DNA from: Escherichia phage Ptacy1496
Length of the DNA stretch: 64,000 nucleotides
Strand: one strand, 5' to 3'
Sequence record: PQ863253.1
Shown: positions 1-64,000 of the stretch, piece after piece
How the letters are laid out: every line of letters starts with the position of its first letter
How positions within the stretch are numbered: the first letter of the stretch is position 1
The notes under the pieces: model-generated
Database searches by the model: none
What the model saw: only the letters and a program-made list of their open reading frames with translations
What the model was told of the DNA's origin: nothing
Made by a program: the position numbers and the translations under genes

Positions 1-123
1 AACCCATTTGCAGAATCCGCTGCTCAGGCTCCGGCTTCTCGCATCCAGAGCGGTATGCCTTCTATTCTGAATAGCCTTGGTAAAAACGCTTACTTCCGCC
101 GTGTATATGTTAAAGGTATCTAA
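1..123 (+). CDS. 23: Major capsid protein gp23, C-terminal fragment (5' end outside window)
   Basis: Frame 1 translates to ...NPFAESAAQAPASRIQSGMPSILNSLGKNAYFRRVYVKGI then TAA at 121-123; sits directly upstream of gene 24 as in T4. Confidence 0.85.
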   Translation, partial: NPFAESAAQAPASRIQSGMPSILNSLGKNAYFRRVYVKGI

Positions 124-137
124 TCTTTGACGATTTA

Positions 138-166
138 AGGGACCTTCGGGTCCCTTTAGTTGTTTT
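138..166 (+). terminator. Stem-loop GGGACC-TTCG-GGTCCC followed by T-rich run, after gene 23
   Basis: Inverted repeat with UUCG tetraloop and downstream TTTAGTTGTTTTT. Confidence 0.6.
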
Positions 167-171
167 TATGG

Positions 172-179
172 TATAAATA
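172..179 (+). promoter_or_regulatory. T4-type late promoter (TATAAATA) for gene 24
   Basis: Exact TATAAATA about 28 nt upstream of gene 24 ATG. Confidence 0.75.
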
Positions 180-206
180 AATCATATAAACTGAAAGGAA
201 AGCGCA

Positions 207-1490
207 ATGGCTAAAATCAACGAACTTCTGCGCGAATCAACCACAACGAATAGCAACTCAATCGGTCGCCCAAATCTCGTTGCTTTGACTCGCGCTACCA
301 CTAAATTAATATATTCTGACATTGTAGCAACGCAAAGAACTAATCAACCTGTTGCTGCTTTTTATGGTATCAAATACCTTAACCCAGACAATGAATTTAC
401 ATTTAAAACTGGTGCTACTTATGCTGGCGAAGCTGGATATGTAGACCGAGAACAAATCACAGAATTAACAGAAGAGTCTAAATTAACTCTCAATAAGGGC
501 GATTTATTCAAATATAATAATATCGTTTATAAAGTATTAGAAGATACACCATTTGCTGATATTGAAGAAAGCGATTTAGAATTAGCTCTTCAGATTGCAA
601 TTGTTCTTTTAAAGGTTCGTCTATTTTCTGACGCAGCGTCAACAAGCAAATTTGAAAGCTCTGATAGTGAAATTGCGGATGCTAGATTCCAGATTAATAA
701 ATGGCAAACCGCAGTTAAATCTCGTAAACTTAAAACTGGTATCACAGTTGAATTAGCACAAGATTTAGAAGCAAATGGATTCGATGCTCCTAATTTCTTG
801 GAAGATTTGCTTGCAACTGAAATGGCAGATGAAATCAATAAAGATATTCTGCAGTCTTTGATTACAGTGTCAAAACGCTATAAAGTTACAGGAATTACTG
901 ATACTGGATTCATCGATTTGAGTTATGCATCTGCACCTGAAGCTGGTCGTTCATTATACCGAATGGTATGTGAAATGGTTTCGCATATCCAAAAAGAATC
1001 AACTTATACAGCAACGTTCTGTGTTGCTTCAGCTCGTGCTGCTGCGATTCTTGCTGCATCAGGTTGGTTAAAACATAAACCAGAAGATGACAAATATCTT
1101 TCACAAAATGCCTACGGGTTCTTAGCTAATGGTTTACCGCTTTATTGCGATACCAACAGTCCATTAGATTATGTAATCGTTGGCGTAGTAGAAAATATTG
1201 GTGAAAAAGAAATTGTTGGATCAATTTTCTATGCTCCGTATACAGAAGGTCTTGACTTAGATGACCCTGAACATGTAGGTGCATTTAAAGTTGTAGTTGA
1301 TCCAGAAAGTTTGCAGCCATCTATCGGTTTATTAGTTAGATATGCTTTATCTGCAAATCCTTACACTGTAGCAAAAGATGAAAAAGAAGCAAGAGTAATT
1401 GATGGTGGAGATATGGATAAAATGGCGGGTCGTTCAGATTTGTCTGTTTTATTAGGTGTTAAGCTACCAAAAATTATCATTGATGAATAA
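207..1490 (+). CDS. 24: Head vertex protein gp24
   Basis: 427 aa ORF; sequence recognised as T4 gp24, position after gene 23. Confidence 0.95.
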   Translation: MAKINELLRESTTTNSNSIGRPNLVALTRATTKLIYSDIVATQRTNQPVAAFYGIKYLNPDNEFTFKTGATYAGEAGYVDREQITELTEESKLTLNKGDLFKYNNIVYKVLEDTPFADIEESDLELALQIAIVLLKVRLFSDAASTSKFESSDSEIADARFQINKWQTAVKSRKLKTGITVELAQDLEANGFDAPNFLEDLLATEMADEINKDILQSLITVSKRYKVTGITDTGFIDLSYASAPEAGRSLYRMVCEMVSHIQKESTYTATFCVASARAAAILAASGWLKHKPEDDKYLSQNAYGFLANGLPLYCDTNSPLDYVIVGVVENIGEKEIVGSIFYAPYTEGLDLDDPEHVGAFKVVVDPESLQPSIGLLVRYALSANPYTVAKDEKEARVIDGGDMDKMAGRSDLSVLLGVKLPKIIIDE

Positions 1491-1496
1491 AACAAA

Positions 1497-1518
1497 GGGA
1501 CCGAAAGGTCCCTTTTTA
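1497..1518. terminator. Bidirectional stem-loop GGGACC-GAAA-GGTCCC flanked by T-runs on both strands, between gene 24 and rnlB
   Basis: Perfect 6 bp inverted repeat with U-rich flanks in either orientation; convergent genes. Confidence 0.6.
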
Positions 1519-1519
1519 T

Positions 1520-2524
1520 TTAACTTACCAATTCAATCCAAGCCGGACGAAGTACATCTTGTACCATTTTAACTAATTCCTTCTTAATCAAAGAAGGATT
1601 ATCCGCTTGAGTTAGAGTAATACCTTCACGAGAAGTTTCTTCCAAAATATCTTGAACAGTTAGCCCCATCACCTTTCCAAAATCTTTTGGACCAATTTCA
1701 CCAATTTTAGAAATAACGTTATTTACTCGGTTCAGTGTAACGTAACAAGCTAAAATTCCAACCAATTTGTTATCAGCTTCTGACAGTTCAACTTTAGCTT
1801 TAATAGGCTTATCAGACTTTTTCTTTTCACTAAATTTAGAGTTCTTGCATTTGATAGCTACGCGATTGCCATTAGGCATCCAAGAAGGATAACAAGGTTT
1901 CAATACATATCCTTCAGCGGTAAATACTTCGCCTTTTACTTCAGCATTCCAAACGCATTTATTTGCATCAACTAATCCAGCATGGTCTACCGTAAAATTA
2001 TAATCCTGGACGACAGAATCTAAATCATTTGGCAATTTAATAAGTTCTTCAAATTTACCACGACCTAAAAGTGGAGCCATTTTAAATTTAAATGTATTAC
2101 AAAATGATTCCATCATATAATCATCGACATAAGTCACATCACCACTTTCTGTAGTGACAATAATGTCAAATACATAAAAATCTTTATCGCCATAATCGAC
2201 ATTCTTCTGAATGCCAGGTCCAGCGAATTCACCAAAGACTTGATAAGATACAACCGCTGAGGTTTCCATAATATCTTGTACTGCTTTAATAGAATCTTCG
2301 TAATTCTTTAGAATAATTTCATACCCAAAGAAATCTTCAGCAGGAAGAATCGGTCCAGTACGTTTAGCGCAAGTTACTTTATCACGCTCAATAATCAATG
2401 AGAAATTTGTGCCGTGAATCTTTTCACGAGCTACCCACTCCCCACCAGTCAATCCCAAGCTATAAAGTTTTTCAATAAATTTAGAGTTGTAATGATTTTC
2501 AAGACTGCTATACTTTTTAAACAT
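1520..2524 (-). CDS. rnlB: RNA ligase 2
   Basis: 334 aa; KIHG nucleotidyltransferase lysine motif near N-terminus; recognised as T4 Rnl2. Confidence 0.93.
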
Positions 2525-2533
2525 AATTAATCC

Positions 2534-2812
2534 TCAAAATGTAATTTCTAACCAATCACCATCACGCTGATCACTATTGACTTTAAAGCTGAATCCTTCT
2601 TTTCTCAGCCAATCACCAATTTCTTCAGTAATCAATTTATCACGAGCAATACAATAATAACTAAAATGTGTTTTACCTTGTTCAGCTGCTTTATTAGCAA
2701 GTTCCGAAAAATCTTTAATAAAACACTCTAGCTTAAACTGTTTACTTTTAAGTGCTTTTTCGCGCAATTGATTAGCAAAAGATTCATTTTCATAAAGATC
2801 ATACTGTTCCAT
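2534..2812 (-). CDS. Hypothetical protein (24.2 position)
   Basis: 92 aa ORF, tight packing with neighbours. Confidence 0.6.
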   Translation of the reverse strand: MEQYDLYENESFANQLREKALKSKQFKLECFIKDFSELANKAAEQGKTHFSYYCIARDKLITEEIGDWLRKEGFSFKVNSDQRDGDWLEITF

Positions 2813-3014
2813 TTTTCACCTTTTTATTGATATGTCTTTTTCTATAGACGACTTTTTCTCGAGTTTCAAATTTATTTTTAGCAGTCATAGCTCGAGCCCA
2901 TAATACAGCCACTTCTTTTGCCTGTAAGTTTAATTCACGAGCAATTTCAATGAATGACTTTCCAGACTCATGAAGAGTAAACACCACAACCTCAGTTCTC
3001 ATAATCAATCTCAT
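2799..3014 (-). CDS. Hypothetical small basic protein, possible HTH (24.3 position)
   Basis: 71 aa ORF overlapping the upstream ORF end by a few codons. Confidence 0.55.
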   Translation of the reverse strand: MRLIMRTEVVVFTLHESGKSFIEIARELNLQAKEVAVLWARAMTAKNKFETREKVVYRKRHINKKVKNGTV

Positions 3015-3082
3015 GTTATCGAGTTGGTGCCATTATATACATCATTTTCTGATTGTGTTTTGTGTGCTTTCAAAATGAAGAA

Positions 3083-3096
3083 AGGGGCCGAAGCCC
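3083..3096 (-). terminator. GGGGC-UUCG-GCCCC hairpin downstream of hoc, followed by U-rich tract on minus strand
   Basis: Inverted repeat with UUCG loop immediately 3' of hoc stop. Confidence 0.5.
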
Positions 3097-3103
3097 CTTA
3101 TGA

Positions 3104-4522
3104 TTATGGATAGGTATAGATGATACCAGTTTCTAAAGCAGTTTTATGAATGATGTATCCATTACGCGATTCTTGAACATCAACTTCTGGATAGTCTTTC
3201 ATCATCTTCTGAAGAGTGTAACGATGTAGGTAATATTTACTATCTGGGTCGTCAGTTTTCCAATCTTTACCTTCTTCGGTCATTTTTTGGATTTCATCCA
3301 TAACCCACCAACCGCACCAGATATAAGCTGAAGTACGATGTGGAAGAGGATGAACATAAGGTAGTTCACCTTCTGGTTCTGGAGCAACTTTATCAGTTAC
3401 CTGAACTTGACCTTCTGCTGTAATAGTTTTGCTATCGTAATCAGTTGCAGTAACGACAGCAGTAACTTCAATAGTTTGACTTCCAACAGATGAGGTATCG
3501 ACAGTATATACGTTAGTTGACCCTTCTACAGGAGAAGAATCTTTCTTCCATGAGTAAGTAATTTGTGCTTCTTCTGGAGCACCCGTAACATTAGCCGTAA
3601 ATGTAGCCGGAGCATCTTGCTGAACATTAATAGAAGGAGGAGTCAATGTAACCTGTGGATTCATTGTCTTCTTATTAACTGTCAATGATACTTCATTAGA
3701 AGTAACTTCCTTTTCATTGTAATTTTCAGCAGTTACTTGGGCTACGCATTTAATTCTTTTTACTCCACTTGTAGTTGGAGTATAGCTAAATGTAGAGTTA
3801 GTTTCTCCACCAACTTGTGAATCATCTACATACCACTGATACGTAGCAGACGCTCCATCAGGTTGAGAAGCTAAGGCAGCAGTAAATTGAACTGGGGTTC
3901 CGATTACTCCCGCTGGAGGACTATCAGGAGTTACTGCCAAAGTAGTTGTCTGCGTCTTTTTATTAACAGTCAGTGACACTTCATTGGAAGTAACTTCCTT
4001 TGTATCATAATCTGTCGCGGTTACTTGAGCTACGCACTTAATTGTTTTAACTCCGCTTGCGTCAGGAGTGTAATTGAATGTAGTGCTAGTTGCTTCGCCC
4101 ACAGGAGAACCGTCAACGTACCATTGATACGTAGCGTTTGCACCTGATGGCTGTGAAGCTAAGGCAGCGGTAAATTCAATTGGAGTTCCAATCACTCCAG
4201 CATCAGGGCTACCAGGAGTTACTGCCAAAGTAGTTGTTTGTGTCTTATTTTGAACTGTGATAGTTGTACTAATTTCAGCTGTTTCAGGTTCAGATTCTGC
4301 AACTTGATTGGTTGCAACTACTTTAATAGTCTTTTGACCGGCAGGTCCTTTTAGTACATAACTAAAAGTTGCTGACGTTTCTTCCTGTGGAGCGTCGTCT
4401 ACAGTCCAAGCATATGTAATAGTTCCGCCTCCAGTTTCACCACTGGGTGTAGCAGTAAACTGCTTAGTTTCATCAATAACCCCTGTCGGTGTTTTAGGAG
4501 TTATATCAACTGTAAAAGTCAT
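3104..4522 (-). CDS. hoc: Highly immunogenic outer capsid protein Hoc, 472 aa variant with an additional Ig-like domain
   Basis: N- and C-terminal regions recognised as T4 Hoc (remembered as about 376 aa); internal tandem duplication of an Ig-like module. Confidence 0.9.
   Translation of the reverse strand: MTFTVDITPKTPTGVIDETKQFTATPSGETGGGTITYAWTVDDAPQEETSATFSYVLKGPAGQKTIKVVATNQVAESEPETAEISTTITVQNKTQTTTLAVTPGSPDAGVIGTPIEFTAALASQPSGANATYQWYVDGSPVGEATSTTFNYTPDASGVKTIKCVAQVTATDYDTKEVTSNEVSLTVNKKTQTTTLAVTPDSPPAGVIGTPVQFTAALASQPDGASATYQWYVDDSQVGGETNSTFSYTPTTSGVKRIKCVAQVTAENYNEKEVTSNEVSLTVNKKTMNPQVTLTPPSINVQQDAPATFTANVTGAPEEAQITYSWKKDSSPVEGSTNVYTVDTSSVGSQTIEVTAVVTATDYDSKTITAEGQVQVTDKVAPEPEGELPYVHPLPHRTSAYIWCGWWVMDEIQKMTEEGKDWKTDDPDSKYYLHRYTLQKMMKDYPEVDVQESRNGYIIHKTALETGIIYTYP
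3665..4250. repeat. Diverged tandem duplication (two units of about 290 bp) inside hoc encoding repeated Ig-like domains
   Basis: Two adjacent units align over their whole length, e.g. shared ...ccattgatacgtagc...gctaaggcagc(a/g)gtaaatt...ccaggagttactgccaaagtagttgt... Confidence 0.8.
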
Positions 4523-4531
4523 AAGTTATCC

Positions 4532-5212
4532 TTATTTTAATGTTACGAAAGAAGAGTTGCGTGTTTCACGAATTAGAACTGATCCGTCACGGTTAATGTA
4601 ATAAATTAAGCTAAATAAAGTTTGGTGTGCTGACGCATGTTCAAAACTAGTTGGGTGAGATTTCCAATCAGGAGTTTCAGCAATCCATTGATAAATCCAC
4701 CAAGGAACAGTACAGAATCCTGGATTTTTTCCAATCAACTGAAGATTCGGGCTAAAGTTTTCCGGAAGAGTAAATACAGACGGCTTTTCAGATTCAATAA
4801 TCTCAGCTACAGCCTGTTCAAATTTTTCTTCAACAAATGGAGTATCTTCAATCAAAACATCGGTATTTTCAGGAATTTTATCTGTTTCTACTACTTCAAT
4901 TTTAATGTCAGATTTAACCGGAGAATCAATCAAAAGTGCTGCTTCTGGATTGACTTCTTCATCGTCATATTTTAACCCCTCTGCAGCATCAGCAGCATCA
5001 ATTAAGTCTTTAATAGATAACCCATCAGTCTCCGGCATAGGTTCACTAGCGAGCTTCTGGAGAGCTTCTTCAATATCATTAACGATATTATCAAAAGATT
5101 TATTCTTTTTGACCTTTATACCAAACTGTTCAGCATATTCAGCTAATTTAGCTTTAGCTTCTTTATTATCATCAAGAGCCTTCAGCTCTGCAATATAATC
5201 TTTATCTATCAT
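4532..5212 (-). CDS. inh: Inhibitor of prohead protease Inh
   Basis: 226 aa; sequence and position match T4 inh. Confidence 0.85.
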   Translation of the reverse strand: MIDKDYIAELKALDDNKEAKAKLAEYAEQFGIKVKKNKSFDNIVNDIEEALQKLASEPMPETDGLSIKDLIDAADAAEGLKYDDEEVNPEAALLIDSPVKSDIKIEVVETDKIPENTDVLIEDTPFVEEKFEQAVAEIIESEKPSVFTLPENFSPNLQLIGKNPGFCTVPWWIYQWIAETPDWKSHPTSFEHASAHQTLFSLIYYINRDGSVLIRETRNSSFVTLK

Positions 5213-5225
5213 AATATTTCCTCAG

Positions 5226-5233
5226 TATAAATA
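5226..5233 (+). promoter_or_regulatory. Late promoter TATAAATA upstream of uvsW
   Basis: Exact TATAAATA 30 nt upstream of uvsW ATG. Confidence 0.6.
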
Positions 5234-5262
5234 TAGATATATTTATTACATGGTATTTAGAC

Positions 5263-6774
5263 ATGACTGACATTAAAGTACATTTTTATGATTTTAGTCA
5301 CGTGAGAATTGATTGCGAAGAAAGTACATTTCATGAACTCCGTGATTTCTTTAGCTTTGAAGCTGATGGGTATCGTTTTAATCCGAAGTACAAATATGGC
5401 CACTGGGATGGACGAATTCGTCTTTTAGATTATAATCGCCTTCTTCCATTCGGTTTAGTCGGGCAAATTAAAAAGTTCTGCGATAACTTTGGCTATAAAG
5501 CCTGGATTGACCCACAGATTAACGAAAAAGAAGAATTATCAAGAAAAGATTTTGATGAATGGCTTTCTAAATTAGAAATCTATTCAGGAAATAAAAGAAT
5601 TGAACCGCATTGGTATCAAAAAGATGCAGTGTTCGAAGGATTAGTTAATCGTCGTAGAATTCTTAATCTTCCAACATCCGCTGGTAAATCGTTAATTCAA
5701 GCTTTGCTTGCGCGATATTATTTGGAAAATTATGAAGGTAAAATTCTTATCATTGTTCCAACAACTGCTCTAACAACTCAGATGGCTGATGACTTCGTTG
5801 ACTATCGTTTATTCAGTCATGCAATGATAAAGAAAATTGGTGGCGGAGCATCAAAAGATGATAAATATAAAAATGATGCACCAGTCGTTGTTGGTACATG
5901 GCAAACTGTAGTAAAACAACCGAAAGAATGGTTCTCACAGTTTGGAATGATGATGAATGATGAATGCCATCTTGCTACAGGAAAAAGTATTTCATCTATC
6001 ATATCAGGTTTAAATAACTGCATGTTCAAATTTGGTCTATCTGGTTCATTACGTGATGGCAAAGCCAATATCATGCAGTATGTTGGAATGTTTGGTGAAA
6101 TATTTAAGCCAGTAACGACTTCTAAGTTAATGGAAGATGGACAAGTAACTGAGCTAAAAATTAATAGTATTTTTCTTCGCTATCCCGATGAGTTCACTAC
6201 TAAATTAAAGGGAAAAACTTATCAAGAAGAAATAAAAATTATTACGGGGCTTAGTAAAAGAAATAAATGGATCGCTAAATTGGCTATTAAGCTTGCACAA
6301 AAAGATGAAAACGCTTTTGTCATGTTTAAACATGTATCACATGGTAAAGCTATTTTCGATTTAATTAAAAATGAATACGATAAAGTTTATTACGTATCAG
6401 GGGAAGTTGATACCGAAACCCGCAATATAATGAAAACCTTAGCTGAAAATGGTAAAGGAATAATTATAGTAGCTAGTTATGGTGTATTTTCTACTGGTAT
6501 TTCAGTTAAAAATCTGCATCACGTTGTTTTAGCGCACGGTGTTAAATCAAAAATCATTGTATTACAAACAATCGGTCGTGTATTACGTAAGCATGGTTCT
6601 AAAACAATCGCAACAGTCTGGGACCTCATAGATGACTGTGGTGTCAAGCCAAAATCTGCTAATACTAAAAAGAAATATGTTCACTTGAACTATCTTTTAA
6701 AACACGGCATTGATCGTATTCAGCGCTACGCAGATGAAAAATTTAATTACGTAATGAAAACAGTTAATTTATAA
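5263..6774 (+). CDS. uvsW: UvsW RNA-DNA and DNA helicase (SF2 ATPase)
   Basis: 503 aa; Walker A-like PTSAGKS and DEAD-like DECH motifs; recognised as T4 UvsW. Confidence 0.93.
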   Translation: MTDIKVHFYDFSHVRIDCEESTFHELRDFFSFEADGYRFNPKYKYGHWDGRIRLLDYNRLLPFGLVGQIKKFCDNFGYKAWIDPQINEKEELSRKDFDEWLSKLEIYSGNKRIEPHWYQKDAVFEGLVNRRRILNLPTSAGKSLIQALLARYYLENYEGKILIIVPTTALTTQMADDFVDYRLFSHAMIKKIGGGASKDDKYKNDAPVVVGTWQTVVKQPKEWFSQFGMMMNDECHLATGKSISSIISGLNNCMFKFGLSGSLRDGKANIMQYVGMFGEIFKPVTTSKLMEDGQVTELKINSIFLRYPDEFTTKLKGKTYQEEIKIITGLSKRNKWIAKLAIKLAQKDENAFVMFKHVSHGKAIFDLIKNEYDKVYYVSGEVDTETRNIMKTLAENGKGIIIVASYGVFSTGISVKNLHHVVLAHGVKSKIIVLQTIGRVLRKHGSKTIATVWDLIDDCGVKPKSANTKKKYVHLNYLLKHGIDRIQRYADEKFNYVMKTVNL

Positions 6775-6799
6775 GGGCTTCGGCCCTTTGGAGAAAAAG

Positions 6800-7030
6800 A
6801 TGTTACTAGAATTTAAACAATTTCTTTATGAAGCTTCTATTGATGAATTTATGGGTAAAATTGCCTCTTGTCAAACATTAGAAGGTTTAGAAGAACTTGA
6901 AGCTTATTATAAGAAAAGAGTTAAAGAAACTGAATTAAAAGATACTGATGACATCTCAGTCAGAGATGCTTTGGCAGGAAAAAGAGCTGAATTAGAAGAT
7001 TCAGACGATGAAGTAGAAGAAAGCTTTTAA
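6800..7030 (+). CDS. uvsW.1: UvsW.1 small acidic protein
   Basis: 76 aa from first ATG (the ORF track start is an upstream TTG); preceded by GGGC-UUCG-GCCC hairpin and GGAG RBS. Confidence 0.75.
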   Translation: MLLEFKQFLYEASIDEFMGKIASCQTLEGLEELEAYYKKRVKETELKDTDDISVRDALAGKRAELEDSDDEVEESF

Positions 7031-7085
7031 ATTAAAAAAGGCCCAACCAAAAAGGAAGGGCCAAAACTATAGACTAAAGGTCACA

Positions 7086-7253
7086 CTATAGCAAAAGTTG
7101 CGTTTCATTTAATTGTTCTTCCGAACTTTCTGAAACTGGTAGTTCTTTAATGTAATTATAGCAAGGCCCAGGATGTACAGGACCTTTGTCTGTTTCAACA
7201 ACCAATGCAGAATCGATTGGAGTTTTACAGACAACACAAATCTTATCTGACAT
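7086..7253 (-). CDS. Small Cys-containing protein, 55 aa (uvsY.-2 position); absent from the ORF track because under 60 aa
   Basis: Hand translation MSDKICVVCKTPIDSALVVETDKGPVHPGPCYNYIKELPVSESSEEQLNETQLLL; strong GAGGAG RBS 6 nt upstream of the ATG. Confidence 0.55.
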   Translation of the reverse strand: MSDKICVVCKTPIDSALVVETDKGPVHPGPCYNYIKELPVSESSEEQLNETQLLL

Positions 7254-7281
7254 GATTGTCTCCTCTGAATTATATATCTAT

Positions 7282-7506
7282 TTATACAACTCTCATATGC
7301 ATATCAATGCCCATATCTTTAGAATAAAAATATTCATCAAGATATCCGGCAAATTTTCCTTTAATATAAAGAACATCTTCACCGCACGGGTGGTCGGCCA
7401 GGATACGAATATCCTGACGCTTAAGATTATGCTTTTTCATTAAGAATTGAATTTCCGTTTCAAATTCTTCTTCATAATTAAAAGCATCATCAATGTTATA
7501 TCTCAT
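7282..7506 (-). CDS. Hypothetical protein (uvsY.-1 position)
   Basis: 74 aa ORF abutting uvsY stop. Confidence 0.6.
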   Translation of the reverse strand: MRYNIDDAFNYEEEFETEIQFLMKKHNLKRQDIRILADHPCGEDVLYIKGKFAGYLDEYFYSKDMGIDMHMRVV

Positions 7507-7919
7507 TATTTTCCAGCCTCAAATGCTCGCATGTCTTGAATATGCTTAATAGCAAATCCACGTGATTTAATAGCATCAAGAGCTCCGCTACAGAAATCTA
7601 ATAAAATCCCCCAATACTGTAACGAGGTATCAACCTTTAAAACATCCTTATCAGCTGATAGAACTGTCTTCATTTCTGATTTCTCGTAACGATCCATACT
7701 AAATTCATCACCATCTCCTCGTCCCGAGTAGTAGTCTAATTTAGCTTTAAGAGCAACTTTTTTCTGTGCTTCAATTCTAAGCATTTCCTTTTTAATACTT
7801 GAATGCTTATTAAGCCATTTACTATATAACATCACATTATTAGCTGCTTCATACTGTAATTTAGTCGAATCTATAAACACATCTTTCTTCAATTCTTCTT
7901 GAAGATCTTCTAATCTCAT
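7506..7919 (-). CDS. uvsY: Recombination mediator UvsY
   Basis: 137 aa; recognised as T4 UvsY. Confidence 0.93.
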   Translation of the reverse strand: MRLEDLQEELKKDVFIDSTKLQYEAANNVMLYSKWLNKHSSIKKEMLRIEAQKKVALKAKLDYYSGRGDGDEFSMDRYEKSEMKTVLSADKDVLKVDTSLQYWGILLDFCSGALDAIKSRGFAIKHIQDMRAFEAGK

Positions 7920-7985
7920 ATTGTTCTCTATTCAATTGTTATTGGATGGACTTAGATTCATTATACCACGTTTATACGTGAAGCA

Positions 7986-8384
7986 TTATACTCTATTACT
8001 GGAAGCCAGTTGTAGTTTTATCTGCTCAATATCATCAGGGTTATCGATGACTGAAAAGCGTATTTCTACTATCAAAGTATAATCATCATAAACCGGTATT
8101 ACATTAACTGCTAATTTATCAATACGTGGCTCATAGTTTCTTACTGCGCTTTCGATATTACGCTCAACCGTGTCAGCAGTAAGAGGAGTCATATTCTCAA
8201 AAAGTTGGTCAGATAAATCGCATCCAAATTCAGGGTCAAACGGTCTTGAACCTTTTCTTGTTGTAATAATTCCTAAAAGACTATTTTTAATTGACCTTAA
8301 TCCAAGTGATCTTGAAACGTCTTTGTTCCAATCCATTTTCATCTCTGGGTCAATATCAGAATAAAGCTTATTAATATTTGCCAT
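7986..8384 (-). CDS. 25: Baseplate wedge protein gp25
   Basis: 132 aa; recognised as T4 gp25. Confidence 0.93.
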   Translation of the reverse strand: MANINKLYSDIDPEMKMDWNKDVSRSLGLRSIKNSLLGIITTRKGSRPFDPEFGCDLSDQLFENMTPLTADTVERNIESAVRNYEPRIDKLAVNVIPVYDDYTLIVEIRFSVIDNPDDIEQIKLQLASSNRV

Positions 8385-9010
8385 TACAATAGCTCAAAGA
8401 ATTCTTTGAGTCCTCTTATTACATGAGCGTGAGTTTTTCCACACTCTGGACATTTAATTGGAACAGCCAAATAAACAGTAGGCTTTAAAAGCATATCTTT
8501 TATAGCTACAATATCTGACTCTGTGATGATAGAATATAAATCTTCTAGTTCCTTTTCATTTAAGTTTTCAACTGGAATGCTTTCCCCGTTAGCATGAATC
8601 GTTTCTATACATGATACTATCATGTGGGCTATATTTTTATCATCAAAAATTTTAGGGTATCGGAATTTAATTTTAATGTCACCCAGTGTATACCAAAGGT
8701 CTTCTGGTGCATCTATTTGTGTATGTAATAGATTTATATGGGTTGGTATTTTAGTTCCGCAGGTGCACTTCCAGGAGTTTTCGTGATTAACTTCTCCAAG
8801 AGAATGCGCCCATAAATGAATCAACAATAGTTCTGATTCTTGGCGATTTAAATCTTTTGCATTTGTGCAGTCTTTGATTAGCTTTTTAACAATTACTTCT
8901 ACAGAACCATTATTTTTGGCAGTAATAAGTTCTAGATATTCTTTAAGAGTAAATGCGCGACAGTTGATTATTTTAGAACCAACTCTCACATCAAATTTGT
9001 ATTCATACAT
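8384..9010 (-). CDS. 26: Baseplate hub protein gp26
   Basis: 208 aa; position between 25 and 51. Confidence 0.85.
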
Positions 9011-9031
9011 ATTTAGCTCCTTTATTTATCA

Positions 9032-9043
9032 TATTTATAAATA
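9032..9043. promoter_or_regulatory. Divergent overlapping late promoters (TATAAATA on both strands) between genes 26 and 51
   Basis: tatttataaata contains TATAAATA on plus (9036-9043) and minus (9032-9039) strands. Confidence 0.65.
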
Positions 9044-9060
9044 GAATAAAAGGAGCATCT

Positions 9061-9810
9061 ATGGCAAACATTATTCGTTGTAAATTACCAGATGGTGTTC
9101 ATCGTTTTAAACCATTTACGGTAGAAGATTATCGAGATTTTTTGTTAGTTCGAAACGATATAGAGCATCGGTCACCACAAGAACAAAAAGAAATAATTAC
9201 TGATTTAATTGATGATTATTTTGGAGACTATCCGAAGACTTGGCAACCATTTATATTTTTGCAGGTATTTGTAGGTTCAATAGGTAAAACTAAAGTACCA
9301 GTCACATTTGTATGTCCAAAATGTAAAAAAGAAAAGACAGTTCCATTTGAAATATATCAAAAAGAATTAAAGGAACCTATTTTTGATGTAGCTAATGTTA
9401 AAATTAAATTAAATTTTCCTTCTGAGTTTTATGAAAATAAAGCAAAGATGATTACTGAAAATATTCATTCTGTTCAAGTAGATGAAATGTGGTATGATTG
9501 GAAGGAAATTAGTGAATCGAGTCAAATAGAACTTGTTGACGCCATCGAGATAGAAACATTAGAAAAAATTCTCGATGCAATGAATCCTATTAATTTAACA
9601 TTGCACATGTCGTGTTGTGATAAGTACATTAAAAAATACACTGATATAGTAGATGTGTTTAAGCTATTAGTTAATCCAGATGAGATATTTACTTTTTATC
9701 AAATTAATCACACGCTTGTAAAAAGTAATTATAGCTTAAATTCAATAATGAAAATGATTCCTGCCGAGCGCGGATTCGTATTAAAACTGATTGAGAAGGA
9801 TAAACAATAA
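9061..9810 (+). CDS. 51: Baseplate hub assembly protein gp51
   Basis: 249 aa; position and size as T4 gp51. Confidence 0.85.
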
Positions 9811-10982
9811 TGAGTATGTTGCAACGCCCCGGATATCCAAATCTCAGCGTTAAATTATTTGAGAGTTATGACGCTTGGAGTAATAATAGATTTGTTGAAT
9901 TAGCTGCTACTATTACCACATTAACTATGCGGGATTCTCTTTATGGTCGAAATGAAGGAATGCTACAATTTTATGATTCTAAAAATATCCATACAAAAAT
10001 GGATGGAAATGAAATAATTCAGATTTCTGTAGCTAATGCAAACGATATTAATAATGTTAAAACAAGAATTTATGGATGTAAGCATTTTTCTGTATCTGTA
10101 GATTCAAAAGGTGATAACATCATTGCTATTGAATTGGGAACTATTCATTCTATAGAAAATCTTAAATTTGGTAGACCATTTTTCCCTGATGCAGGTGAAT
10201 CTATAAAAGAAATGCTTGGTGTCATTTATCAAGACCGCACATTATTAACTCCAGCAATAAATGCTATAAATGCTTATGTTCCTGATATTCCATGGACTAG
10301 CACATTTGAAAACTATTTGTCATATGTAAGAGAAGTTGCTCTAGCGGTAGGAAGCGATAAGTTCGTATTTGTATGGCAAGACATCATGGGAGTTAACATG
10401 ATGGACTATGATATGATGATAAATCAAGAACCATATCCAATGATTGTAGGTGAGCCAACTTTAATAGGTCAATTCGTCCAAGAATTGAAATATCCATTAG
10501 CATATGATTTTGTTTGGTTGACTAAATCAAACCCGCATAAACGTGATCCAATGAAAAATGCTACTATCTATGCTCATTCGTTTTTAGATTCTTCACTGCC
10601 AATGATTACTACAGGAAAGGGTGAAAACTCTATTGTAGTGTCAAGGTCAGGTGCTTATTCTGAAATGACTTATAGAAATGGATATGAAGAAGCTATTCGT
10701 CTTCAGACTATGGCGCAATATGATGGCTATGCTAAATGTTCTACTGTCGGTAATTTTAACTTGACTCCTGGTGTTAAAATTATTTTTAATGATAGTAAAA
10801 ACCAATTTAAAACAGAATTTTACGTTGATGAAGTTATTCACGAATTATCAAATAATAATTCCGTAACTCATCTTTACATGTTCACTAATGCAACGAAACT
10901 GGAAACAATCGACCCAGTTAAGGTTAAAAATGAATTTAAAACTGATACTACCACTGAAGAAAGTAGTTCTTCCGATAAGTAA
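9810..10982 (+). CDS. 27: Baseplate hub protein gp27
   Basis: 390 aa; position and size as T4 gp27. Confidence 0.9.
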
Positions 10983-11463
10983 TAAAGAAGTTTCTATTCC
11001 TAAGATGGGTCTTAAACATTATAACATTTTAAAAGATGTTAAAGGTCCTGATGAAAATTTAAAGCTTCTTATTGATTCTATTTGTCCAAATTTATCACCG
11101 GCAGAAGTTGATTTCGTTTCTATTCATTTGCTAGAATTTAATGGAAAGATTAAATCTCGTAAAGAAATAGATGGTTATACTTATGATATTAATGACGTTT
11201 ATGTATGCCAAAGATTGGAATTTCAATACCAAGGAAATACATTTTATTTTAGACCTCCTGGAAAATTTGAACAATTTTTAACTGTAAGCGATATGTTATC
11301 CAAATGCTTGCTTAAGATCAATGATGAAGTTAAAGAAATTAATTTTCTTGAGATGCCAGCATTTGTTTTAAAATGGGCAAATGATATTTCTACAACTTTA
11401 GCAATTCCTGGCCCTAATGGTCCAATAACCGGAATTGGCAATATTATTGGATTATTTGAATGA
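10930..11463 (+). CDS. 28: Baseplate hub distal protein gp28
   Basis: 177 aa from internal ATG at 10930 with AGG RBS; overlaps end of gene 27. Confidence 0.8.
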
Positions 11464-13232
11464 AAAAGCCACAAGAAATGCAAACGATGCGTAGAAAAGT
11501 TATTTCAGATAATAAACCAACACAGGAAGCGGCTAAATCCGCTTCTAATACTTTATCTGGTCTTAATAACATTTCTACAAAATTAGATGATGCTCAAGCT
11601 GCTTCTGAATTAATAGCTCAGACTGTTGAAGAAAAATCAAATGAAATAGTTGGAGCAATTGATAACGTTGAAAGCGCAGTAAGTGATACTACTGCCGGTT
11701 CTGAGTTAATTGCCGAGACTGTTGAAATTGGCAATAATATCAATAAAGAAATAGGCGAATCACTCGGAAGCAAATTAGATAAATTAACGAGTTTATTAGA
11801 ACAAAAAATTCAAACAGCTGGAATTCAACAGACTGGAACGAGTTTAGCAGTAGTCGAAAATGCTATTCCTGTTAAAGTTGTTGAGGACGATACAGCTGAA
11901 TCCGTGGGTCCTTTATTACCAGCTCCTGAAGCAGTTAATAATGATCCTGACGCTGATTTTTTCCCTGCCCCTCAACCAGTTGAACCTAAGCGAGAGTCAC
12001 CGGAAGAAAAACAGAAAAAAGAAGCATTTAATTTAAAATTATCTCAAGCTTTAGATAAATTAACAAAGACTGTTGATTTTGGATTTAAAAAATCCATTTC
12101 AATTACTGATAAAATATCAAGCATGCTATTTAAGTATACTGTCAGTGCTGCTATTGAAGCTGCTAAAATGGTTGCATTAATAATGGCTGTTGTTATTGGA
12201 ATAGACCTACTGATGGTTCATTTTAAATATTGGTCAGATAAATTTTCAAAAGCCTGGGATTTGTTTAGCACTGATTTTAAAACTTTTTCAAGCGAAACCG
12301 GAACTTGGGGTCCTTTATTACAGAGCATCTTTGAATCTATTGATGAAATTAAAAAGTTCTGGGAAGCGGGAGATTGGGGCGGTTTGACGGTAGCTATTGT
12401 AGAAGGGCTTGGAAAGGTTCTTTATAATTTAGGAGAACTTATTCAGCTTGGAATGGCTAAATTATCAGCAGCAATTCTTCGAGTTATTCCTGGTATGAAA
12501 GATACTGCTGACGAAGTAGAAGGAAGAGCACTGGAAAATTTCCAAAATTCTACTGGAGCATCTCTCAATAAAGAAGACCAGGAAAAAGTTGCGAATTATC
12601 AAGATAAACGAATGAATGGAGACCTTGGTCCGATAGCAGAAGGACTAGACAAAATTGCGAACTGGAAAACTCGTGCATCTAACTGGATTCGTGGTGTTGA
12701 TAATAAAGAAGCATTGACAACTGATGAAGAACGCGCAGCAGAAGAAGAAAAATTAAAGCAGCTTTCACCAGAAGAAAGAAAAAATGCTTTAATGAAGGCT
12801 AATGAAGCCCGTGCCGCGATGATTCGTTTTGAAAAATATGCTGATTCAGCTGATATGAGTAAAGACTCAACGGTTAAATCAGTTGAAGCTGCCTATGAAG
12901 ACCTTAAAAAACGAATGGATGACCCGGATTTAAATAATTCACCGGCAGTTAAAAAAGAACTTGCTGCTAGATTTTCTAAAATTGATGCTACTTATCAAGA
13001 GCTCAAGAAAAATCAGCCTAATGCCAAACCTCAAACTTCTGCTAAATCGCCAGAAGCAAAACAAGTCCAGGTAATAGAAAAGAACAAAGCACAGCAAGCT
13101 CCTATTCAACAAGCATCTCCTTCAATCAATAATACTAATAATGTTATTAAGAAAAATACTGTCGTTCATAATATGACACCCGTAACGAGCACGACTGCTC
13201 CTGGTGTATTTGATGCGACTGGAGTTAATTAA
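11460..13232 (+). CDS. 29: Baseplate hub / tail length determinator gp29
   Basis: 590 aa; size and position as T4 gp29. Confidence 0.9.
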   Translation: MKKPQEMQTMRRKVISDNKPTQEAAKSASNTLSGLNNISTKLDDAQAASELIAQTVEEKSNEIVGAIDNVESAVSDTTAGSELIAETVEIGNNINKEIGESLGSKLDKLTSLLEQKIQTAGIQQTGTSLAVVENAIPVKVVEDDTAESVGPLLPAPEAVNNDPDADFFPAPQPVEPKRESPEEKQKKEAFNLKLSQALDKLTKTVDFGFKKSISITDKISSMLFKYTVSAAIEAAKMVALIMAVVIGIDLLMVHFKYWSDKFSKAWDLFSTDFKTFSSETGTWGPLLQSIFESIDEIKKFWEAGDWGGLTVAIVEGLGKVLYNLGELIQLGMAKLSAAILRVIPGMKDTADEVEGRALENFQNSTGASLNKEDQEKVANYQDKRMNGDLGPIAEGLDKIANWKTRASNWIRGVDNKEALTTDEERAAEEEKLKQLSPEERKNALMKANEARAAMIRFEKYADSADMSKDSTVKSVEAAYEDLKKRMDDPDLNNSPAVKKELAARFSKIDATYQELKKNQPNAKPQTSAKSPEAKQVQVIEKNKAQQAPIQQASPSINNTNNVIKKNTVVHNMTPVTSTTAPGVFDATGVN

Positions 13233-13240
13233 GGAATAAT

Positions 13241-14335
13241 ATGGCAATTGTTAAAGAAATAACTGCTGATTTAATTAAAAAGTCCGGTGAGAAAATTTCA
13301 GCCGGACAGAGTACTAAATCAGAAGTAGCAACTAAAACATACACTGCCCAGTTTCCAACTGGGCGTGCTAGTGGTAATGACACTACAGGGGACTTCCAGG
13401 TAACAGATCTATATAAGAATGGATTATTATTTACTGCATACAATATGTCATCTAGGGATTCTGGAAGTCTTAGAACGATGAGATCTAACTACTCTTCTTC
13501 ATCTTCGAGTATTTTACGTACAGCCAGAAACACTATCAGTAATACAGTATCAAAACTATCAAATGGACTAATATCAGATAATAATTCAGGAACAATAAGT
13601 AAAGTTCCTGTTGCAAATATTCTTTTACCTAGATCTAAATCTGACGTCGATACGTCATCACATAGATTTAATGATGTTCAAGATAGTCTTATTACAAAAG
13701 GTGGAGGTACTGCTACTGGTGTGCTAAGCAATATGGCTTCAACCGCAGTATTTGGAGCGCTGGAAAGTATAACACAAGGTATAATGGCTGATAATAATGA
13801 ACAGATTTATACGACAGCCAGAAGCATGTACGGCGGTGCTGAAAATAGAACTAAAGTGTTCACTTGGGATTTGACTCCGCGCTCAACAGAAGATTTAATG
13901 GCTATTATTAATATCTATCAGTATTTTAACTATTTTTCTTACGGTGAAACTGGTAAATCTCAATATGCTGCTGAAATAAAAGGATATCTAGATGAGTGGT
14001 ACCGTTCTACTTTTATTGAGCCGTTAACTCCAGAAGATGCAGTTAAAAATAAGACGTTATTTGAGAAAATGACATCGAGTTTAACTAACGTTCTTGTAGT
14101 TTCAAACCCGACAATTTGGATGGTGAAAAACTTTGGTGCAACATCTAAGTTTGATGGAAAAACGGAAATATTCGGTCCATGTCAAATCCAGAGTATCAGA
14201 TTTGATAAAACACCTAATGGTAACTTTAACGGATTAGCTATTGCTCCAAATCTCCCTAGTACATTTACTCTCGAGATTACTATGAGAGAAATTATCACGT
14301 TAAACCGTGCTTCTTTATATGCGGGGACTTTTTAA
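13241..14335 (+). CDS. 48: Baseplate tail-tube junction protein gp48
   Basis: 364 aa; size and position as T4 gp48. Confidence 0.9.
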   Translation: MAIVKEITADLIKKSGEKISAGQSTKSEVATKTYTAQFPTGRASGNDTTGDFQVTDLYKNGLLFTAYNMSSRDSGSLRTMRSNYSSSSSSILRTARNTISNTVSKLSNGLISDNNSGTISKVPVANILLPRSKSDVDTSSHRFNDVQDSLITKGGGTATGVLSNMASTAVFGALESITQGIMADNNEQIYTTARSMYGGAENRTKVFTWDLTPRSTEDLMAIINIYQYFNYFSYGETGKSQYAAEIKGYLDEWYRSTFIEPLTPEDAVKNKTLFEKMTSSLTNVLVVSNPTIWMVKNFGATSKFDGKTEIFGPCQIQSIRFDKTPNGNFNGLAIAPNLPSTFTLEITMREIITLNRASLYAGTF

Positions 14336-15300
14336 TGTATTCTTTAGAGGAATTTAATAATCAAGCAATAAACGCAGATTTCCAACGTAATAATATGTTC
14401 AGCTGTGTTTTTGCTACAACTCCATCAACTAAAAGCTCTTCGTTGATAAGTTCAATTAGCAACTTTTCTTATAATAACTTGGGCCTAAATTCAGATTGGT
14501 TAGGATTAACTCAAGGCGATATTAATCAGGGAATTACTACGCTAATTACAGCTGGCACACAAAAACTGATAAGAAAATCAGGGGTTAGTAAATATCTTAT
14601 TGGTGCCATGAGTCAACGTACAGTTCAAAGTTTATTAGGCTCATTTACAGTTGGTACATATTTAATTGACTTCTTTAACATGGCATATAACTCATCTGGA
14701 TTGATGATATACTCTGTAAAAATGCCAGAGAATAGATTATCCTATGAAACTGACTGGAACTATAATTCTCCTAATATTCGTATAACTGGGAGAGAATTAG
14801 ACCCTTTGGTTATTTCATTCAGAATGGATTCAGAAGCTTGTAACTATCGTGCAATGCAAGACTGGGTTAACGCTGTTCAAGACCCAGTAACTGGATTGCG
14901 TGCTTTGCCGCAAGATGTCGAGGCTGATATTCAGGTTAATCTTCATTCTCGCAATGGATTACCACATACTGCGGTGATGTTCACTGGATGCATTCCAGTG
15001 TCCGTAAGCGCTCCTGAGTTATCATATGATGGAGATAACCAAATAACTACATTTGATGTTACTTTTGCGTATAGAGTCATGCAGGCTGGAGCAGTTGATA
15101 GACAAGCTGCGCTTGAATGGCTTGAATCTGCTGCTATAAATGGTATTCAAAGCGTTCTCGGAAATAGTGGAGGTGTCACTGGACTATCTAATTCGCTTTC
15201 ACGACTTAGTAGATTAGGGGGAACTGCAGGAAGCATTTCAAATATTAACACTATGACAGGAATTGTCAATTCGCAAAGTAAAATATTAGGAGCAATATAA
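14335..15300 (+). CDS. 54: Baseplate tail-tube initiator gp54
   Basis: 321 aa; size and position as T4 gp54. Confidence 0.9.
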   Translation: MYSLEEFNNQAINADFQRNNMFSCVFATTPSTKSSSLISSISNFSYNNLGLNSDWLGLTQGDINQGITTLITAGTQKLIRKSGVSKYLIGAMSQRTVQSLLGSFTVGTYLIDFFNMAYNSSGLMIYSVKMPENRLSYETDWNYNSPNIRITGRELDPLVISFRMDSEACNYRAMQDWVNAVQDPVTGLRALPQDVEADIQVNLHSRNGLPHTAVMFTGCIPVSVSAPELSYDGDNQITTFDVTFAYRVMQAGAVDRQAALEWLESAAINGIQSVLGNSGGVTGLSNSLSRLSRLGGTAGSISNINTMTGIVNSQSKILGAI

Positions 15301-15304
15301 CAAT

Positions 15305-15333
15305 GGGGACCTTTCGGTCCCCATATTTTTATT
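15305..15333 (+). terminator. Rho-independent terminator GGGGACC-TTTC-GGTCCCC plus T-run after gene 54
   Basis: 7 bp GC stem followed by ATATTTTTATTT. Confidence 0.7.
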
Positions 15334-15619
15334 TACGGAATGAAATGAAAGCAGCAACTGAAGCAACTAAACTGTCTTCAATATAAACTTCAATTTTTAC
15401 CGGAGCTTCTGACTCAAATTTACCTGTTACTACACCCTGAAAAATACTTTCAGTCTGTTCTGGCTTTGAAAAATTTTCAGAAGGAAAAATTCCGAACTTT
15501 TTATCTGTTCCAAAAATTTTGATAAATTCATCGTAAACTGCTTCATTAAAAGCATTATCAGCAGGAATAACGCCTTCAACTACAAGTTCTTGACCTAAAA
15601 AGCGCAAAGAAGATTTCAT
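15329..15619 (-). CDS. Hypothetical protein, 96 aa (alt.-3 position)
   Basis: ORF with GAGG RBS; driven by early promoter copy at 15628-15680. Confidence 0.65.
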   Translation of the reverse strand: MKSSLRFLGQELVVEGVIPADNAFNEAVYDEFIKIFGTDKKFGIFPSENFSKPEQTESIFQGVVTGKFESEAPVKIEVYIEDSLVASVAAFISFRK

Positions 15620-15627
15620 TTTGTGTT

Positions 15628-15680
15628 CCTCATGTTATGTCAGTAAGACTACTATAACACAACACGAGGGACTTGTAAAC
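15628..15680 (-). promoter_or_regulatory. Early promoter cassette (-35 GTTTACA, 17 nt spacer, -10 TATAGT); 53 bp, 52 of 53 identical to the alc promoter region at 30886-30938
   Basis: Direct comparison of the two segments in the sequence. Confidence 0.65.
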
Positions 15681-17737
15681 TACATCTTGAACTTTTTAGA
15701 CATTCCGTTGATGTTAACCAAAGAAGCTAAGATTTGAGAAACTTCGTTTTCCTCTTCTTTTGATTCTTCTACAAGGAATTGATTAAATCCAGCCATTGGA
15801 CGAACTTCACCAGTTTCCATTAGATGGTCGCCATCATATACTGATTCTTCTAATTGTTCAGAAGGAGGAACGATTGTACCTTCGATTAGATACTTGTTAT
15901 AAGCAGTTTCTTTCATAAAGTAAGTACTTACTTTATTAATCTTCAGTAAAATTCCACGTGGTAGAATAACTTCAGCTTCTGACGGAAATCCTGATAAATG
16001 ACCCGGAACGATAACTTTGATTCGCTCAGCTCCTTTAATTACCATACCCACGCTAGTTTCAGCATCTTCATTAGCATATGTAGAATGACTACCCATATGC
16101 ATCAAATCTTCTGCATCAACGGAACCTTCTCCTTCACCAGAAAATACTGCGCCGGAATCATCTAGAGCCATATAGTTTTTACCATGCTCACCGAAGATAT
16201 TTGGTTTAAGCGATGTGGATACGAAGTTCTTGAAATAGAACATTTTATTTTCAATGTTATGACGCAAAGTTTTAAAGGTAACTTCTTGTCCACGGTAAAG
16301 TGTAGTTCCTGGAGGAAGAACTGAACCTTTAGCGAATGCAGAATCAAGCGTCTCAATATGTTTAATAGCTCGTTCCATATATTCTTCACGGGTAGAATCT
16401 GGTTTACCCAAAAGGAACGAGTTCATTTCAACATATGAATCTGCACAATAATCTTCAATTACATCAGATTCAGCTTGAGTTAATCCTTTTGGAGTTACTT
16501 CAGTGCTTGCGTATTCATATGCCTGAGCAGCAGATTCATTAATCAATTTATAAATGCCATTCATGACAAATTGAATAATAGCTGTCTTTTCATCTGGCGT
16601 AGCTTTAGAACCTTTAACCAAATCATTGATAATTTTCTTAATAACATCAAAGCTATTAGAAATATTAATATCAGCAAGATCGCTTAAAATTTTATCAGTC
16701 TTATAATCAAAGAATTCTTTATTCTTTAAATATTCTTGAGAACCTTGATATGTTATATCGCTCTGTAACTTGATAAATGGATCACGTAAACGTGCATGGG
16801 CTAATGCAATATGATTTCGGAAGCTTTCGAGTTCATAATCACTAGATTTAAAACGAGAAGCGCTTCTCATACCGCCTATAGCTCCTTTGCTGAAGTTTGA
16901 ACCAATTTGAATAACGCCAGAGTTCATTGGTCCTTCTGCTTTATACACCGGAACTTTAGATTCAAACTCTTGATATTTCTTAGCAGCGAAGCTATCACCC
17001 TGAAGTGAAGCATCAACAGTAGAATATTGAGCTTGTGCTGCTAATCGACGACTAATTTTAGTTTTCTGAATAACAGCTTGGTCCGTGCGCTTATCATTTT
17101 CTAAAGCAATAGAAGCAGCAACAGCGACAGCTTTAGGAACAGCATTTCCTGTTTTAACGTCTACATAAACATCACCGACCTTTGATTCAACTTTTGTGAA
17201 TAACTCAGTTGAAATAGGAGGTACACCTGGAATGTCTTCTAAATTGGCATTTTTACGATAAACCATAATATATGCGTACTTTTTATCATAATCCCAGATT
17301 TCCTTTAAAAGAACATATCGACCTGCTCCTTTAGTACGTACTAAACGGTCAGCAATAACTTGCATTTGACGAGCAGCGCCATTTGTTTTACTCTTTAGTA
17401 CGCGGAATAAGCATGCATCAATTTTATACTGTTTCATTGTTTGAAGAGCAGTATCAAAAACAGCGTTAATGACGCCAATTGGATTTCCACCCAAGTTTCT
17501 AAGTTTAACCAGTGATAATTTCTCGTTGACACCTATCATTACGATATGCATCATTTTATCGCCCGGCTTAACGTTTTTATTTGTATCACCTCCAGAGGTG
17601 TATGTACAAAATCTAAATCCAGGAAGCACGCTTTCTTCGCCGGCTTGAATAGCAAAAATTTGAGGTATTTTATGCTTAGGATTTAAGTTAACAACCGGCG
17701 CCGAAGCGCCGTCAAATAATTCTGTAATAAGTTCCAT
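15680..17737 (-). CDS. Alt-like ADP-ribosyltransferase paralog (685 aa), tandem to alt
   Basis: N-terminal 230 aa and C-terminal tail closely similar to Alt; ART motifs retained (TLYRGQ, FYFKNFVSTSL, EAEVILPRG); central region divergent. Confidence 0.85.
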   Translation of the reverse strand: MELITELFDGASAPVVNLNPKHKIPQIFAIQAGEESVLPGFRFCTYTSGGDTNKNVKPGDKMMHIVMIGVNEKLSLVKLRNLGGNPIGVINAVFDTALQTMKQYKIDACLFRVLKSKTNGAARQMQVIADRLVRTKGAGRYVLLKEIWDYDKKYAYIMVYRKNANLEDIPGVPPISTELFTKVESKVGDVYVDVKTGNAVPKAVAVAASIALENDKRTDQAVIQKTKISRRLAAQAQYSTVDASLQGDSFAAKKYQEFESKVPVYKAEGPMNSGVIQIGSNFSKGAIGGMRSASRFKSSDYELESFRNHIALAHARLRDPFIKLQSDITYQGSQEYLKNKEFFDYKTDKILSDLADINISNSFDVIKKIINDLVKGSKATPDEKTAIIQFVMNGIYKLINESAAQAYEYASTEVTPKGLTQAESDVIEDYCADSYVEMNSFLLGKPDSTREEYMERAIKHIETLDSAFAKGSVLPPGTTLYRGQEVTFKTLRHNIENKMFYFKNFVSTSLKPNIFGEHGKNYMALDDSGAVFSGEGEGSVDAEDLMHMGSHSTYANEDAETSVGMVIKGAERIKVIVPGHLSGFPSEAEVILPRGILLKINKVSTYFMKETAYNKYLIEGTIVPPSEQLEESVYDGDHLMETGEVRPMAGFNQFLVEESKEEENEVSQILASLVNINGMSKKFKM

Positions 17738-17740
17738 GAT

Positions 17741-19789
17741 TTATCCTTGAACGAACTTGTAAGGCATGTTTGTAATATCTATGCAAGACGCAATAATTCC
17801 AAGAGATGATTCTACTTTCTGTTTAACATTTGATGAAACAAATGATGCAAAGTCAACTCTATCTTCTATATCACCTGTCATTGTAACTACTTCGCCGGTT
17901 TCCATTAAACGGTCACCGTCATAAATTACTGATTCGGTGAGTTCTTCGGTGGTCATAACTTCAGCTTGAATAAGCTTGTTGTTAGTTTTGACTGTTCCAT
18001 CATTGTAAGATGCATCAGTTATTTTATTAACTTTGACCATTAATCCACGTGGCAAAATGACTTCCATTTCATTTGAAGGCGCTAAACTTCCACCGGGTAA
18101 AACAACATTGACTTTATCAGCCCCAGTAATAACCCATCCAATTCCGACTAAATTATCGCTAGAATTAACAAGCCCTTCATCATTTTTATCGATAGAAATG
18201 TTTAGACGCTTTTCATCTGGTAAAACACCAACAGCTGAATCAGTCATCCAAGTACCAAAAATGTTTGGATATAATGATGTTGATACAAAATTTCTAAAAT
18301 AAAAAACTCGATTTTTTACCATTGCTTCGTATATTGAAGGTAACATTCGTTGTGAACGATACAAAGTAATACCTTTTGGTAATCGTTCACCATTTTTAAA
18401 GGCTGAATCTAAATTATCAATAGCTTTTTCTATGTCAGATGCTGTCAAAATACTTGTACGCTCATCTGGATTATATAATCCCAAAAGAGCATTATTTATG
18501 TCTACATATCCTGAACCTACGTATTCACGAATTCCGCGTTTTTGTGCTGGTGTGTATTTAGATGAATCTTTATTTTCGACTATAGGATGTAATGACCATC
18601 CAGCTGTAAGAGCATATCCACGTAATTCTCTTCGAATAATCTTTGTTTTTATTGCATTCCAAGAATTTTGTACTAACTCATTTGCAGCATCTTGGTTTAA
18701 ATGCGAATGTTTGTTAATATTTCTTTCAAACCAAGCACCTTTATATTTTTCTAAAGTATCATCGACGATAGAAGCAATAGTTTCTAAAGTTTTTATTGAA
18801 GTAATAGATTCTTTTCGTAATTTTTCTAAAGCTTTATTTTTTATTTCTGCATTAATAATGGATTCTTTATCTTCAGGAATTATAGAAGCTTCTCTGAATG
18901 CCATCCCAGCTGTAACATTGCTAAGAGCATTCTCTAGTGCAAATCCTGAAGTAGAAATTACCGTTAATTCATTAGAATCAGAAATTAAAGGCGCATCAGC
19001 GGGTTTATTTAATTCTGCTGCTGAAGCCTCAAATTTTTGAAACATCGGTGTTTCAAATCTAGAAGATTCCAATGACTGACTTTGTGCAATTGCTCTACGG
19101 GAAATTTTAACTTTAACGATTACAGCTTGGTCAGAACGTTTATCATTTTCTTGTGCAATAGATGCTGCAATTGCCTCATTTTTGGTTACTTGAGCTCCGG
19201 TATCTTTATTGATATAAACATCACCGACCTTCGATTCAACTTTAGTAAAGAGCTCGGTACTAATTTCCGGAACTCCTGGAATGTCTTCTAGTGATACATT
19301 TTTGCGATGTATAAGAATATATGCATACTTTTTATCATAATCCCAGAGTTCCTTAAGAAGGACGTATCTGCCACCTGAACGACTACGGATAAGTCTATCA
19401 GCAATAACTTGAATTTGTCGAGCTTGACCAGCGGTTTTAGACTTAAGAATACGAAGCATACAAGCATCAATTTTATACTGACGCATTGTTTGCATTGCAA
19501 CAGTAAAAACTGAATTGATATAATTAATTGGGCTTGGACCAAGACCTTTTAATTTAGCAATTGAACCTTTAGCGGTTAATGTAAAAGGAACAATATGCAT
19601 CATTTTATCGCCCATTTTTAAATCGCGATTAGTATCACCTCCAGATGTATAGGTACATAAACGAAAGCCTGGTTGTTCAATTGCATCATCAACATGAACT
19701 GAAAAAATTTGCGGTATTTTCTTCTTTGGATTTAAGTTTGTAATCGGAAGAGTAGTATCTTCGTCAAATAATTCTGTAATAAGTTCCAT
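17741..19789 (-). CDS. alt: Alt, head-packaged ADP-ribosyltransferase
   Basis: 682 aa from second ATG (better RBS spacing); recognised as T4 Alt; R-S-E type motifs (LYRSQ, FVSTSL, EMEVILPRG). Confidence 0.92.
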   Translation of the reverse strand: MELITELFDEDTTLPITNLNPKKKIPQIFSVHVDDAIEQPGFRLCTYTSGGDTNRDLKMGDKMMHIVPFTLTAKGSIAKLKGLGPSPINYINSVFTVAMQTMRQYKIDACMLRILKSKTAGQARQIQVIADRLIRSRSGGRYVLLKELWDYDKKYAYILIHRKNVSLEDIPGVPEISTELFTKVESKVGDVYINKDTGAQVTKNEAIAASIAQENDKRSDQAVIVKVKISRRAIAQSQSLESSRFETPMFQKFEASAAELNKPADAPLISDSNELTVISTSGFALENALSNVTAGMAFREASIIPEDKESIINAEIKNKALEKLRKESITSIKTLETIASIVDDTLEKYKGAWFERNINKHSHLNQDAANELVQNSWNAIKTKIIRRELRGYALTAGWSLHPIVENKDSSKYTPAQKRGIREYVGSGYVDINNALLGLYNPDERTSILTASDIEKAIDNLDSAFKNGERLPKGITLYRSQRMLPSIYEAMVKNRVFYFRNFVSTSLYPNIFGTWMTDSAVGVLPDEKRLNISIDKNDEGLVNSSDNLVGIGWVITGADKVNVVLPGGSLAPSNEMEVILPRGLMVKVNKITDASYNDGTVKTNNKLIQAEVMTTEELTESVIYDGDRLMETGEVVTMTGDIEDRVDFASFVSSNVKQKVESSLGIIASCIDITNMPYKFVQG

Positions 19790-19812
19790 CATAGCCTCTC
19801 TAGTGTTTATTC

Positions 19813-19820
19813 TATTTATA
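19813..19820 (-). promoter_or_regulatory. Late promoter TATAAATA upstream of alt
   Basis: tatttata on plus strand 24 nt upstream of alt start; Alt is a late, head-packaged protein. Confidence 0.6.
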
Positions 19821-19841
19821 AAATTAAAGGCCCGAAGGCCT

Positions 19842-20030
19842 TTAGTAATCTAGTGGTAAGAGAGTACGATATATTTCAAACTTTGGTCCTTTTTCATAGG
19901 CATCAAATGTTTCTGTAAATTTATTATAAGCGTATGCATCTACAAATTCGAGAATGACTTGTGATACAGAAGTAGAAACATCTCCACCTTCTTTTTGAGC
20001 AATGACAATTGTTTCTAAGTAAGCTTTCAT
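19842..20030 (-). CDS. Hypothetical protein, 62 aa
   Basis: ORF overlapping ligase stop by 4 nt. Confidence 0.5.
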   Translation of the reverse strand: MKAYLETIVIAQKEGGDVSTSVSQVILEFVDAYAYNKFTETFDAYEKGPKFEIYRTLLPLDY

Positions 20031-21490
20031 AAACCAGTTACCTCATGAAAATCACCAAATACATCCTCGAATGTATTAGCTTTAGTTTTATCTTCACGTA
20101 AACGAATCGCAATCGGAAGAAATAATTTAACGTAATCAGTGCGGCCGTCAGATTTTAACCAACCGTTGCATTCGCACTCTAGAATTTTTCCAATATAATA
20201 ATTTTGGTTTTCCATAATGCGAGTACGGTCAAGTTCATGCGATTTTACACCGGCTTTATCTTTTAAGCCTGAACCAGCATTTACCTTAATTTTTCCACAC
20301 TCTGATTCAAGAATAAATCCACCCGCTTTAGTAGGGTCTTTACGGTGAGGATAAATTCCTACAATTTTTAAATCAACATCAATTACTTCTTTAAATTTAT
20401 AGAGATTTTTTGAACGAGCATTTTCCCACAATCCATCGGTATTTTTGAGAATAATACCTTCAAGACCTTGGTCAATATACTTTTTATAAATTACCTTAGC
20501 TTCATCTAGGTTATTTACTACCTGGTTTTCAATTAAAATTACTTTATCATAACCTGATGTCATTTGTTCTAGTTTAGAAAAACGTACATCATATTTCAAA
20601 CGAAATGCAGGAAGACCGTATATTTCTACCAACGGGACATAATCCCAGACCTGAAACTTCATGCATTGAGCTTCTTTTTCAGAAATGGTTCCCTTTAAAG
20701 ATTTATTGGCGATGCCATTAGATGCAGTACGTGATTCAGCTACTTCGGCGAATTCTTTAGCTTTACTAATTTCAGGATAAGCATCAAAAAGAAAATCTAG
20801 GCCTTCTGGCTCCTTTTCAACTTGCTCATGGTATACCAATTCGCCATCAATTAACACACCTTCTGGATGAATCTGGCGAGCTTCTGCAGTCATTTTGATT
20901 AACTCTTCCTTAAGAAGATCTAATCCTAGATATTCATTACCAGCTCGTGATAAAAGACGAACATCATCTAATTCATCACCTCTGACTTCAGCAAAACACC
21001 GAGCTCCATCAGCTTTTAACTGGGCAAAGGCTGGAAATTTGATATTCTTATTAATGCCTTTTTCATCATAAGAACTTGCAAGCATTTGAGGTTGTTCAGG
21101 AATTAAACCTGGCCAAACTTTGTTTGCAATAGATACTGAAGCACCGCATTCAAGGTCTCGCATCATCACCCGACGCAAAACTTCAACATCATCTTTTTTA
21201 CCGTCAGTAATATATCCAGTTAATTCCTCAATTGCCGCATTTCCAGTCAATTTCCGAGTAGCTAACGTGAATTCAATGAAGTCAAGCATATCGGTAAGAG
21301 TCAACATTCCAAAACTCTGGGTAGCAATACCCGGTTTAGGCCATTTCTTGATATAATACTGTAACCCACGAGAATAAGTCAGACGATATACTCGTTTAAG
21401 CAATTCATTATCTTTATTCTTTTCAAGAATTGCTTGCTTCTGCTTAGTTGAACCAATAGATGCTATTTCGTTCAGAATTTTAAGAATCAT
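20027..21490 (-). CDS. 30: ATP-dependent DNA ligase
   Basis: 487 aa; recognised as T4 DNA ligase. Confidence 0.95.
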   Translation of the reverse strand: MILKILNEIASIGSTKQKQAILEKNKDNELLKRVYRLTYSRGLQYYIKKWPKPGIATQSFGMLTLTDMLDFIEFTLATRKLTGNAAIEELTGYITDGKKDDVEVLRRVMMRDLECGASVSIANKVWPGLIPEQPQMLASSYDEKGINKNIKFPAFAQLKADGARCFAEVRGDELDDVRLLSRAGNEYLGLDLLKEELIKMTAEARQIHPEGVLIDGELVYHEQVEKEPEGLDFLFDAYPEISKAKEFAEVAESRTASNGIANKSLKGTISEKEAQCMKFQVWDYVPLVEIYGLPAFRLKYDVRFSKLEQMTSGYDKVILIENQVVNNLDEAKVIYKKYIDQGLEGIILKNTDGLWENARSKNLYKFKEVIDVDLKIVGIYPHRKDPTKAGGFILESECGKIKVNAGSGLKDKAGVKSHELDRTRIMENQNYYIGKILECECNGWLKSDGRTDYVKLFLPIAIRLREDKTKANTFEDVFGDFHEVTGL

Positions 21491-21756
21491 TGTTCATCCT
21501 TTAGAGTTTGGTTTACAGCTCTATTATAAATCAATTCATCATTAAGCTCAGTCAAAGACCTGTGGTACGTGGTTCTAACTTTATTTCCTTGCATCCAGTG
21601 CTTGACATAAATGAAACCTTGCTCTACACATTTTTTAAAAATTCGTTCGTCTTTTTGAGCTCGGAATTCTGGATTGCATCTAAAAAATTGATTTACGTGA
21701 CCGTAATCACGTGTAGTATTACCTTCATTTTCATAAATAGTATGAACAACAAACAT
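21487..21756 (-). CDS. Hypothetical protein (30.1 position)
   Basis: 89 aa ORF with 4 nt overlaps to neighbours. Confidence 0.6.
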   Translation of the reverse strand: MFVVHTIYENEGNTTRDYGHVNQFFRCNPEFRAQKDERIFKKCVEQGFIYVKHWMQGNKVRTTYHRSLTELNDELIYNRAVNQTLKDEQ

Positions 21757-22595
21757 TAGAATGCTCCTTGGAAAATATTATCACCACTAGTAGGTCTATT
21801 ATACAAATACTCTATGCCACCAGGTTTAATATAGTTCCATGTCTGAAACGGATGTGTCTGATATGGATGATATAGATGATTATAAGGATTAAATCCAGGA
21901 GTTCTCCAGGTAGTGTTCCAAGGAAAAGAATCGTTTTTGATCATCTTCTCAATTACATCTTTTATAGCTTTTTCACTATCAAAACTTTCTTTATTTTCCT
22001 TTGGTGAAAAAAGCTTATTTTCTACATCATTCCATGTATAAACTCGCTGTGCAGTTTTTGGAATATTGTCACGCTCTCCTCGAGCCATCCAATAAACAGG
22101 AACATTTAATATTTCACTCGCGTGATCGCAGTGGTGAGCGAGATCGTCAATATAACAAATTACGTTATATTTCTCTTTTGCCTTTTTGAACAACTCTTCT
22201 TTTGAAGAATCATGACCACACATCAATACTTCTGAGAAGGCACCAGGAAAAAGAGCATTCAAATTAAATTGACGATTCAGCAGAGCGTCAATAGAATCAC
22301 CCAATGCTGTAACAGCTACAAAATTATAATCTTCTTTTAATTTGTTAATTACACACAGGGCATCTTTATATGGAGACAAGTAACGAATAAAATCTGAACG
22401 ATTGTATTTTTCAATTAACTTGACGCCAAGTTCTTCATCACAATTAAAGAGTTTACCAGGAGAAATAAATTTCTCATCTTGGATCATTTTTAAAATATGT
22501 TCTAACGGAAGATTATATTTCTGAGCAAAATAAGGAAGGCCTGATTGCCAGCTTAAACATACTCCATCAATATCAGTTAAAATAGTAGGCTTCAT
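21756..22595 (-). CDS. HAD-superfamily hydrolase-like protein (30.2 position)
   Basis: 279 aa; N-terminal LTDIDGV motif typical of HAD phosphatases. Confidence 0.65.
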   Translation of the reverse strand: MKPTILTDIDGVCLSWQSGLPYFAQKYNLPLEHILKMIQDEKFISPGKLFNCDEELGVKLIEKYNRSDFIRYLSPYKDALCVINKLKEDYNFVAVTALGDSIDALLNRQFNLNALFPGAFSEVLMCGHDSSKEELFKKAKEKYNVICYIDDLAHHCDHASEILNVPVYWMARGERDNIPKTAQRVYTWNDVENKLFSPKENKESFDSEKAIKDVIEKMIKNDSFPWNTTWRTPGFNPYNHLYHPYQTHPFQTWNYIKPGGIEYLYNRPTSGDNIFQGAF

Positions 22596-23056
22596 AGAGA
22601 GTCTCTTAATAGGTTTAACACATCAATAAATTCAGCTTCGGTTAATATTGTATCATCTTTTGTTAGACCACTAGCCATGCTGTGCTTCAAAACTTTTCCT
22701 TTCGAGGCGTGTAATGCATCACGAAAGCCCTTGTTTTGGATCGCTGCTTCAAAATATGCATTTGTGTATAATTCTTTCCATGCTGGGGAGTATCTTGAAA
22801 ACGGAACTCCAAGCCAGAAGAGGGTCCCACGGTCCTGAGCTCTAGCATAAGACCTTCCAGCTTGTTGGGCGGCAAGCCCGGATAACCCAAATATACGACG
22901 TTGTTGTTCAGCATTTTTCACCTTGCATCCTTGGAGGAATCCTTCAAGACCTCCGAATTGAATACCATCCATGACGAAAGGCCATTGGGCGAAATTACTT
23001 AATGCACACGATGGCCATCTAAAATTGCTTCTAATCTCTAACTCAGACATTTTCAA
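22592..23056 (-). CDS. NADAR/YbiA-like protein (30.3 position), putative ADP-ribose processing
   Basis: 154 aa; family assignment from memory of T4 30.3, not from a search. Confidence 0.55.
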   Translation of the reverse strand: MKMSELEIRSNFRWPSCALSNFAQWPFVMDGIQFGGLEGFLQGCKVKNAEQQRRIFGLSGLAAQQAGRSYARAQDRGTLFWLGVPFSRYSPAWKELYTNAYFEAAIQNKGFRDALHASKGKVLKHSMASGLTKDDTILTEAEFIDVLNLLRDSL

Positions 23057-23249
23057 TACTTATAATTTCAACATCAGCCCAATGACCATAGCAAGGAAGA
23101 CGAAATTCAACTGGCCAGTTAGGGTCCTTTTCTAATATAATAGACTTAACTTGTGGTTCTTCATGTTCATCAGTATATGGATTTTTATCTGTTACTTTAT
23201 ATGTGACCTTAATGTACTGAATTCCAAAAATCTTATTAATTATATTCAT
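23043..23249 (-). CDS. Hypothetical protein, 68 aa
   Basis: ORF in tight operon packing. Confidence 0.5.
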   Translation of the reverse strand: MNIINKIFGIQYIKVTYKVTDKNPYTDEHEEPQVKSIILEKDPNWPVEFRLPCYGHWADVEIISIENV

Positions 23250-23443
23250 ACTAATTCCTTTAATCCGTAAATAGGAGATAATTCATCACCCATACGAAGG
23301 TCTTCATTTCCATCTACCCAGGAAACAATATAAGCCTCTTTTATTTGAACACCACTCCATTTAAATGGAGGTAGAACCTTAGAAATTAATCCAGGTATAC
23401 CAACTCCCTTTAATTCAACAGTTTGACCTAAAAAGAATTTCAT
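23246..23443 (-). CDS. Hypothetical protein, 65 aa
   Basis: ORF in tight operon packing. Confidence 0.5.
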   Translation of the reverse strand: MKFFLGQTVELKGVGIPGLISKVLPPFKWSGVQIKEAYIVSWVDGNEDLRMGDELSPIYGLKELV

Positions 23444-23730
23444 CAGAACCTCATCTGAAAGCCGTGTGATTTAACATTACCGCCGCCAATATCAGAAATA
23501 TTAATTTCACGCGCAATTGAAGGGTCAATGTCAATTTCACGATTAAGTTTAGCGATAGCTAAAGTATCACGCCCATTTACTGTACGGAATTCTAAAGGAC
23601 AAACCACATCAACATAATTTTTAATCGATTCACTGGTAGGTTGCAAATGAGCAGGAAGGTCTTTAGGCGCCTTAGAGAAAACAACTTCACAGAAATTTTT
23701 GCGGGTATCAAAATAAGTAGTCATAAACAT
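23443..23730 (-). CDS. Hypothetical protein, about 95 aa
   Basis: Start placed at ATG 23730 with GAGG RBS; ORF track extends upstream through a GGGGC-UUCG-GCCCC hairpin. Confidence 0.5.
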   Translation of the reverse strand: MFMTTYFDTRKNFCEVVFSKAPKDLPAHLQPTSESIKNYVDVVCPLEFRTVNGRDTLAIAKLNREIDIDPSIAREINISDIGGGNVKSHGFQMRF

Positions 23731-23770
23731 AGTATTTTCCTCAGTAAGGGGCCGAAGCCCCTGTTTTATT

Positions 23771-24136
23771 TTAAATATCAAATTCGTTAAGAACTACATC
23801 AAAGATTGCTTCAAGATGCTCAGGTTTAGCTCTGTTACTCAAAATATGACGAATCCAAGTTTTAACCAGAAGCTTACGATTAGCGCCATTCCAGCAAGGA
23901 TGGGTCCCTAAATCGCGTTGACGAAAATCATCATCCAGAGCGATTTTGAAGTTTGAACCTTCCATTGTGATTGAAACCGTGATGCCATTTTCAAATCGCA
24001 TATAAACGTAGTTAGGAGTCATATACTGTTCAATTTCGCATACTGATCCATTTTGATGTTTCCAAAGGCAAATAGTATCAATAGAACCTGCAATACCATT
24101 AGAAACATATTTACGTTCAAAGTTGATGTAGTTCAT
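23771..24136 (-). CDS. Hypothetical protein, 121 aa
   Basis: ORF. Confidence 0.55.
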   Translation of the reverse strand: MNYINFERKYVSNGIAGSIDTICLWKHQNGSVCEIEQYMTPNYVYMRFENGITVSITMEGSNFKIALDDDFRQRDLGTHPCWNGANRKLLVKTWIRHILSNRAKPEHLEAIFDVVLNEFDI

Positions 24137-24204
24137 TTTTATTCTCCAAGATGTTTAATTGCGGTACAGGTATATAATATCATATCCTGTACCAAAGTAA
24201 ACAA

Positions 24205-24537
24205 TTATTTTACTACTTTCCAATGCTGCATGTCAAGTTTACCAACTTTTTTCATCTTCTCAATTAAGCGTTCGGCACGTTGGCGAGCTGTAACATAATA
24301 CCATTCACCTAATTCATTTTGTTCAATTTTTCCAACGATTACTGTATTCAATTCATAAATCCAACCAGTAAAGAAATTATGAACTTGAATTGTAAAGGTG
24401 AAATCTGTTCCCATACCTTCTGTTGTTTCTACTTCAATAATATCACCTTCAACTGCCATTAAGAACCACATAGTTTCATCATATTTACCATTGAAGCATT
24501 TAGTTTTAACTGCAGCGTTCAGATTAATCGTTTTCAT
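24205..24537 (-). CDS. Hypothetical protein, 110 aa
   Basis: ORF with AAGGAG RBS, downstream of early promoter at 24565-24594. Confidence 0.6.
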   Translation of the reverse strand: MKTINLNAAVKTKCFNGKYDETMWFLMAVEGDIIEVETTEGMGTDFTFTIQVHNFFTGWIYELNTVIVGKIEQNELGEWYYVTARQRAERLIEKMKKVGKLDMQHWKVVK

Positions 24538-24564
24538 TTTATTCTCCTTTGTTTGTGTAAGATA

Positions 24565-24594
24565 ATACTATCACAAAGGAACCATACTGTAAAC
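24565..24594 (-). promoter_or_regulatory. Early promoter (-35 GTTTACA, -10 TAGTAT) directly downstream of terminator hairpin
   Basis: Motifs with 17 nt spacing on minus strand. Confidence 0.5.
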
Positions 24595-24614
24595 AACTTT
24601 ATGCAATCTTTGGA

Positions 24615-24642
24615 AAATAAAAAAGGACTCCCGAAGGAGTCC
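24615..24642 (-). terminator. Terminator GGACUCC-UUCG-GGAGUCC plus U-run
   Basis: 7 bp stem, UUCG loop, UUUUUUAUUUU on minus strand. Confidence 0.7.
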
Positions 24643-24647
24643 TCAAC

Positions 24648-24824
24648 TTATGCTTTCTGCTTACCAAAACGAGAAGCATCATCTCGAAGAACCGCACGTG
24701 CTCGGCGCATGATCTTCTCAACAGTTTGATTGATACGAGAGTTCGACCCACGCTTGTAGCCAGCGCGTTTAGAATCACCAACTTTCTTTTCAACTGCTTT
24801 CTTTGCTTTAGCTTGTTTTGCCAT
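24648..24824 (-). CDS. Small basic protein (30.9 position)
   Basis: Lys/Arg-rich ORF; start placed at MAKQAKAKK; an upstream in-frame ATG exists. Confidence 0.5.
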   Translation of the reverse strand: MAKQAKAKKAVEKKVGDSKRAGYKRGSNSRINQTVEKIMRRARAVLRDDASRFGKQKA

Positions 24825-25068
24825 TATAAATTCTCTTTTAAATGAAAATGCAGGACTTATTGGCATTGCCTGCGCAAGCCCTCAAGGGGAACATAGGTTT
24901 TTGGATATTTAACGACCAGGATAACCATAAACCCGTCATCATTCACATTCAAGAGGTACACCGTAAAACTGCCGGGGTCTTAAAACTATAATGATTCGCA
25001 AATCATTAATCAGACAGTTCGACGGCTCCTCGATTTAGCTCACACTAAGGCAGTGAATCTCCAATAAA

Positions 25069-25317
25069 TTACTTCAATGTTACCACAAAGTGACGAACTG
25101 CTTTTCGCGCAGCAGAAGCCAAAGGCTTAGCATATTTAAGTTCATCTTTTTCCTGAAGCTCAGCAGCTAATGCAGTTTGAGCAGGATTCAGATGTTTGAA
25201 ATAACGCAGGATTTCAAGAGCTTCGGCTTCAACATCAATAGATGCGCCATAGTTTTCGTGACCATTATTCCATGCGTTTCGTTGCAGTTCAAGAGCGTGT
25301 TGTAATTGTTTAATCAT
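25069..25317 (-). CDS. rIII: Lysis inhibition accessory protein RIII
   Basis: 82 aa; recognised as T4 rIII. Confidence 0.9.
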   Translation of the reverse strand: MIKQLQHALELQRNAWNNGHENYGASIDVEAEALEILRYFKHLNPAQTALAAELQEKDELKYAKPLASAARKAVRHFVVTLK

Positions 25318-25464
25318 TTAAAAATTCTCGTTAGAGATTAAAACTCGGTAGTCACGTTCTTCTGAATTTCATCTTCTTTCGACAGATCTCTCAGTTGTAG
25401 ACTACCACATAGAATTGTTCGGTTAACTTATTATTCCGACACCCAATTCATATTATTATTTATA

Positions 25465-25800
25465 TCACTTATAAAGACACGGAATAGCTTTATAGTGACA
25501 AGTAACGAATTTTTGTTTAATTTCTTTTGGCTGCTTAAGACCCAGAGCTACAAAAGGATGCGGAACATTTCGAATTTGACCAACTGGAAGAGAAGTCAAA
25601 TCACCAACTTCGCAGAAACCTTCAGGAACATCAGGACCGACAGAGTGAACTACACACAGTTCAGGAACTTCACCTTGAACACGTTTACCGATAATAAGTC
25701 CTGATTCTGTAACTTCTTCATCACCGGCTTGTGCAGGTTCAGAAACTAAAATAACATATTCACCGACAGCACGAATTGGTAGCTGTTGTACTTCAGACAT
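25465..25800 (-). CDS. 31: Co-chaperonin gp31 (GroES analogue)
   Basis: 111 aa; recognised as T4 gp31. Confidence 0.93.
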
Positions 25801-25856
25801 CGTTTTTCCTTTTTGTTAACAGATGAATTAATAATAACAAATAATTCTTAAAGCAT

Positions 25857-26165
25857 TTATTTACCAATAAATTGGAGCAAATGCTCAACTTTCATACCAT
25901 TAACGGAAATCAATTTGTCAATAGAAAAACCTCGCCATGCACCAAGTTCAACATCAAATACTGGAATCATGTCAGTAGATTCTTTCCGAGTAGATTCAGT
26001 CAATTTACCAGTTTGCATGGTTGGCATAAAGTCTGCATCACGAGTACCTTTCATAGTACGAATAGTACCATCAGACTTTTCAAAAACTACGTTTGAAACA
26101 CCCATGGACAATTTGGTTTTCAAAATTTCGCGAATTGCTACTTTCTGCTCAGTTGTCAGTTTCAT
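25857..26165 (-). CDS. Hypothetical protein (31.1 position)
   Basis: 102 aa ORF. Confidence 0.6.
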   Translation of the reverse strand: MKLTTEQKVAIREILKTKLSMGVSNVVFEKSDGTIRTMKGTRDADFMPTMQTGKLTESTRKESTDMIPVFDVELGAWRGFSIDKLISVNGMKVEHLLQFIGK

Positions 26166-26402
26166 TTATTTACCTATTACAGTTTTAATATGAGTTGTTC
26201 CACGTTCTTTAAGGGTGGAAAGTAATTTTTGGCATTTTTCTAAATCAGATTTCCAACTATATGGTCTATCAATACTAGTCCAATCAGTTTTATAATACTG
26301 TTTCCATTTAGAGAAAAAATATTTCTTATACTCTACAGCAAACGAGATGTTCTCGTTAGAATAAGAACTAATTGCTGTAAGCTTTACCAAACGAAATTTC
26401 AT
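26166..26402 (-). CDS. Hypothetical protein (31.2 position)
   Basis: 78 aa ORF. Confidence 0.55.
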   Translation of the reverse strand: MKFRLVKLTAISSYSNENISFAVEYKKYFFSKWKQYYKTDWTSIDRPYSWKSDLEKCQKLLSTLKERGTTHIKTVIGK

Positions 26403-26983
26403 TATTCACCACAGAATTCGTTGATATTTTCCCAGTTTAACTTATTCAAGTTTTTCTTAGGAACATTAAACACTTCAATACCTGCATTTCGCAGAATATC
26501 ATCCCAGCCAGGTTTATTTTTATCGTATGTTTCACAATAAACCAACTTTTTAATTCCAGATTGAGCTATTGCTTTTGCACAATCTGGGCAAGGAGAAAGT
26601 GTTACATACATAGTAGCACCTTCAATTGAAGAACCATTTCGTGCAGCAAACAAAATCGCATTTAGTTCAGCATGAATTTCATTTTTAGACGACCATTCAG
26701 AGTGAGCGCTACGATGTTCTTTCGCCAATACAAAACGATCAGTTGAACCAAATGATACACATTCGGGTTTATGACCTTGGATAATAGTATGTTTAGGTTT
26801 ATTCAGCAACCAACCTTGCTCGGCAGCATAATCACAGCAGTTCACACCACCAGCAGGTGAACCATTATATCCGGTAGAAATAATACGTCCATTCTTTTCA
26901 ATTACTGCTCCTACCTTCCAGGAGCAACATTTTGATTCTTGTGATACTAAATATGCAATTTGAAGTACTGTACTCGCTTTCAT
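26402..26983 (-). CDS. cd: dCMP deaminase
   Basis: 193 aa; zinc-binding cytidine/deoxycytidylate deaminase motifs (HAE ... PCxxC). Confidence 0.93.
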   Translation of the reverse strand: MKASTVLQIAYLVSQESKCCSWKVGAVIEKNGRIISTGYNGSPAGGVNCCDYAAEQGWLLNKPKHTIIQGHKPECVSFGSTDRFVLAKEHRSAHSEWSSKNEIHAELNAILFAARNGSSIEGATMYVTLSPCPDCAKAIAQSGIKKLVYCETYDKNKPGWDDILRNAGIEVFNVPKKNLNKLNWENINEFCGE

Positions 26984-27318
26984 TTCATAATCACCAGATA
27001 AGCAGATTTAGCAGTTTCAACACGATAAATTTCATGACGAAGTTTAGTTATACTTTTAATAACAGAACTAATTATATTCTGCCCATCTTTAAAGCGGTTT
27101 TTCTTGTCAATAAAAATTGCGCCAACCATCTTTTTGTGAAGCTCAACTGGATACTTCGTCACAATAATAGCATCATATACAGAAGGATGAATACTATTTA
27201 CTAGAGTGTCATTCATTAAAGTTATTCTAATGAACTGTGCTGTTTCAGAGTCAAGCGCTCTATGATCGCCAGTATCATTTTCAAGACAATTATCAATTAT
27301 ATCAGTTAAATTCATCAT
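26980..27318 (-). CDS. Hypothetical protein (cd.1 position)
   Basis: 112 aa ORF. Confidence 0.55.
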   Translation of the reverse strand: MMNLTDIIDNCLENDTGDHRALDSETAQFIRITLMNDTLVNSIHPSVYDAIIVTKYPVELHKKMVGAIFIDKKNRFKDGQNIISSVIKSITKLRHEIYRVETAKSAYLVIMK

Positions 27319-27650
27319 AGTACGCCATACACCCTTTGTGCTTCAACTAATCCATCAAAATCCAGTTTAAGATGCGATATTTGATCGCCATCACCTGGAT
27401 TCACAATTACTAATACTGAACGAGGAGTTTCGGTAATAACACGAACCGATGTTTCAGGAAATCGTTCAGAAACCTTATTTACCAATTCCTGAGCAAATAG
27501 TTTAACTTTTTCTTGGAATTCTTTAACAGTAATTGATTTTTCACTTAGCAGCATTTTGTTTTCCTCATTTGTTTGGTAGAGCCATAATATCACAACTCTA
27601 CCGTAAAGTAAACTATTAAATCGCTTTGAATTCCGCAGTTTGAGATTCAA
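27315..27650 (-). CDS. Hypothetical protein (cd.2 position)
   Basis: 111 aa ORF. Confidence 0.55.
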   Translation of the reverse strand: MNLKLRNSKRFNSLLYGRVVILWLYQTNEENKMLLSEKSITVKEFQEKVKLFAQELVNKVSERFPETSVRVITETPRSVLVIVNPGDGDQISHLKLDFDGLVEAQRVYGVL

Positions 27651-27891
27651 AGCGAATGTCGCCTTTGATAACTAACTCAACATCAAGACCGAATACGACA
27701 ATGATATGCGCGGAACCTGGATACAGCGTAATGGCAACAGAATCCACCTGGTCTGGAAGCAAAGTGTTCAATACATGAGTCACTTGAGCATGGATTCGAA
27801 GTTCAGATGCGTTATCAAGCTTTTCAAACATATTATTAGCGATAATTTGACTAAACACTACTTCTACGATTTTAGAATAAGTCGGAAACAT
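27616..27891 (-). CDS. Hypothetical protein (cd.3 position)
   Basis: 91 aa ORF. Confidence 0.5.
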   Translation of the reverse strand: MFPTYSKIVEVVFSQIIANNMFEKLDNASELRIHAQVTHVLNTLLPDQVDSVAITLYPGSAHIIVVFGLDVELVIKGDIRFESQTAEFKAI

Positions 27892-27893
27892 AT

Positions 27894-28094
27894 TTACCTC
27901 ACATAATTTTCTTCAAGCCAATCAATAACATCCAACGCATTATCAAAAGTTGAACCATCTACTTTGTCTTCTGTTTCATAATCAAGAACATCTAAACCTA
28001 CTCTTCCATTAACAATAGGCCATAAACAAAACAGGTATTTCTTTTCTTTTTCAATTTTATCGCAAAGATGATAAATTTTTTCTATGTTATTCAT
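27894..28094 (-). CDS. Hypothetical protein (cd.4 position)
   Basis: 66 aa ORF. Confidence 0.5.
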   Translation of the reverse strand: MNNIEKIYHLCDKIEKEKKYLFCLWPIVNGRVGLDVLDYETEDKVDGSTFDNALDVIDWLEENYVR

Positions 28095-28283
28095 AAGTTT
28101 TCCATGGTAAAGGCAGTTTAGTTTTCTTTACTGTTAGTTCAACATCAGGATTCTTTTCTCTTAATTTAAGGCATTCCTCCCAAGCTCTGATTTCACTAGT
28201 GAATACACAAAATTGCCCATTACTAGTACCGACTAAACCACTATTTACAATAATAATAGCCCAAGTTTCATGATGCCACGCCA

Positions 28284-28284
<1 letters not shown>
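28087..28284 (-). CDS. Hypothetical protein (cd.5 position)
   Basis: 65 aa ORF. Confidence 0.5.
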
Positions 28285-29509
<1,225 letters not shown>

Positions 29510-29743
29510 TTATTTTTTCTCAACTAATGATTGAATATAATCATGCAGATCTTTAGATGCTTTGCCCCACTTATTTTGGTATTCATTTTTAAGATTAGCA
29601 CGTGATTGAGCCAATAAAACATCATTAGTTGGAGGTAAAGATTCTAATCGCTGAATCTGGCGTCCATAAATCATTGCAGCCATCTCGGATTCATAAATCA
29701 ATCCTTTAAGATGTTCAAATTGATGCCATGAAATCATTTGCAT
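29510..29743 (-). CDS. Hypothetical protein, 77 aa
   Basis: ORF. Confidence 0.5.
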   Translation of the reverse strand: MQMISWHQFEHLKGLIYESEMAAMIYGRQIQRLESLPPTNDVLLAQSRANLKNEYQNKWGKASKDLHDYIQSLVEKK

Positions 29744-30033
29744 TTATCCTCTTTTAACTCTTGACGATAATAACATATCATAGTTTTCTGGTCATGTACA
29801 TATCGTTTTACATCATTAAGCCAAATACGGAATTCCTGAGAATCTTCAAATGGCATACCGACCCAAGCTTTACCATCGATAACTTTAACTTGCCAAGATA
29901 GTTTAGCTTCGTCATATGACTTTATTTGTACAGGCCAATTAGGATGAACTGTTTCTTTCTTTACTTCTAGAGGCTTTGTCGAACAACCAACTAGAAGACC
30001 AATAGATAATATTACTGCTGATAGTTTAATCAT
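29734..30033 (-). CDS. Outer-membrane spanin subunit (lipoprotein; pseT.2 position)
   Basis: Signal peptide with lipobox LLVGC near N-terminus; follows the i-spanin. Confidence 0.7.
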   Translation of the reverse strand: MIKLSAVILSIGLLVGCSTKPLEVKKETVHPNWPVQIKSYDEAKLSWQVKVIDGKAWVGMPFEDSQEFRIWLNDVKRYVHDQKTMICYYRQELKEDKCK

Positions 30034-30383
30034 TTAGAAAGGTCCTGGATGTCTTCTGCGAACTTGTTGAAGGAGTTGTTGATTTGTTTTTCAACCAATC
30101 CTGGCTTATGAGCCACCACATCCGCCTTCTTTGCGTCTTTGCGCAGTTTTTCATTTTCACGCTCAATAGCAGCAATTGCCTCACGATTTTTATTATTCAT
30201 CGCATCAATATAATTATACTGAATTCGCAAATTATTTAATGCTAAGGCGTTTTCATTGGCCGTTTTTGTAATTTCAGTAACTGATGTTTCTAATCTTTCT
30301 ACCTTATTTTTTAAAATTAAAGAAGTTCCGCCCAATGCAATTACAATTAATAACAAGCCTGCTGTAAAATTACTTACATGCAT
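30030..30383 (-). CDS. Inner-membrane spanin subunit (pseT.3 position)
   Basis: N-terminal TM helix followed by coiled-coil-like periplasmic region; adjacent to lipoprotein partner. Confidence 0.7.
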   Translation of the reverse strand: MHVSNFTAGLLLIVIALGGTSLILKNKVERLETSVTEITKTANENALALNNLRIQYNYIDAMNNKNREAIAAIERENEKLRKDAKKADVVAHKPGLVEKQINNSFNKFAEDIQDLSK

Positions 30384-30880
30384 AAAGTTTTAATAACCTC
30401 TATAATATCGTCTTGAGAAAGACCGTTAATTAAAATATGATGTTCAGCTGGAGATTTAGAAATTTTAAAGCATGCCTCAACATCTTCTGCCATATCCGAT
30501 GCACTACGATTTGGATTACTAATCCCAAGGCGATGTTTTCCCGTCAAAGGATTAACGATGATATAGCATTTGCAGCTATTGATATGAACATTGGGTTGAG
30601 TCTGATTAATGAACACATCGCAATCATATTTCGCAAGCTGATTTTCTAAAAAGACTTTCATCTCCTCAACCGCATCAGGAAGCATATCACGGGCTTGCTC
30701 AAGACGACGATTTCGATATTCTTTAATGGTCGTTTTCCGCTTGACTTGCTTAGCTAAATCTTTCTTAAGATCGGTGATATATCCAACTCGACGGTTTCCT
30801 TTAAATACAGAAATCCCATCTGTAGTATCACCGTATGCTTCAACGACCATTTCAGTAGTAATGAGCTGCAAATCCATCAT
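30374..30880 (-). CDS. alc: Alc, inhibitor of host transcription on cytosine-containing DNA
   Basis: 168 aa; recognised as T4 alc by sequence and position. Confidence 0.85.
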   Translation of the reverse strand: MMDLQLITTEMVVEAYGDTTDGISVFKGNRRVGYITDLKKDLAKQVKRKTTIKEYRNRRLEQARDMLPDAVEEMKVFLENQLAKYDCDVFINQTQPNVHINSCKCYIIVNPLTGKHRLGISNPNRSASDMAEDVEACFKISKSPAEHHILINGLSQDDIIEVIKTLCM

Positions 30881-30885
30881 AAAGT

Positions 30886-30938
30886 CCTCATGTTATGTCA
30901 GTAAGACTACTGTAACACAACACGAGGGACTTGTAAAC
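30886..30938 (-). promoter_or_regulatory. Early promoter of alc (-35 GTTTACA, -10 TGTAGT-like); near-identical copy of 15628-15680
   Basis: 52 of 53 identical positions with the cassette upstream of the alt.-3-like ORF. Confidence 0.6.
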
Positions 30939-30941
30939 AGC

Positions 30942-32529
<1,588 letters not shown>

Positions 32530-32556
32530 AATAAAATGGGCCTTGCGGCCCACTCC

Positions 32557-33735
32557 TTAAAAGTATTTTTTAAAACTCATCATAACTTTATCATCAACGT
32601 CATTATCAATCTGTGCTACAAGATAAGATGACAGTTCTACTTCTTGTGGCGCGGATTGAACATTATCAGAATTAAGATATTCACGAATCCAAGGATACGG
32701 ATGTTTAACCGGAGCATCGGTAATTGGGCATGGAAGACCACACTGTTTCATACGAGATACAGTTAAGTAATCAATAAAGCTCCACATGCTATTTGTATTT
32801 AATCCAGGAACATCGCCATCTTTAAATAAATGAACCGCCCAATCTTTTTCTTGGCGGTTAACTTCCATGAAAATATCAACTGCTTCTTGTTCACACTCTT
32901 GGGCAATTTTAACCCATTCATCGCCATCAGTGCCAAGTTGAAGTTGACGAATAATATATTGAGTACCTTTAAGGTGAAGTTGCTCATCGCGCGCAATGAA
33001 CTTCATAATCTTGGCATTACCTTCCATGATTTCCATGTTCTTATGGAAGTTAAAGGTACATGCGAAAGATACATAAAAACGAATAGCTTCCAATGCGTTG
33101 ATTACGTGCAGGCAGAGGTAAAGAGATTTCATTAGCTCACGCTTCCAATATGTCTCATGCTCAATAGCATCTTCAATAACGTCTTCGTCTGCATTAATTT
33201 CTTTTTGGTATTCGATATCAGCTTTAGCGTTTTCCCAATAACGAGTTTTAATTAGAACATCATCATAATAACGTCCAATTGATTCAGCACGTTTCATAAT
33301 AGCTTCATCTAGTACAATCTCATCAAATACCTTCGATGGATCAGTATAAAGATTTCGCATGATATGAGTATATGAACGGCTGTGAATAGTTTCACTAAAA
33401 GTCCATGTAGCAACCCATGTATCAAGACTTGGGTCTGAAATTAATGACATAAGTACAGCAGATGGCGCACGACCCTGAATGCTATCCAAAAGTGATTGAT
33501 ACTTCAAGTTATTAGTAAAAATATTCTGCTGATACTGAGGAAGTTTATTAAATTGTGCAGCATCCATCATTAAGTTTACTTCTTCCGGGCGCCAGAAGAA
33601 TGATAAAGACTTCTCAGTAAGTTCTTCAAATACTCTATGTCGTTGAATATCATAACGCGCAATACCAAGACCTGAACCAAAAAACATAGGTTCTTTTAAA
33701 ACATCAACTGGATTTGTATTAAAAACTGTAGACAT
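32557..33735 (-). CDS. nrdB: Ribonucleotide reductase small subunit, uninterrupted (no intron)
   Basis: 392 aa from MSTVF with GAGG RBS; continuous ORF. Confidence 0.93.
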   Translation of the reverse strand: MSTVFNTNPVDVLKEPMFFGSGLGIARYDIQRHRVFEELTEKSLSFFWRPEEVNLMMDAAQFNKLPQYQQNIFTNNLKYQSLLDSIQGRAPSAVLMSLISDPSLDTWVATWTFSETIHSRSYTHIMRNLYTDPSKVFDEIVLDEAIMKRAESIGRYYDDVLIKTRYWENAKADIEYQKEINADEDVIEDAIEHETYWKRELMKSLYLCLHVINALEAIRFYVSFACTFNFHKNMEIMEGNAKIMKFIARDEQLHLKGTQYIIRQLQLGTDGDEWVKIAQECEQEAVDIFMEVNRQEKDWAVHLFKDGDVPGLNTNSMWSFIDYLTVSRMKQCGLPCPITDAPVKHPYPWIREYLNSDNVQSAPQEVELSSYLVAQIDNDVDDKVMMSFKKYF

Positions 33736-34466
33736 TAATTTTTCCTCTTTAAAATTCTGCCGTGTTTCCAACCTGGCGGTATAATATCATCTTTACCTAT
33801 AAGCGTGCATTCACTTCCGTTATTAATCCATTTCTTACCGCGGATTCCTTTATAATCTCTTGGTTTTATTTTGTCAAACTTTGCATCAAGTTGATATGAC
33901 CATCTAAATCCATAAGCATATTGAAATTTACCCTCGGCACAATATTTGATATTTGACCCGTTTCCATTAACTGACCGGGACGCTGCCGCAATAGAGTGAA
34001 AGGTTTCTATGAAATCCCCATCTAATGAGAATTTATGTATTTCTACAGATGGGCACGCATATCTATTCACGTTAGATACATGCTGTTTAGTTTCGTTTTT
34101 ATGATGCTTGCCTAGCATCCCTTTAGGATGAGGATTATTTTTCCAATATTTCTTAAAGAACTCAGAATTAGCTTTAGCAAATAATTTTCTGTGTAAGCTG
34201 TACAATCTGTTATTAATTCTATTGCCAGCTTTATCTGTTGCCATTAACGTTAACGCAGAGGCAAGACCAAAATGACCTTCATTTATCTTACATAGTAATA
34301 GATGAGCTATAAAATGTTCTCTGGCTGTTAATTCAACTAAATTTTCCTTATCATCAGAACCTCCCATACATTTAGGGATTATATGATGTGTCTCTTTATA
34401 TTCTAGTAAAGATTCCCGAGCCTGAGCTCGGGAAATTAGGTCGTTATAGATTTTTTGATAATTCAT
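33735..34466 (-). CDS. mobE: HNH homing endonuclease (MobE-like), free-standing between nrdA and nrdB
   Basis: 243 aa; HNH motif HHIIPKCMGGSDDKENLVELTAREHFIAH; stop overlaps nrdB start (TAATG). Confidence 0.8.
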   Translation of the reverse strand: MNYQKIYNDLISRAQARESLLEYKETHHIIPKCMGGSDDKENLVELTAREHFIAHLLLCKINEGHFGLASALTLMATDKAGNRINNRLYSLHRKLFAKANSEFFKKYWKNNPHPKGMLGKHHKNETKQHVSNVNRYACPSVEIHKFSLDGDFIETFHSIAAASRSVNGNGSNIKYCAEGKFQYAYGFRWSYQLDAKFDKIKPRDYKGIRGKKWINNGSECTLIGKDDIIPPGWKHGRILKRKN

Positions 34467-36730
34467 TACAATTTACACGCTGCACAATCATCGGCTTTTG
34501 GAGTTTCTATTTCATAATCATCAGTACCGGAACCATCACGAGTATTATGATAATAGAAGTTTTTAATGCCATAATACCATCCGTATAGCATGTCATCAAT
34601 CATTACAGACATTGGAACCTTTCCTTTTGGAAAAATCTGCGGGTCATAGTATGTATTTGCTGAAGCTGATTGACATACCCATTTCAGCATAATAGCTACC
34701 TGCGTAAGATAAGGTTTATTACCTTTCTTAGCTAATTTCCATGTATAATCATAGAGGTCTATGTTATGCTCAATATTGGGCACGACTTGATTAAAGGAGC
34801 CCTCTTTTGATTCTTTAACAGAGACTGGTCCACGTGGAGGCTCGATACCGTTTGTACTGTTAGAAACTTGGGAAGATGACTCACATGGCATAAGTGCTGA
34901 TAATGTGCTATTACGGATGCCAAAGAGCTTAAGGTCTTCCCGCAGCGACGACCAGTCACAAACGTATTTTGGAGCTGCGATTTGGTCAATCTTTTTATTG
35001 TACCAGTCGATAGGTAATTCGCCTCGAGACCAACGAGTGTCTGAATAATATTCACAAGGTCCTTTTTCTTTGGCGAGTTTAATGGATGCTTTAATGAGTC
35101 CATACTGTAATCTCTCAAATAGTTCATGTGTTAAATCGTTAGCATCTTCATAAGAAGCAAAGTTACTTGCCAACCAAGCTGCATAGTTAGTAACACCTAC
35201 ACCGAGGTTACGACGCTTTTTAGCTTTTTCTGCTTCAGGAACTGGATATCCTTGGTAATCCAAAAGATTATCAAGAGCACGAACCTGGACTTCTGCCAAT
35301 TCATTAATTTTATCTTGGTCTTGCCAGTCAAAATTATCCAGTACGAATGCAGAGAGAGTACACAATCCAATTTCAGCATCAGGACTATTCACATCATTTG
35401 TTGGAATAGCAATTTCACAACACAAGTTGCTCTGACGAATAGGTGCCTTTTCACGAATAAACGGAGTATAGTTATTCGTATTATCTATGAACTGTACATA
35501 AATCCTTGCTGTTCCTGAGCGTTCAGTCATGAGTAATTCAAACAGTTCACGGGCTTTAATACGCTTTTTACGAATATTAGGGTCTTTTTCTGCGGCTTCG
35601 TATAATTCACGGAAACGGTCTTGGTCTTTAAAATAAGAATAATAAAGCTCGCCACCCATTTCATGCGGACTGAACAAAGTAATGTAATCGTTCTTTCCAA
35701 AACGTTCCATCATCAAATCATTCAGCTGAACACCATAATCCATATGACGAATGCGGTTTTCTTCTACGCCTTTGTTATTTTTCAAAACGAGAAGATTTTC
35801 AACTTCCAAATGCCAAATAGGATAATAAGCAGTAGCAGCGCCGCCACGAATTCCGCCCTGTGAACATGATTTAACAGCAGTCTGAAAATGTTTCCAAAAA
35901 GGAATAACACCAGTATGGCGTACTTCACCCATGCCAATCTTAGAACCTTCAGCACGAATCATACCAACGTTAATACCAATTCCAGCACGTTTGGAGATAT
36001 ATTCAACAATTGAAGCAGAAGCCTTATTAATAGACTTTAATGAATCACCTGCCTCAATAACAACGCATGAACTAAACTGCCGAGTTGGAGTACGACAACC
36101 AGCCATAATAGGAGTTGGTAATGAAATCTGTCGAGTAGATACTGCTTCATAAAAACGAATAACATGTTTTAATCTATCAACAGGTTCATCTTGATGCAAT
36201 GCCATTCCAATAGTCATAAATGCAAACTGCGGAGTTTCATAAATTTGACCAGTGGTTTTATCTTTAACTAAATATTTTTCTTTTAATTGCATCGCCCCGG
36301 AATAAGTAAATTCCATATCCCGCTCGTGCTTAATTTTTGATTCTAAAAATGTAATTTCTTCTGCTGAATATTTTGACAACAATTCAGGGTCATATTTACC
36401 TGCATTTACACAGTAAGAAATATGGTCAATAAATGAACGTGGTTCATACTGCCCATAAACATGCTTACGAAGAGCAAACATTAAACAGCGTGCAGCTACA
36501 TATTGATAATCAGGTTCTTCAACCGAAATAGAATTCGCAGCAGCCTTAATGACAATAGTCTGAATATCATCAGTTGTCATTCCATCACGGAGATAAGATT
36601 TAATATTTTCATATAATTCATAAGGATCTACTGATGTTCCTTCAGCTGCCCAAGATAAAACTTTAATAATTTTTTGTGGGTCAAAGCTCTGAGAAACACC
36701 ACTACTTTTGATAACATTAATTAATTGCAT
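34466..36730 (-). CDS. nrdA: Ribonucleotide reductase large subunit
   Basis: 754 aa; ATP-cone N-terminus and class I RNR catalytic core. Confidence 0.95.
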   Translation of the reverse strand: MQLINVIKSSGVSQSFDPQKIIKVLSWAAEGTSVDPYELYENIKSYLRDGMTTDDIQTIVIKAAANSISVEEPDYQYVAARCLMFALRKHVYGQYEPRSFIDHISYCVNAGKYDPELLSKYSAEEITFLESKIKHERDMEFTYSGAMQLKEKYLVKDKTTGQIYETPQFAFMTIGMALHQDEPVDRLKHVIRFYEAVSTRQISLPTPIMAGCRTPTRQFSSCVVIEAGDSLKSINKASASIVEYISKRAGIGINVGMIRAEGSKIGMGEVRHTGVIPFWKHFQTAVKSCSQGGIRGGAATAYYPIWHLEVENLLVLKNNKGVEENRIRHMDYGVQLNDLMMERFGKNDYITLFSPHEMGGELYYSYFKDQDRFRELYEAAEKDPNIRKKRIKARELFELLMTERSGTARIYVQFIDNTNNYTPFIREKAPIRQSNLCCEIAIPTNDVNSPDAEIGLCTLSAFVLDNFDWQDQDKINELAEVQVRALDNLLDYQGYPVPEAEKAKKRRNLGVGVTNYAAWLASNFASYEDANDLTHELFERLQYGLIKASIKLAKEKGPCEYYSDTRWSRGELPIDWYNKKIDQIAAPKYVCDWSSLREDLKLFGIRNSTLSALMPCESSSQVSNSTNGIEPPRGPVSVKESKEGSFNQVVPNIEHNIDLYDYTWKLAKKGNKPYLTQVAIMLKWVCQSASANTYYDPQIFPKGKVPMSVMIDDMLYGWYYGIKNFYYHNTRDGSGTDDYEIETPKADDCAACKL

Positions 36731-37047
36731 AAGTCCTCAACTTGAAAATCGTCTTTAAACAATCGGTTAACTATATGAGCTATTATATCACCATGACACG
36801 GCTTTGGTTTACATGTGCATCCTAGCCTCATTCCACGTAAAGGCTCTAAATGTGCTTTAGTTATTTCTCCGGATTTAATTCGACGTATAAAATCTTTTTT
36901 GAATAATTCAATGGCAGCCTCCCGGCTGCCAGCATCTTTACCGACGTAATTTCCCCAAAATGTACCACGGTGAATATTAACATCAAAGTCGGATTTATAT
37001 TTATTCACTACCCGACATAGACGGCCCGCGCGGTGATAATTCGGCAT
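36721..37047 (-). CDS. Hypothetical Cys/His-containing protein (nrdA.1 position)
   Basis: 108 aa; CxC...CH motif; overlaps nrdA start. Confidence 0.55.
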
Positions 37048-37276
37048 ATTGTTTTTCCGTTAAAACAGTAATATCATAATAACAGTCAGAAGAAATTTTA
37101 ATGGTGGAAACTTTATTATCAAAATACTCACGGGTCATTTTATGAGTATAATATTTTTTGCCATAAATGATAATAGGCTGATTTGGTCCTGGAACTTCTA
37201 ACTCGCTTGGGTTAGGAAGTGTAAAAAGAACAACGTCAGAAGTATCTTTAAATCGTAAAATCATAAATCCTCGCAA
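37001..37276 (-). CDS. Hypothetical protein (nrdA.2 position)
   Basis: 91 aa ORF overlapping next ORF by 47 nt in another frame. Confidence 0.5.
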
Positions 37277-37284
37277 TAATAAAA

Positions 37285-38145
37285 TTATACCGCCATCTTT
37301 CCTTTAATTGGCGGGTGAGATACATAGTCGTTAAGAACAAAATTATGCGGCTTTGCGAATTGACTCAACCAAAATACCTGTGATTCTGTGTCCCATTCAT
37401 CAAATTCATCTGGGAATTTTAATTGTAATTCGCATAAATCCATAGGTTCACGACGCAAAATTTCTTTACATTGTTCTACGTGATTCATATAGATATGAGT
37501 ATTACCGCCAGAAAATATCAAATCTCCCGGAATAAGATTACATATCTTAGCTACAATATGAACTAACGCAGCATATGATGCAATATTAAATGGAAGACCG
37601 AGGAAAACATCTACTGATCGTTGATACCACTGAAGGTCAAGGTATCCATTACGAACATTAAATTGATAGAACATATGACAAGGTGGTAATGCCATCTGCT
37701 TGAGTTCAGCTGGATTCCATGCTGAAACAATTTGACGCCTATCATTTGGCAGTTTTTTAATACGATCAATAACTTCTATAATTTGGTCTACACCACCAAA
37801 ATCACGCCACTGTTTTCCATAAATTGGACCAAGTTCACCGCTATGGTATCCTAAATCTTTTGCTTGATTTTCGTAATTTTCATCCCAAACTGTTTTGCCT
37901 TGGATTAACGAATCATGTTGAATTAATCGCAAATCATTGACATTTGTGCTTCCCGATAAAAACCATATTAGCTCAGCAATGCAAGCTTTCCAGGCGAGCT
38001 TCTTAGTTGTTACTGCAGGAAAACCTTTAGTTAAATCCCAGCGTAATTTAGTACCGAACAAAGCAATTGTTCCTGTGCCCGTTCGGTCATCGGTTTCATA
38101 GCCATTTTCAAAAATGTCTTTAATTAAATCTTGGTATTGTTTCAT
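37285..38145 (-). CDS. td: Thymidylate synthase, uninterrupted (no group I intron)
   Basis: 286 aa continuous ORF with conserved TS active-site region (PPCH). Confidence 0.95.
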
Positions 38146-38190
38146 TTAGTACCTTATATAAATTATAATACATTTTATGAAGCTAAATAA

Positions 38191-38550
38191 TCAATACGGT
38201 TTAGCATCAAATTTTCTCTCAATTTCAGGCGTGAAATATAATTCTTTACCGCGTTTGGAAAAGCGACCAATAATATGATAATTATTCTCATCAAACGTGA
38301 TATTACCAATATCCATAGCTTTCAACCAAATATCGATATTTCTATCCAGCTTTATGTCAAAATTCCAATACGGAGAACTATTACCGAAAATACTGCAAGC
38401 GGATTCAGTGAAACAACTGCTATAAATCTTGTCTTTAGGAACTACTAATTGATAGACACCTTTAATAAACTGAGGACCCTGCCACTTTGGCTGTTTCGCG
38501 TCTTTTTCTAATAAAATAGGGTAATAATTAAAATTCATATTTTCCGCCAC
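38191..38550 (-). CDS. Hypothetical protein inserted between frd and td (115-119 aa; first ATG at 38538, ORF track start 38550 is GTG)
   Basis: Complete ORF filling the 413 bp between frd stop and td start. Confidence 0.6.
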   Translation of the reverse strand: MAENMNFNYYPILLEKDAKQPKWQGPQFIKGVYQLVVPKDKIYSSCFTESACSIFGNSSPYWNFDIKLDRNIDIWLKAMDIGNITFDENNYHIIGRFSKRGKELYFTPEIERKFDAKPY

Positions 38551-38558
38551 GCGTTATT

Positions 38559-39385
<827 letters not shown>

Positions 39386-39396
39386 TTTATCTCCTA

Positions 39397-39729
39397 TTAA
39401 AAAGGATCAGGAACATATCCACTAGCTTTAATCATTTTAATTAACGTTAACATTCCTTTATTAACTGCTAGTGAAATTTCATCAAAAACTTCATCACTAA
39501 AAAGTTCTAACACGCCCTTTTGAACTTTTAGTTTACAGCCAACAATTTCGTCATCGCCTATAGTAAATTCGTTTCCGCCAATTCCACCGAAAAACTTAAT
39601 TACACCAGTTAACTGTCTTCCACGAGAATATGGGTCGTGTGATAAAGTAATGTGAGTCACCCCAGATACAGTTTTAAATTGGCAGCGGATGTTTACTTGA
39701 GCAATTCCAGTTACATGAATGTCAGACAT
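39397..39729 (-). CDS. Hypothetical protein
   Basis: 110 aa ORF. Confidence 0.55.
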   Translation of the reverse strand: MSDIHVTGIAQVNIRCQFKTVSGVTHITLSHDPYSRGRQLTGVIKFFGGIGGNEFTIGDDEIVGCKLKVQKGVLELFSDEVFDEISLAVNKGMLTLIKMIKASGYVPDPF

Positions 39730-39739
39730 AATATTTTCC

Positions 39740-40039
39740 TCAAACAGACTTTTTCACAATTTTCCAATCAGCTTTAAACTGATCAACGTCAGAATGGTAA
39801 ATCCAGAATCCTGCGCTTTCTCCATCCTCATAAAGAGGGCATCCATCACATTCATCTTCCCATCCCATGTCACGCAAAAGACGTTCAGCTTTTTCAACAA
39901 GTTCAGAATCTTTACCGATGATATTAAAATACCATTTACCTCTAACTTCTGAATCTTTGATGCTCTGGCGTTGTAATCTCATTTTATTCTCCTTAGTTGA
40001 TAAGGCTATAGTATCACTACCATAGCCTGTTGTAAACAA
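39740..40039 (-). CDS. Hypothetical protein
   Basis: 99 aa ORF. Confidence 0.55.
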   Translation of the reverse strand: MFTTGYGSDTIALSTKENKMRLQRQSIKDSEVRGKWYFNIIGKDSELVEKAERLLRDMGWEDECDGCPLYEDGESAGFWIYHSDVDQFKADWKIVKKSV

Positions 40040-40342
40040 TTATTTTTGAATTTTATCGAGCCACTTACCAAGCTTAATCATTTCTTTAGTAGCCTTTTCC
40101 ATACTTCTGAACTTAACCAATAGAGGATAGGTATCGACACCCATAACTAAACTGGTTACAAGACTGTGTTCACCCACAAGCCATAACGAATACGTTTGAA
40201 TATCGAGCCCGTAATTTCTGTCTTTATGGACCCGTACACCCATCACTTCAAATTTCTCACTAGCTTTTTCTACCGCATCCAGGAAATCATCTTTAGTCAT
40301 ATTAGGCCTTAAAAGTTTTTCGCAAAAGTTCAATGATTTCAT
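40040..40342 (-). CDS. Hypothetical protein (start uncertain)
   Basis: 100 aa ORF; 5' end overlaps upstream ORF. Confidence 0.5.
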   Translation of the reverse strand: MKSLNFCEKLLRPNMTKDDFLDAVEKASEKFEVMGVRVHKDRNYGLDIQTYSLWLVGEHSLVTSLVMGVDTYPLLVKFRSMEKATKEMIKLGKWLDKIQK

Positions 40343-40688
40343 CTACATTGTTTTCGTCAACAATGCAGTGAATTTTTGTTACGCCAGAAACCTTGTCTTT
40401 AACTTCATCCTCTTCAGAAGTCGGTTCTTTATATTCGCGGAAACAATAAAACTCTTCTTCACTAAGTTCAAAATAATCATCACCCATACCATCATCATTA
40501 TAGATTTCACCATTAGCACAAATGATTTCGGTTACATAATCAAAGCCATCTAAACTTGATATTGATTTAACTTCAAACCAACCACCATTTTCTTGAATGA
40601 TGCCGACCATACTAGCATTTGATGAACTAATATCAATGAAAGATTTAATACGATGTGGATTTAACTCGTATTTTTTGCCGATTTCCAT
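40302..40688 (-). CDS. Hypothetical acidic protein
   Basis: Start placed at ATG 40688 with GAGG RBS. Confidence 0.5.
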   Translation of the reverse strand: MEIGKKYELNPHRIKSFIDISSSNASMVGIIQENGGWFEVKSISSLDGFDYVTEIICANGEIYNDDGMGDDYFELSEEEFYCFREYKEPTSEEDEVKDKVSGVTKIHCIVDENNVDEIIELLRKTFKA

Positions 40689-40733
40689 TTTGATTTTCCT
40701 CATTTTAATAGGGGCTTGATAGCCCCTTGATAA

Positions 40734-40964
40734 TTATTGTTCAATCAGTCCCATGTAAAATTCTGCGTCTTCAGAATCCATGCCATCACAATATTCATTA
40801 GCCATAAAGCGGGTGAGGTCTTCAAGAGGACCTTCAATGACAATAGAAAAATTGCAATAATTGGGATCATCGTGAATACTTGTGATACTAAGTTCAGGAT
40901 AACGATTACGAATAATTTCTTCAATATATTCAAAATCAACGATGTCAATATCAACTTTAGCCAT
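40734..40964 (-). CDS. Hypothetical protein, 76 aa, expressed from promoter cassette at 40999-41087
   Basis: Start at MAKVDIDIV with GAGG RBS directly downstream of early promoter. Confidence 0.55.
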
Positions 40965-40998
40965 ATTATTTTCCTCTTTAATTATCAGCAGTATTGCC

Positions 40999-41087
40999 GA
41001 TAGTTGTATAGTACAATGGAATGACAAGGATGTAAACCGTTTTGTGAAAAAATTTTTGAAATAAAAAAGGGGACCTCTAGGGTCCCC
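40999..41087 (-). promoter_or_regulatory. Terminator plus early promoter cassette (PeSL-like): GGGGACC stem-loop with U-run, A/T-rich UP region, -35 GTTTACA, -10 TACTAT
   Basis: Hairpin at 41069-41086 terminates gene 32 transcript; promoter motifs with 17 nt spacer; about 57 bp identical to 58268-58340 outside the spacer. Confidence 0.65.
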
Positions 41088-41109
41088 AATTAATTAGTAA
41101 TATAATCTA

Positions 41110-42015
41110 TTAAAGGTCATTCAAAAGGTCATCTAGGTCCGTGTCATCAGCACTAGATGAACTGCCAGAGCTTGAGCTCATAAAATCATCTTCAGTTTTT
41201 GTATTGAAGTCATCAACATTGAATGCATCCAAATCATCAGCAACTTTATCAGCTTTCTTAGCAGCAGTTGCAGCAGCACCGCCCATCACAGCAGTTCCCA
41301 TAACTTGACCGAATTTAGTATTCAGTTCTTCAAATGATTTGAATTTATCTTTAGAAGTCATTTCAGAAAGGTCAACCATTTGTTCGAACAGTTCTTTCTG
41401 GAAAGATTCATCATCAATGTTTGGAATCGCAGATTGATTCAGGAATTTAGATTCATCGTAGTTACTAAATCCGGAAACTTGTTTAACTTTCAGTACAAAG
41501 TTAGCACCTTCCCACGGACAAGTTACATCAACCGGAGTTTCACCCATTTCAACATCAACCGCAATCATTGCATTGATTTTATCCCAGATTTTCTTACCGA
41601 AACGATATTTAAATACTTTACCTTCATTTTCTGGAGCAGCTGGGTCTTTTACAACAAGAATATTAGCCCAGTAAGAAGTTTTACGTTTAACAAGACTGTA
41701 CTCTTTATTGTCAGTGTTGTACAGATCATTTTTACTGATGTACTGACATACTGGGCAAGAATCGTAATCACCATGGGTAGATGAACATGTTTCAATATAC
41801 CATTTACCATTTTTCTTGAAACCGTGATTTACAAGAATTGCGAATGGTGCTTGTTCATCATTTTTAGACGGAAGAAAACGAATTACTGCTTGACCGTTAC
41901 CCGCATTATCGAGTTTCAGTTTCCACTCGCCTTTATCTTCAGAAGAAAAACCTTTATTGCCATTCAGTTTAGCCATTTGTGCAGCAAGTTCAGCAGTAGA
42001 TTTACGTTTAAACAT
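41110..42015 (-). CDS. 32: Single-stranded DNA-binding protein gp32
   Basis: 301 aa; recognised as T4 gp32 including acidic C-terminal tail. Confidence 0.96.
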
Positions 42016-42095
42016 TTTATTTCCTTTTTAATTTAATTTAATTTAATTTAATTAACAGTTGGTGCTATGACACTTTACCTCATAGCTGGCATAAT
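42016..42095 (-). promoter_or_regulatory. Gene 32 autoregulatory translational operator: (UUAAA)n unstructured tract plus upstream pseudoknot-forming region
   Basis: mRNA-sense AAUUAAAUUAAAUUAAAUUAAA directly 5' of the 32 RBS, preceded by GUGCUAUGAGGUAAAGUGUCAUAGCACC. Confidence 0.75.
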
Positions 42096-42712
42096 TCGCA
42101 ATACTCTGGGTCTTCGAGAGGTATCCAACCTAAGTTGAAATACTTTACCATCGATTTAGCAGTTGTATCAGTTATATTTATATTACCTTTAACTCTTCGC
42201 CATCCAGGAGTTTTACCGTACAGATTAGAGGATAATAATAACACATAATTCTCGTAAGCAATATGAGATAATTTCCAAGACTCTATATTAGCTCGTGATG
42301 TTTTCCAAGGTCTAAAATCGTCACGGTTCATATAATTAGCCAATCTCATATGCTCTCTAACTTCCGGGTCTTTGGCTGGATGAGTTTCACCACTCACACC
42401 AAATCCACCACCAGCATATACCAGATTAAAATAGTCTGGATTATCTCTTGCATTTACTTCAAGTTGGTATTTTCGTTCTGCTTCAATAACATCCAAGTCA
42501 TCATCAATTTGAATTATTTTAACGCTCGGTTTTTGAAGCATTAGCGCATTCAAAAATCTTTTTTGTTTACATGAGCTCCAGTATTCCTTTCCGGAAGAGT
42601 CATATATTATTCCGTTCTCAAATGAGCAATTTAATTTACTACCGATATAATAGTATGGCGGAGTCTTATTTTTGACACGGTCTTCAAATGTAAACCAATA
42701 TACTATATTCAT
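42080..42712 (-). CDS. segG: GIY-YIG homing endonuclease (SegG-like)
   Basis: 210 aa; N-terminal GIY-YIG-like motif (IVYWF ... YYIGSK); position between 32 and 59. Confidence 0.7.
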   Translation of the reverse strand: MNIVYWFTFEDRVKNKTPPYYYIGSKLNCSFENGIIYDSSGKEYWSSCKQKRFLNALMLQKPSVKIIQIDDDLDVIEAERKYQLEVNARDNPDYFNLVYAGGGFGVSGETHPAKDPEVREHMRLANYMNRDDFRPWKTSRANIESWKLSHIAYENYVLLLSSNLYGKTPGWRRVKGNINITDTTAKSMVKYFNLGWIPLEDPEYCELCQL

Positions 42713-42713
42713 A

Positions 42714-43367
42714 TCAATACTTGCAAGATTTCACAGTTTCAATGAAAACACTTTTAGCTTTCTGTGAATCAATATTTAAAATTTTTCTATAAGCCTTTAA
42801 CTTTATAGAATAATTATTCCAGACTAAATTATCAGTCTGTTCATCATGTTTATCAATTATATTTAAAAACGAATCAAGCAAGATAAACGTCTCAAACGAA
42901 ATTATGTTCGATTGAAGTAGTTTAAAAATATAACTTGATTGAACTTTTGGATTATATTCAAAAATTTCTTTAAAAGCAGAAACTTCAACTTTTTTACTGA
43001 AATAGTAAATGTTGCGAATATCTTCTTCAAACTTAAATTTAATTTGCTTCAAGCGTCCGATATATTCACGATAAAACACAAGTGCATCAGCGTCAGAGAT
43101 GTCACCAATCCAAGCATCTTGGTTAGCTACAAGATTGCTAATAAAAATTAAAGTTAATTCTTTTAATTTATACTTTTCTGATAGCTTTTGGAAAAAATAC
43201 TTATCCCTTCGCTTTTGATAAGCGGCATCAGACACCCGCATGCACCAATTATACTTAATTACATCATACTTTCCATTCATATGTTGTTTTATCATTAAGT
43301 ATAATTTATAAACTGATTTACCATCAATGTATCTTTCACCACCAGCAGGCATGCGGAGTTTAATCAT
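42714..43367 (-). CDS. 59: Helicase loader gp59
   Basis: 217 aa; recognised as T4 gp59. Confidence 0.93.
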   Translation of the reverse strand: MIKLRMPAGGERYIDGKSVYKLYLMIKQHMNGKYDVIKYNWCMRVSDAAYQKRRDKYFFQKLSEKYKLKELTLIFISNLVANQDAWIGDISDADALVFYREYIGRLKQIKFKFEEDIRNIYYFSKKVEVSAFKEIFEYNPKVQSSYIFKLLQSNIISFETFILLDSFLNIIDKHDEQTDNLVWNNYSIKLKAYRKILNIDSQKAKSVFIETVKSCKY

Positions 43368-43702
43368 AGTAGAAAATCTAATGTATTAGTTTTTTCACAA
43401 CGAACAACAGAAGGACGCAAAAGATTTTCGTCGATAGCTTCTGACTGAATTTTTTCAATTATACCCGAAGGAATAAATTTAGCAAATTGAGTTTCAGGAA
43501 TAGAGTTTTCTTCTAAGAATGCTGTTGTAGCTTCAAGATAACTCATTCCAAACTCTTCTACCATTTTTTCAATAATAAATCCATTTTCTTGACGATCAAG
43601 AAGCTTTGCTATTTCATCCTTTTCTTTCTTGATTGAAAGTTCTTTTTCTGAAAGACCGGTCTCATCGACCGGACGAATGTCATTTAGAGAAAACTGTGTC
43701 AT
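43364..43702 (-). CDS. 33: Late transcription co-activator gp33
   Basis: 112 aa from MTQFSLNDIRP; recognised as T4 gp33. Confidence 0.9.
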   Translation of the reverse strand: MTQFSLNDIRPVDETGLSEKELSIKKEKDEIAKLLDRQENGFIIEKMVEEFGMSYLEATTAFLEENSIPETQFAKFIPSGIIEKIQSEAIDENLLRPSVVRCEKTNTLDFLL

Positions 43703-43949
43703 AAAGTTCAACTACCTCTTCAGTTTCAGCTTCAAACACATCACGGTTATCTTTATGATACAAAGCTAATAGACGATTAAACATCTTACCATCAACGCCA
43801 AGTTCATCTTTGGCACGAATTCGAATATCTTTAATCAATTCATTATAACCGGAAATTTTCAGTTTATGATCAGATGCTTCTTTAATAAATTTAGCCAAGT
43901 CTTCGCCATGGATAGCTTCATCAAATTCAACCATTTCTTTTTTAGCCAT
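43680..43949 (-). CDS. dsbA: Double-stranded DNA-binding protein DsbA
   Basis: 89 aa; overlaps gene 33 start. Confidence 0.85.
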   Translation of the reverse strand: MAKKEMVEFDEAIHGEDLAKFIKEASDHKLKISGYNELIKDIRIRAKDELGVDGKMFNRLLALYHKDNRDVFEAETEEVVELYDTVFSK

Positions 43950-43957
43950 TATTCACC

Positions 43958-44875
43958 TCAAAATTCATTAATGCTATTAGTTAATTTAGAAAGACCCGCT
44001 TTTACAAAATATGAATAAATTTTGCCACGCGGTGGTAATTTATATGAATTATAGTAATTCACAATGTTTGAAGCAATATTATCAGGAATATAATCAAAAT
44101 CAATTAGAACTAAATTTTCTTTATAACGATTATATTCAGATTCTGTGAGAAGCACCTTAGCTTGCTCACGGTCATTAGCAATAGCTTCAACGATTGAAGT
44201 TTTCATTGAAGGGGTTCGTTCACCTTCAACTCTGGTAAACCAAAAGTCAGATCGTACTTTAACTGAAGCAACGTTATCCTTTTTGTCGCCTTTAAGGATT
44301 TTAGTCATACAGTCAATTTCAGCAGAACCGCTTTTAATTTTAACCCATTTCTTATGCATCGGTGACCATTGCTTAACATTTGGATATTTGTGAAGCTGTG
44401 TAAAGTCACCGTCCGATGAAATGATTAAAATCTTATGTCCTTCTAAAGAGAACTTTTTAACAAGAACAGCAATGTGGTCATCTGCTTCATACTTATCAAT
44501 ATCCATAACAATGTATGGCATATAAGCTTTCAATTCATCTATAACTTTATGACTGGATTCAAAATAACCTTCCCAGTCCCAAGTAGATTCTTCTCGTGCT
44601 TTTCCACGGTTTTTCTTGTAATAGTAAGCGAAATCACGACGCCAGTATCCAGATTTCGCGTTATCAATACATAGTACAATTTTAGTGTATCCAAGCGTTT
44701 TTGCTTTTTTGACATTAAACTTAATTGAGTTCAATATCAAATGACGAACCATTGATAAATTAATTTTTTCTTTATCTGGGAAGTTTACCAGAGCAGTTGA
44801 AAGAGCAATTTGACTAAAGTCAATAAAGCAAATTCCTTCTTTGTAATCTTCATCCAGCATCATTTCTAAATCCAT
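43958..44875 (-). CDS. rnh: RNase H (5'-3' exonuclease, FEN-like)
   Basis: 305 aa from MDLEMMLDEDY with GAGG RBS. Confidence 0.93.
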   Translation of the reverse strand: MDLEMMLDEDYKEGICFIDFSQIALSTALVNFPDKEKINLSMVRHLILNSIKFNVKKAKTLGYTKIVLCIDNAKSGYWRRDFAYYYKKNRGKAREESTWDWEGYFESSHKVIDELKAYMPYIVMDIDKYEADDHIAVLVKKFSLEGHKILIISSDGDFTQLHKYPNVKQWSPMHKKWVKIKSGSAEIDCMTKILKGDKKDNVASVKVRSDFWFTRVEGERTPSMKTSIVEAIANDREQAKVLLTESEYNRYKENLVLIDFDYIPDNIASNIVNYYNSYKLPPRGKIYSYFVKAGLSKLTNSINEF

Positions 44876-44937
44876 ATGAACCTCGTTCAATTAGTGAGAT
44901 TTCTATTATATACTATCTAAATCTTAAAGTAAACAGG

Positions 44938-44945
44938 TATAAATA
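44938..44945 (+). promoter_or_regulatory. Late promoter TATAAATA for gene 34
   Basis: Exact motif 35 nt upstream of gene 34 ATG. Confidence 0.7.
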
Positions 44946-44979
44946 CTTATTATTGAAAACACAATAGGAGCCCGGGAGA

Positions 44980-47900
44980 ATGGCCGAGATTAAAAGAAAG
45001 TTCAGAGCAGAAGATGGTCTGGACGCAGGTGGCGATAAAATAATCAACGTAGCTTTAGCTGACCGTACCGTAGGAACTGACGGTGTTAACGTTGATTACT
45101 TAATTCAAGAAAACACAGTTCAGCAATATGATCCAACTCGTGGATATTTAAAAGATTTTGTAATCATTTATAATAATCGTTTTTGGGCAGCAACGGATAA
45201 TATTCCAAAACCTGCTGGAAATTTTAATAGAATTCGTTGGAAAGCATTACGTACTGATGCCGTATATACAACCGTATCATCTGGACCATATCAATTAAAA
45301 TCCGGAGAAGCAATTTCAGTAGATACATCAGTTGGCAATGACATTGAGTTTACTTTACCACCTTCTCCGCTTGATGGAGAAACCGTAATAATTCAAGATA
45401 TCGGTGGAAAACCTGGCATAAATCAGGTTAAAATAAATTCTTCAAATCAGAGTATTGTCAATTTTAGAGGTGAACAGGTACGTTCAGTTTTAATGACTCA
45501 TCCAAAGTCACAGATGATATTCATTTTTAATAATCGTTTGTGGCAAATGTATGTTGCTGATTATAGCAGAGAAGCTGCGATTGTTACTCCATCGACTGCG
45601 TATCAAGCACAATCTAATGATTTTATCGTACGTAGATTTACTTCTGCTGCACCAATTAATGTTAAACTTCCGAGATTTGCTAATCATGGCGATATTATTA
45701 ATTTCGTTGATTTAGATAAACTGAATCCACTTTATCATACAATTGTTACTACATACGATGAAACGACTTCAGTACAAGAAGTTGGAACTCATTCCATTGA
45801 AGGCCGTACATCGATTGACGGTTTCTTGATGTTTGACGATAATGAGAAATTGTGGAGATTGTTTGACGGGGATAGTAAAGCACGTTTACGCATTATAACA
45901 ACTAATTCAAATATTCGTCCAAATGAAGAAGTCATGGTATTTGGCGCGAATAATGGAACAACCCAAACAATTGAACTTCAGCTTCCGACTGATATTTCTG
46001 TTGGTGATACTGTTAAAATTTCCATGAATTACATGAGAAAAGGACAAACAGTTAAAATCAAAGCTGCTGGTGAAGATAAAATTGCTTCTTCAGTTCAATT
46101 GCTGCAATTCCCAAAACGTTCAGAATATCCGCCTGAAGCTGAATGGGTAACAGTTCAAGAATTAGTTTTTAATGGTGAAACTAATTATGTACCAGTTTTG
46201 CAACTTGCTTATATAGAAGATTCTGATGGAAAATACTGGGTTGTACAGCAAAACGTTCCAACAGTTGAAAGAGTCGATTCTTTAAATAATTCTACTAGAG
46301 CAAGATTAGGCGTAATTGCTTTAGCTACACAAGCTCAAGCAAATGCTGATTTAGAAAATTCTCCACAAAAAGAATTAGCAATTACTCCAGAAACGTTAGC
46401 TAATCGTACTGCTACTGAAACTCGCAGAGGTATTGCAAGAATAGCAACTACTGCTCAAGTAAATCAGAACACTACATTCTCTTTTGCAGATGACCTTATC
46501 ATCACTCCTAAAAAGCTGAATGAAAGAACTGCTACAGAAACTCGCAGAGGTGTTGCTGAAATTGCTACGCAGCAGGAAACTAATACAGGTATCGATGATA
46601 CTACAATCATCACTCCTAAAAAGCTTCAAGCTCGTCAAGGTTCTGAATCATTATCTGGTATTGTAACTTTTGTATCTACCGCAGGAGCTACTCCAGCTTC
46701 TAGTCGTGAATTAAATGGTACGAATGTTTATAATAAAAACACTAATAATTTAGTTGTTTCACCTAAAGCTTTGGATCAGTATAAAGCTACTCCAACGCAA
46801 CAAGGCGCAGTAATTTTAGCAGTTGAAAGTGAAGTAATTGCTGGACAAAGCCAAGAAGGATGGGCAAATGCGGTTGTAACGCCAGAAACGTTACATAAAA
46901 AGACATCAACTGATGCAAGAATTGGTTTAATTGAAATTGCTACACAAAGTGAAGTTAATACAGGAACTGATTATACTCGTGCAGTCACTCCTAAAACTTT
47001 AAATGACCGTAGAGCAACTGAAAGTTTAAGTGGTATAGCTGAAATTGCTACACAGGTTGAATTCGACGCAGGCGTCGACGATACTCGTATCTCTACACCA
47101 TTAAAAATTAAAACCAGATTTAATAGTACTGATCGTACTTCTGTTGTTGCTCTATCTGGATTAGTTGAATCAGGAACTCTCTGGGACCATTATACCCTTA
47201 ATATTCTTGAAGCAAATGAGACACAGCGTGGTACACTTCGTGTAGCTACACAAGTTGAAGCTGCTGCAGGAACATTAGATAATGTTTTAATAACTCCTAA
47301 AAAGCTTTTAGGTACTAAATCTACCGAATCGCAAGAAGGTGTTATTAAAGTTGCAACTCAGTCTGAAACTGTGACTGGAACGTCAGCAAATACTGCTGTA
47401 TCTCCAAAAAATTTAAAATGGATTGTGCAGAGTGAACCAACTTGGGCAGCAACTACTCTGATAAGAGGGTTTGTTAAAACTTCTTCTGGTTCATTAACGT
47501 TTGTTGGTAATGATACGGTAGGTTCAACACAGCCATTAGAATCATATGAGAAAAATGGTTATGCAGTATCACCATATGAATTAAATCGCGTATTAGCAAA
47601 TTATTTGCCATTAAAAGCAAAAGCTGTAGATAGTAATTTATTAGATGGTCTAGATTCGCTCCAGTTCATTCGTAGGGACATTGCACAAACAGTTAATGGT
47701 TCACTAACCTTAACCCAACAAACGAATCTGGGTGCCCCTCTTGTATCATCTAGTACTGCTACATTCGGTGGATCAGTTTCAGCAAATAGTACATTAACTA
47801 TTTCTAATACTGGAACGGCAACTCGTCTGATTTTTGAGAAAGGACCTCAAACTGGAACAAACCCGGCTCAAACGATGACAGTCAGAGTGTGGGGAAATCA

Positions 47901-48849
47901 ATTTAGCGGGGAATCAGACACAACACGTTCTACCGTATTTGAAGTTAGTGATGAAACGTCTAGTCATTTTTATTCTCAGCGTAATAAAGCTGGAAATATA
48001 ACATTTAATATCAACGGTACAGTAACACCGATAAATGTTAATGCTTCAGGAACATTGAATGCAAATGGTGTAGCAACATTTGGTAATTCAGTCACTGCAA
48101 CTGGTGAAATTATTTCTCGAAGCGCAAATGCTTTCCGTGCTATTAACGGAAATTATGGTTTCATTGTTCGCAATGATGGATCAGTAACGAATTTTATGCT
48201 TACTGCATCGGGTGATCAGACTGGTGGATTTAATGGATTACGTCCTTTAGCTATTAATAATGCATCTGGCCAAGTAACGATTGGTGAAAGCTTAATCATT
48301 GCCAAAGGTGCTACTATAAATTCAGGCGGTTTGACTGTTAACTCGAGAATTCGTTCTCAGGGCACTAAAACATCTGATTTATACACCCGCGCGCCAACAT
48401 CTGATACAGTAGGATTCTGGTCAATCGATATTAATGATTCAGCCACTTATAACCAGTTCCCGGGTTATTTTAAAATGGTTGAAAAAACTAATGAAGTTAC
48501 TGGACTTCCATACTTAGAACGTGGTGAAGAAGTTAAATCTCCTGGTACATTGACTCAGTTTGGTAACACACTTGATTCACTTTACCAAGATTGGATTACT
48601 TATCCAACGACCCCAGAAGCACGTACCACTCGCTGGACACGTACATGGCAGAAAACCAAAAACTCTTGGTCAAGTTTTGTTCAGGTATTTGACGGAGGTA
48701 ACCCTCCTCAACCTTCAGATATAGGAGCGATCCCATCTGATAATGGAATAATAGGTAATCTTACTATTCGTGATTTCTTACGAATTGGTAATGTTCGCAT
48801 TATTCCTGACCCAGTGAATAAAACTGTTAAATTTGAATGGGTTGAATAA
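44980..48849 (+). CDS. 34: Long tail fiber proximal subunit gp34
   Basis: 1289 aa; repeated TPKxL ... ETRRG ... IATQ motifs. Confidence 0.95.
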   Translation: MAEIKRKFRAEDGLDAGGDKIINVALADRTVGTDGVNVDYLIQENTVQQYDPTRGYLKDFVIIYNNRFWAATDNIPKPAGNFNRIRWKALRTDAVYTTVSSGPYQLKSGEAISVDTSVGNDIEFTLPPSPLDGETVIIQDIGGKPGINQVKINSSNQSIVNFRGEQVRSVLMTHPKSQMIFIFNNRLWQMYVADYSREAAIVTPSTAYQAQSNDFIVRRFTSAAPINVKLPRFANHGDIINFVDLDKLNPLYHTIVTTYDETTSVQEVGTHSIEGRTSIDGFLMFDDNEKLWRLFDGDSKARLRIITTNSNIRPNEEVMVFGANNGTTQTIELQLPTDISVGDTVKISMNYMRKGQTVKIKAAGEDKIASSVQLLQFPKRSEYPPEAEWVTVQELVFNGETNYVPVLQLAYIEDSDGKYWVVQQNVPTVERVDSLNNSTRARLGVIALATQAQANADLENSPQKELAITPETLANRTATETRRGIARIATTAQVNQNTTFSFADDLIITPKKLNERTATETRRGVAEIATQQETNTGIDDTTIITPKKLQARQGSESLSGIVTFVSTAGATPASSRELNGTNVYNKNTNNLVVSPKALDQYKATPTQQGAVILAVESEVIAGQSQEGWANAVVTPETLHKKTSTDARIGLIEIATQSEVNTGTDYTRAVTPKTLNDRRATESLSGIAEIATQVEFDAGVDDTRISTPLKIKTRFNSTDRTSVVALSGLVESGTLWDHYTLNILEANETQRGTLRVATQVEAAAGTLDNVLITPKKLLGTKSTESQEGVIKVATQSETVTGTSANTAVSPKNLKWIVQSEPTWAATTLIRGFVKTSSGSLTFVGNDTVGSTQPLESYEKNGYAVSPYELNRVLANYLPLKAKAVDSNLLDGLDSLQFIRRDIAQTVNGSLTLTQQTNLGAPLVSSSTATFGGSVSANSTLTISNTGTATRLIFEKGPQTGTNPAQTMTVRVWGNQFSGESDTTRSTVFEVSDETSSHFYSQRNKAGNITFNINGTVTPINVNASGTLNANGVATFGNSVTATGEIISRSANAFRAINGNYGFIVRNDGSVTNFMLTASGDQTGGFNGLRPLAINNASGQVTIGESLIIAKGATINSGGLTVNSRIRSQGTKTSDLYTRAPTSDTVGFWSIDINDSATYNQFPGYFKMVEKTNEVTGLPYLERGEEVKSPGTLTQFGNTLDSLYQDWITYPTTPEARTTRWTRTWQKTKNSWSSFVQVFDGGNPPQPSDIGAIPSDNGIIGNLTIRDFLRIGNVRIIPDPVNKTVKFEWVE

Positions 48850-48857
48850 GAGGTATT

Positions 48858-49973
48858 ATGGAAAAATTTATGGCAGAGTTTGGACAAGGATATGTCCAAA
48901 CGCCATTTTTATCGGAAAGCAATTCAGTAAGATATAAAATAAGCATAGCGGGTTCTTGCCCGCTTTCTACTGCGGGGCCATATGTTAAATTTCAGGATAA
49001 TCCCGTTGGAAATCAAACATTTAGTGCAGGTCTTCATTTAAGAGTTTTTGACCCTTCTACGGGAGCATTAGTTGATAGCAAGTCATATGCTTTTTCTGCT
49101 TCAAACAATACAACATCTGCCGCTTTTGTCAGTTTCATGAATTCTTTGTCAAACAATAGACTTGTTGCTATATTAACTAGCGGAAAGGTTAATTTTCCTC
49201 CTGAAGTGGTATCTTGGTTAAGGGGAGCAGGAACTTCAGTTTTTCCATCAGATTCAGTATTGTCAAGATTTGACGTATCATATGCTGCTTTTTATACTTC
49301 TTCTAAAAGAGCTATTGCATTAGAGCATGTTAAACTAAGTAATAGAAAAAGCACAGATGATTATCAAACTATTTTAGATGTTGTATTTGATAGTTTAGAA
49401 GACGTCGGAGCGACAGGATTTCCAAAAAGAACTTATGAAAGTGTCGAGCAATTCATGTCAGCAGTTGGTGGAACTAATAACGAAATTGCGCGATTGCCAA
49501 CTTCAGCTGCTATAAGTAAACTTTCTGACTATAATTTAATTCCTGGTGATGTTCTTTATCTTAAAGCACAGTTATATGCTGATGCTGATTTACTTGATCT
49601 TGGAACTACAAACATATCCATTCGTTTTTATGATGCATCAAATGGATATATTTCCTCTACCCAAGCTGAGTTTACTGGGCAAGCTGGGTCTTGGGAATTA
49701 AAAGAAGACTATGTAGTTGTTCCAGAAAACGCCGTAGGATTTACGATATATGCACAAAGAACTGCTCAAGCAGGTCAAGGCGGCATGAGAAATTTAAGCT
49801 TTTCTGAAGTATCAAGAAATGGCGGCATTTCAAAACCTGCCGAATTTGGCGTCAACGGTATTCGCGTTAATTATGTCTGCGAATCGGCTTCACCTCCAGA
49901 TATAATGGTACTTCCTACACAAGCCTCTTCTAAAACTGGCAAAGTGTTTGGGCAAGAATTTAGAGAAGTTTAA
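48858..49973 (+). CDS. 35: Long tail fiber hinge protein gp35
   Basis: 371 aa; position between 34 and 36. Confidence 0.88.
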   Translation: MEKFMAEFGQGYVQTPFLSESNSVRYKISIAGSCPLSTAGPYVKFQDNPVGNQTFSAGLHLRVFDPSTGALVDSKSYAFSASNNTTSAAFVSFMNSLSNNRLVAILTSGKVNFPPEVVSWLRGAGTSVFPSDSVLSRFDVSYAAFYTSSKRAIALEHVKLSNRKSTDDYQTILDVVFDSLEDVGATGFPKRTYESVEQFMSAVGGTNNEIARLPTSAAISKLSDYNLIPGDVLYLKAQLYADADLLDLGTTNISIRFYDASNGYISSTQAEFTGQAGSWELKEDYVVVPENAVGFTIYAQRTAQAGQGGMRNLSFSEVSRNGGISKPAEFGVNGIRVNYVCESASPPDIMVLPTQASSKTGKVFGQEFREV

Positions 49974-49980
49974 ACTGAGG

Positions 49981-50007
49981 GAGCCTTCGGGTTCCCTTTT
50001 TTTTAAT
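49981..50007 (+). terminator. Terminator GGGAGCC-TTCG-GGTTCCC followed by T8
   Basis: GC-rich stem, UUCG loop, TTTTTTTT. Confidence 0.75.
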
Positions 50008-50035
50008 AAATAATATTAAAATAAAGGGGCATATA

Positions 50036-50686
50036 ATGGCTGATTTAAAAGTAGGTTCAACTGTAGGTGGATCTGTCATTTGGCATCAAGGAAATTTTCC
50101 ATTGAATTCAGCCGGTGACGATGTACTCTACAAATCATTTAAAATATATTCAGAATATAATAAACCGCAGGCAGCTGATAACGATTTCGTTTCTAAAGCT
50201 AATGGTGGTACTTACACCGGTCCAATTACTATTAATTACGGGGTAAATAGTTATCTTCAATTAAGTAATAATGAAACCCCCATCCGAATTCGTTCTGGTG
50301 GCGGCACTGGTAATACTCTTGTAGTTGGTGGCTCTTCTGGCGGTATTAGTTTTAGACCAGCAGGTAGTGAAATCACTACTGGACAAATTACTATTACGCC
50401 AGAAGGTTTGACAACATTTACCAAAGCTGTAACGGCTCCATCTGTAACTGTTACATCTACTCCTTCCGCAGCATCTGATGTTACTCGCAAAGATTATGTT
50501 GATGGAGCAATAAATACTGTTACAGCAAATGCAAACTCTAGGGTATTACGCTCTGGAGACACTATGACAGGAAATTTAACTGCGCCAAACCTTTTTTCAC
50601 AGAATCCTGCATCTCAACCTTCACACGTTCCACGATTTGACCAAATCGTAATTAAGGATTCTGTTCAAGATTTCGGCTATTATTAA
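50036..50686 (+). CDS. 36: Long tail fiber distal connector gp36
   Basis: 216 aa; position between 35 and 37. Confidence 0.88.
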
Positions 50687-50694
50687 GAGGACTT

Positions 50695-53661
50695 ATGGCT
50701 ACTTTAAAACAAATACAATTTAAAAGAAGCAAAACTGCGGGTCAACGTCCTGCTGCTTCAGTATTAGCCGAAGGTGAATTGGCTATAAACTTAAAAGATA
50801 AAACAATTTTCACAAAAGATGACTCAGGTAGTGTTATAGAATTAGGTTTAAAATATGGAGGAACAATTGATGGTTCTTTAACTGTTAATGGAAATATAAT
50901 TGGAAATTTAACAGGTAACGCTGCAACTGCAACGAAATTAAAAACAGCACGAAAAATTAATGGTATATCCTTTGATGGGTCAAAAGATATCACGCTAACT
51001 CCATCTGACATAAATGTCAATAGCACAACGTTTATAAAAAATAATGGCGAATTACCTGTTGATGCTAATTTAGATACGTATGGGCCTGTTGAAGAATATC
51101 TTGGAGTTTGGTCGAAAGCAACTTCAACCAACGCTCAACCAGCAAATAAATTTCCAGAAGAAAATGCTGTAGGTGTGCTAGAAGTATTTGTGGCCGGTCA
51201 ATTTGCTGGTACTCAGAGATATACAACTAGATACGGAAATGTTTATATTCGTTCCTTGACTGCTACATGGAACGGAGTAAATGGTCCGTGGAGTGTGTGG
51301 CGAAATATTCAATCCGGTACTCGTCCACTGTCAACAACAATTGATCTTAATGATCTAGGAGGTGCTGAACACTTTGGCTTGTGGAGGAATAGTTCAAATT
51401 CCATTGCTACCTTTGACAGAAATTTCCCAGAAGAGGGGTCGTCCGCTCAAGGTCTTTTGGAAGTATATGAAGGTGGAAACTATTCTCGCACACAGAGATA
51501 TACAACCAGATTTGGTGTTGTTTATACTCGTTGTCTTGCTGCCGCGTGGGATGCTTCTGCTCCTAAATGGGGACCGTGGCAACAAGTCGGTAATGTCACA
51601 CCGGCGACTTTCTATGACGGAGACCTGAATGATTTTAAAACTCCTGGGTTATATAATATTTTAGGTACTGATGCCGTTATTAACTGTCCTACAGGTGAAG
51701 GTTTGCCGACTGTTATTGTTGGTTTGCTGGAAGTTAAACAGCGTGCTTCTGGCGGTGCTATTTTCCAAAAATTTACTACTGCCGGAACGGGTGCAACTAC
51801 TCGCGATCGTATTTTTGAGCGTGCATATACCGGTGGCGCGTGGGGTACATGGAACGAAGTATATACATCTTACTCTTTGCCAATTACTTTGGGTATGGGT
51901 GGTATTAAAACTCAATTAGCGGAGCTAGATTGGCAAACATTTGATTTTGTTCCTGGTAGTATGTTTAGCGTTCCTTTGAACAAAATAAAGAACATGCCAG
52001 CAAATATGAATTGGGGTACAATTGACGGAAACTTAGTTATGTTTTCTGTCGGTCCTAGCGAACACACCAGCACAGGACGTACTGTTCAGGTTTGGCGTGG
52101 TACTGTATCCCAGACAAACTACCGTTATTTTGTCGTTCGTGTGTTCGGTAATTCTGGAAATAGAACTTGCACAGTTCGCCGTGTTGTTCTTGAAGACGGA
52201 TCACATACTTGGACTGCTCAACAAGATTTTAATGGTGCTGTTAACTTTGGTAGTTCAACAACGTTTAAATCAACTACAACATTTAATACAGAAGTTAAAT
52301 TTCGCTCATTGAATGCATTCCGTATGTATGGCGGAAAATTTGGTACATTTTTACGTAATGATGGAGAGAGTCTTTATATTCTTTCCACCGACGAAGATGA
52401 TCAAGATGGAAACTTTAATACAAATAGACCTTTCCGTTATGAATTAAGAACTGGTGATGTTACTTTGGGTGGTGCTAGTGGTGCTAACGTTTTAAAATTA
52501 AAACGTGATTCTCTCACCGCATTTTTTGGCGGTGATATTAACATTAAAGGCACGATGACTTTTGACGCCGGACGTTTAGGATCACGAGATTATTTTAAAT
52601 TTAACCATTGGGGTGATAGTAATAATGCGCGTGATAACATTATTCAGTTAGAAGACAGCAAAGGCGCTCATTTTTCAACTGAACGTACTTTAGCGACTGG
52701 TGCAATTAAGACTAAATTTTTTGGTGAAATTGAATCCGATGGTAAATTGGTTATTAAACGTCCGGGTGATTCTATTGTATTATCAACGACTGCTAGTAAT
52801 TCTTTGCATATTCGTGGTGACATAGACGGGACTGGTAACTGGTATATTGGTAAGGGTGGTGCTGATAATTCGCTAGCATTTTATAGCTATGCTTCTCAGG
52901 CGGCAGTACATATCACAAACAATGGTGAGATTGCGTTAAACCCGCAAAATACCGCAATGGTTAACGTTAACCGTGACCGTGTACACATTAACGGTTCTGG
53001 ATGGATTGCTAGACAACCGGGTGATTGGGGCAACCAATGGCGAGTAGAAGCTCCATTATTCGTTGATCATGGTTATGTTTCACAGGATTGTTATTATCCT
53101 ATTCTTAAAGCAAGAAGCGTTATAACCAATCAAGGATATAGCACCGCTGTTGACTTTGGTATGCGTCGTATTCCATCACAGTGGGGGCAAGCAATCATTC
53201 GTGTCGGATCCACGGAGGCTTCTCCTGATGCTGGACACCCACAAGCTGTGTTTGAATTCCATCATGATGGATTCTTTTATACACCAGGAAATGGTAGCTT
53301 TAGCGATGTGTATATTCGTTCTGACTCCCGTCTCAAGATTAATAAAGAAGAATTAGAATATGGAGCGGTCGAAAAAGTTTGCCGACTGAAAGTTTATATT
53401 TACGATAAAGTTAAGTCTATTAAAGACCGTAGTGTTATTAAACGTGAAGTTGGTATTATTGCTCAGGACCTTGAAAAGGAATTACCGGAAGCTGTATCTA
53501 AAGTTGAAGTTGATGGATCTGATGTTCTGACAATTTCTAACTCTGCTGTGAATGCTCTTTTAATTAAGGCTATTCAGGAAATGAGTGAAGAAATTAAAGA
53601 ATTGAAAACGCCTCTCTTTACTAAAATTGCTCGCAAAATTAGTAAATATTTTAAATTCTAA
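50695..53661 (+). CDS. 37: Long tail fiber distal subunit gp37, T2/T6-type with C-terminal intramolecular chaperone-like domain
   Basis: 988 aa; C-terminal SDSRLK ... IYIYD segment resembles self-cleaving chaperone domains of other phage fibres. Confidence 0.9.
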
Positions 53662-53697
53662 CAACAAGGGGGAAATGCCCCCTTTGGAGTATAAATT

Positions 53698-54480
53698 ATG
53701 GCAGTAGTTGGTGTTCCTGGTTGGATTGGAAGTTCAGCCGCAAATGAAACAGGACAACGCTGGATGAGTCAAGCGGCTGGTCAATTAAGATTGGGTGTTC
53801 CTTGCTGGATGAGTCAATTTGCAGGTCGCTCACGAGAAATTATTCACACGCTTGGAGCAGACCATAACTTCAATGGTCAATGGTTCCGAGATAGATGTTT
53901 TGAGGCAGGTAGTGCACCTATAGTGTTTAATATTACAGGTGATTTAGTATCATATTCTAAAGATGTTCCTTTATTCTTCATGTACGGAGATACACCAAAT
54001 GAATATGTTCAGTTAAATATACATGGCGTAACGATGTATGGTCGTGGAGGTAATGGTGGTAGCAATAGTCCTGGCTCAGCTGGGGGTCATTGTATTCAAA
54101 ACGATATTGGTGGGAGACTAAGAATTAATAATGGCGGAGCTATTGCAGGCGGTGGCGGTGGCGGTGGCGGCGGATATTATTCTCCTTTTTCACAAATGAG
54201 ATTGACCTTTGGCGGCGGTGGCGGTCGTCCTTTTGGTGCGCCAGGCGGATCTATTGATATGCAATCAGGCGCGACTGGTGGTACTATTTCTGCACCTGGC
54301 TCAGGATCCGTGAATGGTATCTATAATGGCGGAAACGGTGGTGAAGTAGGTTCCGCGGGAGGTAGATGCAATATTCGCGGTCAAGGATCTGAATATGATG
54401 GCGGTGCTGCTGGTTATGCTGTCATAGGGTCCGCTCCAACATGGCAAAATGTTGGAGCAATATATGGTCCAAGAGTATAA
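53698..54480 (+). CDS. 38: Tail fiber tip adhesin gp38 (T2/T6-type, glycine-rich)
   Basis: 260 aa; N-terminal gp37-attachment region then multiple Gly-rich motifs (GGNGG, GGGGGGGGG, GGGGG); unlike the shorter T4 gp38 chaperone. Confidence 0.88.
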
Positions 54481-54510
54481 TGTGAATAAATACCCTTAAA
54501 AGGAGGGTCT

Positions 54511-55167
54511 ATGGCAGCACCTAGAATATCATTTTCGCCCTCTGATATTCTATTTGGTGTTCTAGATCGCTTGTTCAAAGATAATGCTACCGGGAAAGTT
54601 CTTGCTTCCCGGGTAGCTGTCGTAATTCTTTTGTTTATAATGGCGATTGTTTGGTATAGGGGAGATAGTTTCTTTGAGTACTATAAGCAATCAAAGTATG
54701 AAACATACAGCGAAATTATTGAAAAGGAAAGAAATGCACGCTTTGAATCTGTCGCCCTGGAACAACTCCAGATAGTTCATATATCATCTGAGGCAGACTT
54801 TAGTGCGGTATATTCTTTCCGCCCTAAAAACTTAAACTATTTTGTTGATATTATAGCATACGAAGGAAAATTACCTTCAACAATAAGCGAAAAATCACTT
54901 GGAGGATATCCTGTTGATAAAACTATGGATGAATATGCAGTTCATTTAAATGGACGTCATTATTATTCCGACTCAAAATTTGCTTTTTTACCAACTAAAA
55001 AGCCTACTCCCGAAATAAATTACATGTACAGTTGTCCATATTTCAATTTGGATAATATCTATGCTGGAACAATAACCATGTACTGGTATAGAAATGATCA
55101 TATAAGTAATGACCGCCTTGAATCAATATGTTCTCAGGCGGCCAGAATATTAGGAAGGGCTAAATAA
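54511..55167 (+). CDS. t: Holin T
   Basis: 218 aa; single N-terminal TM segment and large periplasmic domain. Confidence 0.93.
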   Translation: MAAPRISFSPSDILFGVLDRLFKDNATGKVLASRVAVVILLFIMAIVWYRGDSFFEYYKQSKYETYSEIIEKERNARFESVALEQLQIVHISSEADFSAVYSFRPKNLNYFVDIIAYEGKLPSTISEKSLGGYPVDKTMDEYAVHLNGRHYYSDSKFAFLPTKKPTPEINYMYSCPYFNLDNIYAGTITMYWYRNDHISNDRLESICSQAARILGRAK

Positions 55168-55440
55168 TTATTTGTTTGTATACATCTCTAGATATCGATA
55201 TACACCCTCAAAACCCTCGTTGAATTCGTCGATGAGGGTTTTCTTATCTTCTTGGGTTAATTCAGAAACAATTTTACGGAATGAATTCTGATTTAACTTT
55301 CTACCTTCATGCGTTACTCCAATCTCATTCAGAAATGCAATAAAATTAGCACGATTCTCAACAATATCTTCTCTGGAAAATTTAATCAAAATAGACGCAA
55401 CAGTAATAATTTCACGAACTGTATCAATGTTTTTATTCAT
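55168..55440 (-). CDS. asiA: Anti-sigma70 factor AsiA
   Basis: 90 aa; recognised as T4 AsiA. Confidence 0.95.
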   Translation of the reverse strand: MNKNIDTVREIITVASILIKFSREDIVENRANFIAFLNEIGVTHEGRKLNQNSFRKIVSELTQEDKKTLIDEFNEGFEGVYRYLEMYTNK

Positions 55441-55452
55441 TAACTATACCAC

Positions 55453-55605
55453 TCAATTAGTTGACTTTGTTATAATATCATCAGACACTTGATTTGTAAA
55501 CTGGTCTGTGTTATTTTCTTCAAAAATTTTTTCTACGAATTCCTTGAACGACTCGCGTTCCTGAGCTACATTATGTTCGATTACCATTTCAAGATTATGA
55601 CTCAT
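55453..55605 (-). CDS. Possible small acidic protein, 50 aa, between arn and asiA
   Basis: ATG overlaps arn stop in an ATGA arrangement; contains the asiA promoter within its coding sequence. Confidence 0.3.
   Translation of the reverse strand: MSHNLEMVIEHNVAQERESFKEFVEKIFEENNTDQFTNQVSDDIITKSTN
55472..55501 (-). promoter_or_regulatory. Early promoter for asiA (-35 GTTTACA, 17 nt spacer, -10 TATTAT)
   Basis: Motifs read on minus strand 30-60 nt upstream of asiA ATG. Confidence 0.6.
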
Positions 55606-55880
55606 TCGAAATAATCTTCAATTTCGTAATCATGGACATAAATCATTATAGTTTTTAATACATCATCAATACTTTTTCCTGGAGCTGGAATTACGTAAAA
55701 ATATCCTGCTTTTGAGAGGTCTTTATAAGTTCCAACCAAGAAATCATTATTCTCGAGATGTAATTCTTCAACTAATTCATTAACAATTGAATGGTATAAA
55801 TTTGGTAGAAACTTATATAGCTTTTCTAGAATATCAATTTTGATTGTATATTGAACCACAGATTGAGAATCAATAATCAT
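55602..55880 (-). CDS. arn: Anti-restriction nuclease Arn
   Basis: 92 aa; recognised as T4 Arn by size, position and sequence. Confidence 0.8.
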   Translation of the reverse strand: MIIDSQSVVQYTIKIDILEKLYKFLPNLYHSIVNELVEELHLENNDFLVGTYKDLSKAGYFYVIPAPGKSIDDVLKTIMIYVHDYEIEDYFE

Positions 55881-55963
55881 AGACCTTCCCCTTATGTTTC
55901 TGTTTGCGATTAGATTCTTTAAACGCTTTCTTCTTATCTTTATGAACAGAAGCTTTATTAAAA

Positions 55964-56182
55964 TTATGCTTTGCGACTAAATTGTTCATAGTGCTGAATT
56001 ACCTCTCTCAAACATTTGCATGTGAATGAAAACTTTTTAGCTACACCACATTCAAATATATGTTCTCTTAAATCGCGTGTATCCGTATATCCCATCTCAA
56101 CAATAAAATGTCGTATTAGATTTTTATCTTTATCATTGAGAGAATTAAAATAATCGGATTTTGAATTAATTTCCCTGGCCAA
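55964..56182 (-). CDS. Hypothetical protein (arn.1 position)
   Basis: 72 aa ORF. Confidence 0.5.
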   Translation of the reverse strand: MAREINSKSDYFNSLNDKDKNLIRHFIVEMGYTDTRDLREHIFECGVAKKFSFTCKCLREVIQHYEQFSRKA

Positions 56183-56462
56183 ATTGAATCACCTTCAGTT
56201 GACGTTTTAGTTCTTTTATCATTTCTTCATTCATCGCAATATAAAGATCGCGTAAAGCGGGTTTTAACATTCCATTTACTGGAGAACTAAATGGACATAC
56301 ATAATCTTTTCCTACAAGCTTTTTAGTAAATTCCATATCACAGAACTTAAATCCCGGCTCATTGGTATAAATTCCCCAATTAGTTGACATCATTTTATTG
56401 GCATATTCTAGTGCCTGGATTTGATTCATAATTCCATCAATTTGAAACTTTTTAATATTCAT
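56166..56462 (-). CDS. Hypothetical protein (arn.2 position)
   Basis: 98 aa ORF. Confidence 0.55.
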   Translation of the reverse strand: MNIKKFQIDGIMNQIQALEYANKMMSTNWGIYTNEPGFKFCDMEFTKKLVGKDYVCPFSSPVNGMLKPALRDLYIAMNEEMIKELKRQLKVIQFGQGN

Positions 56463-56923
56463 TAGTAAAGGTCCTCAGAGTAAAGTTCTTTTTCACTACC
56501 ACCACGTTCAATACGTACTTGTCCAGCGTAAGTTGCAATAATCATTGCTTCTTCACGTGTCCAATAATTACTGTATTGGTCAATAAACCCTTGGTCATCA
56601 TCACAAACTTGTTGAGTAACTAATTGAGGTTTAACTACATCTAAAACTTCTGCCATATCTTTAGAATAATGACGAGCACCTGGAATAATAAGAGTTCGTC
56701 CATCTTTTAATTTAAAACGGTTGGCTGCACAGACAATTCGTCGTTGATACTTTTGGTTTTCATCCCAATACGCAGTCTGCCAACAGATTTCAGGAACTTC
56801 TTTCAGAATATCTTCTTCTGTGCATTTATAACCATGCGCTTTAAATTTTTCAGCAAGACTTTCTGGAGTTTCACGAGATAAAGGAACATTCAGCATTTTT
56901 AAACGATTGATAAATGGGTTCAT
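56462..56923 (-). CDS. Hypothetical protein (arn.3 position)
   Basis: 153 aa ORF. Confidence 0.6.
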
Positions 56924-57249
56924 TTAAACCATCCTTTAATACGTTGCCACAAAGTTTTCTGCTGAGCTTTGTTAACACCAATTGAACGAATAACCGGTTG
57001 AGATTCCTGGAATTCTTTATAATCGGCAAGGTAAATTTCGTAAGCTGCATCCGTAAATGAACTTATCGCTGCCATAAAATTATTGCGAATACCTACTGGA
57101 GCATCTTTACTTTCACGAATAATCATGTATTTACCAGTCTTAATCTTTACGATAGTTCCAAGATAAGCTCCATGGTACCAGATGTCCCAACCCTCTTGAG
57201 TAGGTTCTACACAACGACGAAGTTCATTGACAATTTCTAACTTGTTCAT
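56920..57249 (-). CDS. Hypothetical protein (arn.4 position)
   Basis: 109 aa ORF. Confidence 0.55.
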
Positions 57250-57259
57250 TATTTATTCC

Positions 57260-57895
57260 TCACAGTTCAGATGCTACAGTGATTACAGCTTCAATGTTTT
57301 CTGCCGAGCGTTTAATGTCAAGATACACATTACCGTTTTTAGCGATTTTACATGACATTCCGATATCAGTAAATTTCTGAATATGATGTTCCATCATTTT
57401 GTATCCAAAAATTCGCATATTTCCATTATTGTTAATTTCAAAATTACGAATTCCGTGAGTGCGTTTTTCTAAAATGGCAAGATAATTACTACGATAAGTT
57501 TCAACCTTTTTAAGAACAAATCCATTTTCATCTAAAAGTTTTAACATGAGGTCTTTATCTTCTTCCATATCAGAAGTAATCTCACGAGCTTTACGAGTTG
57601 CTCGTTTTTTCAGTAGTTCCGGAGCATTTTTCTGCGCGTATAAAGTTGCTGCGTTTGAAATAATATCTTGAGCTTCACCTGTAATGATTAATCCATCACC
57701 AGATTTCTCCACCAGGCCTTTTTTAATCAATACCCCAATATTACTATTAACTACTGCGTTACCTAAATCTGGATGCACCTCACGAACTTCTGCGGCTGTA
57801 ATGAAATCTTTCTTAGCAATAGTAATTAAAATCGCAGCAGTTTTTTCATTCAGAACATCGTTAGAAGCTTTGATGATGTAAGTCACTTTAGACAT
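57260..57895 (-). CDS. motA: Middle transcription activator MotA
   Basis: 211 aa; recognised as T4 MotA. Confidence 0.93.
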   Translation of the reverse strand: MSKVTYIIKASNDVLNEKTAAILITIAKKDFITAAEVREVHPDLGNAVVNSNIGVLIKKGLVEKSGDGLIITGEAQDIISNAATLYAQKNAPELLKKRATRKAREITSDMEEDKDLMLKLLDENGFVLKKVETYRSNYLAILEKRTHGIRNFEINNNGNMRIFGYKMMEHHIQKFTDIGMSCKIAKNGNVYLDIKRSAENIEAVITVASEL

Positions 57896-57931
57896 TTTAA
57901 TCTCCGTTTCAGTTCATTTATTTGATAGGTC

Positions 57932-57960
57932 TATAGTATCATGTTTAAAGCAGAAGTAAA
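57932..57960 (-). promoter_or_regulatory. Early promoter for motA (-35 GTTTAC, -10 TACTAT)
   Basis: Motifs with 17 nt spacer; leader CTATCAAATAAATGAACTGAAAC shared with promoter at 58268-58340. Confidence 0.6.
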
Positions 57961-57999
57961 CACTTTTTGCACTCTTTTTCAAGAGCTCTAATAAAGTAC

Positions 58000-58227
58000 T
58001 TACTTAATGTTCAGATTACGAACTTCGATTTCGTCTTCATGGGCAAAATCAAACTGTTTGAATTCTGTGTCACCTTTAAATTTAAAAATCATTGTGAAGA
58101 AAGTCAGAACACCAGGTTTTTCTTCACGAACTCCACAGATATCATATTCAATACCATCTACAACCAGTTTGTTAGCAGTCAGAGCATTTTTAGCTTTAAC
58201 GATTTCGTTTTCGATTTTAAATTTCAT
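58000..58227 (-). CDS. Hypothetical protein, 75 aa, in its own promoter-terminator cassette (motA.1 position)
   Basis: ORF with GGAG RBS directly downstream of cassette at 58268-58358. Confidence 0.6.
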   Translation of the reverse strand: MKFKIENEIVKAKNALTANKLVVDGIEYDICGVREEKPGVLTFFTMIFKFKGDTEFKQFDFAHEDEIEVRNLNIK

Positions 58228-58267
58228 TTTTTGTATCTCCGGGTTGTTTGTTTCAGTTCATTTATTT

Positions 58268-58358
58268 GATAGTTGTATAGTACCACAGTATGCTTTGGTT
58301 GTAAACCGTTTTGTGAAAAAATTTTTGAAATAAAAAAGGGAGAGCCGAGGCTCTCCCT
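58268..58358 (-). promoter_or_regulatory. Terminator (GGGAGAGCC stem-loop plus U-run) and early promoter cassette (PeSL-like), paralogous to 40999-41087
   Basis: About 57 bp identical to the gene 32-downstream cassette outside the 17 nt spacer, including gatagttgtatagtac and tgtaaaccgttttgtgaaaaaatttttgaaataaaaaaggg. Confidence 0.65.
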
Positions 58359-58362
58359 AAAA

Positions 58363-58512
58363 TTACTGCATGACTGTGATAACTGTCATGATAACACGTT
58401 GAATTCCGAACGCAAGAAGACCTCCTGCTACGGCAGGAACAACACCTAAACCCGCCAGTAAAATGCCACCAGATACTAATGCAGCGCTTGTGATACCAAT
58501 GAATGGACTCAT
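58363..58512 (-). CDS. Small hydrophobic protein, 49 aa, start overlapping the gene 52 stop (ATGA)
   Basis: Hand translation MSPFIGITSAALVSGGILLAGLGVVPAVAGGLLAFGIQRVIMTVITVMQ; GAGG RBS; Gly-zipper-like TM segment. Confidence 0.55.
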   Translation of the reverse strand: MSPFIGITSAALVSGGILLAGLGVVPAVAGGLLAFGIQRVIMTVITVMQ

Positions 58513-59837
58513 TTGATTTCCTCTAAATCTTTGGTGTATTCTGTAACTACATCAGTAGTTTTCCAATATTCGTTTTCTTCTTTTTTGGCTTTAGCTTCTT
58601 CAGCAAGTTTCTTTGCTTCGTCGGAAGTCATATGAAAAATGTTCATTCCAACTAGTTTATCAACATAAGAAGAATACACATCAATTTTAGAAAGTTCTTC
58701 GGTCAGTTCTTTGCGAGTTTTACCTTGTACAACAATTTCACCTGAAATTACTTTCTTAATGAAATGTGCCTTGGCAAAAGCTAAACGAAATGCTGATTCA
58801 GTTTCTTTGATTTTGTTATCAATTCGTTTTTGGACATAAGTTTTACGAACTTCAACGAAGTCTTTGATTAAATCAACTACATTATCGTAAACTTGCAGCT
58901 TTCCTTTCTCATTAATGACGGTAATATTCTGGGAACGACGCTCAATCAACCCGAAGTCTTTCATAATTTTTGCATGGCGTTCTTCTTCATTATCGCTCAA
59001 AGAGTATTCTTTTCGGAATTTAACTTTGAAGCCAAAGCCATGCTCACCACAAGCATCATCCCATGTAATGAAGCCTTTATCTTCAAGCGGGTCTAAGATT
59101 TTACTCACATAAGTTTCACGATCATACTTATATGGAATCTCAGTGATATGCATTTGAGTTCGTGAAGTAAACTTATATGTTCCACGAATTTCATATTGCC
59201 CATCAATTTCAACGACTTCACCACGAAATTCTGGGAATTCTACCTTCGGTTTAGTTACTTTCTTTCCTTGAAGAGCTTGCAGTACAGCTTTCTTGACAGA
59301 AGAAACACTATGAGGAAGAATGTAAGTTGCATAACCAGTTGCAATACCGGAAACGCCATTAAGAAGAACAGTAGGAATAATAGGCAAATAGAAAGCAGGC
59401 GGAATGTGTTCTTTATCTTGATGTACTGGAGCATATTCAGTATCTTTATATACGTTATAGAAATTTTTACTTACACGAGCAAAAATATAACGACTTGCTG
59501 CTGCCTTTTGGACAGTACGAGAACCAAAGTTTCCTTGACCGTCTAACAGAGGAAAGTTATTATTCCAAGTGTTAGCCATCAAAGCACCTGCGTCTTGCGC
59601 AGAGTTTTCACCATGATGATATCCAAGGTCAGCTACACCGCCTGCGATAGAAGCGAGTTTGTGAAACTTATCTTTATTTCCTCGTGCCAAATCAAGAGCT
59701 CGAGCAATAACAAATCGTTGAACTGGCTTAAATCCGTCAATCATATTTGGAATGGCACGATTTTCAACCGTGTACATAGCATAAGCCAATGCTTCATTAT
59801 CAATGATACTTTTTAAATCACGATTATTCAGTTGCAT
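58509..59837 (-). CDS. 52: DNA topoisomerase II medium subunit gp52
   Basis: 442 aa; gyrase A-like N-terminal region; recognised as T4 gp52. Confidence 0.95.
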   Translation of the reverse strand: MQLNNRDLKSIIDNEALAYAMYTVENRAIPNMIDGFKPVQRFVIARALDLARGNKDKFHKLASIAGGVADLGYHHGENSAQDAGALMANTWNNNFPLLDGQGNFGSRTVQKAAASRYIFARVSKNFYNVYKDTEYAPVHQDKEHIPPAFYLPIIPTVLLNGVSGIATGYATYILPHSVSSVKKAVLQALQGKKVTKPKVEFPEFRGEVVEIDGQYEIRGTYKFTSRTQMHITEIPYKYDRETYVSKILDPLEDKGFITWDDACGEHGFGFKVKFRKEYSLSDNEEERHAKIMKDFGLIERRSQNITVINEKGKLQVYDNVVDLIKDFVEVRKTYVQKRIDNKIKETESAFRLAFAKAHFIKKVISGEIVVQGKTRKELTEELSKIDVYSSYVDKLVGMNIFHMTSDEAKKLAEEAKAKKEENEYWKTTDVVTEYTKDLEEIK

Positions 59838-59841
59838 AAAT

Positions 59842-59982
59842 TTACCATACTAGTGAATGTAGTGCCATAATAACATCAGAAATGAAAAGCACGACTTGAA
59901 TTAATCCGAACATTATTCCGTAATATAATGCTATCAATAAAATAGCAAGGGCTAATGAATAGCCCAAGATTTTCTTAATCAT
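59842..59982 (-). CDS. Small hydrophobic protein, 46 aa (52.1 position)
   Basis: Hand translation MIKKILGYSLALAILLIALYYGIMFGLIQVVLFISDVIMALHSLVW. Confidence 0.5.
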   Translation of the reverse strand: MIKKILGYSLALAILLIALYYGIMFGLIQVVLFISDVIMALHSLVW

Positions 59983-60133
59983 TAGTAGATAACAACACAA
60001 ATGTTAAATATGCACACATACCCTGAGCTAAAGCTTGCGAAAACACACTGCTGGCATCAATACAGATAGTTAAAACACATGCTACTATCCAACAAATAAA
60101 TGAAATAACTCCTAATAATTTTGCGATATTCAT
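59975..60133 (-). CDS. ac: Small membrane protein Ac (acriflavine sensitivity), 52 aa
   Basis: Hand translation MNIAKLLGVISFICWIVACVLTICIDASSVFSQALAQGMCAYLTFVLLSTND; size and position between 52 and stp. Confidence 0.6.
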   Translation of the reverse strand: MNIAKLLGVISFICWIVACVLTICIDASSVFSQALAQGMCAYLTFVLLSTND

Positions 60134-60140
60134 ATTTTCC

Positions 60141-60221
60141 TCACTGGCGTCCGAAGACGCCTTTAGTTTTAAGATTATTACGATAGAACTGCATCACGTG
60201 TTCGTTGTGGAAATTACTCAT
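60141..60221 (-). CDS. stp: Stp peptide (26 aa), suppressor of pseT phenotype / host restriction modulator
   Basis: Hand translation [26 protein letters not shown] matches T4 Stp; start overlaps ndd stop. Confidence 0.85.
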
Positions 60222-60679
60222 TAATATGCCTGCAAAACGAATTTAAAATTATCAGCCAACATACGGTTCATTTCTTCAAGTGTTTGATACTCAGAATGAT
60301 GATTACGAGTAAACGCTAAAGCTAACTGTCCTTTTCCAAATCCCGTCGTCAGAGGTTTCATCTTAGAAGCAGGCAGATAAAATACTGTGTATACCATATT
60401 GTTATTTGCAATAGTACGTGCAAGCTGAGACCGACGTTGACGAATATGACTTAGAACTGCACTGAATCCTTGCTTAGAACGCTGATTACCTACATAAAAT
60501 CGTGCAGACACACATGGATTACTAAATGGACGACCATCTAATTTACTTACTAAAAAATAAAATCCAGGTTTAGATAAAATATCTTTATGCGGAGTTCCCA
60601 AAAACCACTCACCACCCTTGATTGTGCCAATAACAGTAGCGCCTGCATTATTCAGATCAGTAACAGTCATGTATTTCAT
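60221..60679 (-). CDS. ndd: Nucleoid disruption protein Ndd
   Basis: 152 aa from [13 protein letters not shown]; recognised as T4 Ndd. Confidence 0.88.
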
Positions 60680-60739
60680 ATTAATTTCCTCTAAATTATT
60701 TTCTACTCCAAGGCCGCGTGTATTCATGCGGCCATTAAA

Positions 60740-60955
60740 TTAATCGTCGCAGTCGACGCTCAATTCCCAAAACTCTTCTACGGTATAAGTTTCAGTATCA
60801 TTTTCAATACAGAAACGTTCATTACTGTTATTTGCTAAAGTAGCGTTAACTGTCATTTTCTCGCTGGTGCTCTTAAGAGGTGAAATACGAATTAACTGAT
60901 CACCACTATCCAAGCAAAAAATTTCACCAACTTTTACATCTTTAAAGATTTTCAT
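60740..60955 (-). CDS. Hypothetical protein (ndd.1 position)
   Basis: 71 aa ORF. Confidence 0.55.
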   Translation of the reverse strand: MKIFKDVKVGEIFCLDSGDQLIRISPLKSTSEKMTVNATLANNSNERFCIENDTETYTVEEFWELSVDCDD

Positions 60956-61070
60956 AATTCACCTCAAGGAGTATAAAATCCAAATGCAGTTGTTGACCAT
61001 CCCATCCAATATGGAAAATTTGCGCCAATGTAAAACATAAGAATATAAAACCAACCACTCAGCAAATTCA

Positions 61071-61289
61071 TCATTTTACACCATTCCAAATTGTTTCAAC
61101 CACGGATTTTAAACCATTTTGATGAATATCCATTCCGACTACCGTCATCAAATAAATTCCAACTACAACTGAACCTAAGGCAAAAATCAGCATGAAAATG
61201 AATAAAGCCGGAAAAATATTATCGAAAAACCATTCAATAAATGTAAAAGCACTGCGTTTACGCTTCATATTTTCCTCACATAAATCCAA
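61071..61289 (-). CDS. Hypothetical membrane protein, 72 aa
   Basis: ORF with two predicted hydrophobic helices. Confidence 0.55.
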   Translation of the reverse strand: MDLCEENMKRKRSAFTFIEWFFDNIFPALFIFMLIFALGSVVVGIYLMTVVGMDIHQNGLKSVVETIWNGVK

Positions 61290-61389
61290 AGTAAACGTTT
61301 AATACATCAATCATTAAAACGATTGGGAATATACTCAAAACTATTAGTATTATAACTACATTCCATATAGCTTTAACAATCTTTTTCAT
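61276..61389 (-). CDS. Small membrane peptide, 37 aa, downstream of early promoter at 61400-61450
   Basis: MKKIVKAIWNVVIILIVLSIFPIVLMIDVLNVYFGFM with GGAGG RBS. Confidence 0.5.
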   Translation of the reverse strand: MKKIVKAIWNVVIILIVLSIFPIVLMIDVLNVYFGFM

Positions 61390-61632
61390 TTTCTGTTCCT
61401 CCGTAGTTGATAGGGTAATAGTACCACGGAAGAACAGTCTTGTAAACAACTTTTTTAAAAATATTCGTAATAAATGTGAATACCAATCACTACTGCCGAA
61501 ACTTGTGCAACCCACCATGCACACGCAATAAGTACAGAATTCAAAATTTTCATAATAACCTCATCACAAAAGTAAATGTTAAACAAATTACTGGAATACT
61601 AATTAACCAAACAAAACACCAACATAATGAAC

Positions 61633-61896
61633 TCATAGTTCAATCTCAACGATTTCCAAGTGTTTTTGTTTTATTGCCTTTTTAACACAATCATGGACTA
61701 AATATGACCATGAATCATTATATTCTCCATTAACTAATCGTTGGAGATCTTCACGTGATGATAAGTAAGGTTGATCTGATTCCCATTTTGATAAAAATAC
61801 TGCAGTAAAAATATCTCCTTCATCTGTAGTTGAAGTCGTAAATGCAATAAATTCACCGGTAATTTTATGTTTAGCGTAATAAAATTTAAATTTCAT
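61633..61896 (-). CDS. Hypothetical protein, 87 aa, downstream of early promoter at 61900-61970
   Basis: Start at MKFKFYYAK with GGAGGAG RBS; ORF track extension upstream is promoter read-through. Confidence 0.6.
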   Translation of the reverse strand: MKFKFYYAKHKITGEFIAFTTSTTDEGDIFTAVFLSKWESDQPYLSSREDLQRLVNGEYNDSWSYLVHDCVKKAIKQKHLEIVEIEL

Positions 61897-61970
61897 TTTT
61901 ACTCCTCCGTAGCTGATAGCTGTATAGTACCACGGTCCTTGTGGTATGTAAACTGTTTTGTGAAAATTTT

Positions 61971-62528
61971 TTAAATGGAAAGATACCATCCATTGTAGTT
62001 GCTTTTTCTTACAACCTTACGAAGGTCTTCTCTGTCACCGATGAACTTCGGAGTGTACTGGATAACACCTGGATGAATTTCTTTAGTGTTGAATATAATT
62101 ATACAGTCAGCGACTTGATGATTTAGAATGGGCCCTAGATTTATTCCAGAACCGTATGGATACTCTCCGCTGCATCCTGTTGTTACAGAAATCCAACGTG
62201 AGCCAGTTTGATGTGTCTTAACTTCTACACGAAGCCCACAGTATTTTGGATGTGCTAAAACATCCCACGCGTATGTATATGGATCATCGACATCTTCTTG
62301 ACCTTTATTAACATACCCGCTTAGCCAATCTGCTACAAAAAACTCTGCGTATACAGCAATACGACATCTTTCAATAACTTCTGCTTTATCCTGGTTCGGG
62401 TTTTGTTTTAAAGAGTATCTTGCAGTATCAGCAATTTTGACCTTCATTTCGCTAGTCAAGTCACTGTTCGATAGGGTAAATGTCGGAATCTGAAATAGTC
62501 TCTGTAAACCCGGATTCGTTTTCTGCAT
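61971..62528 (-). CDS. denB: Endonuclease IV
   Basis: 185 aa; recognised as T4 EndoIV. Confidence 0.88.
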   Translation of the reverse strand: MQKTNPGLQRLFQIPTFTLSNSDLTSEMKVKIADTARYSLKQNPNQDKAEVIERCRIAVYAEFFVADWLSGYVNKGQEDVDDPYTYAWDVLAHPKYCGLRVEVKTHQTGSRWISVTTGCSGEYPYGSGINLGPILNHQVADCIIIFNTKEIHPGVIQYTPKFIGDREDLRKVVRKSNYNGWYLSI

Positions 62529-62790
62529 TTAGACTTTCCTTTTTACCACTGAGATAAGCGTTATATACTTTAAGAGTGCCGTAATAAATTCGGTCATTTT
62601 CATCTAAAGACTCGCGGTCAAGTTCATCGAGCTCCTTTTTATCCATGACTATAACATCATTACAGTAAAGAAACCCAAGTTTTTCGTGACCAAACTCAAA
62701 TTTATTACAGTACACAATATTAGCGTGATGATTTCCGTGCAGTTTAATCTCTTTTATGTCGGAATCACCGATATTCATACAATAAATCAT
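62461..62790 (-). CDS. Hypothetical protein (denB.1 position), 3' end overlapping denB start
   Basis: 109 aa ORF with AAGGA RBS. Confidence 0.5.
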   Translation of the reverse strand: MIYCMNIGDSDIKEIKLHGNHHANIVYCNKFEFGHEKLGFLYCNDVIVMDKKELDELDRESLDENDRIYYGTLKVYNAYLSGKKESLNAENESGFTETISDSDIYPIEQ

Positions 62791-62805
62791 AATTTTTCCT
62801 TAAAA

Positions 62806-62822
62806 CAAAAGGGCCGAAGCCC
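62806..62822 (-). terminator. GGGC-UUCG-GCCC hairpin followed by U-rich tract on minus strand
   Basis: Inverted repeat plus UUUUGUUUUAAGG downstream on minus strand. Confidence 0.5.
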
Positions 62823-62827
62823 TTATT

Positions 62828-63022
62828 TTATTTGAATTGTGCAATTCTTTTCTCTAGACATTCAGCATAAGATTTCATTGAGATAAACTGCGAAAGTAAC
62901 AGTTCTTGCTCAACTGCATTAACTGTTAGAAACTTTGCGCTTTCTAAAAATTTGCTCAGTGCATTAATTTTGAGCATTAATTGATCGTATTCTTCTTTTA
63001 CTCGTGCTTGATAACCTAACAT
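62828..63022 (-). CDS. Hypothetical protein, 64 aa
   Basis: ORF preceded by GAGG RBS and GGGC-UUCG-GCCC hairpin. Confidence 0.5.
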   Translation of the reverse strand: MLGYQARVKEEYDQLMLKINALSKFLESAKFLTVNAVEQELLLSQFISMKSYAECLEKRIAQFK

Positions 63023-63050
63023 AATTTTCCTCAGTTAAGGGCCGAAGCCC

Positions 63051-63989
63051 TTATTTAAATTGTTCAGTAACGTCTTCAACTACTTCGTATTGGCAGGTAC
63101 GCATTTTAGCATCGTTGTAATCAATCGGAATTGATACTACATCACGCGGATGTACTTTAACTTTTACAACTCGGCTAGTTGAACTGCCAAAGTGACGAAT
63201 ATAAGATTTAGAACACACATGCAGACCGCGAGAACAAGTTTGTGTATCATCGTCATTCACACGAGTACGTGGCATTTTAACTACTTTACCAGGGCTGTTA
63301 TCAAAAGTATTTGAATGACAGTCAAAGTAATTACTGCGAACTACTTTCCAAGCATAGAAGTAACCGTCTTCTGTAATTTCAATATCGTTTGCTACCAAGA
63401 AATCAAAGAGTCGAGATACCGCTTTTTGGCTTGGGTTTTCCAACAGATTTTCCAAGAACGGAAAATAGAATTCAAAGTTTTCGCCTTTTTCCATCGAGTC
63501 AAGAATACGATCAACCAAACCAGATCGCAATTCAATATTTTGATAGAACAAGCTTCCACCTTCAATTCGAACATCGCCGGAAATATATTTTTCAACAGCG
63601 CGACGAACATTAATTTTTTGTGCCGCTTCTTCCAACTTATCCGCTACAAGCAGATTAAGAATTTCCTGGAAGTTTGAATGAGTATTAGGAGTTGCGTTAT
63701 AAGTTACACCGTCAACAGTAATTGAAATGAATTTTTTAGATGCATTCCAAATAATGTCAGATTTAGCAACTGGAGCAATAACTACATCGCTATTAACTTT
63801 AACTGTAATATCACCGCTAATAGTAACTTTAGAGCGTTTAGCTTCTTCAGCATTTTTCAAAACACGACGGATTGTGTCAACCGATACACCTTGCCAATCA
63901 GCCAATTCCTGTTGGGTGTAATTACCACTTGAATACAGCTTAACAATTTCAGCTTGTTCGTTTTTGGTCAGGCATTTAATATTGTACAT
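63051..63989 (-). CDS. rIIB: RIIB, rapid lysis / exclusion protein
   Basis: 312 aa; recognised as T4 rIIB. Confidence 0.93.
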   Translation of the reverse strand: MYNIKCLTKNEQAEIVKLYSSGNYTQQELADWQGVSVDTIRRVLKNAEEAKRSKVTISGDITVKVNSDVVIAPVAKSDIIWNASKKFISITVDGVTYNATPNTHSNFQEILNLLVADKLEEAAQKINVRRAVEKYISGDVRIEGGSLFYQNIELRSGLVDRILDSMEKGENFEFYFPFLENLLENPSQKAVSRLFDFLVANDIEITEDGYFYAWKVVRSNYFDCHSNTFDNSPGKVVKMPRTRVNDDDTQTCSRGLHVCSKSYIRHFGSSTSRVVKVKVHPRDVVSIPIDYNDAKMRTCQYEVVEDVTEQFK

Positions 63990-64000
63990 AATTTTCCTTA

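Follow-up and report, generated by a model that had tools for sequence, protein, structure and literature searches.

The long tail fibre locus analysed here lies in a window of 64,000 nucleotides from Escherichia phage Ptacy1496 (PQ863253.1), which by its sequence is a Tequatrovirus genome. The nearest genome is that of Escherichia phage vB_EcoM_G4498 (MK327939), with 99.3% identity across the first 25 kb of the window. The genes follow the order 34-35-36-37-38-t-asiA, in agreement with the annotated loci of T6 and T4, and all features described below lie on the plus strand. Gene 37 (50695..53661) is an open reading frame for the T6-type distal subunit of the long tail fibre, 988 residues in length. 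It is followed, after an intergenic gap of 36 nt, by gene 38 (53698..54480), whose 260-residue product is assigned to the receptor-recognising adhesins of the T6/Tsx class, and by the holin gene t (54511..55167; PF11031, 1.8e-117), which fixes the T-even gene order. Antisense or overlapping frames in the ORF list for this region are short and unsupported.

The gap between the two genes holds a GC hairpin (53665..53686) with the core GGGGG-AAAUG-CCCCC (minimum free energy -14.7 kcal/mol, z -2.4), and the record of phage fPS-65 lists a terminator feature within its match to the gp37-gp38 region. Terminator-like matches inside the genes were dismissed as artefacts of the glycine tracts. The late promoter TATAAATA has no exact match from 44946 to 64000, the nearest lying at 44938, upstream of gene 34. 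At 53689-53696, TATAAATT adjoins the ATG of gene 38. Transcription from T4 late promoters starts a few bases downstream, and since the start would here fall inside the ORF, this element probably cannot serve as a late promoter of gene 38. Sigma-70-like sites are not enriched, being fewer than in shuffled sequences (9 versus 16.5), and scanning 50000-55500 against Rfam (E <= 0.1) returned no match.

Over its full length, gp37 matches PHROG 1699, 'long tail fiber protein distal subunit' (2.4e-228), and is 91% identical in amino acids to gp37 of T6, which differs by a 6-residue insertion and scattered differences. With T4 gp37 it has in common a conserved N-terminal segment, aa 1-66 (50695..50892; 79% identity), beyond which identity reaches at most ~25%. 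From what is known of T4, we take this segment to be the junction to gp36. A needle tip of the T4 type was considered for gp37 and rejected, the alignment being limited to aa 1-66 and weak shaft repeats. The shaft itself is a mosaic. G4498 is 97-100% identical to the window in the gp37 termini, the holin gene and the flanks, but differs in a replaced shaft cassette (~52080..52810), where identity in 100-nt windows is 35-79% compared with 94-100% in the flanking sequence. Its sequence matches Shigella phage ESh29 at 97% and T6 at 93% identity. An exact look-up in a collection of 15 billion proteins did not find the exact gp37 sequence, which is explained by the cassette swap and represents nothing new in kind; the swap is routine tail-fibre mosaicism.

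The preliminary description, made from the letters of the DNA, held that gp37 ends in an SDSRLK-containing domain resembling self-cleaving fibre chaperones, and a profile match, an alignment and a predicted fold all bear this out, with cleavage itself as a prediction. SDSRLK occupies aa 876-881 (53320-53337), 113 residues from the C-terminus, and begins a domain spanning aa 876-988 (53320..53658) whose residues 876-934 match PF13884 (E 6.4e-10, 39.6 bits against a cut-off of 22). A search with the C-terminal 228 residues yielded 27 homologues, mostly fragments, and all but one are annotated with the same family. In 22 gp37 homologues whose upstream tips differ, Ser876 and Lys881 never vary. 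Also invariant in 22 homologues is D871-R875, the DVYIR strand that ends the distal tip (aa 761-875; 52975..53319). The AlphaFold2 monomer model is good for the chaperone part only, with pLDDT values of 81-91 there and low confidence in the tip upstream of the cleavage site. Its top fold match is the MyRF ICA domain (7DC3; E 3e-4, prob 1.0), followed by 3GUD (prob 0.99), 4UW8 and 3GW6, the phage matches being weak by E-value. Sequence and model support the assignment of this C-terminus as a Peptidase_S74 intramolecular chaperone.

These fold matches all belong to the intramolecular-chaperone family. The S74 chaperones of K1F endosialidase (3GW6), phi29 gp12 (3GUD), T5 pb1 (4UW8) and MyRF (7DC3) share with gp37 the predicted fold, the Pfam match and, where the chain is cut, a conserved Ser-x4-Lys. 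The Ser and Lys reportedly form a catalytic dyad, according to the endosialidase work of Schulz et al. from 2010. What sets gp37 apart from these is that its domain sits on a T-even fibre tip, where cleavage would go beyond tailspike maturation and open a surface on which a second protein, the adhesin, can dock. A guide to this arrangement is phage S16, in which the position of the autocleavage site is described (PMC7917993). The site DVYIR^SDSRLK of the window aligns with DLNVS^SDRRIK of the S16 chaperone (6F45_A), which likewise releases 113 residues at an S^SDxRxK site, although the S16 tip upstream of cleavage is unrelated in sequence. We therefore predict from the sequence that gp37 would cleave itself N-terminal to Ser876 and release 113 residues. 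The tip left after cleavage would, by analogy with S16 (PMC7917993), be the docking surface for gp38. T6 has the same cleavage motif and differs at two positions in the C-terminal 113 residues.

Directly 3' of this chaperone-ending gp37 lies gp38, which matches the GP38 family over the entire profile (PF05268, positions 1-218 of 218 at aa 47-260; 1.4e-71, 241 bits against a cut-off of 25), Gp38_N at aa 1-42 (PF21721; 6e-20, 71 bits) and, in full length, PHROG 2056, 'tail fiber protein; host specificity' (2.7e-112). It also matches two solved adhesins, PP01 gp38 (PDB 9V85, 8e-79) and S16 gp38 (6F45_D, 1e-49). An AlphaFold2 model (pLDDT 87.8, pTM 0.80) superposes on 9V85 with E 1.5e-27, a target TM of 0.87 and an rmsd of 2.4 A, and finds 6F45_D with E 3.9e-22; Foldseek gave no other match below E = 1. 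The modelled fold agrees with a beta-helix plus a polyglycine-II sandwich. The T2/T6-type receptor-recognition module put forward in the preliminary description is thus supported by family, structure matches and model, and can be narrowed to a T6-type (Tsx class) module. The protein is the same as gp38 of G4498 (QBO64293.1), and an identical protein is recorded on 20 contigs. At the DNA level, 146 records of T6-class gp38 genes match at least 80% of gene 38.

Gene 38 occupies the same position as in T4, and some database records still call T6 gp38 a 'distal long tail fiber assembly catalyst'. These two points would suit a T4-type assembly chaperone that stays outside the virion, with gp37 carrying the receptor-binding tip. 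We consider this hardly credible: the full-length alignment with the chaperone-type gp38 of T4 that had been named as evidence against an adhesin did not appear, the best BLASTP hit having E = 1.7 over 12 residues. Moreover, gp38 matches adhesin families and solved adhesin structures in full length, and gp37 ends in an S74 chaperone instead of the T4 needle tip. An adhesin placed at the tip of the virion and binding an outer-membrane receptor is what we infer for gp38 from its identity or near-identity to the adhesins of tested phages.

The details of gp38 fit the architecture of this class. The N-terminal attachment domain (aa 1-42; 53698..53823) carries the Trp prongs W9, W22 and W37, whose attachment role has been described for S16 gp38 (PMC6851490). 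Tryptophan stands at all three prong positions in 94 of 119 aligned sequences (the query and 118 homologs, scored for conservation column by column), and the internal DNA repeats D2 and D3 mirror the repeated W-helix units. Glycine accounts for 63 residues (24%), with 34% in aa 116-260 versus 12% in aa 1-115, and forms 13 runs, among them GGGGGGGGG at aa 151-159 and GGGGG at aa 172-176. The glycine columns 115-120, 129-130, 152-156, 173-176, 180, 183, 201 and 218 are invariant. The nine-Gly tract (54148..54174) aligns with the central polyglycine-II helix 3 of S16 gp38, 151-GGGGGGGG-158 (PMC6851490), and a further Gly-rich motif at aa 172-184 (54211..54249) is invariant or nearly so at most positions.

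Between these conserved motifs the 119-sequence alignment shows variable segments, so that the glycine-rich, loop-interrupted 260-residue protein with a nine-Gly run that had been described at the outset is recovered in both the counts and the conservation profile. Five segments of low conservation can be placed as loops. Loop A (aa 122-128, SNSPGSA; 54061..54081) corresponds to PP01 loop-A 119-124; loop B (HVS2, aa 160-171; 54175..54210) also shows indels; loop C (aa 185-193; 54250..54276) corresponds to PP01 loop-C; loop D covers aa 204-210 (54307..54327); and loop E (aa 223-234; 54364..54399) is equivalent to PP01 loop-E. Loop B is duplicated in PYps47T and is where the host-range residues 167R and 168I of phage PST map, and the PST residue 208I (T6 numbering) aligns in loop D, at G207 of the query.

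Comparison with characterised adhesins narrows down the receptor. S16 gp38 (PDB 6F45) aligns over its full length and shares the three Trp prongs and a polyglycine sandwich whose central Gly helix is long, but is ~44% identical and has other loop sequences. The best structural match is the receptor-binding domain of PP01 gp38, which binds OmpC of O157 and has 67% identity and the same five-loop layout from A to E; its loops differ throughout, and therefore a different receptor is expected. T6, in contrast, has a gp38 of 94% identity with almost identical loops (differences S165P, D187N and P200S); it is one residue longer, an additional Gly following aa 110, and carries several substitutions in the N-terminal half. 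Closer still are the adhesins of RB5 and RB3, with seven residue differences, and of WilhelmHis (Bas35) with six: D234N in loop E and five others confined to the conserved N-terminal half. WilhelmHis depends on tsx, as demonstrated by complementation (PMC8594841), and Tsx is used by T6-like adhesins including those of RB5 and RB14 (PMC3157838). With so few differences from a Tsx-dependent adhesin, gp38 likely uses the nucleoside channel Tsx as its receptor in E. coli.

Small changes are known to shift this specificity: exchanging one to three loop residues of a T6-like adhesin can confer additional specificity for OmpA, LPS or Yersinia, as in PST, which lies three loop residues from T6 and gains recognition of OmpA and Yersinia (PMC3157838). 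[quoted passage not shown] A main receptor other than Tsx (OmpA, OmpF, FadL or the LPS core), or a polyvalent range including Yersinia hosts, nevertheless appears unlikely. The query has Q166/M167 and G207 like T6, where PST has R, I and I, its loops agree with those of the Tsx-dependent T6, RB5 and WilhelmHis, and the LPS-core dependence may stem from the short tail fibres rather than from gp38. Because PST and fPS-65 shift specificity with few changes, the Tsx assignment is strong only for hosts of the E. coli K-12 type.

The glycine tracts are also of interest at the DNA level, as the ggcggtggc-type repeats had been proposed to slip during replication. The nine codons read GGC GGT GGC GGT GGC GGT GGC GGC GGA, TRF finds 3.8 copies of GGCGGT (period 6) at 54148-54170, and the nine-Gly tract recurs as a direct repeat in the DNA of the aa 172-184 motif (D4; 17 nt, 88%). 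Close relatives vary at these places. PYps32T has three additional residues within the nine-Gly tract, the five-Gly tract of D5505 is one Gly shorter, and the 18-residue duplication of loop B in PYps47T is bounded by the two D4 repeats. All three nucleotide differences from the G4498 gp38 gene are synonymous and lie inside the nine-Gly tract. Among 11 relatives, third positions are variable at 6 of 9 sites in the tract versus 36 of 252 elsewhere (Fisher p = 7e-4), although the excess becomes borderline when other Gly codons serve as the reference (p = 0.047), and relatedness among the phages does not enter the test.

Gly motifs have earlier been proposed in the literature as recombination hot spots, and these observations could be taken to mean that the GGC/GGT tracts form a contingency element, prone to slippage or recombination, that generates in-frame length variants and duplicated loops frequently enough for host-range adaptation. 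Family-wide tract length speaks against it: the longest Gly run has 8-9 residues in 92 of the 119 sequences and the GGGGG tract five in 116, from which we conclude that length variants are rarely retained. An indel in PYps15T, in addition, falls outside the tracts. We regard such an element as rather doubtful. The slippage proposal is partly borne out by indels, a duplication and synonymous changes at the tracts of close relatives, whereas tract length is conserved in the family as a whole; comparative support for slippage is modest. A more specific version, in which the two Gly tracts flanking loop B act as a built-in recombination and slippage cassette, always in frame, that repeatedly yields loop-B duplications and tract-length variants like those of PYps47T and PYps32T, is quite improbable.

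Taken together, the locus very probably encodes the distal module with which the long tail fibre of a T6-like Tequatrovirus recognises its receptor, a reading that includes predicted chaperone cleavage, docking of gp38 and binding to Tsx. The trimeric gp37 fibre would fold with the aid of the intramolecular chaperone at its C-terminus (aa 876-988). Once the trimer has formed, the Ser876/Lys881 dyad would cut between Arg875 and Ser876, freeing the 113-residue chaperone and exposing the fibre tip, on which a single gp38 monomer would dock via W9, W22 and W37. In gp38, the nine-Gly run and the other conserved Gly-rich motifs are predicted to form polyglycine-II helices that stack as a three-layer sandwich, and the variable segments would form the distal loops that bind the outer-membrane receptor, most likely Tsx in E. 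coli.

The gp37 chaperone, the polyglycine sandwich and variable loops of gp38 and tail-fibre mosaicism are all known from published work; gp38 is identical in sequence to deposited proteins, and the exact gp37 sequence is the sole item not yet on record. The practical value lies in annotation. Sequence alone suffices to place the phage in the T6/Tsx adhesin class, which opens no new question and helps host-range prediction and the choice of phages. A mildly useful addition is that natural length variants among near-identical gp38 genes fall mostly in the DNA repeats of the Gly tracts, and that exchange between two such tracts can duplicate a whole receptor loop. If the cassette proposed above were true, the Gly tracts would be more than a structural motif and would offer a cheap generator of diversity for host-range shifts.

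The receptor-recognition module of phage Ptacy1496 lies in a T-even tail-fibre block where ORF calls, with Pfam and PHROG assignments, place gp34 (44980-48849), gp35 (48858-49973), gp36 (50036-50686), gp37 (50695-53661, 988 aa), gp38 (53698-54480, 260 aa) and the holin gene t (54511-55167), and asiA on the minus strand closes the block. Gene order is that of the annotated T6 and T4 loci, and the segment delimited in the preliminary description, 50695-54480, coincides with the span between the gp37 start codon and the gp38 stop codon. The closest genome, the Tequatrovirus Escherichia phage vB_EcoM_G4498 (hereafter G4498), shows 99.3% identity over the window's first 25 kb and 94-100% across the locus, save for a cassette at ~52080-52810 (35-79%) that matches Shigella phage ESh29 at 97% and T6 at 93%. 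Because of this cassette swap, the best full-length DNA match of gp37 reaches only 94%, and its exact protein sequence was not found in the public protein collection. The swap is ordinary tail-fibre shuffling, situated in the shaft and away from the tip. Over its full length gp37 is 91% identical to T6 gp37, and it resembles T4 gp37 at aa 1-66 only. Elsewhere in the region, gp35 carries at aa 58-112 a Pfam ILEI match (PF15711, interleukin-like EMT inducer; E 8e-8, 33.1 bits, cut-off 27). Within the small-ORF block between asiA and motA, a patch at ~56600-56950 diverges from G4498 with indels and a drop to 17-79% identity; the equivalent region of G4498 has an additional annotated 51-aa ORF.

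Several lines of evidence support gp38 as the T2/T6-type adhesin proposed in the preliminary description. The Pfam profiles GP38 (1.4e-71, whole profile) and Gp38_N (6e-20) both match, as do the solved adhesins of PP01 (9V85, 8e-79) and of Salmonella phage S16 (6F45_D, 1e-49, full length). A T4-type identity was rejected: BLASTP against T4 gp38, with which a full-length alignment had been named as contrary evidence, gave a best E of 1.7, leaving the adhesin reading standing. An AlphaFold2 model (pLDDT 87.8, pTM 0.80) retrieved 9V85 (target TM 0.87, rmsd 2.4 A) and 6F45_D (E 4e-22), and the search of the PDB with this model found nothing further below E = 1. Residues W9, W22 and W37 are the counterparts of the three tryptophans by which S16 gp38 attaches to the tip of gp37 (PMC6851490). 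Glycine accounts for 63 residues (24%), rising from 12% in the N-terminal part to 34% in aa 116-260, and forms 13 runs, among them five Gly at aa 172-176 and nine at aa 151-159 (54148-54174). The latter, encoded by GGC GGT GGC GGT GGC GGT GGC GGC GGA and detected by TRF as a period-6 repeat, aligns to 151-GGGGGGGG-158 of S16 gp38, the long polyglycine-II helix at the centre of that protein's fold. These counts agree with the composition and ggcggtggc-type coding described earlier, and the expected variable segments between Gly motifs are present: aligning gp38 with 118 homologues shows conservation in the Gly motifs and the N-terminal half, and variation in five indel-bearing segments (aa 122-128, 160-171, 185-193, 204-210 and 223-234). 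One homologue, P0034 (303 aa, from an E. coli assembly), combines Peptidase_S74, Gp38_N and GP38 domains in one ORF, which reflects either a fusion of the gp37 chaperone with gp38 or an error of assembly or annotation.

The partner protein ends in the SDSRLK-containing, chaperone-like domain anticipated for it. PF13884 (Peptidase_S74) matches gp37 aa 876-934 above the curated cut-off, and SDSRLK occupies aa 876-881, 113 residues before the end. Across its C-terminal 138 residues gp37 aligns with the S16 chaperone (6F45_A), and RSDSRLK falls opposite SSDRRIK. S16 gp37 autocleaves its last 113 residues at DLNVS^SDRRIK, to which DVYIR^SDGRLK of the fPS phages aligns (PMC7917993); the site here, DVYIR^SDSRLK, predicts a fragment of the same length. 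D871 to D877, R879, L880 and K881 are invariant in 22 homologues with unrelated upstream tips. Modelled with AlphaFold2 (pLDDT 81-91), this part best matches MyRF ICA 7DC3 (E 3e-4), phi29 gp12 3GUD, T5 pb1 4UW8 and endosialidase 3GW6, all of the intramolecular chaperone family. The C-terminus is thus supported as a self-cleaving intramolecular chaperone, and we infer that gp37 is cleaved and gp38 docks onto it.

The gap separating gp37 from gp38 contains a GC hairpin at 53665-53686 (-14.7 kcal/mol, z -2.4), which has a GGGGG-AAAUG-CCCCC core and is followed by UUUGG; in the fPS-65 record, a terminator feature is annotated under the match to this gp37-gp38 region. Rfam families gave no match in 50000-55500, and no exact late-promoter box occurs after 44938. 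A second hairpin, ACCCTTAAAAGGAGGGT at 54492-54508, overlaps the Shine-Dalgarno sequence of t and could affect its translation initiation.

Nothing tested about this module is new, and identical copies of the gp38 protein, that of G4498 included, are recorded on 20 public contigs. T6 gp38 is 94% identical with only three loop differences (S165P, D187N, P200S); RB5/RB3 gp38 is seven residues apart and WilhelmHis/Bas35 gp38 six, five in the conserved N-terminal half plus D234N in loop E (aa 223-234). WilhelmHis depends on tsx, as shown with complementation (PMC8594841), and T6-like adhesins, RB5 and RB14 among them, use Tsx (PMC3157838). Owing to this near-identity to Tsx-using adhesins, the primary receptor on E. 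coli is most likely Tsx, and T6/Tsx class is supported as a sharper label than T2/T6-type. A caveat is that minor substitutions in the loops of this class can extend recognition to OmpA, LPS or Yersinia (PMC3157838). PST gp38 has 167R, 168I and 208I, whereas the T6 residues stand here at all three positions; fPS-65 gp38, two residues apart, belongs to a phage that requires LPS inner-core heptoses on Yersinia (PMC7917993).

Replication slippage at the Gly tracts, also suggested in the preliminary description, is partly supported. Among close relatives, PYps32T gp38 gains three residues (GGV) within the nine-Gly tract and D5505 loses one Gly from GGGGG. In gp38 of Yersinia phage PYps47T (278 aa), for which the source paper reports a 15-aa insertion against sister phages and nothing more (PMC8762354), an 18-aa duplication comprises loop B (aa 160-171) and six Gly. 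It is bounded by the Gly-tract DNA repeats flanking this loop, which form a direct repeat (17 nt, 88%, 66 nt apart), and since its junction is a hybrid of both, it looks like unequal exchange between them. The gp38 gene differs from that of G4498 by three nucleotides, all synonymous and all inside the 27-nt tract. With relatedness ignored, third positions vary across 11 relatives at 6/9 tract codons against 36/252 elsewhere (Fisher p = 7e-4), a difference that is marginal against other Gly codons (p = 0.047). The tract (54148-54174) is a hot spot of synonymous GGC/GGT/GGA changes in near-identical gp38 genes. Slippage accords with these in-frame indels and synonymous changes, but the first tract keeps a length of 8-9 Gly in 92/119 sequences and the second tract one of five Gly in 116/119, and an indel of PYps15T falls outside the tracts. 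Judged from these comparisons, in-frame change does occur at the Gly tracts, in line with earlier proposals for the Gly motifs (PMC3157838 among them), and structure limits which variants persist.

Follow-up and report, generated by a model that had tools for sequence, protein, structure and literature searches.

Gene content and organization of the gene 52–motA interval

The analysed window is a 64-kb (64,000-nucleotide) stretch of Escherichia phage Ptacy1496 (PQ863253.1), a Tequatrovirus genome and close kin of T4. Over 57200–58700 it shares 99.9% identity with Escherichia phage AV119, and this segment has matches in 558 phage records; population counts given below were drawn from the GenBank phage collection, and scans of IMG/VR yielded few loci. 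Four genes follow one another here, all on the minus strand, as do the features described with them: (i) gene 52, encoding the 442-aa topoisomerase II medium subunit (58509..59837; open reading frame list, with the gp52 annotation in T4 and AV119); (ii) motA.1, encoding a hydrophobic 49-aa peptide (58363..58512; match to T4 and to PHROG 3487); (iii) an accessory early gene of 75 codons, hereafter ORF75 (58000..58227; PHROG 10955); and (iv) motA, encoding the 211-aa activator of middle transcription (57260..57895; open reading frame list, with the T4 and AV119 annotation). Both small open reading frames that the original prediction placed between motA and gene 52 are therefore present on the minus strand. 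An Rfam scan of 57200–58700 returned sub-threshold chance matches only.

The neighbouring genes also show features worth recording. The arn.4 homologue (56920–57249, minus strand) has 109 aa here, in AV119, in JS98 and in IME281 and 68 aa (207 nt) in the T4 record, so that the T4 version appears to be shortened. Ahead of gene 52 lie two overlapping small membrane-protein genes of 52 aa each, homologues of 52.1 and ac (59842–60133, minus strand), and the topoisomerase gene thus has hydrophobic micro-proteins on both sides.

A strong intrinsic terminator with a 9-bp GC-rich stem followed by U6 was called by the terminator scan at 58331..58358 and is conserved in T4. Its hairpin (58337..58358) folds at -18.6 kcal/mol with z = -4.8 (z = -4.83 against shuffled sequences). 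ORF75 had been predicted to have its own terminator, but the strong terminator, which closes the gene 52–motA.1 unit, precedes the ORF75 promoter, and the scan called no site between 57896 and 58000, that is, 3' of ORF75. The sole hairpin 3' of ORF75 is a degenerate stem-loop at 57969..57988, between ORF75 and the promoter of motA, recognized by folding and by alignment with JS98 and IME281; it folds at -9 kcal/mol (z = -0.9 against shuffled sequences) and has no U-tract. Its counterpart in JS98 and IME281 is a perfect 8-bp stem, GAGCTCTT-GAAA-AAGAGCTC, and on this alignment the stem-loop is taken to mark the right edge of an exchangeable segment.

One variant of the upstream region was seen in an IMG/VR locus (L008, IMGVR_UViG_2974787500), where a deletion fuses the terminator stem to the promoter spacer 5' of ORF75 (GGCTCTCC joined to AAAGCATACTG). 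The deletion removes both the terminator U-tract and the -35 element of the ORF75 promoter, so ORF75 in that phage would depend on read-through from gene 52–motA.1.

Promoters, leaders and the direct repeat

The promoter scan found an early, sigma-70-type promoter 5' of ORF75 (P1, 58277..58306; GTTTACA, a 17-nt spacer carrying TG-n before the -10, and TACTAT), which bears out the suggestion that ORF75 has a predicted early promoter of its own (TTTACA-17-TACTAT with TG before the -10, 58305..58277). In sequence, P1 corresponds to the T4 motA promoter, and it is identical to the region upstream of T4 motA through CTATCAA. A second promoter, P2 (57933..57961; GTTTACT, a 16-nt spacer and TACTAT), was recognized 5' of motA by sequence reading and by alignment with JS98 and IME281. 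It is of the Dhakavirus motA promoter type, not the T4 type, and it escaped the promoter scan because its 16-nt spacer and its score of 8/12 against the sigma-70 consensus put it below the threshold. An A/T-rich tract lies 5' of each -35 element (TTTTTTATTTCAAAAATTTTTTCACAAAAC before P1 and GCAAAAAGT before P2).

The spacing between a MotA box and the -10 element is usually about 12 nt. P2 was considered as a combined early/middle promoter with TGCTTTA as its MotA box, and this was rejected, the box lying just 7 nt from the -10.

From the -10 region onwards the two promoters continue into a direct repeat of 36 nt, with copy 1 covering the -10 region and the ORF75 5' leader (58250..58285) and copy 2 the -10 region and the motA 5' leader (57906..57941). 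The two copies agree at 33 of 36 positions (92%), and the exact 23-nt core, CTATCAAATAAATGAACTGAAAC, occurs at these two sites only within the 64-kb window, where none is expected (100 shuffles). The near-identity of the two leaders, originally read as local duplication of regulatory DNA, is thus upheld as a repeat but not as a simple duplication, since the promoters differ 5' of the -10. The repeat here also reaches 9 nt (AACTGAAAC) further into the motA leader than it does in JS98 or IME281, a possible sign of gene conversion or local homogenization between the two copies.

Both genes have a GGAG Shine–Dalgarno sequence, at 58237..58240 for ORF75 (9 nt 5' of the ATG) and at 57902..57905 for motA, as read from the sequence. 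Both leaders are unstructured, with that of ORF75 folding at 0 kcal/mol. The RegB/S1 consensus is an 11-nt single-stranded GGAGRAYARAA, and T4 motA is a known good RegB/S1 substrate (Durand et al. 2006, PMC1702504). In this phage the motA leader, GGAGATTAAAA, is a candidate site with a 10/11 match to the consensus, and the ORF75 leader, GGAGATACAAA, fits poorly (8/11, with mismatches at positions 6–8). Among the ORF75 homologues, those of S16 and K65PH164 carry the perfect RegB/S1 sequence GGAGAATAAAA, and the RZH leader, TGGAGAATAAAA, contains GGAGAATAAAA as well. A mini-ORF, AUG-AAC-UGA, is also present in both leaders within AAAUAAAUGAACUGAAAC (57906–57928 and 58250–58272, minus strand), with no obvious Shine–Dalgarno sequence ahead of it.

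The MotA.1 micro-protein

The start codon of the 49-aa open reading frame (58512..58510) overlaps the gene 52 stop codon (58511..58509), as the predicted ATGA coupling requires, and a GAGG Shine–Dalgarno sequence lies 7 nt 5' of the ATG within the last codons of gene 52 (58520..58523). The encoded peptide is identical to T4 MotA.1 at 48 of 49 residues (98%; the sole substitution is S16G) and matches PHROG 3487 over residues 1–49 (E = 7e-31). T4 motA.1 (T4p263, UniProt P39512; PHROG 3487) further shares its position, its 4-nt overlap with gene 52 and its length. Judged from these sequence matches, the peptide is the already known MotA.1 and not a new protein. The originally proposed comparison with the T4 motA.1 region therefore succeeds for the 49-aa open reading frame and not for the 75-aa one, which is missing in T4.

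Among phage records, 421 encode MotA.1 with at least 94% identity. Its relatives in a large protein collection are all of Tequatrovirus type and all carry a precomputed PF26886 label; our local Pfam copy and NCBIfam gave no match. Alleles of motA.1 differ by 3–5 synonymous and 0–1 non-synonymous changes, and 28 of 49 columns are invariant in an alignment of 14 sequences (13 of which are cluster representatives).

The peptide is strongly hydrophobic, with a GRAVY of 1.61 and a Kyte–Doolittle hydropathy of at least 1.3 in every 19-residue window, and AlphaFold2 models it as one continuous helix over residues 3–48 (pLDDT 90). A transmembrane check on the peptide had been proposed, and hydropathy and model together give a single long predicted hydrophobic helix. 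The description of the peptide as a glycine zipper with GxxxG-like spacing does not hold for the strict motifs. Like the small membrane peptides of that kind, MotA.1 is Gly/Ala-rich and hydrophobic and has small-xxx-small spacings (e.g. G23-A27-G31). However, it contains neither a strict GxxxG nor a canonical zipper motif, (G,A,S)xxxGxxxG or GxxxGxxx(G,S,T) (0 of each), and its eight small-xxx-small pairs are not significantly above what its composition yields (mean 5.3 in 20,000 composition-preserving shuffles; P = 0.08). Our working guess is that MotA.1 may be a small inner-membrane peptide.

A study of T4 assigns both motA.1 and motA to the early transcripts (PMC9697503, Table S2), and the MotA.1 protein was undetected by mass spectrometry in the same proteome study (PMC9697503); this is expected because the peptide yields few tryptic peptides and is very hydrophobic. 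As to expression, motA.1 would be the conserved final part of the transcription unit of gene 52, ahead of the strong intrinsic terminator, and would most likely be translated by initiation or re-initiation at the ATGA overlap from the Shine–Dalgarno sequence within the last gene 52 codons.

A coupled micro-ORF recurs beyond the genus. In five Tevenvirinae lineages, a strongly hydrophobic open reading frame of 26–49 codons starts 1–7 nt before the gp52 stop: Tequatrovirus (49 aa), Dhakavirus (JS98 and IME281; 34 aa), Moonvirus (Merlin; 46 aa), Gelderlandvirus (CGG4-1; 45 aa) and the SSE1/mar005P1-like phages (26 aa; unannotated in SSE1). They were located at 58509–58523 in the window and in loci L020 (JS98; ~1858–1962, minus strand), L006 (~2779–2883), L007 (2668–2808), L013 and L014/L015. 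Their Shine–Dalgarno sequence, GGAGG or GAGG, is encoded in the conserved gp52 C-terminal DLE(E/A) codons; GGAGG is found within these codons in the four lineages besides Tequatrovirus, which has GAGG here. The five peptides are dissimilar in sequence when judged by eye. That the position is conserved points to a gp52-coupled membrane micro-protein under selection. We regard it as improbable that the micro-ORF encodes a functionally conserved, fast-evolving partner of the medium subunit of the T4-type topoisomerase II. If it did, the micro-protein could be made in proportion to gp52 and could tether or localize the topoisomerase or the replication machinery at the inner membrane. The recurring gp52-coupled micro-ORF offers a cheap hypothesis for T4 genetics.

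The ORF75 protein

ORF75 matches PHROG 10955 over residues 1–75 of 75 (E = 1e-48). This family comprises small hypothetical Tevenvirinae proteins (e.g. S16 gp55.1 and SEA1_gp0089), and ORF75 itself is already annotated as a hypothetical protein. Members in Gelderlandvirus, Jiaodavirus, Karamvirus and Moonvirus share 57–81% identity with ORF75; their genomic location varies by genus, and the Tequatrovirus/Dhakavirus form is 2–3 residues shorter at the N-terminus. Relatives are encoded in 167 phage records and are absent from T4. With the 421 records of MotA.1, this answers the original question of whether either open reading frame is conserved in related phages. Against homologues of four other genera, ORF75 has a dN/dS of 0.05–0.27, with synonymous divergence saturated. 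ORF75 is under purifying selection and is therefore a real gene.

The AlphaFold2 model of ORF75 is confident (pLDDT 89) and shows six strands in an all-beta fold. No Pfam or NCBIfam match was found, and an exhaustive profile search of 1.84 billion representative proteins recovered its own small family only, plus a local resemblance to adhesin repeats. In the latter, the central beta-hairpin PGVLTFFTMIFKFKGDTEFKQF within residues 32–73 resembles the repeated GSVTVFTMTIKADGSYEFKQF of the T1SS-143 repeats of a 3984-aa adhesin (18/42 identity; profile match E = 2.8e-11 summed over five repeats). Homology to this adhesin was rejected: the likeness is local (~30 residues), ORF75 has no TIGR03660 match, and the similarity is probably at the level of a motif. 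Fold searches returned weak matches only to beta-barrels of the eIF5A/EF-P/HEX-1 kind in the PDB (best E = 0.017) and uncharacterized phage proteins only in a viral library. As a working guess, ORF75 might be a small beta-barrel host-takeover or anti-host factor; a compact, confidently folded, predicted early protein is a reasonable candidate for host-takeover or anti-defence screens.

Two other readings of these small genes have to be weighed. One is that ORF75, motA.1 or both are non-coding chance open reading frames, as might be argued from the failure to see MotA.1 by mass spectrometry in T4 and from the lack of a match for either in the local Pfam copy. We consider this extremely unlikely in view of the low dN/dS of ORF75 over saturated synonymous divergence, its conserved length and its confident fold, and of the synonymous-biased changes, the invariant columns, the Shine–Dalgarno sequence and the ATGA overlap of motA.1. 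The other concerns MotA.1, which the T4 record annotates as a 'predicted periplasmic protein' and in which direct reading finds an AxA-like motif (AVA, then GG) at residues 27–29; the peptide could on these grounds be secreted, with an N-terminal signal peptide cleaved after A27-V28-A29, rather than form an integral helix. Secretion nonetheless seems unlikely, given an N-region without positive charge, a remainder of 20 residues that is hydrophobic too, hydropathy that holds through all 19-residue windows and a modelled helix that runs on without interruption.

Distribution of the cassette among T4-type phages

The full arrangement is found in 129 of the 558 matching phage records. In T4, a terminator and promoter identical to 58277–58358 of the window run straight into motA through a different leader, and the ORF75 slot is empty. 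Where T4 has the 17-nt leader segment CTACTGATACAGAATTA, our phage has ~360 nt instead, with junctions directly after TACTATACAACTATCAA and at CGGAGATTA..ATG. From about 57950 to 58250, the cassette is 98–100% identical to that of the Dhakavirus ime281, while the flanking gene 52 and motA are only ~50–80% identical. The cassette looks acquired because of this near-identity inside diverged flanks.

The slot has other contents elsewhere. JS98 and IME281 have identical flanks and unrelated open reading frames within them (orf253 versus ORF75). The order in both is a hydrophobic micro-ORF, the terminator and a promoter through CTATCAAA, and, beyond the cargo, the AGAGCTCTTGAAAAAGAGCTC stem-loop, a second promoter copy and motA; the two genomes switch directly after CTATCAAA and at the AGAGCTCTTGAAAAAGAGCTC stem-loop. 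Three further observations concern the slot in Salmonella phage CGG4-1 and Citrobacter phage Merlin: (i) both carry an 87-aa open reading frame there that starts MKNV(I/L)IAALENEG; (ii) early promoters flank it in CGG4-1, where a AGCATCTTT-GAAA-AAGATGCT stem-loop precedes the motA promoter; and (iii) in Merlin, ORF75, the 87-aa and a 119-aa open reading frame stand in series.

Homologues of ORF75 also occupy other loci. In S16 and SEA1 (Gelderlandvirus) and in RZH (Karamvirus) the gene lies between NrdC.11-like and NrdC.10-like genes, in K65PH164 (Jiaodavirus) it lies near a tRNA cluster, and in Merlin (Moonvirus) it lies between gene 52 and motA with two further open reading frames. At all loci read, an early promoter stands on both sides of the homologue. 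The two -10/leader sequences of each pair are near-identical to each other in S16, RZH and IME281, in a genome-specific manner, and match partially in K65PH164.

Likeness to promoter-early stem-loop cassettes

Cassettes bounded by promoter-early stem-loops (PeSLs) have been described in T4-type phages (Arbiol et al. 2010, PMC2839356; Comeau et al. 2014, PMC4122927), and the T4/PST promoter consensus is TTTACW-N17-TAYWAT with a stem-loop just upstream (PMC2839356, PMC4122927). We compared the locus with these. Like a PeSL cassette, the locus has a small open reading frame flanked by two predicted early promoters of sigma-70 type, each preceded by an A/T-rich tract and, in degenerate form at P2, by a stem-loop; the cargo is present or absent among close relatives and differs within the same flanks. 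Of the two predicted promoters, P1 fits the consensus fully and P2 fits it in both hexamers, with a spacer of 16 rather than 17 nt. The PeSL stem-loop can act as a terminator or attenuator; here, the strong terminator also serves as the stem-loop part of the upstream PeSL and has both the energy and the U6 of such an element, whereas the downstream one is weak and lacks a U-tract.

The locus departs from the PeSL pattern in two respects. Its downstream stem-loop is degenerate and not a terminator, and the crossovers would fall at the -10/+1 box and at the Shine–Dalgarno sequence and start codon instead of at a stem-loop on both sides. Recombination between PeSL elements yields mini-circles or excision products; at this locus, no excision-joint genotype was found among 50,697 phage records. 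The weakness of the downstream stem-loop in this phage, and hence a second PeSL that is degenerate, counts against the cassette model, as do the lack of any excision joint in these records and the 16-nt spacer and low sigma-70 score of P2. No mention of the locus upstream of motA was found in Comeau et al. 2014 (PMC4122927).

Origin of the cassette

We consider it likely that the interval between gene 52 and motA comprises the tail of the gene 52 unit, represented by motA.1, and a promoter-bounded accessory slot that holds a mobile ORF75. The ORF75 cassette looks like an acquired one of the PeSL type. Homologous recombination with a donor of Dhakavirus-like arrangement would have brought in a block made up of the ORF75 leader, ORF75, the stem-loop, the second early promoter and the motA leader. 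One crossover may have taken place in the conserved -10/+1 box, TACTATAnAnCTATCAA, and the other at or near the Shine–Dalgarno sequence and start of motA, CGGAGATTA..ATG. After such an exchange, ORF75 would be transcribed immediately after infection from what was formerly the motA promoter. Since ORF75 is not followed by a real terminator, transcription probably reads on into motA, and motA would also have the imported P2.

The direct repeat might instead go back to a simple tandem duplication in place, in which the promoter and leader of motA were copied and the 75-codon open reading frame arose or was trapped between the copies. The repeat itself, with a core found nowhere else in the window, and its extra 9 nt relative to the IME281 equivalent, which suggest some local homogenization, are what such a duplication has in its favour. 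Yet the promoters are of T4 type and Dhakavirus type, respectively, 5' of the -10, homologues of ORF75 reside at other loci in other genera, and the cassette is near-identical to that of a different genus. A local duplication is thus very unlikely and already largely refuted, and the 36-nt direct repeat is probably a by-product of cassette design rather than a fresh local duplication. A further possibility is that ORF75 is ancestral here and was lost by deletion or replacement from T4 and most Tequatrovirus genomes. The slot is filled by ORF75 or by other open reading frames in Dhakavirus, Moonvirus and Gelderlandvirus, and excision through PeSLs is on record for RB49 and phi1, both of which observations speak for ancestry. 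Excision would, however, leave CTATCAAATAAATGAACTGAAAC before motA, while T4-type phages have the unrelated leader CTACTGATACAGAATTA; the predicted excision joint, in which P1 is fused through the shared leader to motA, is absent among 50,697 phage records; and the near-identity of the cassette across genera argues for recent transfer. Ancestral presence is accordingly an unlikely explanation, if a less remote one than duplication. With no excision joint in the collection, continued mobility of the cassette is at most a possibility, and a gain in this phage and a loss or replacement in T4 would both be compatible with these data.

Implications for accessory-gene shuffling

Acquisition of a PeSL-type cassette would make this locus a clean, well-bounded natural case of promoter-flanked cassette exchange directly upstream of motA, a key regulator. 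The slot is empty in T4 and holds at least three cargo sets across genera, and the same cargo is also found at other loci. The locus is a neat, fresh instance of the known modular shuffling of T4-type phages: it supports the PeSL model of accessory-gene shuffling and indicates that motA can be kept while its promoter and leader are exchanged.
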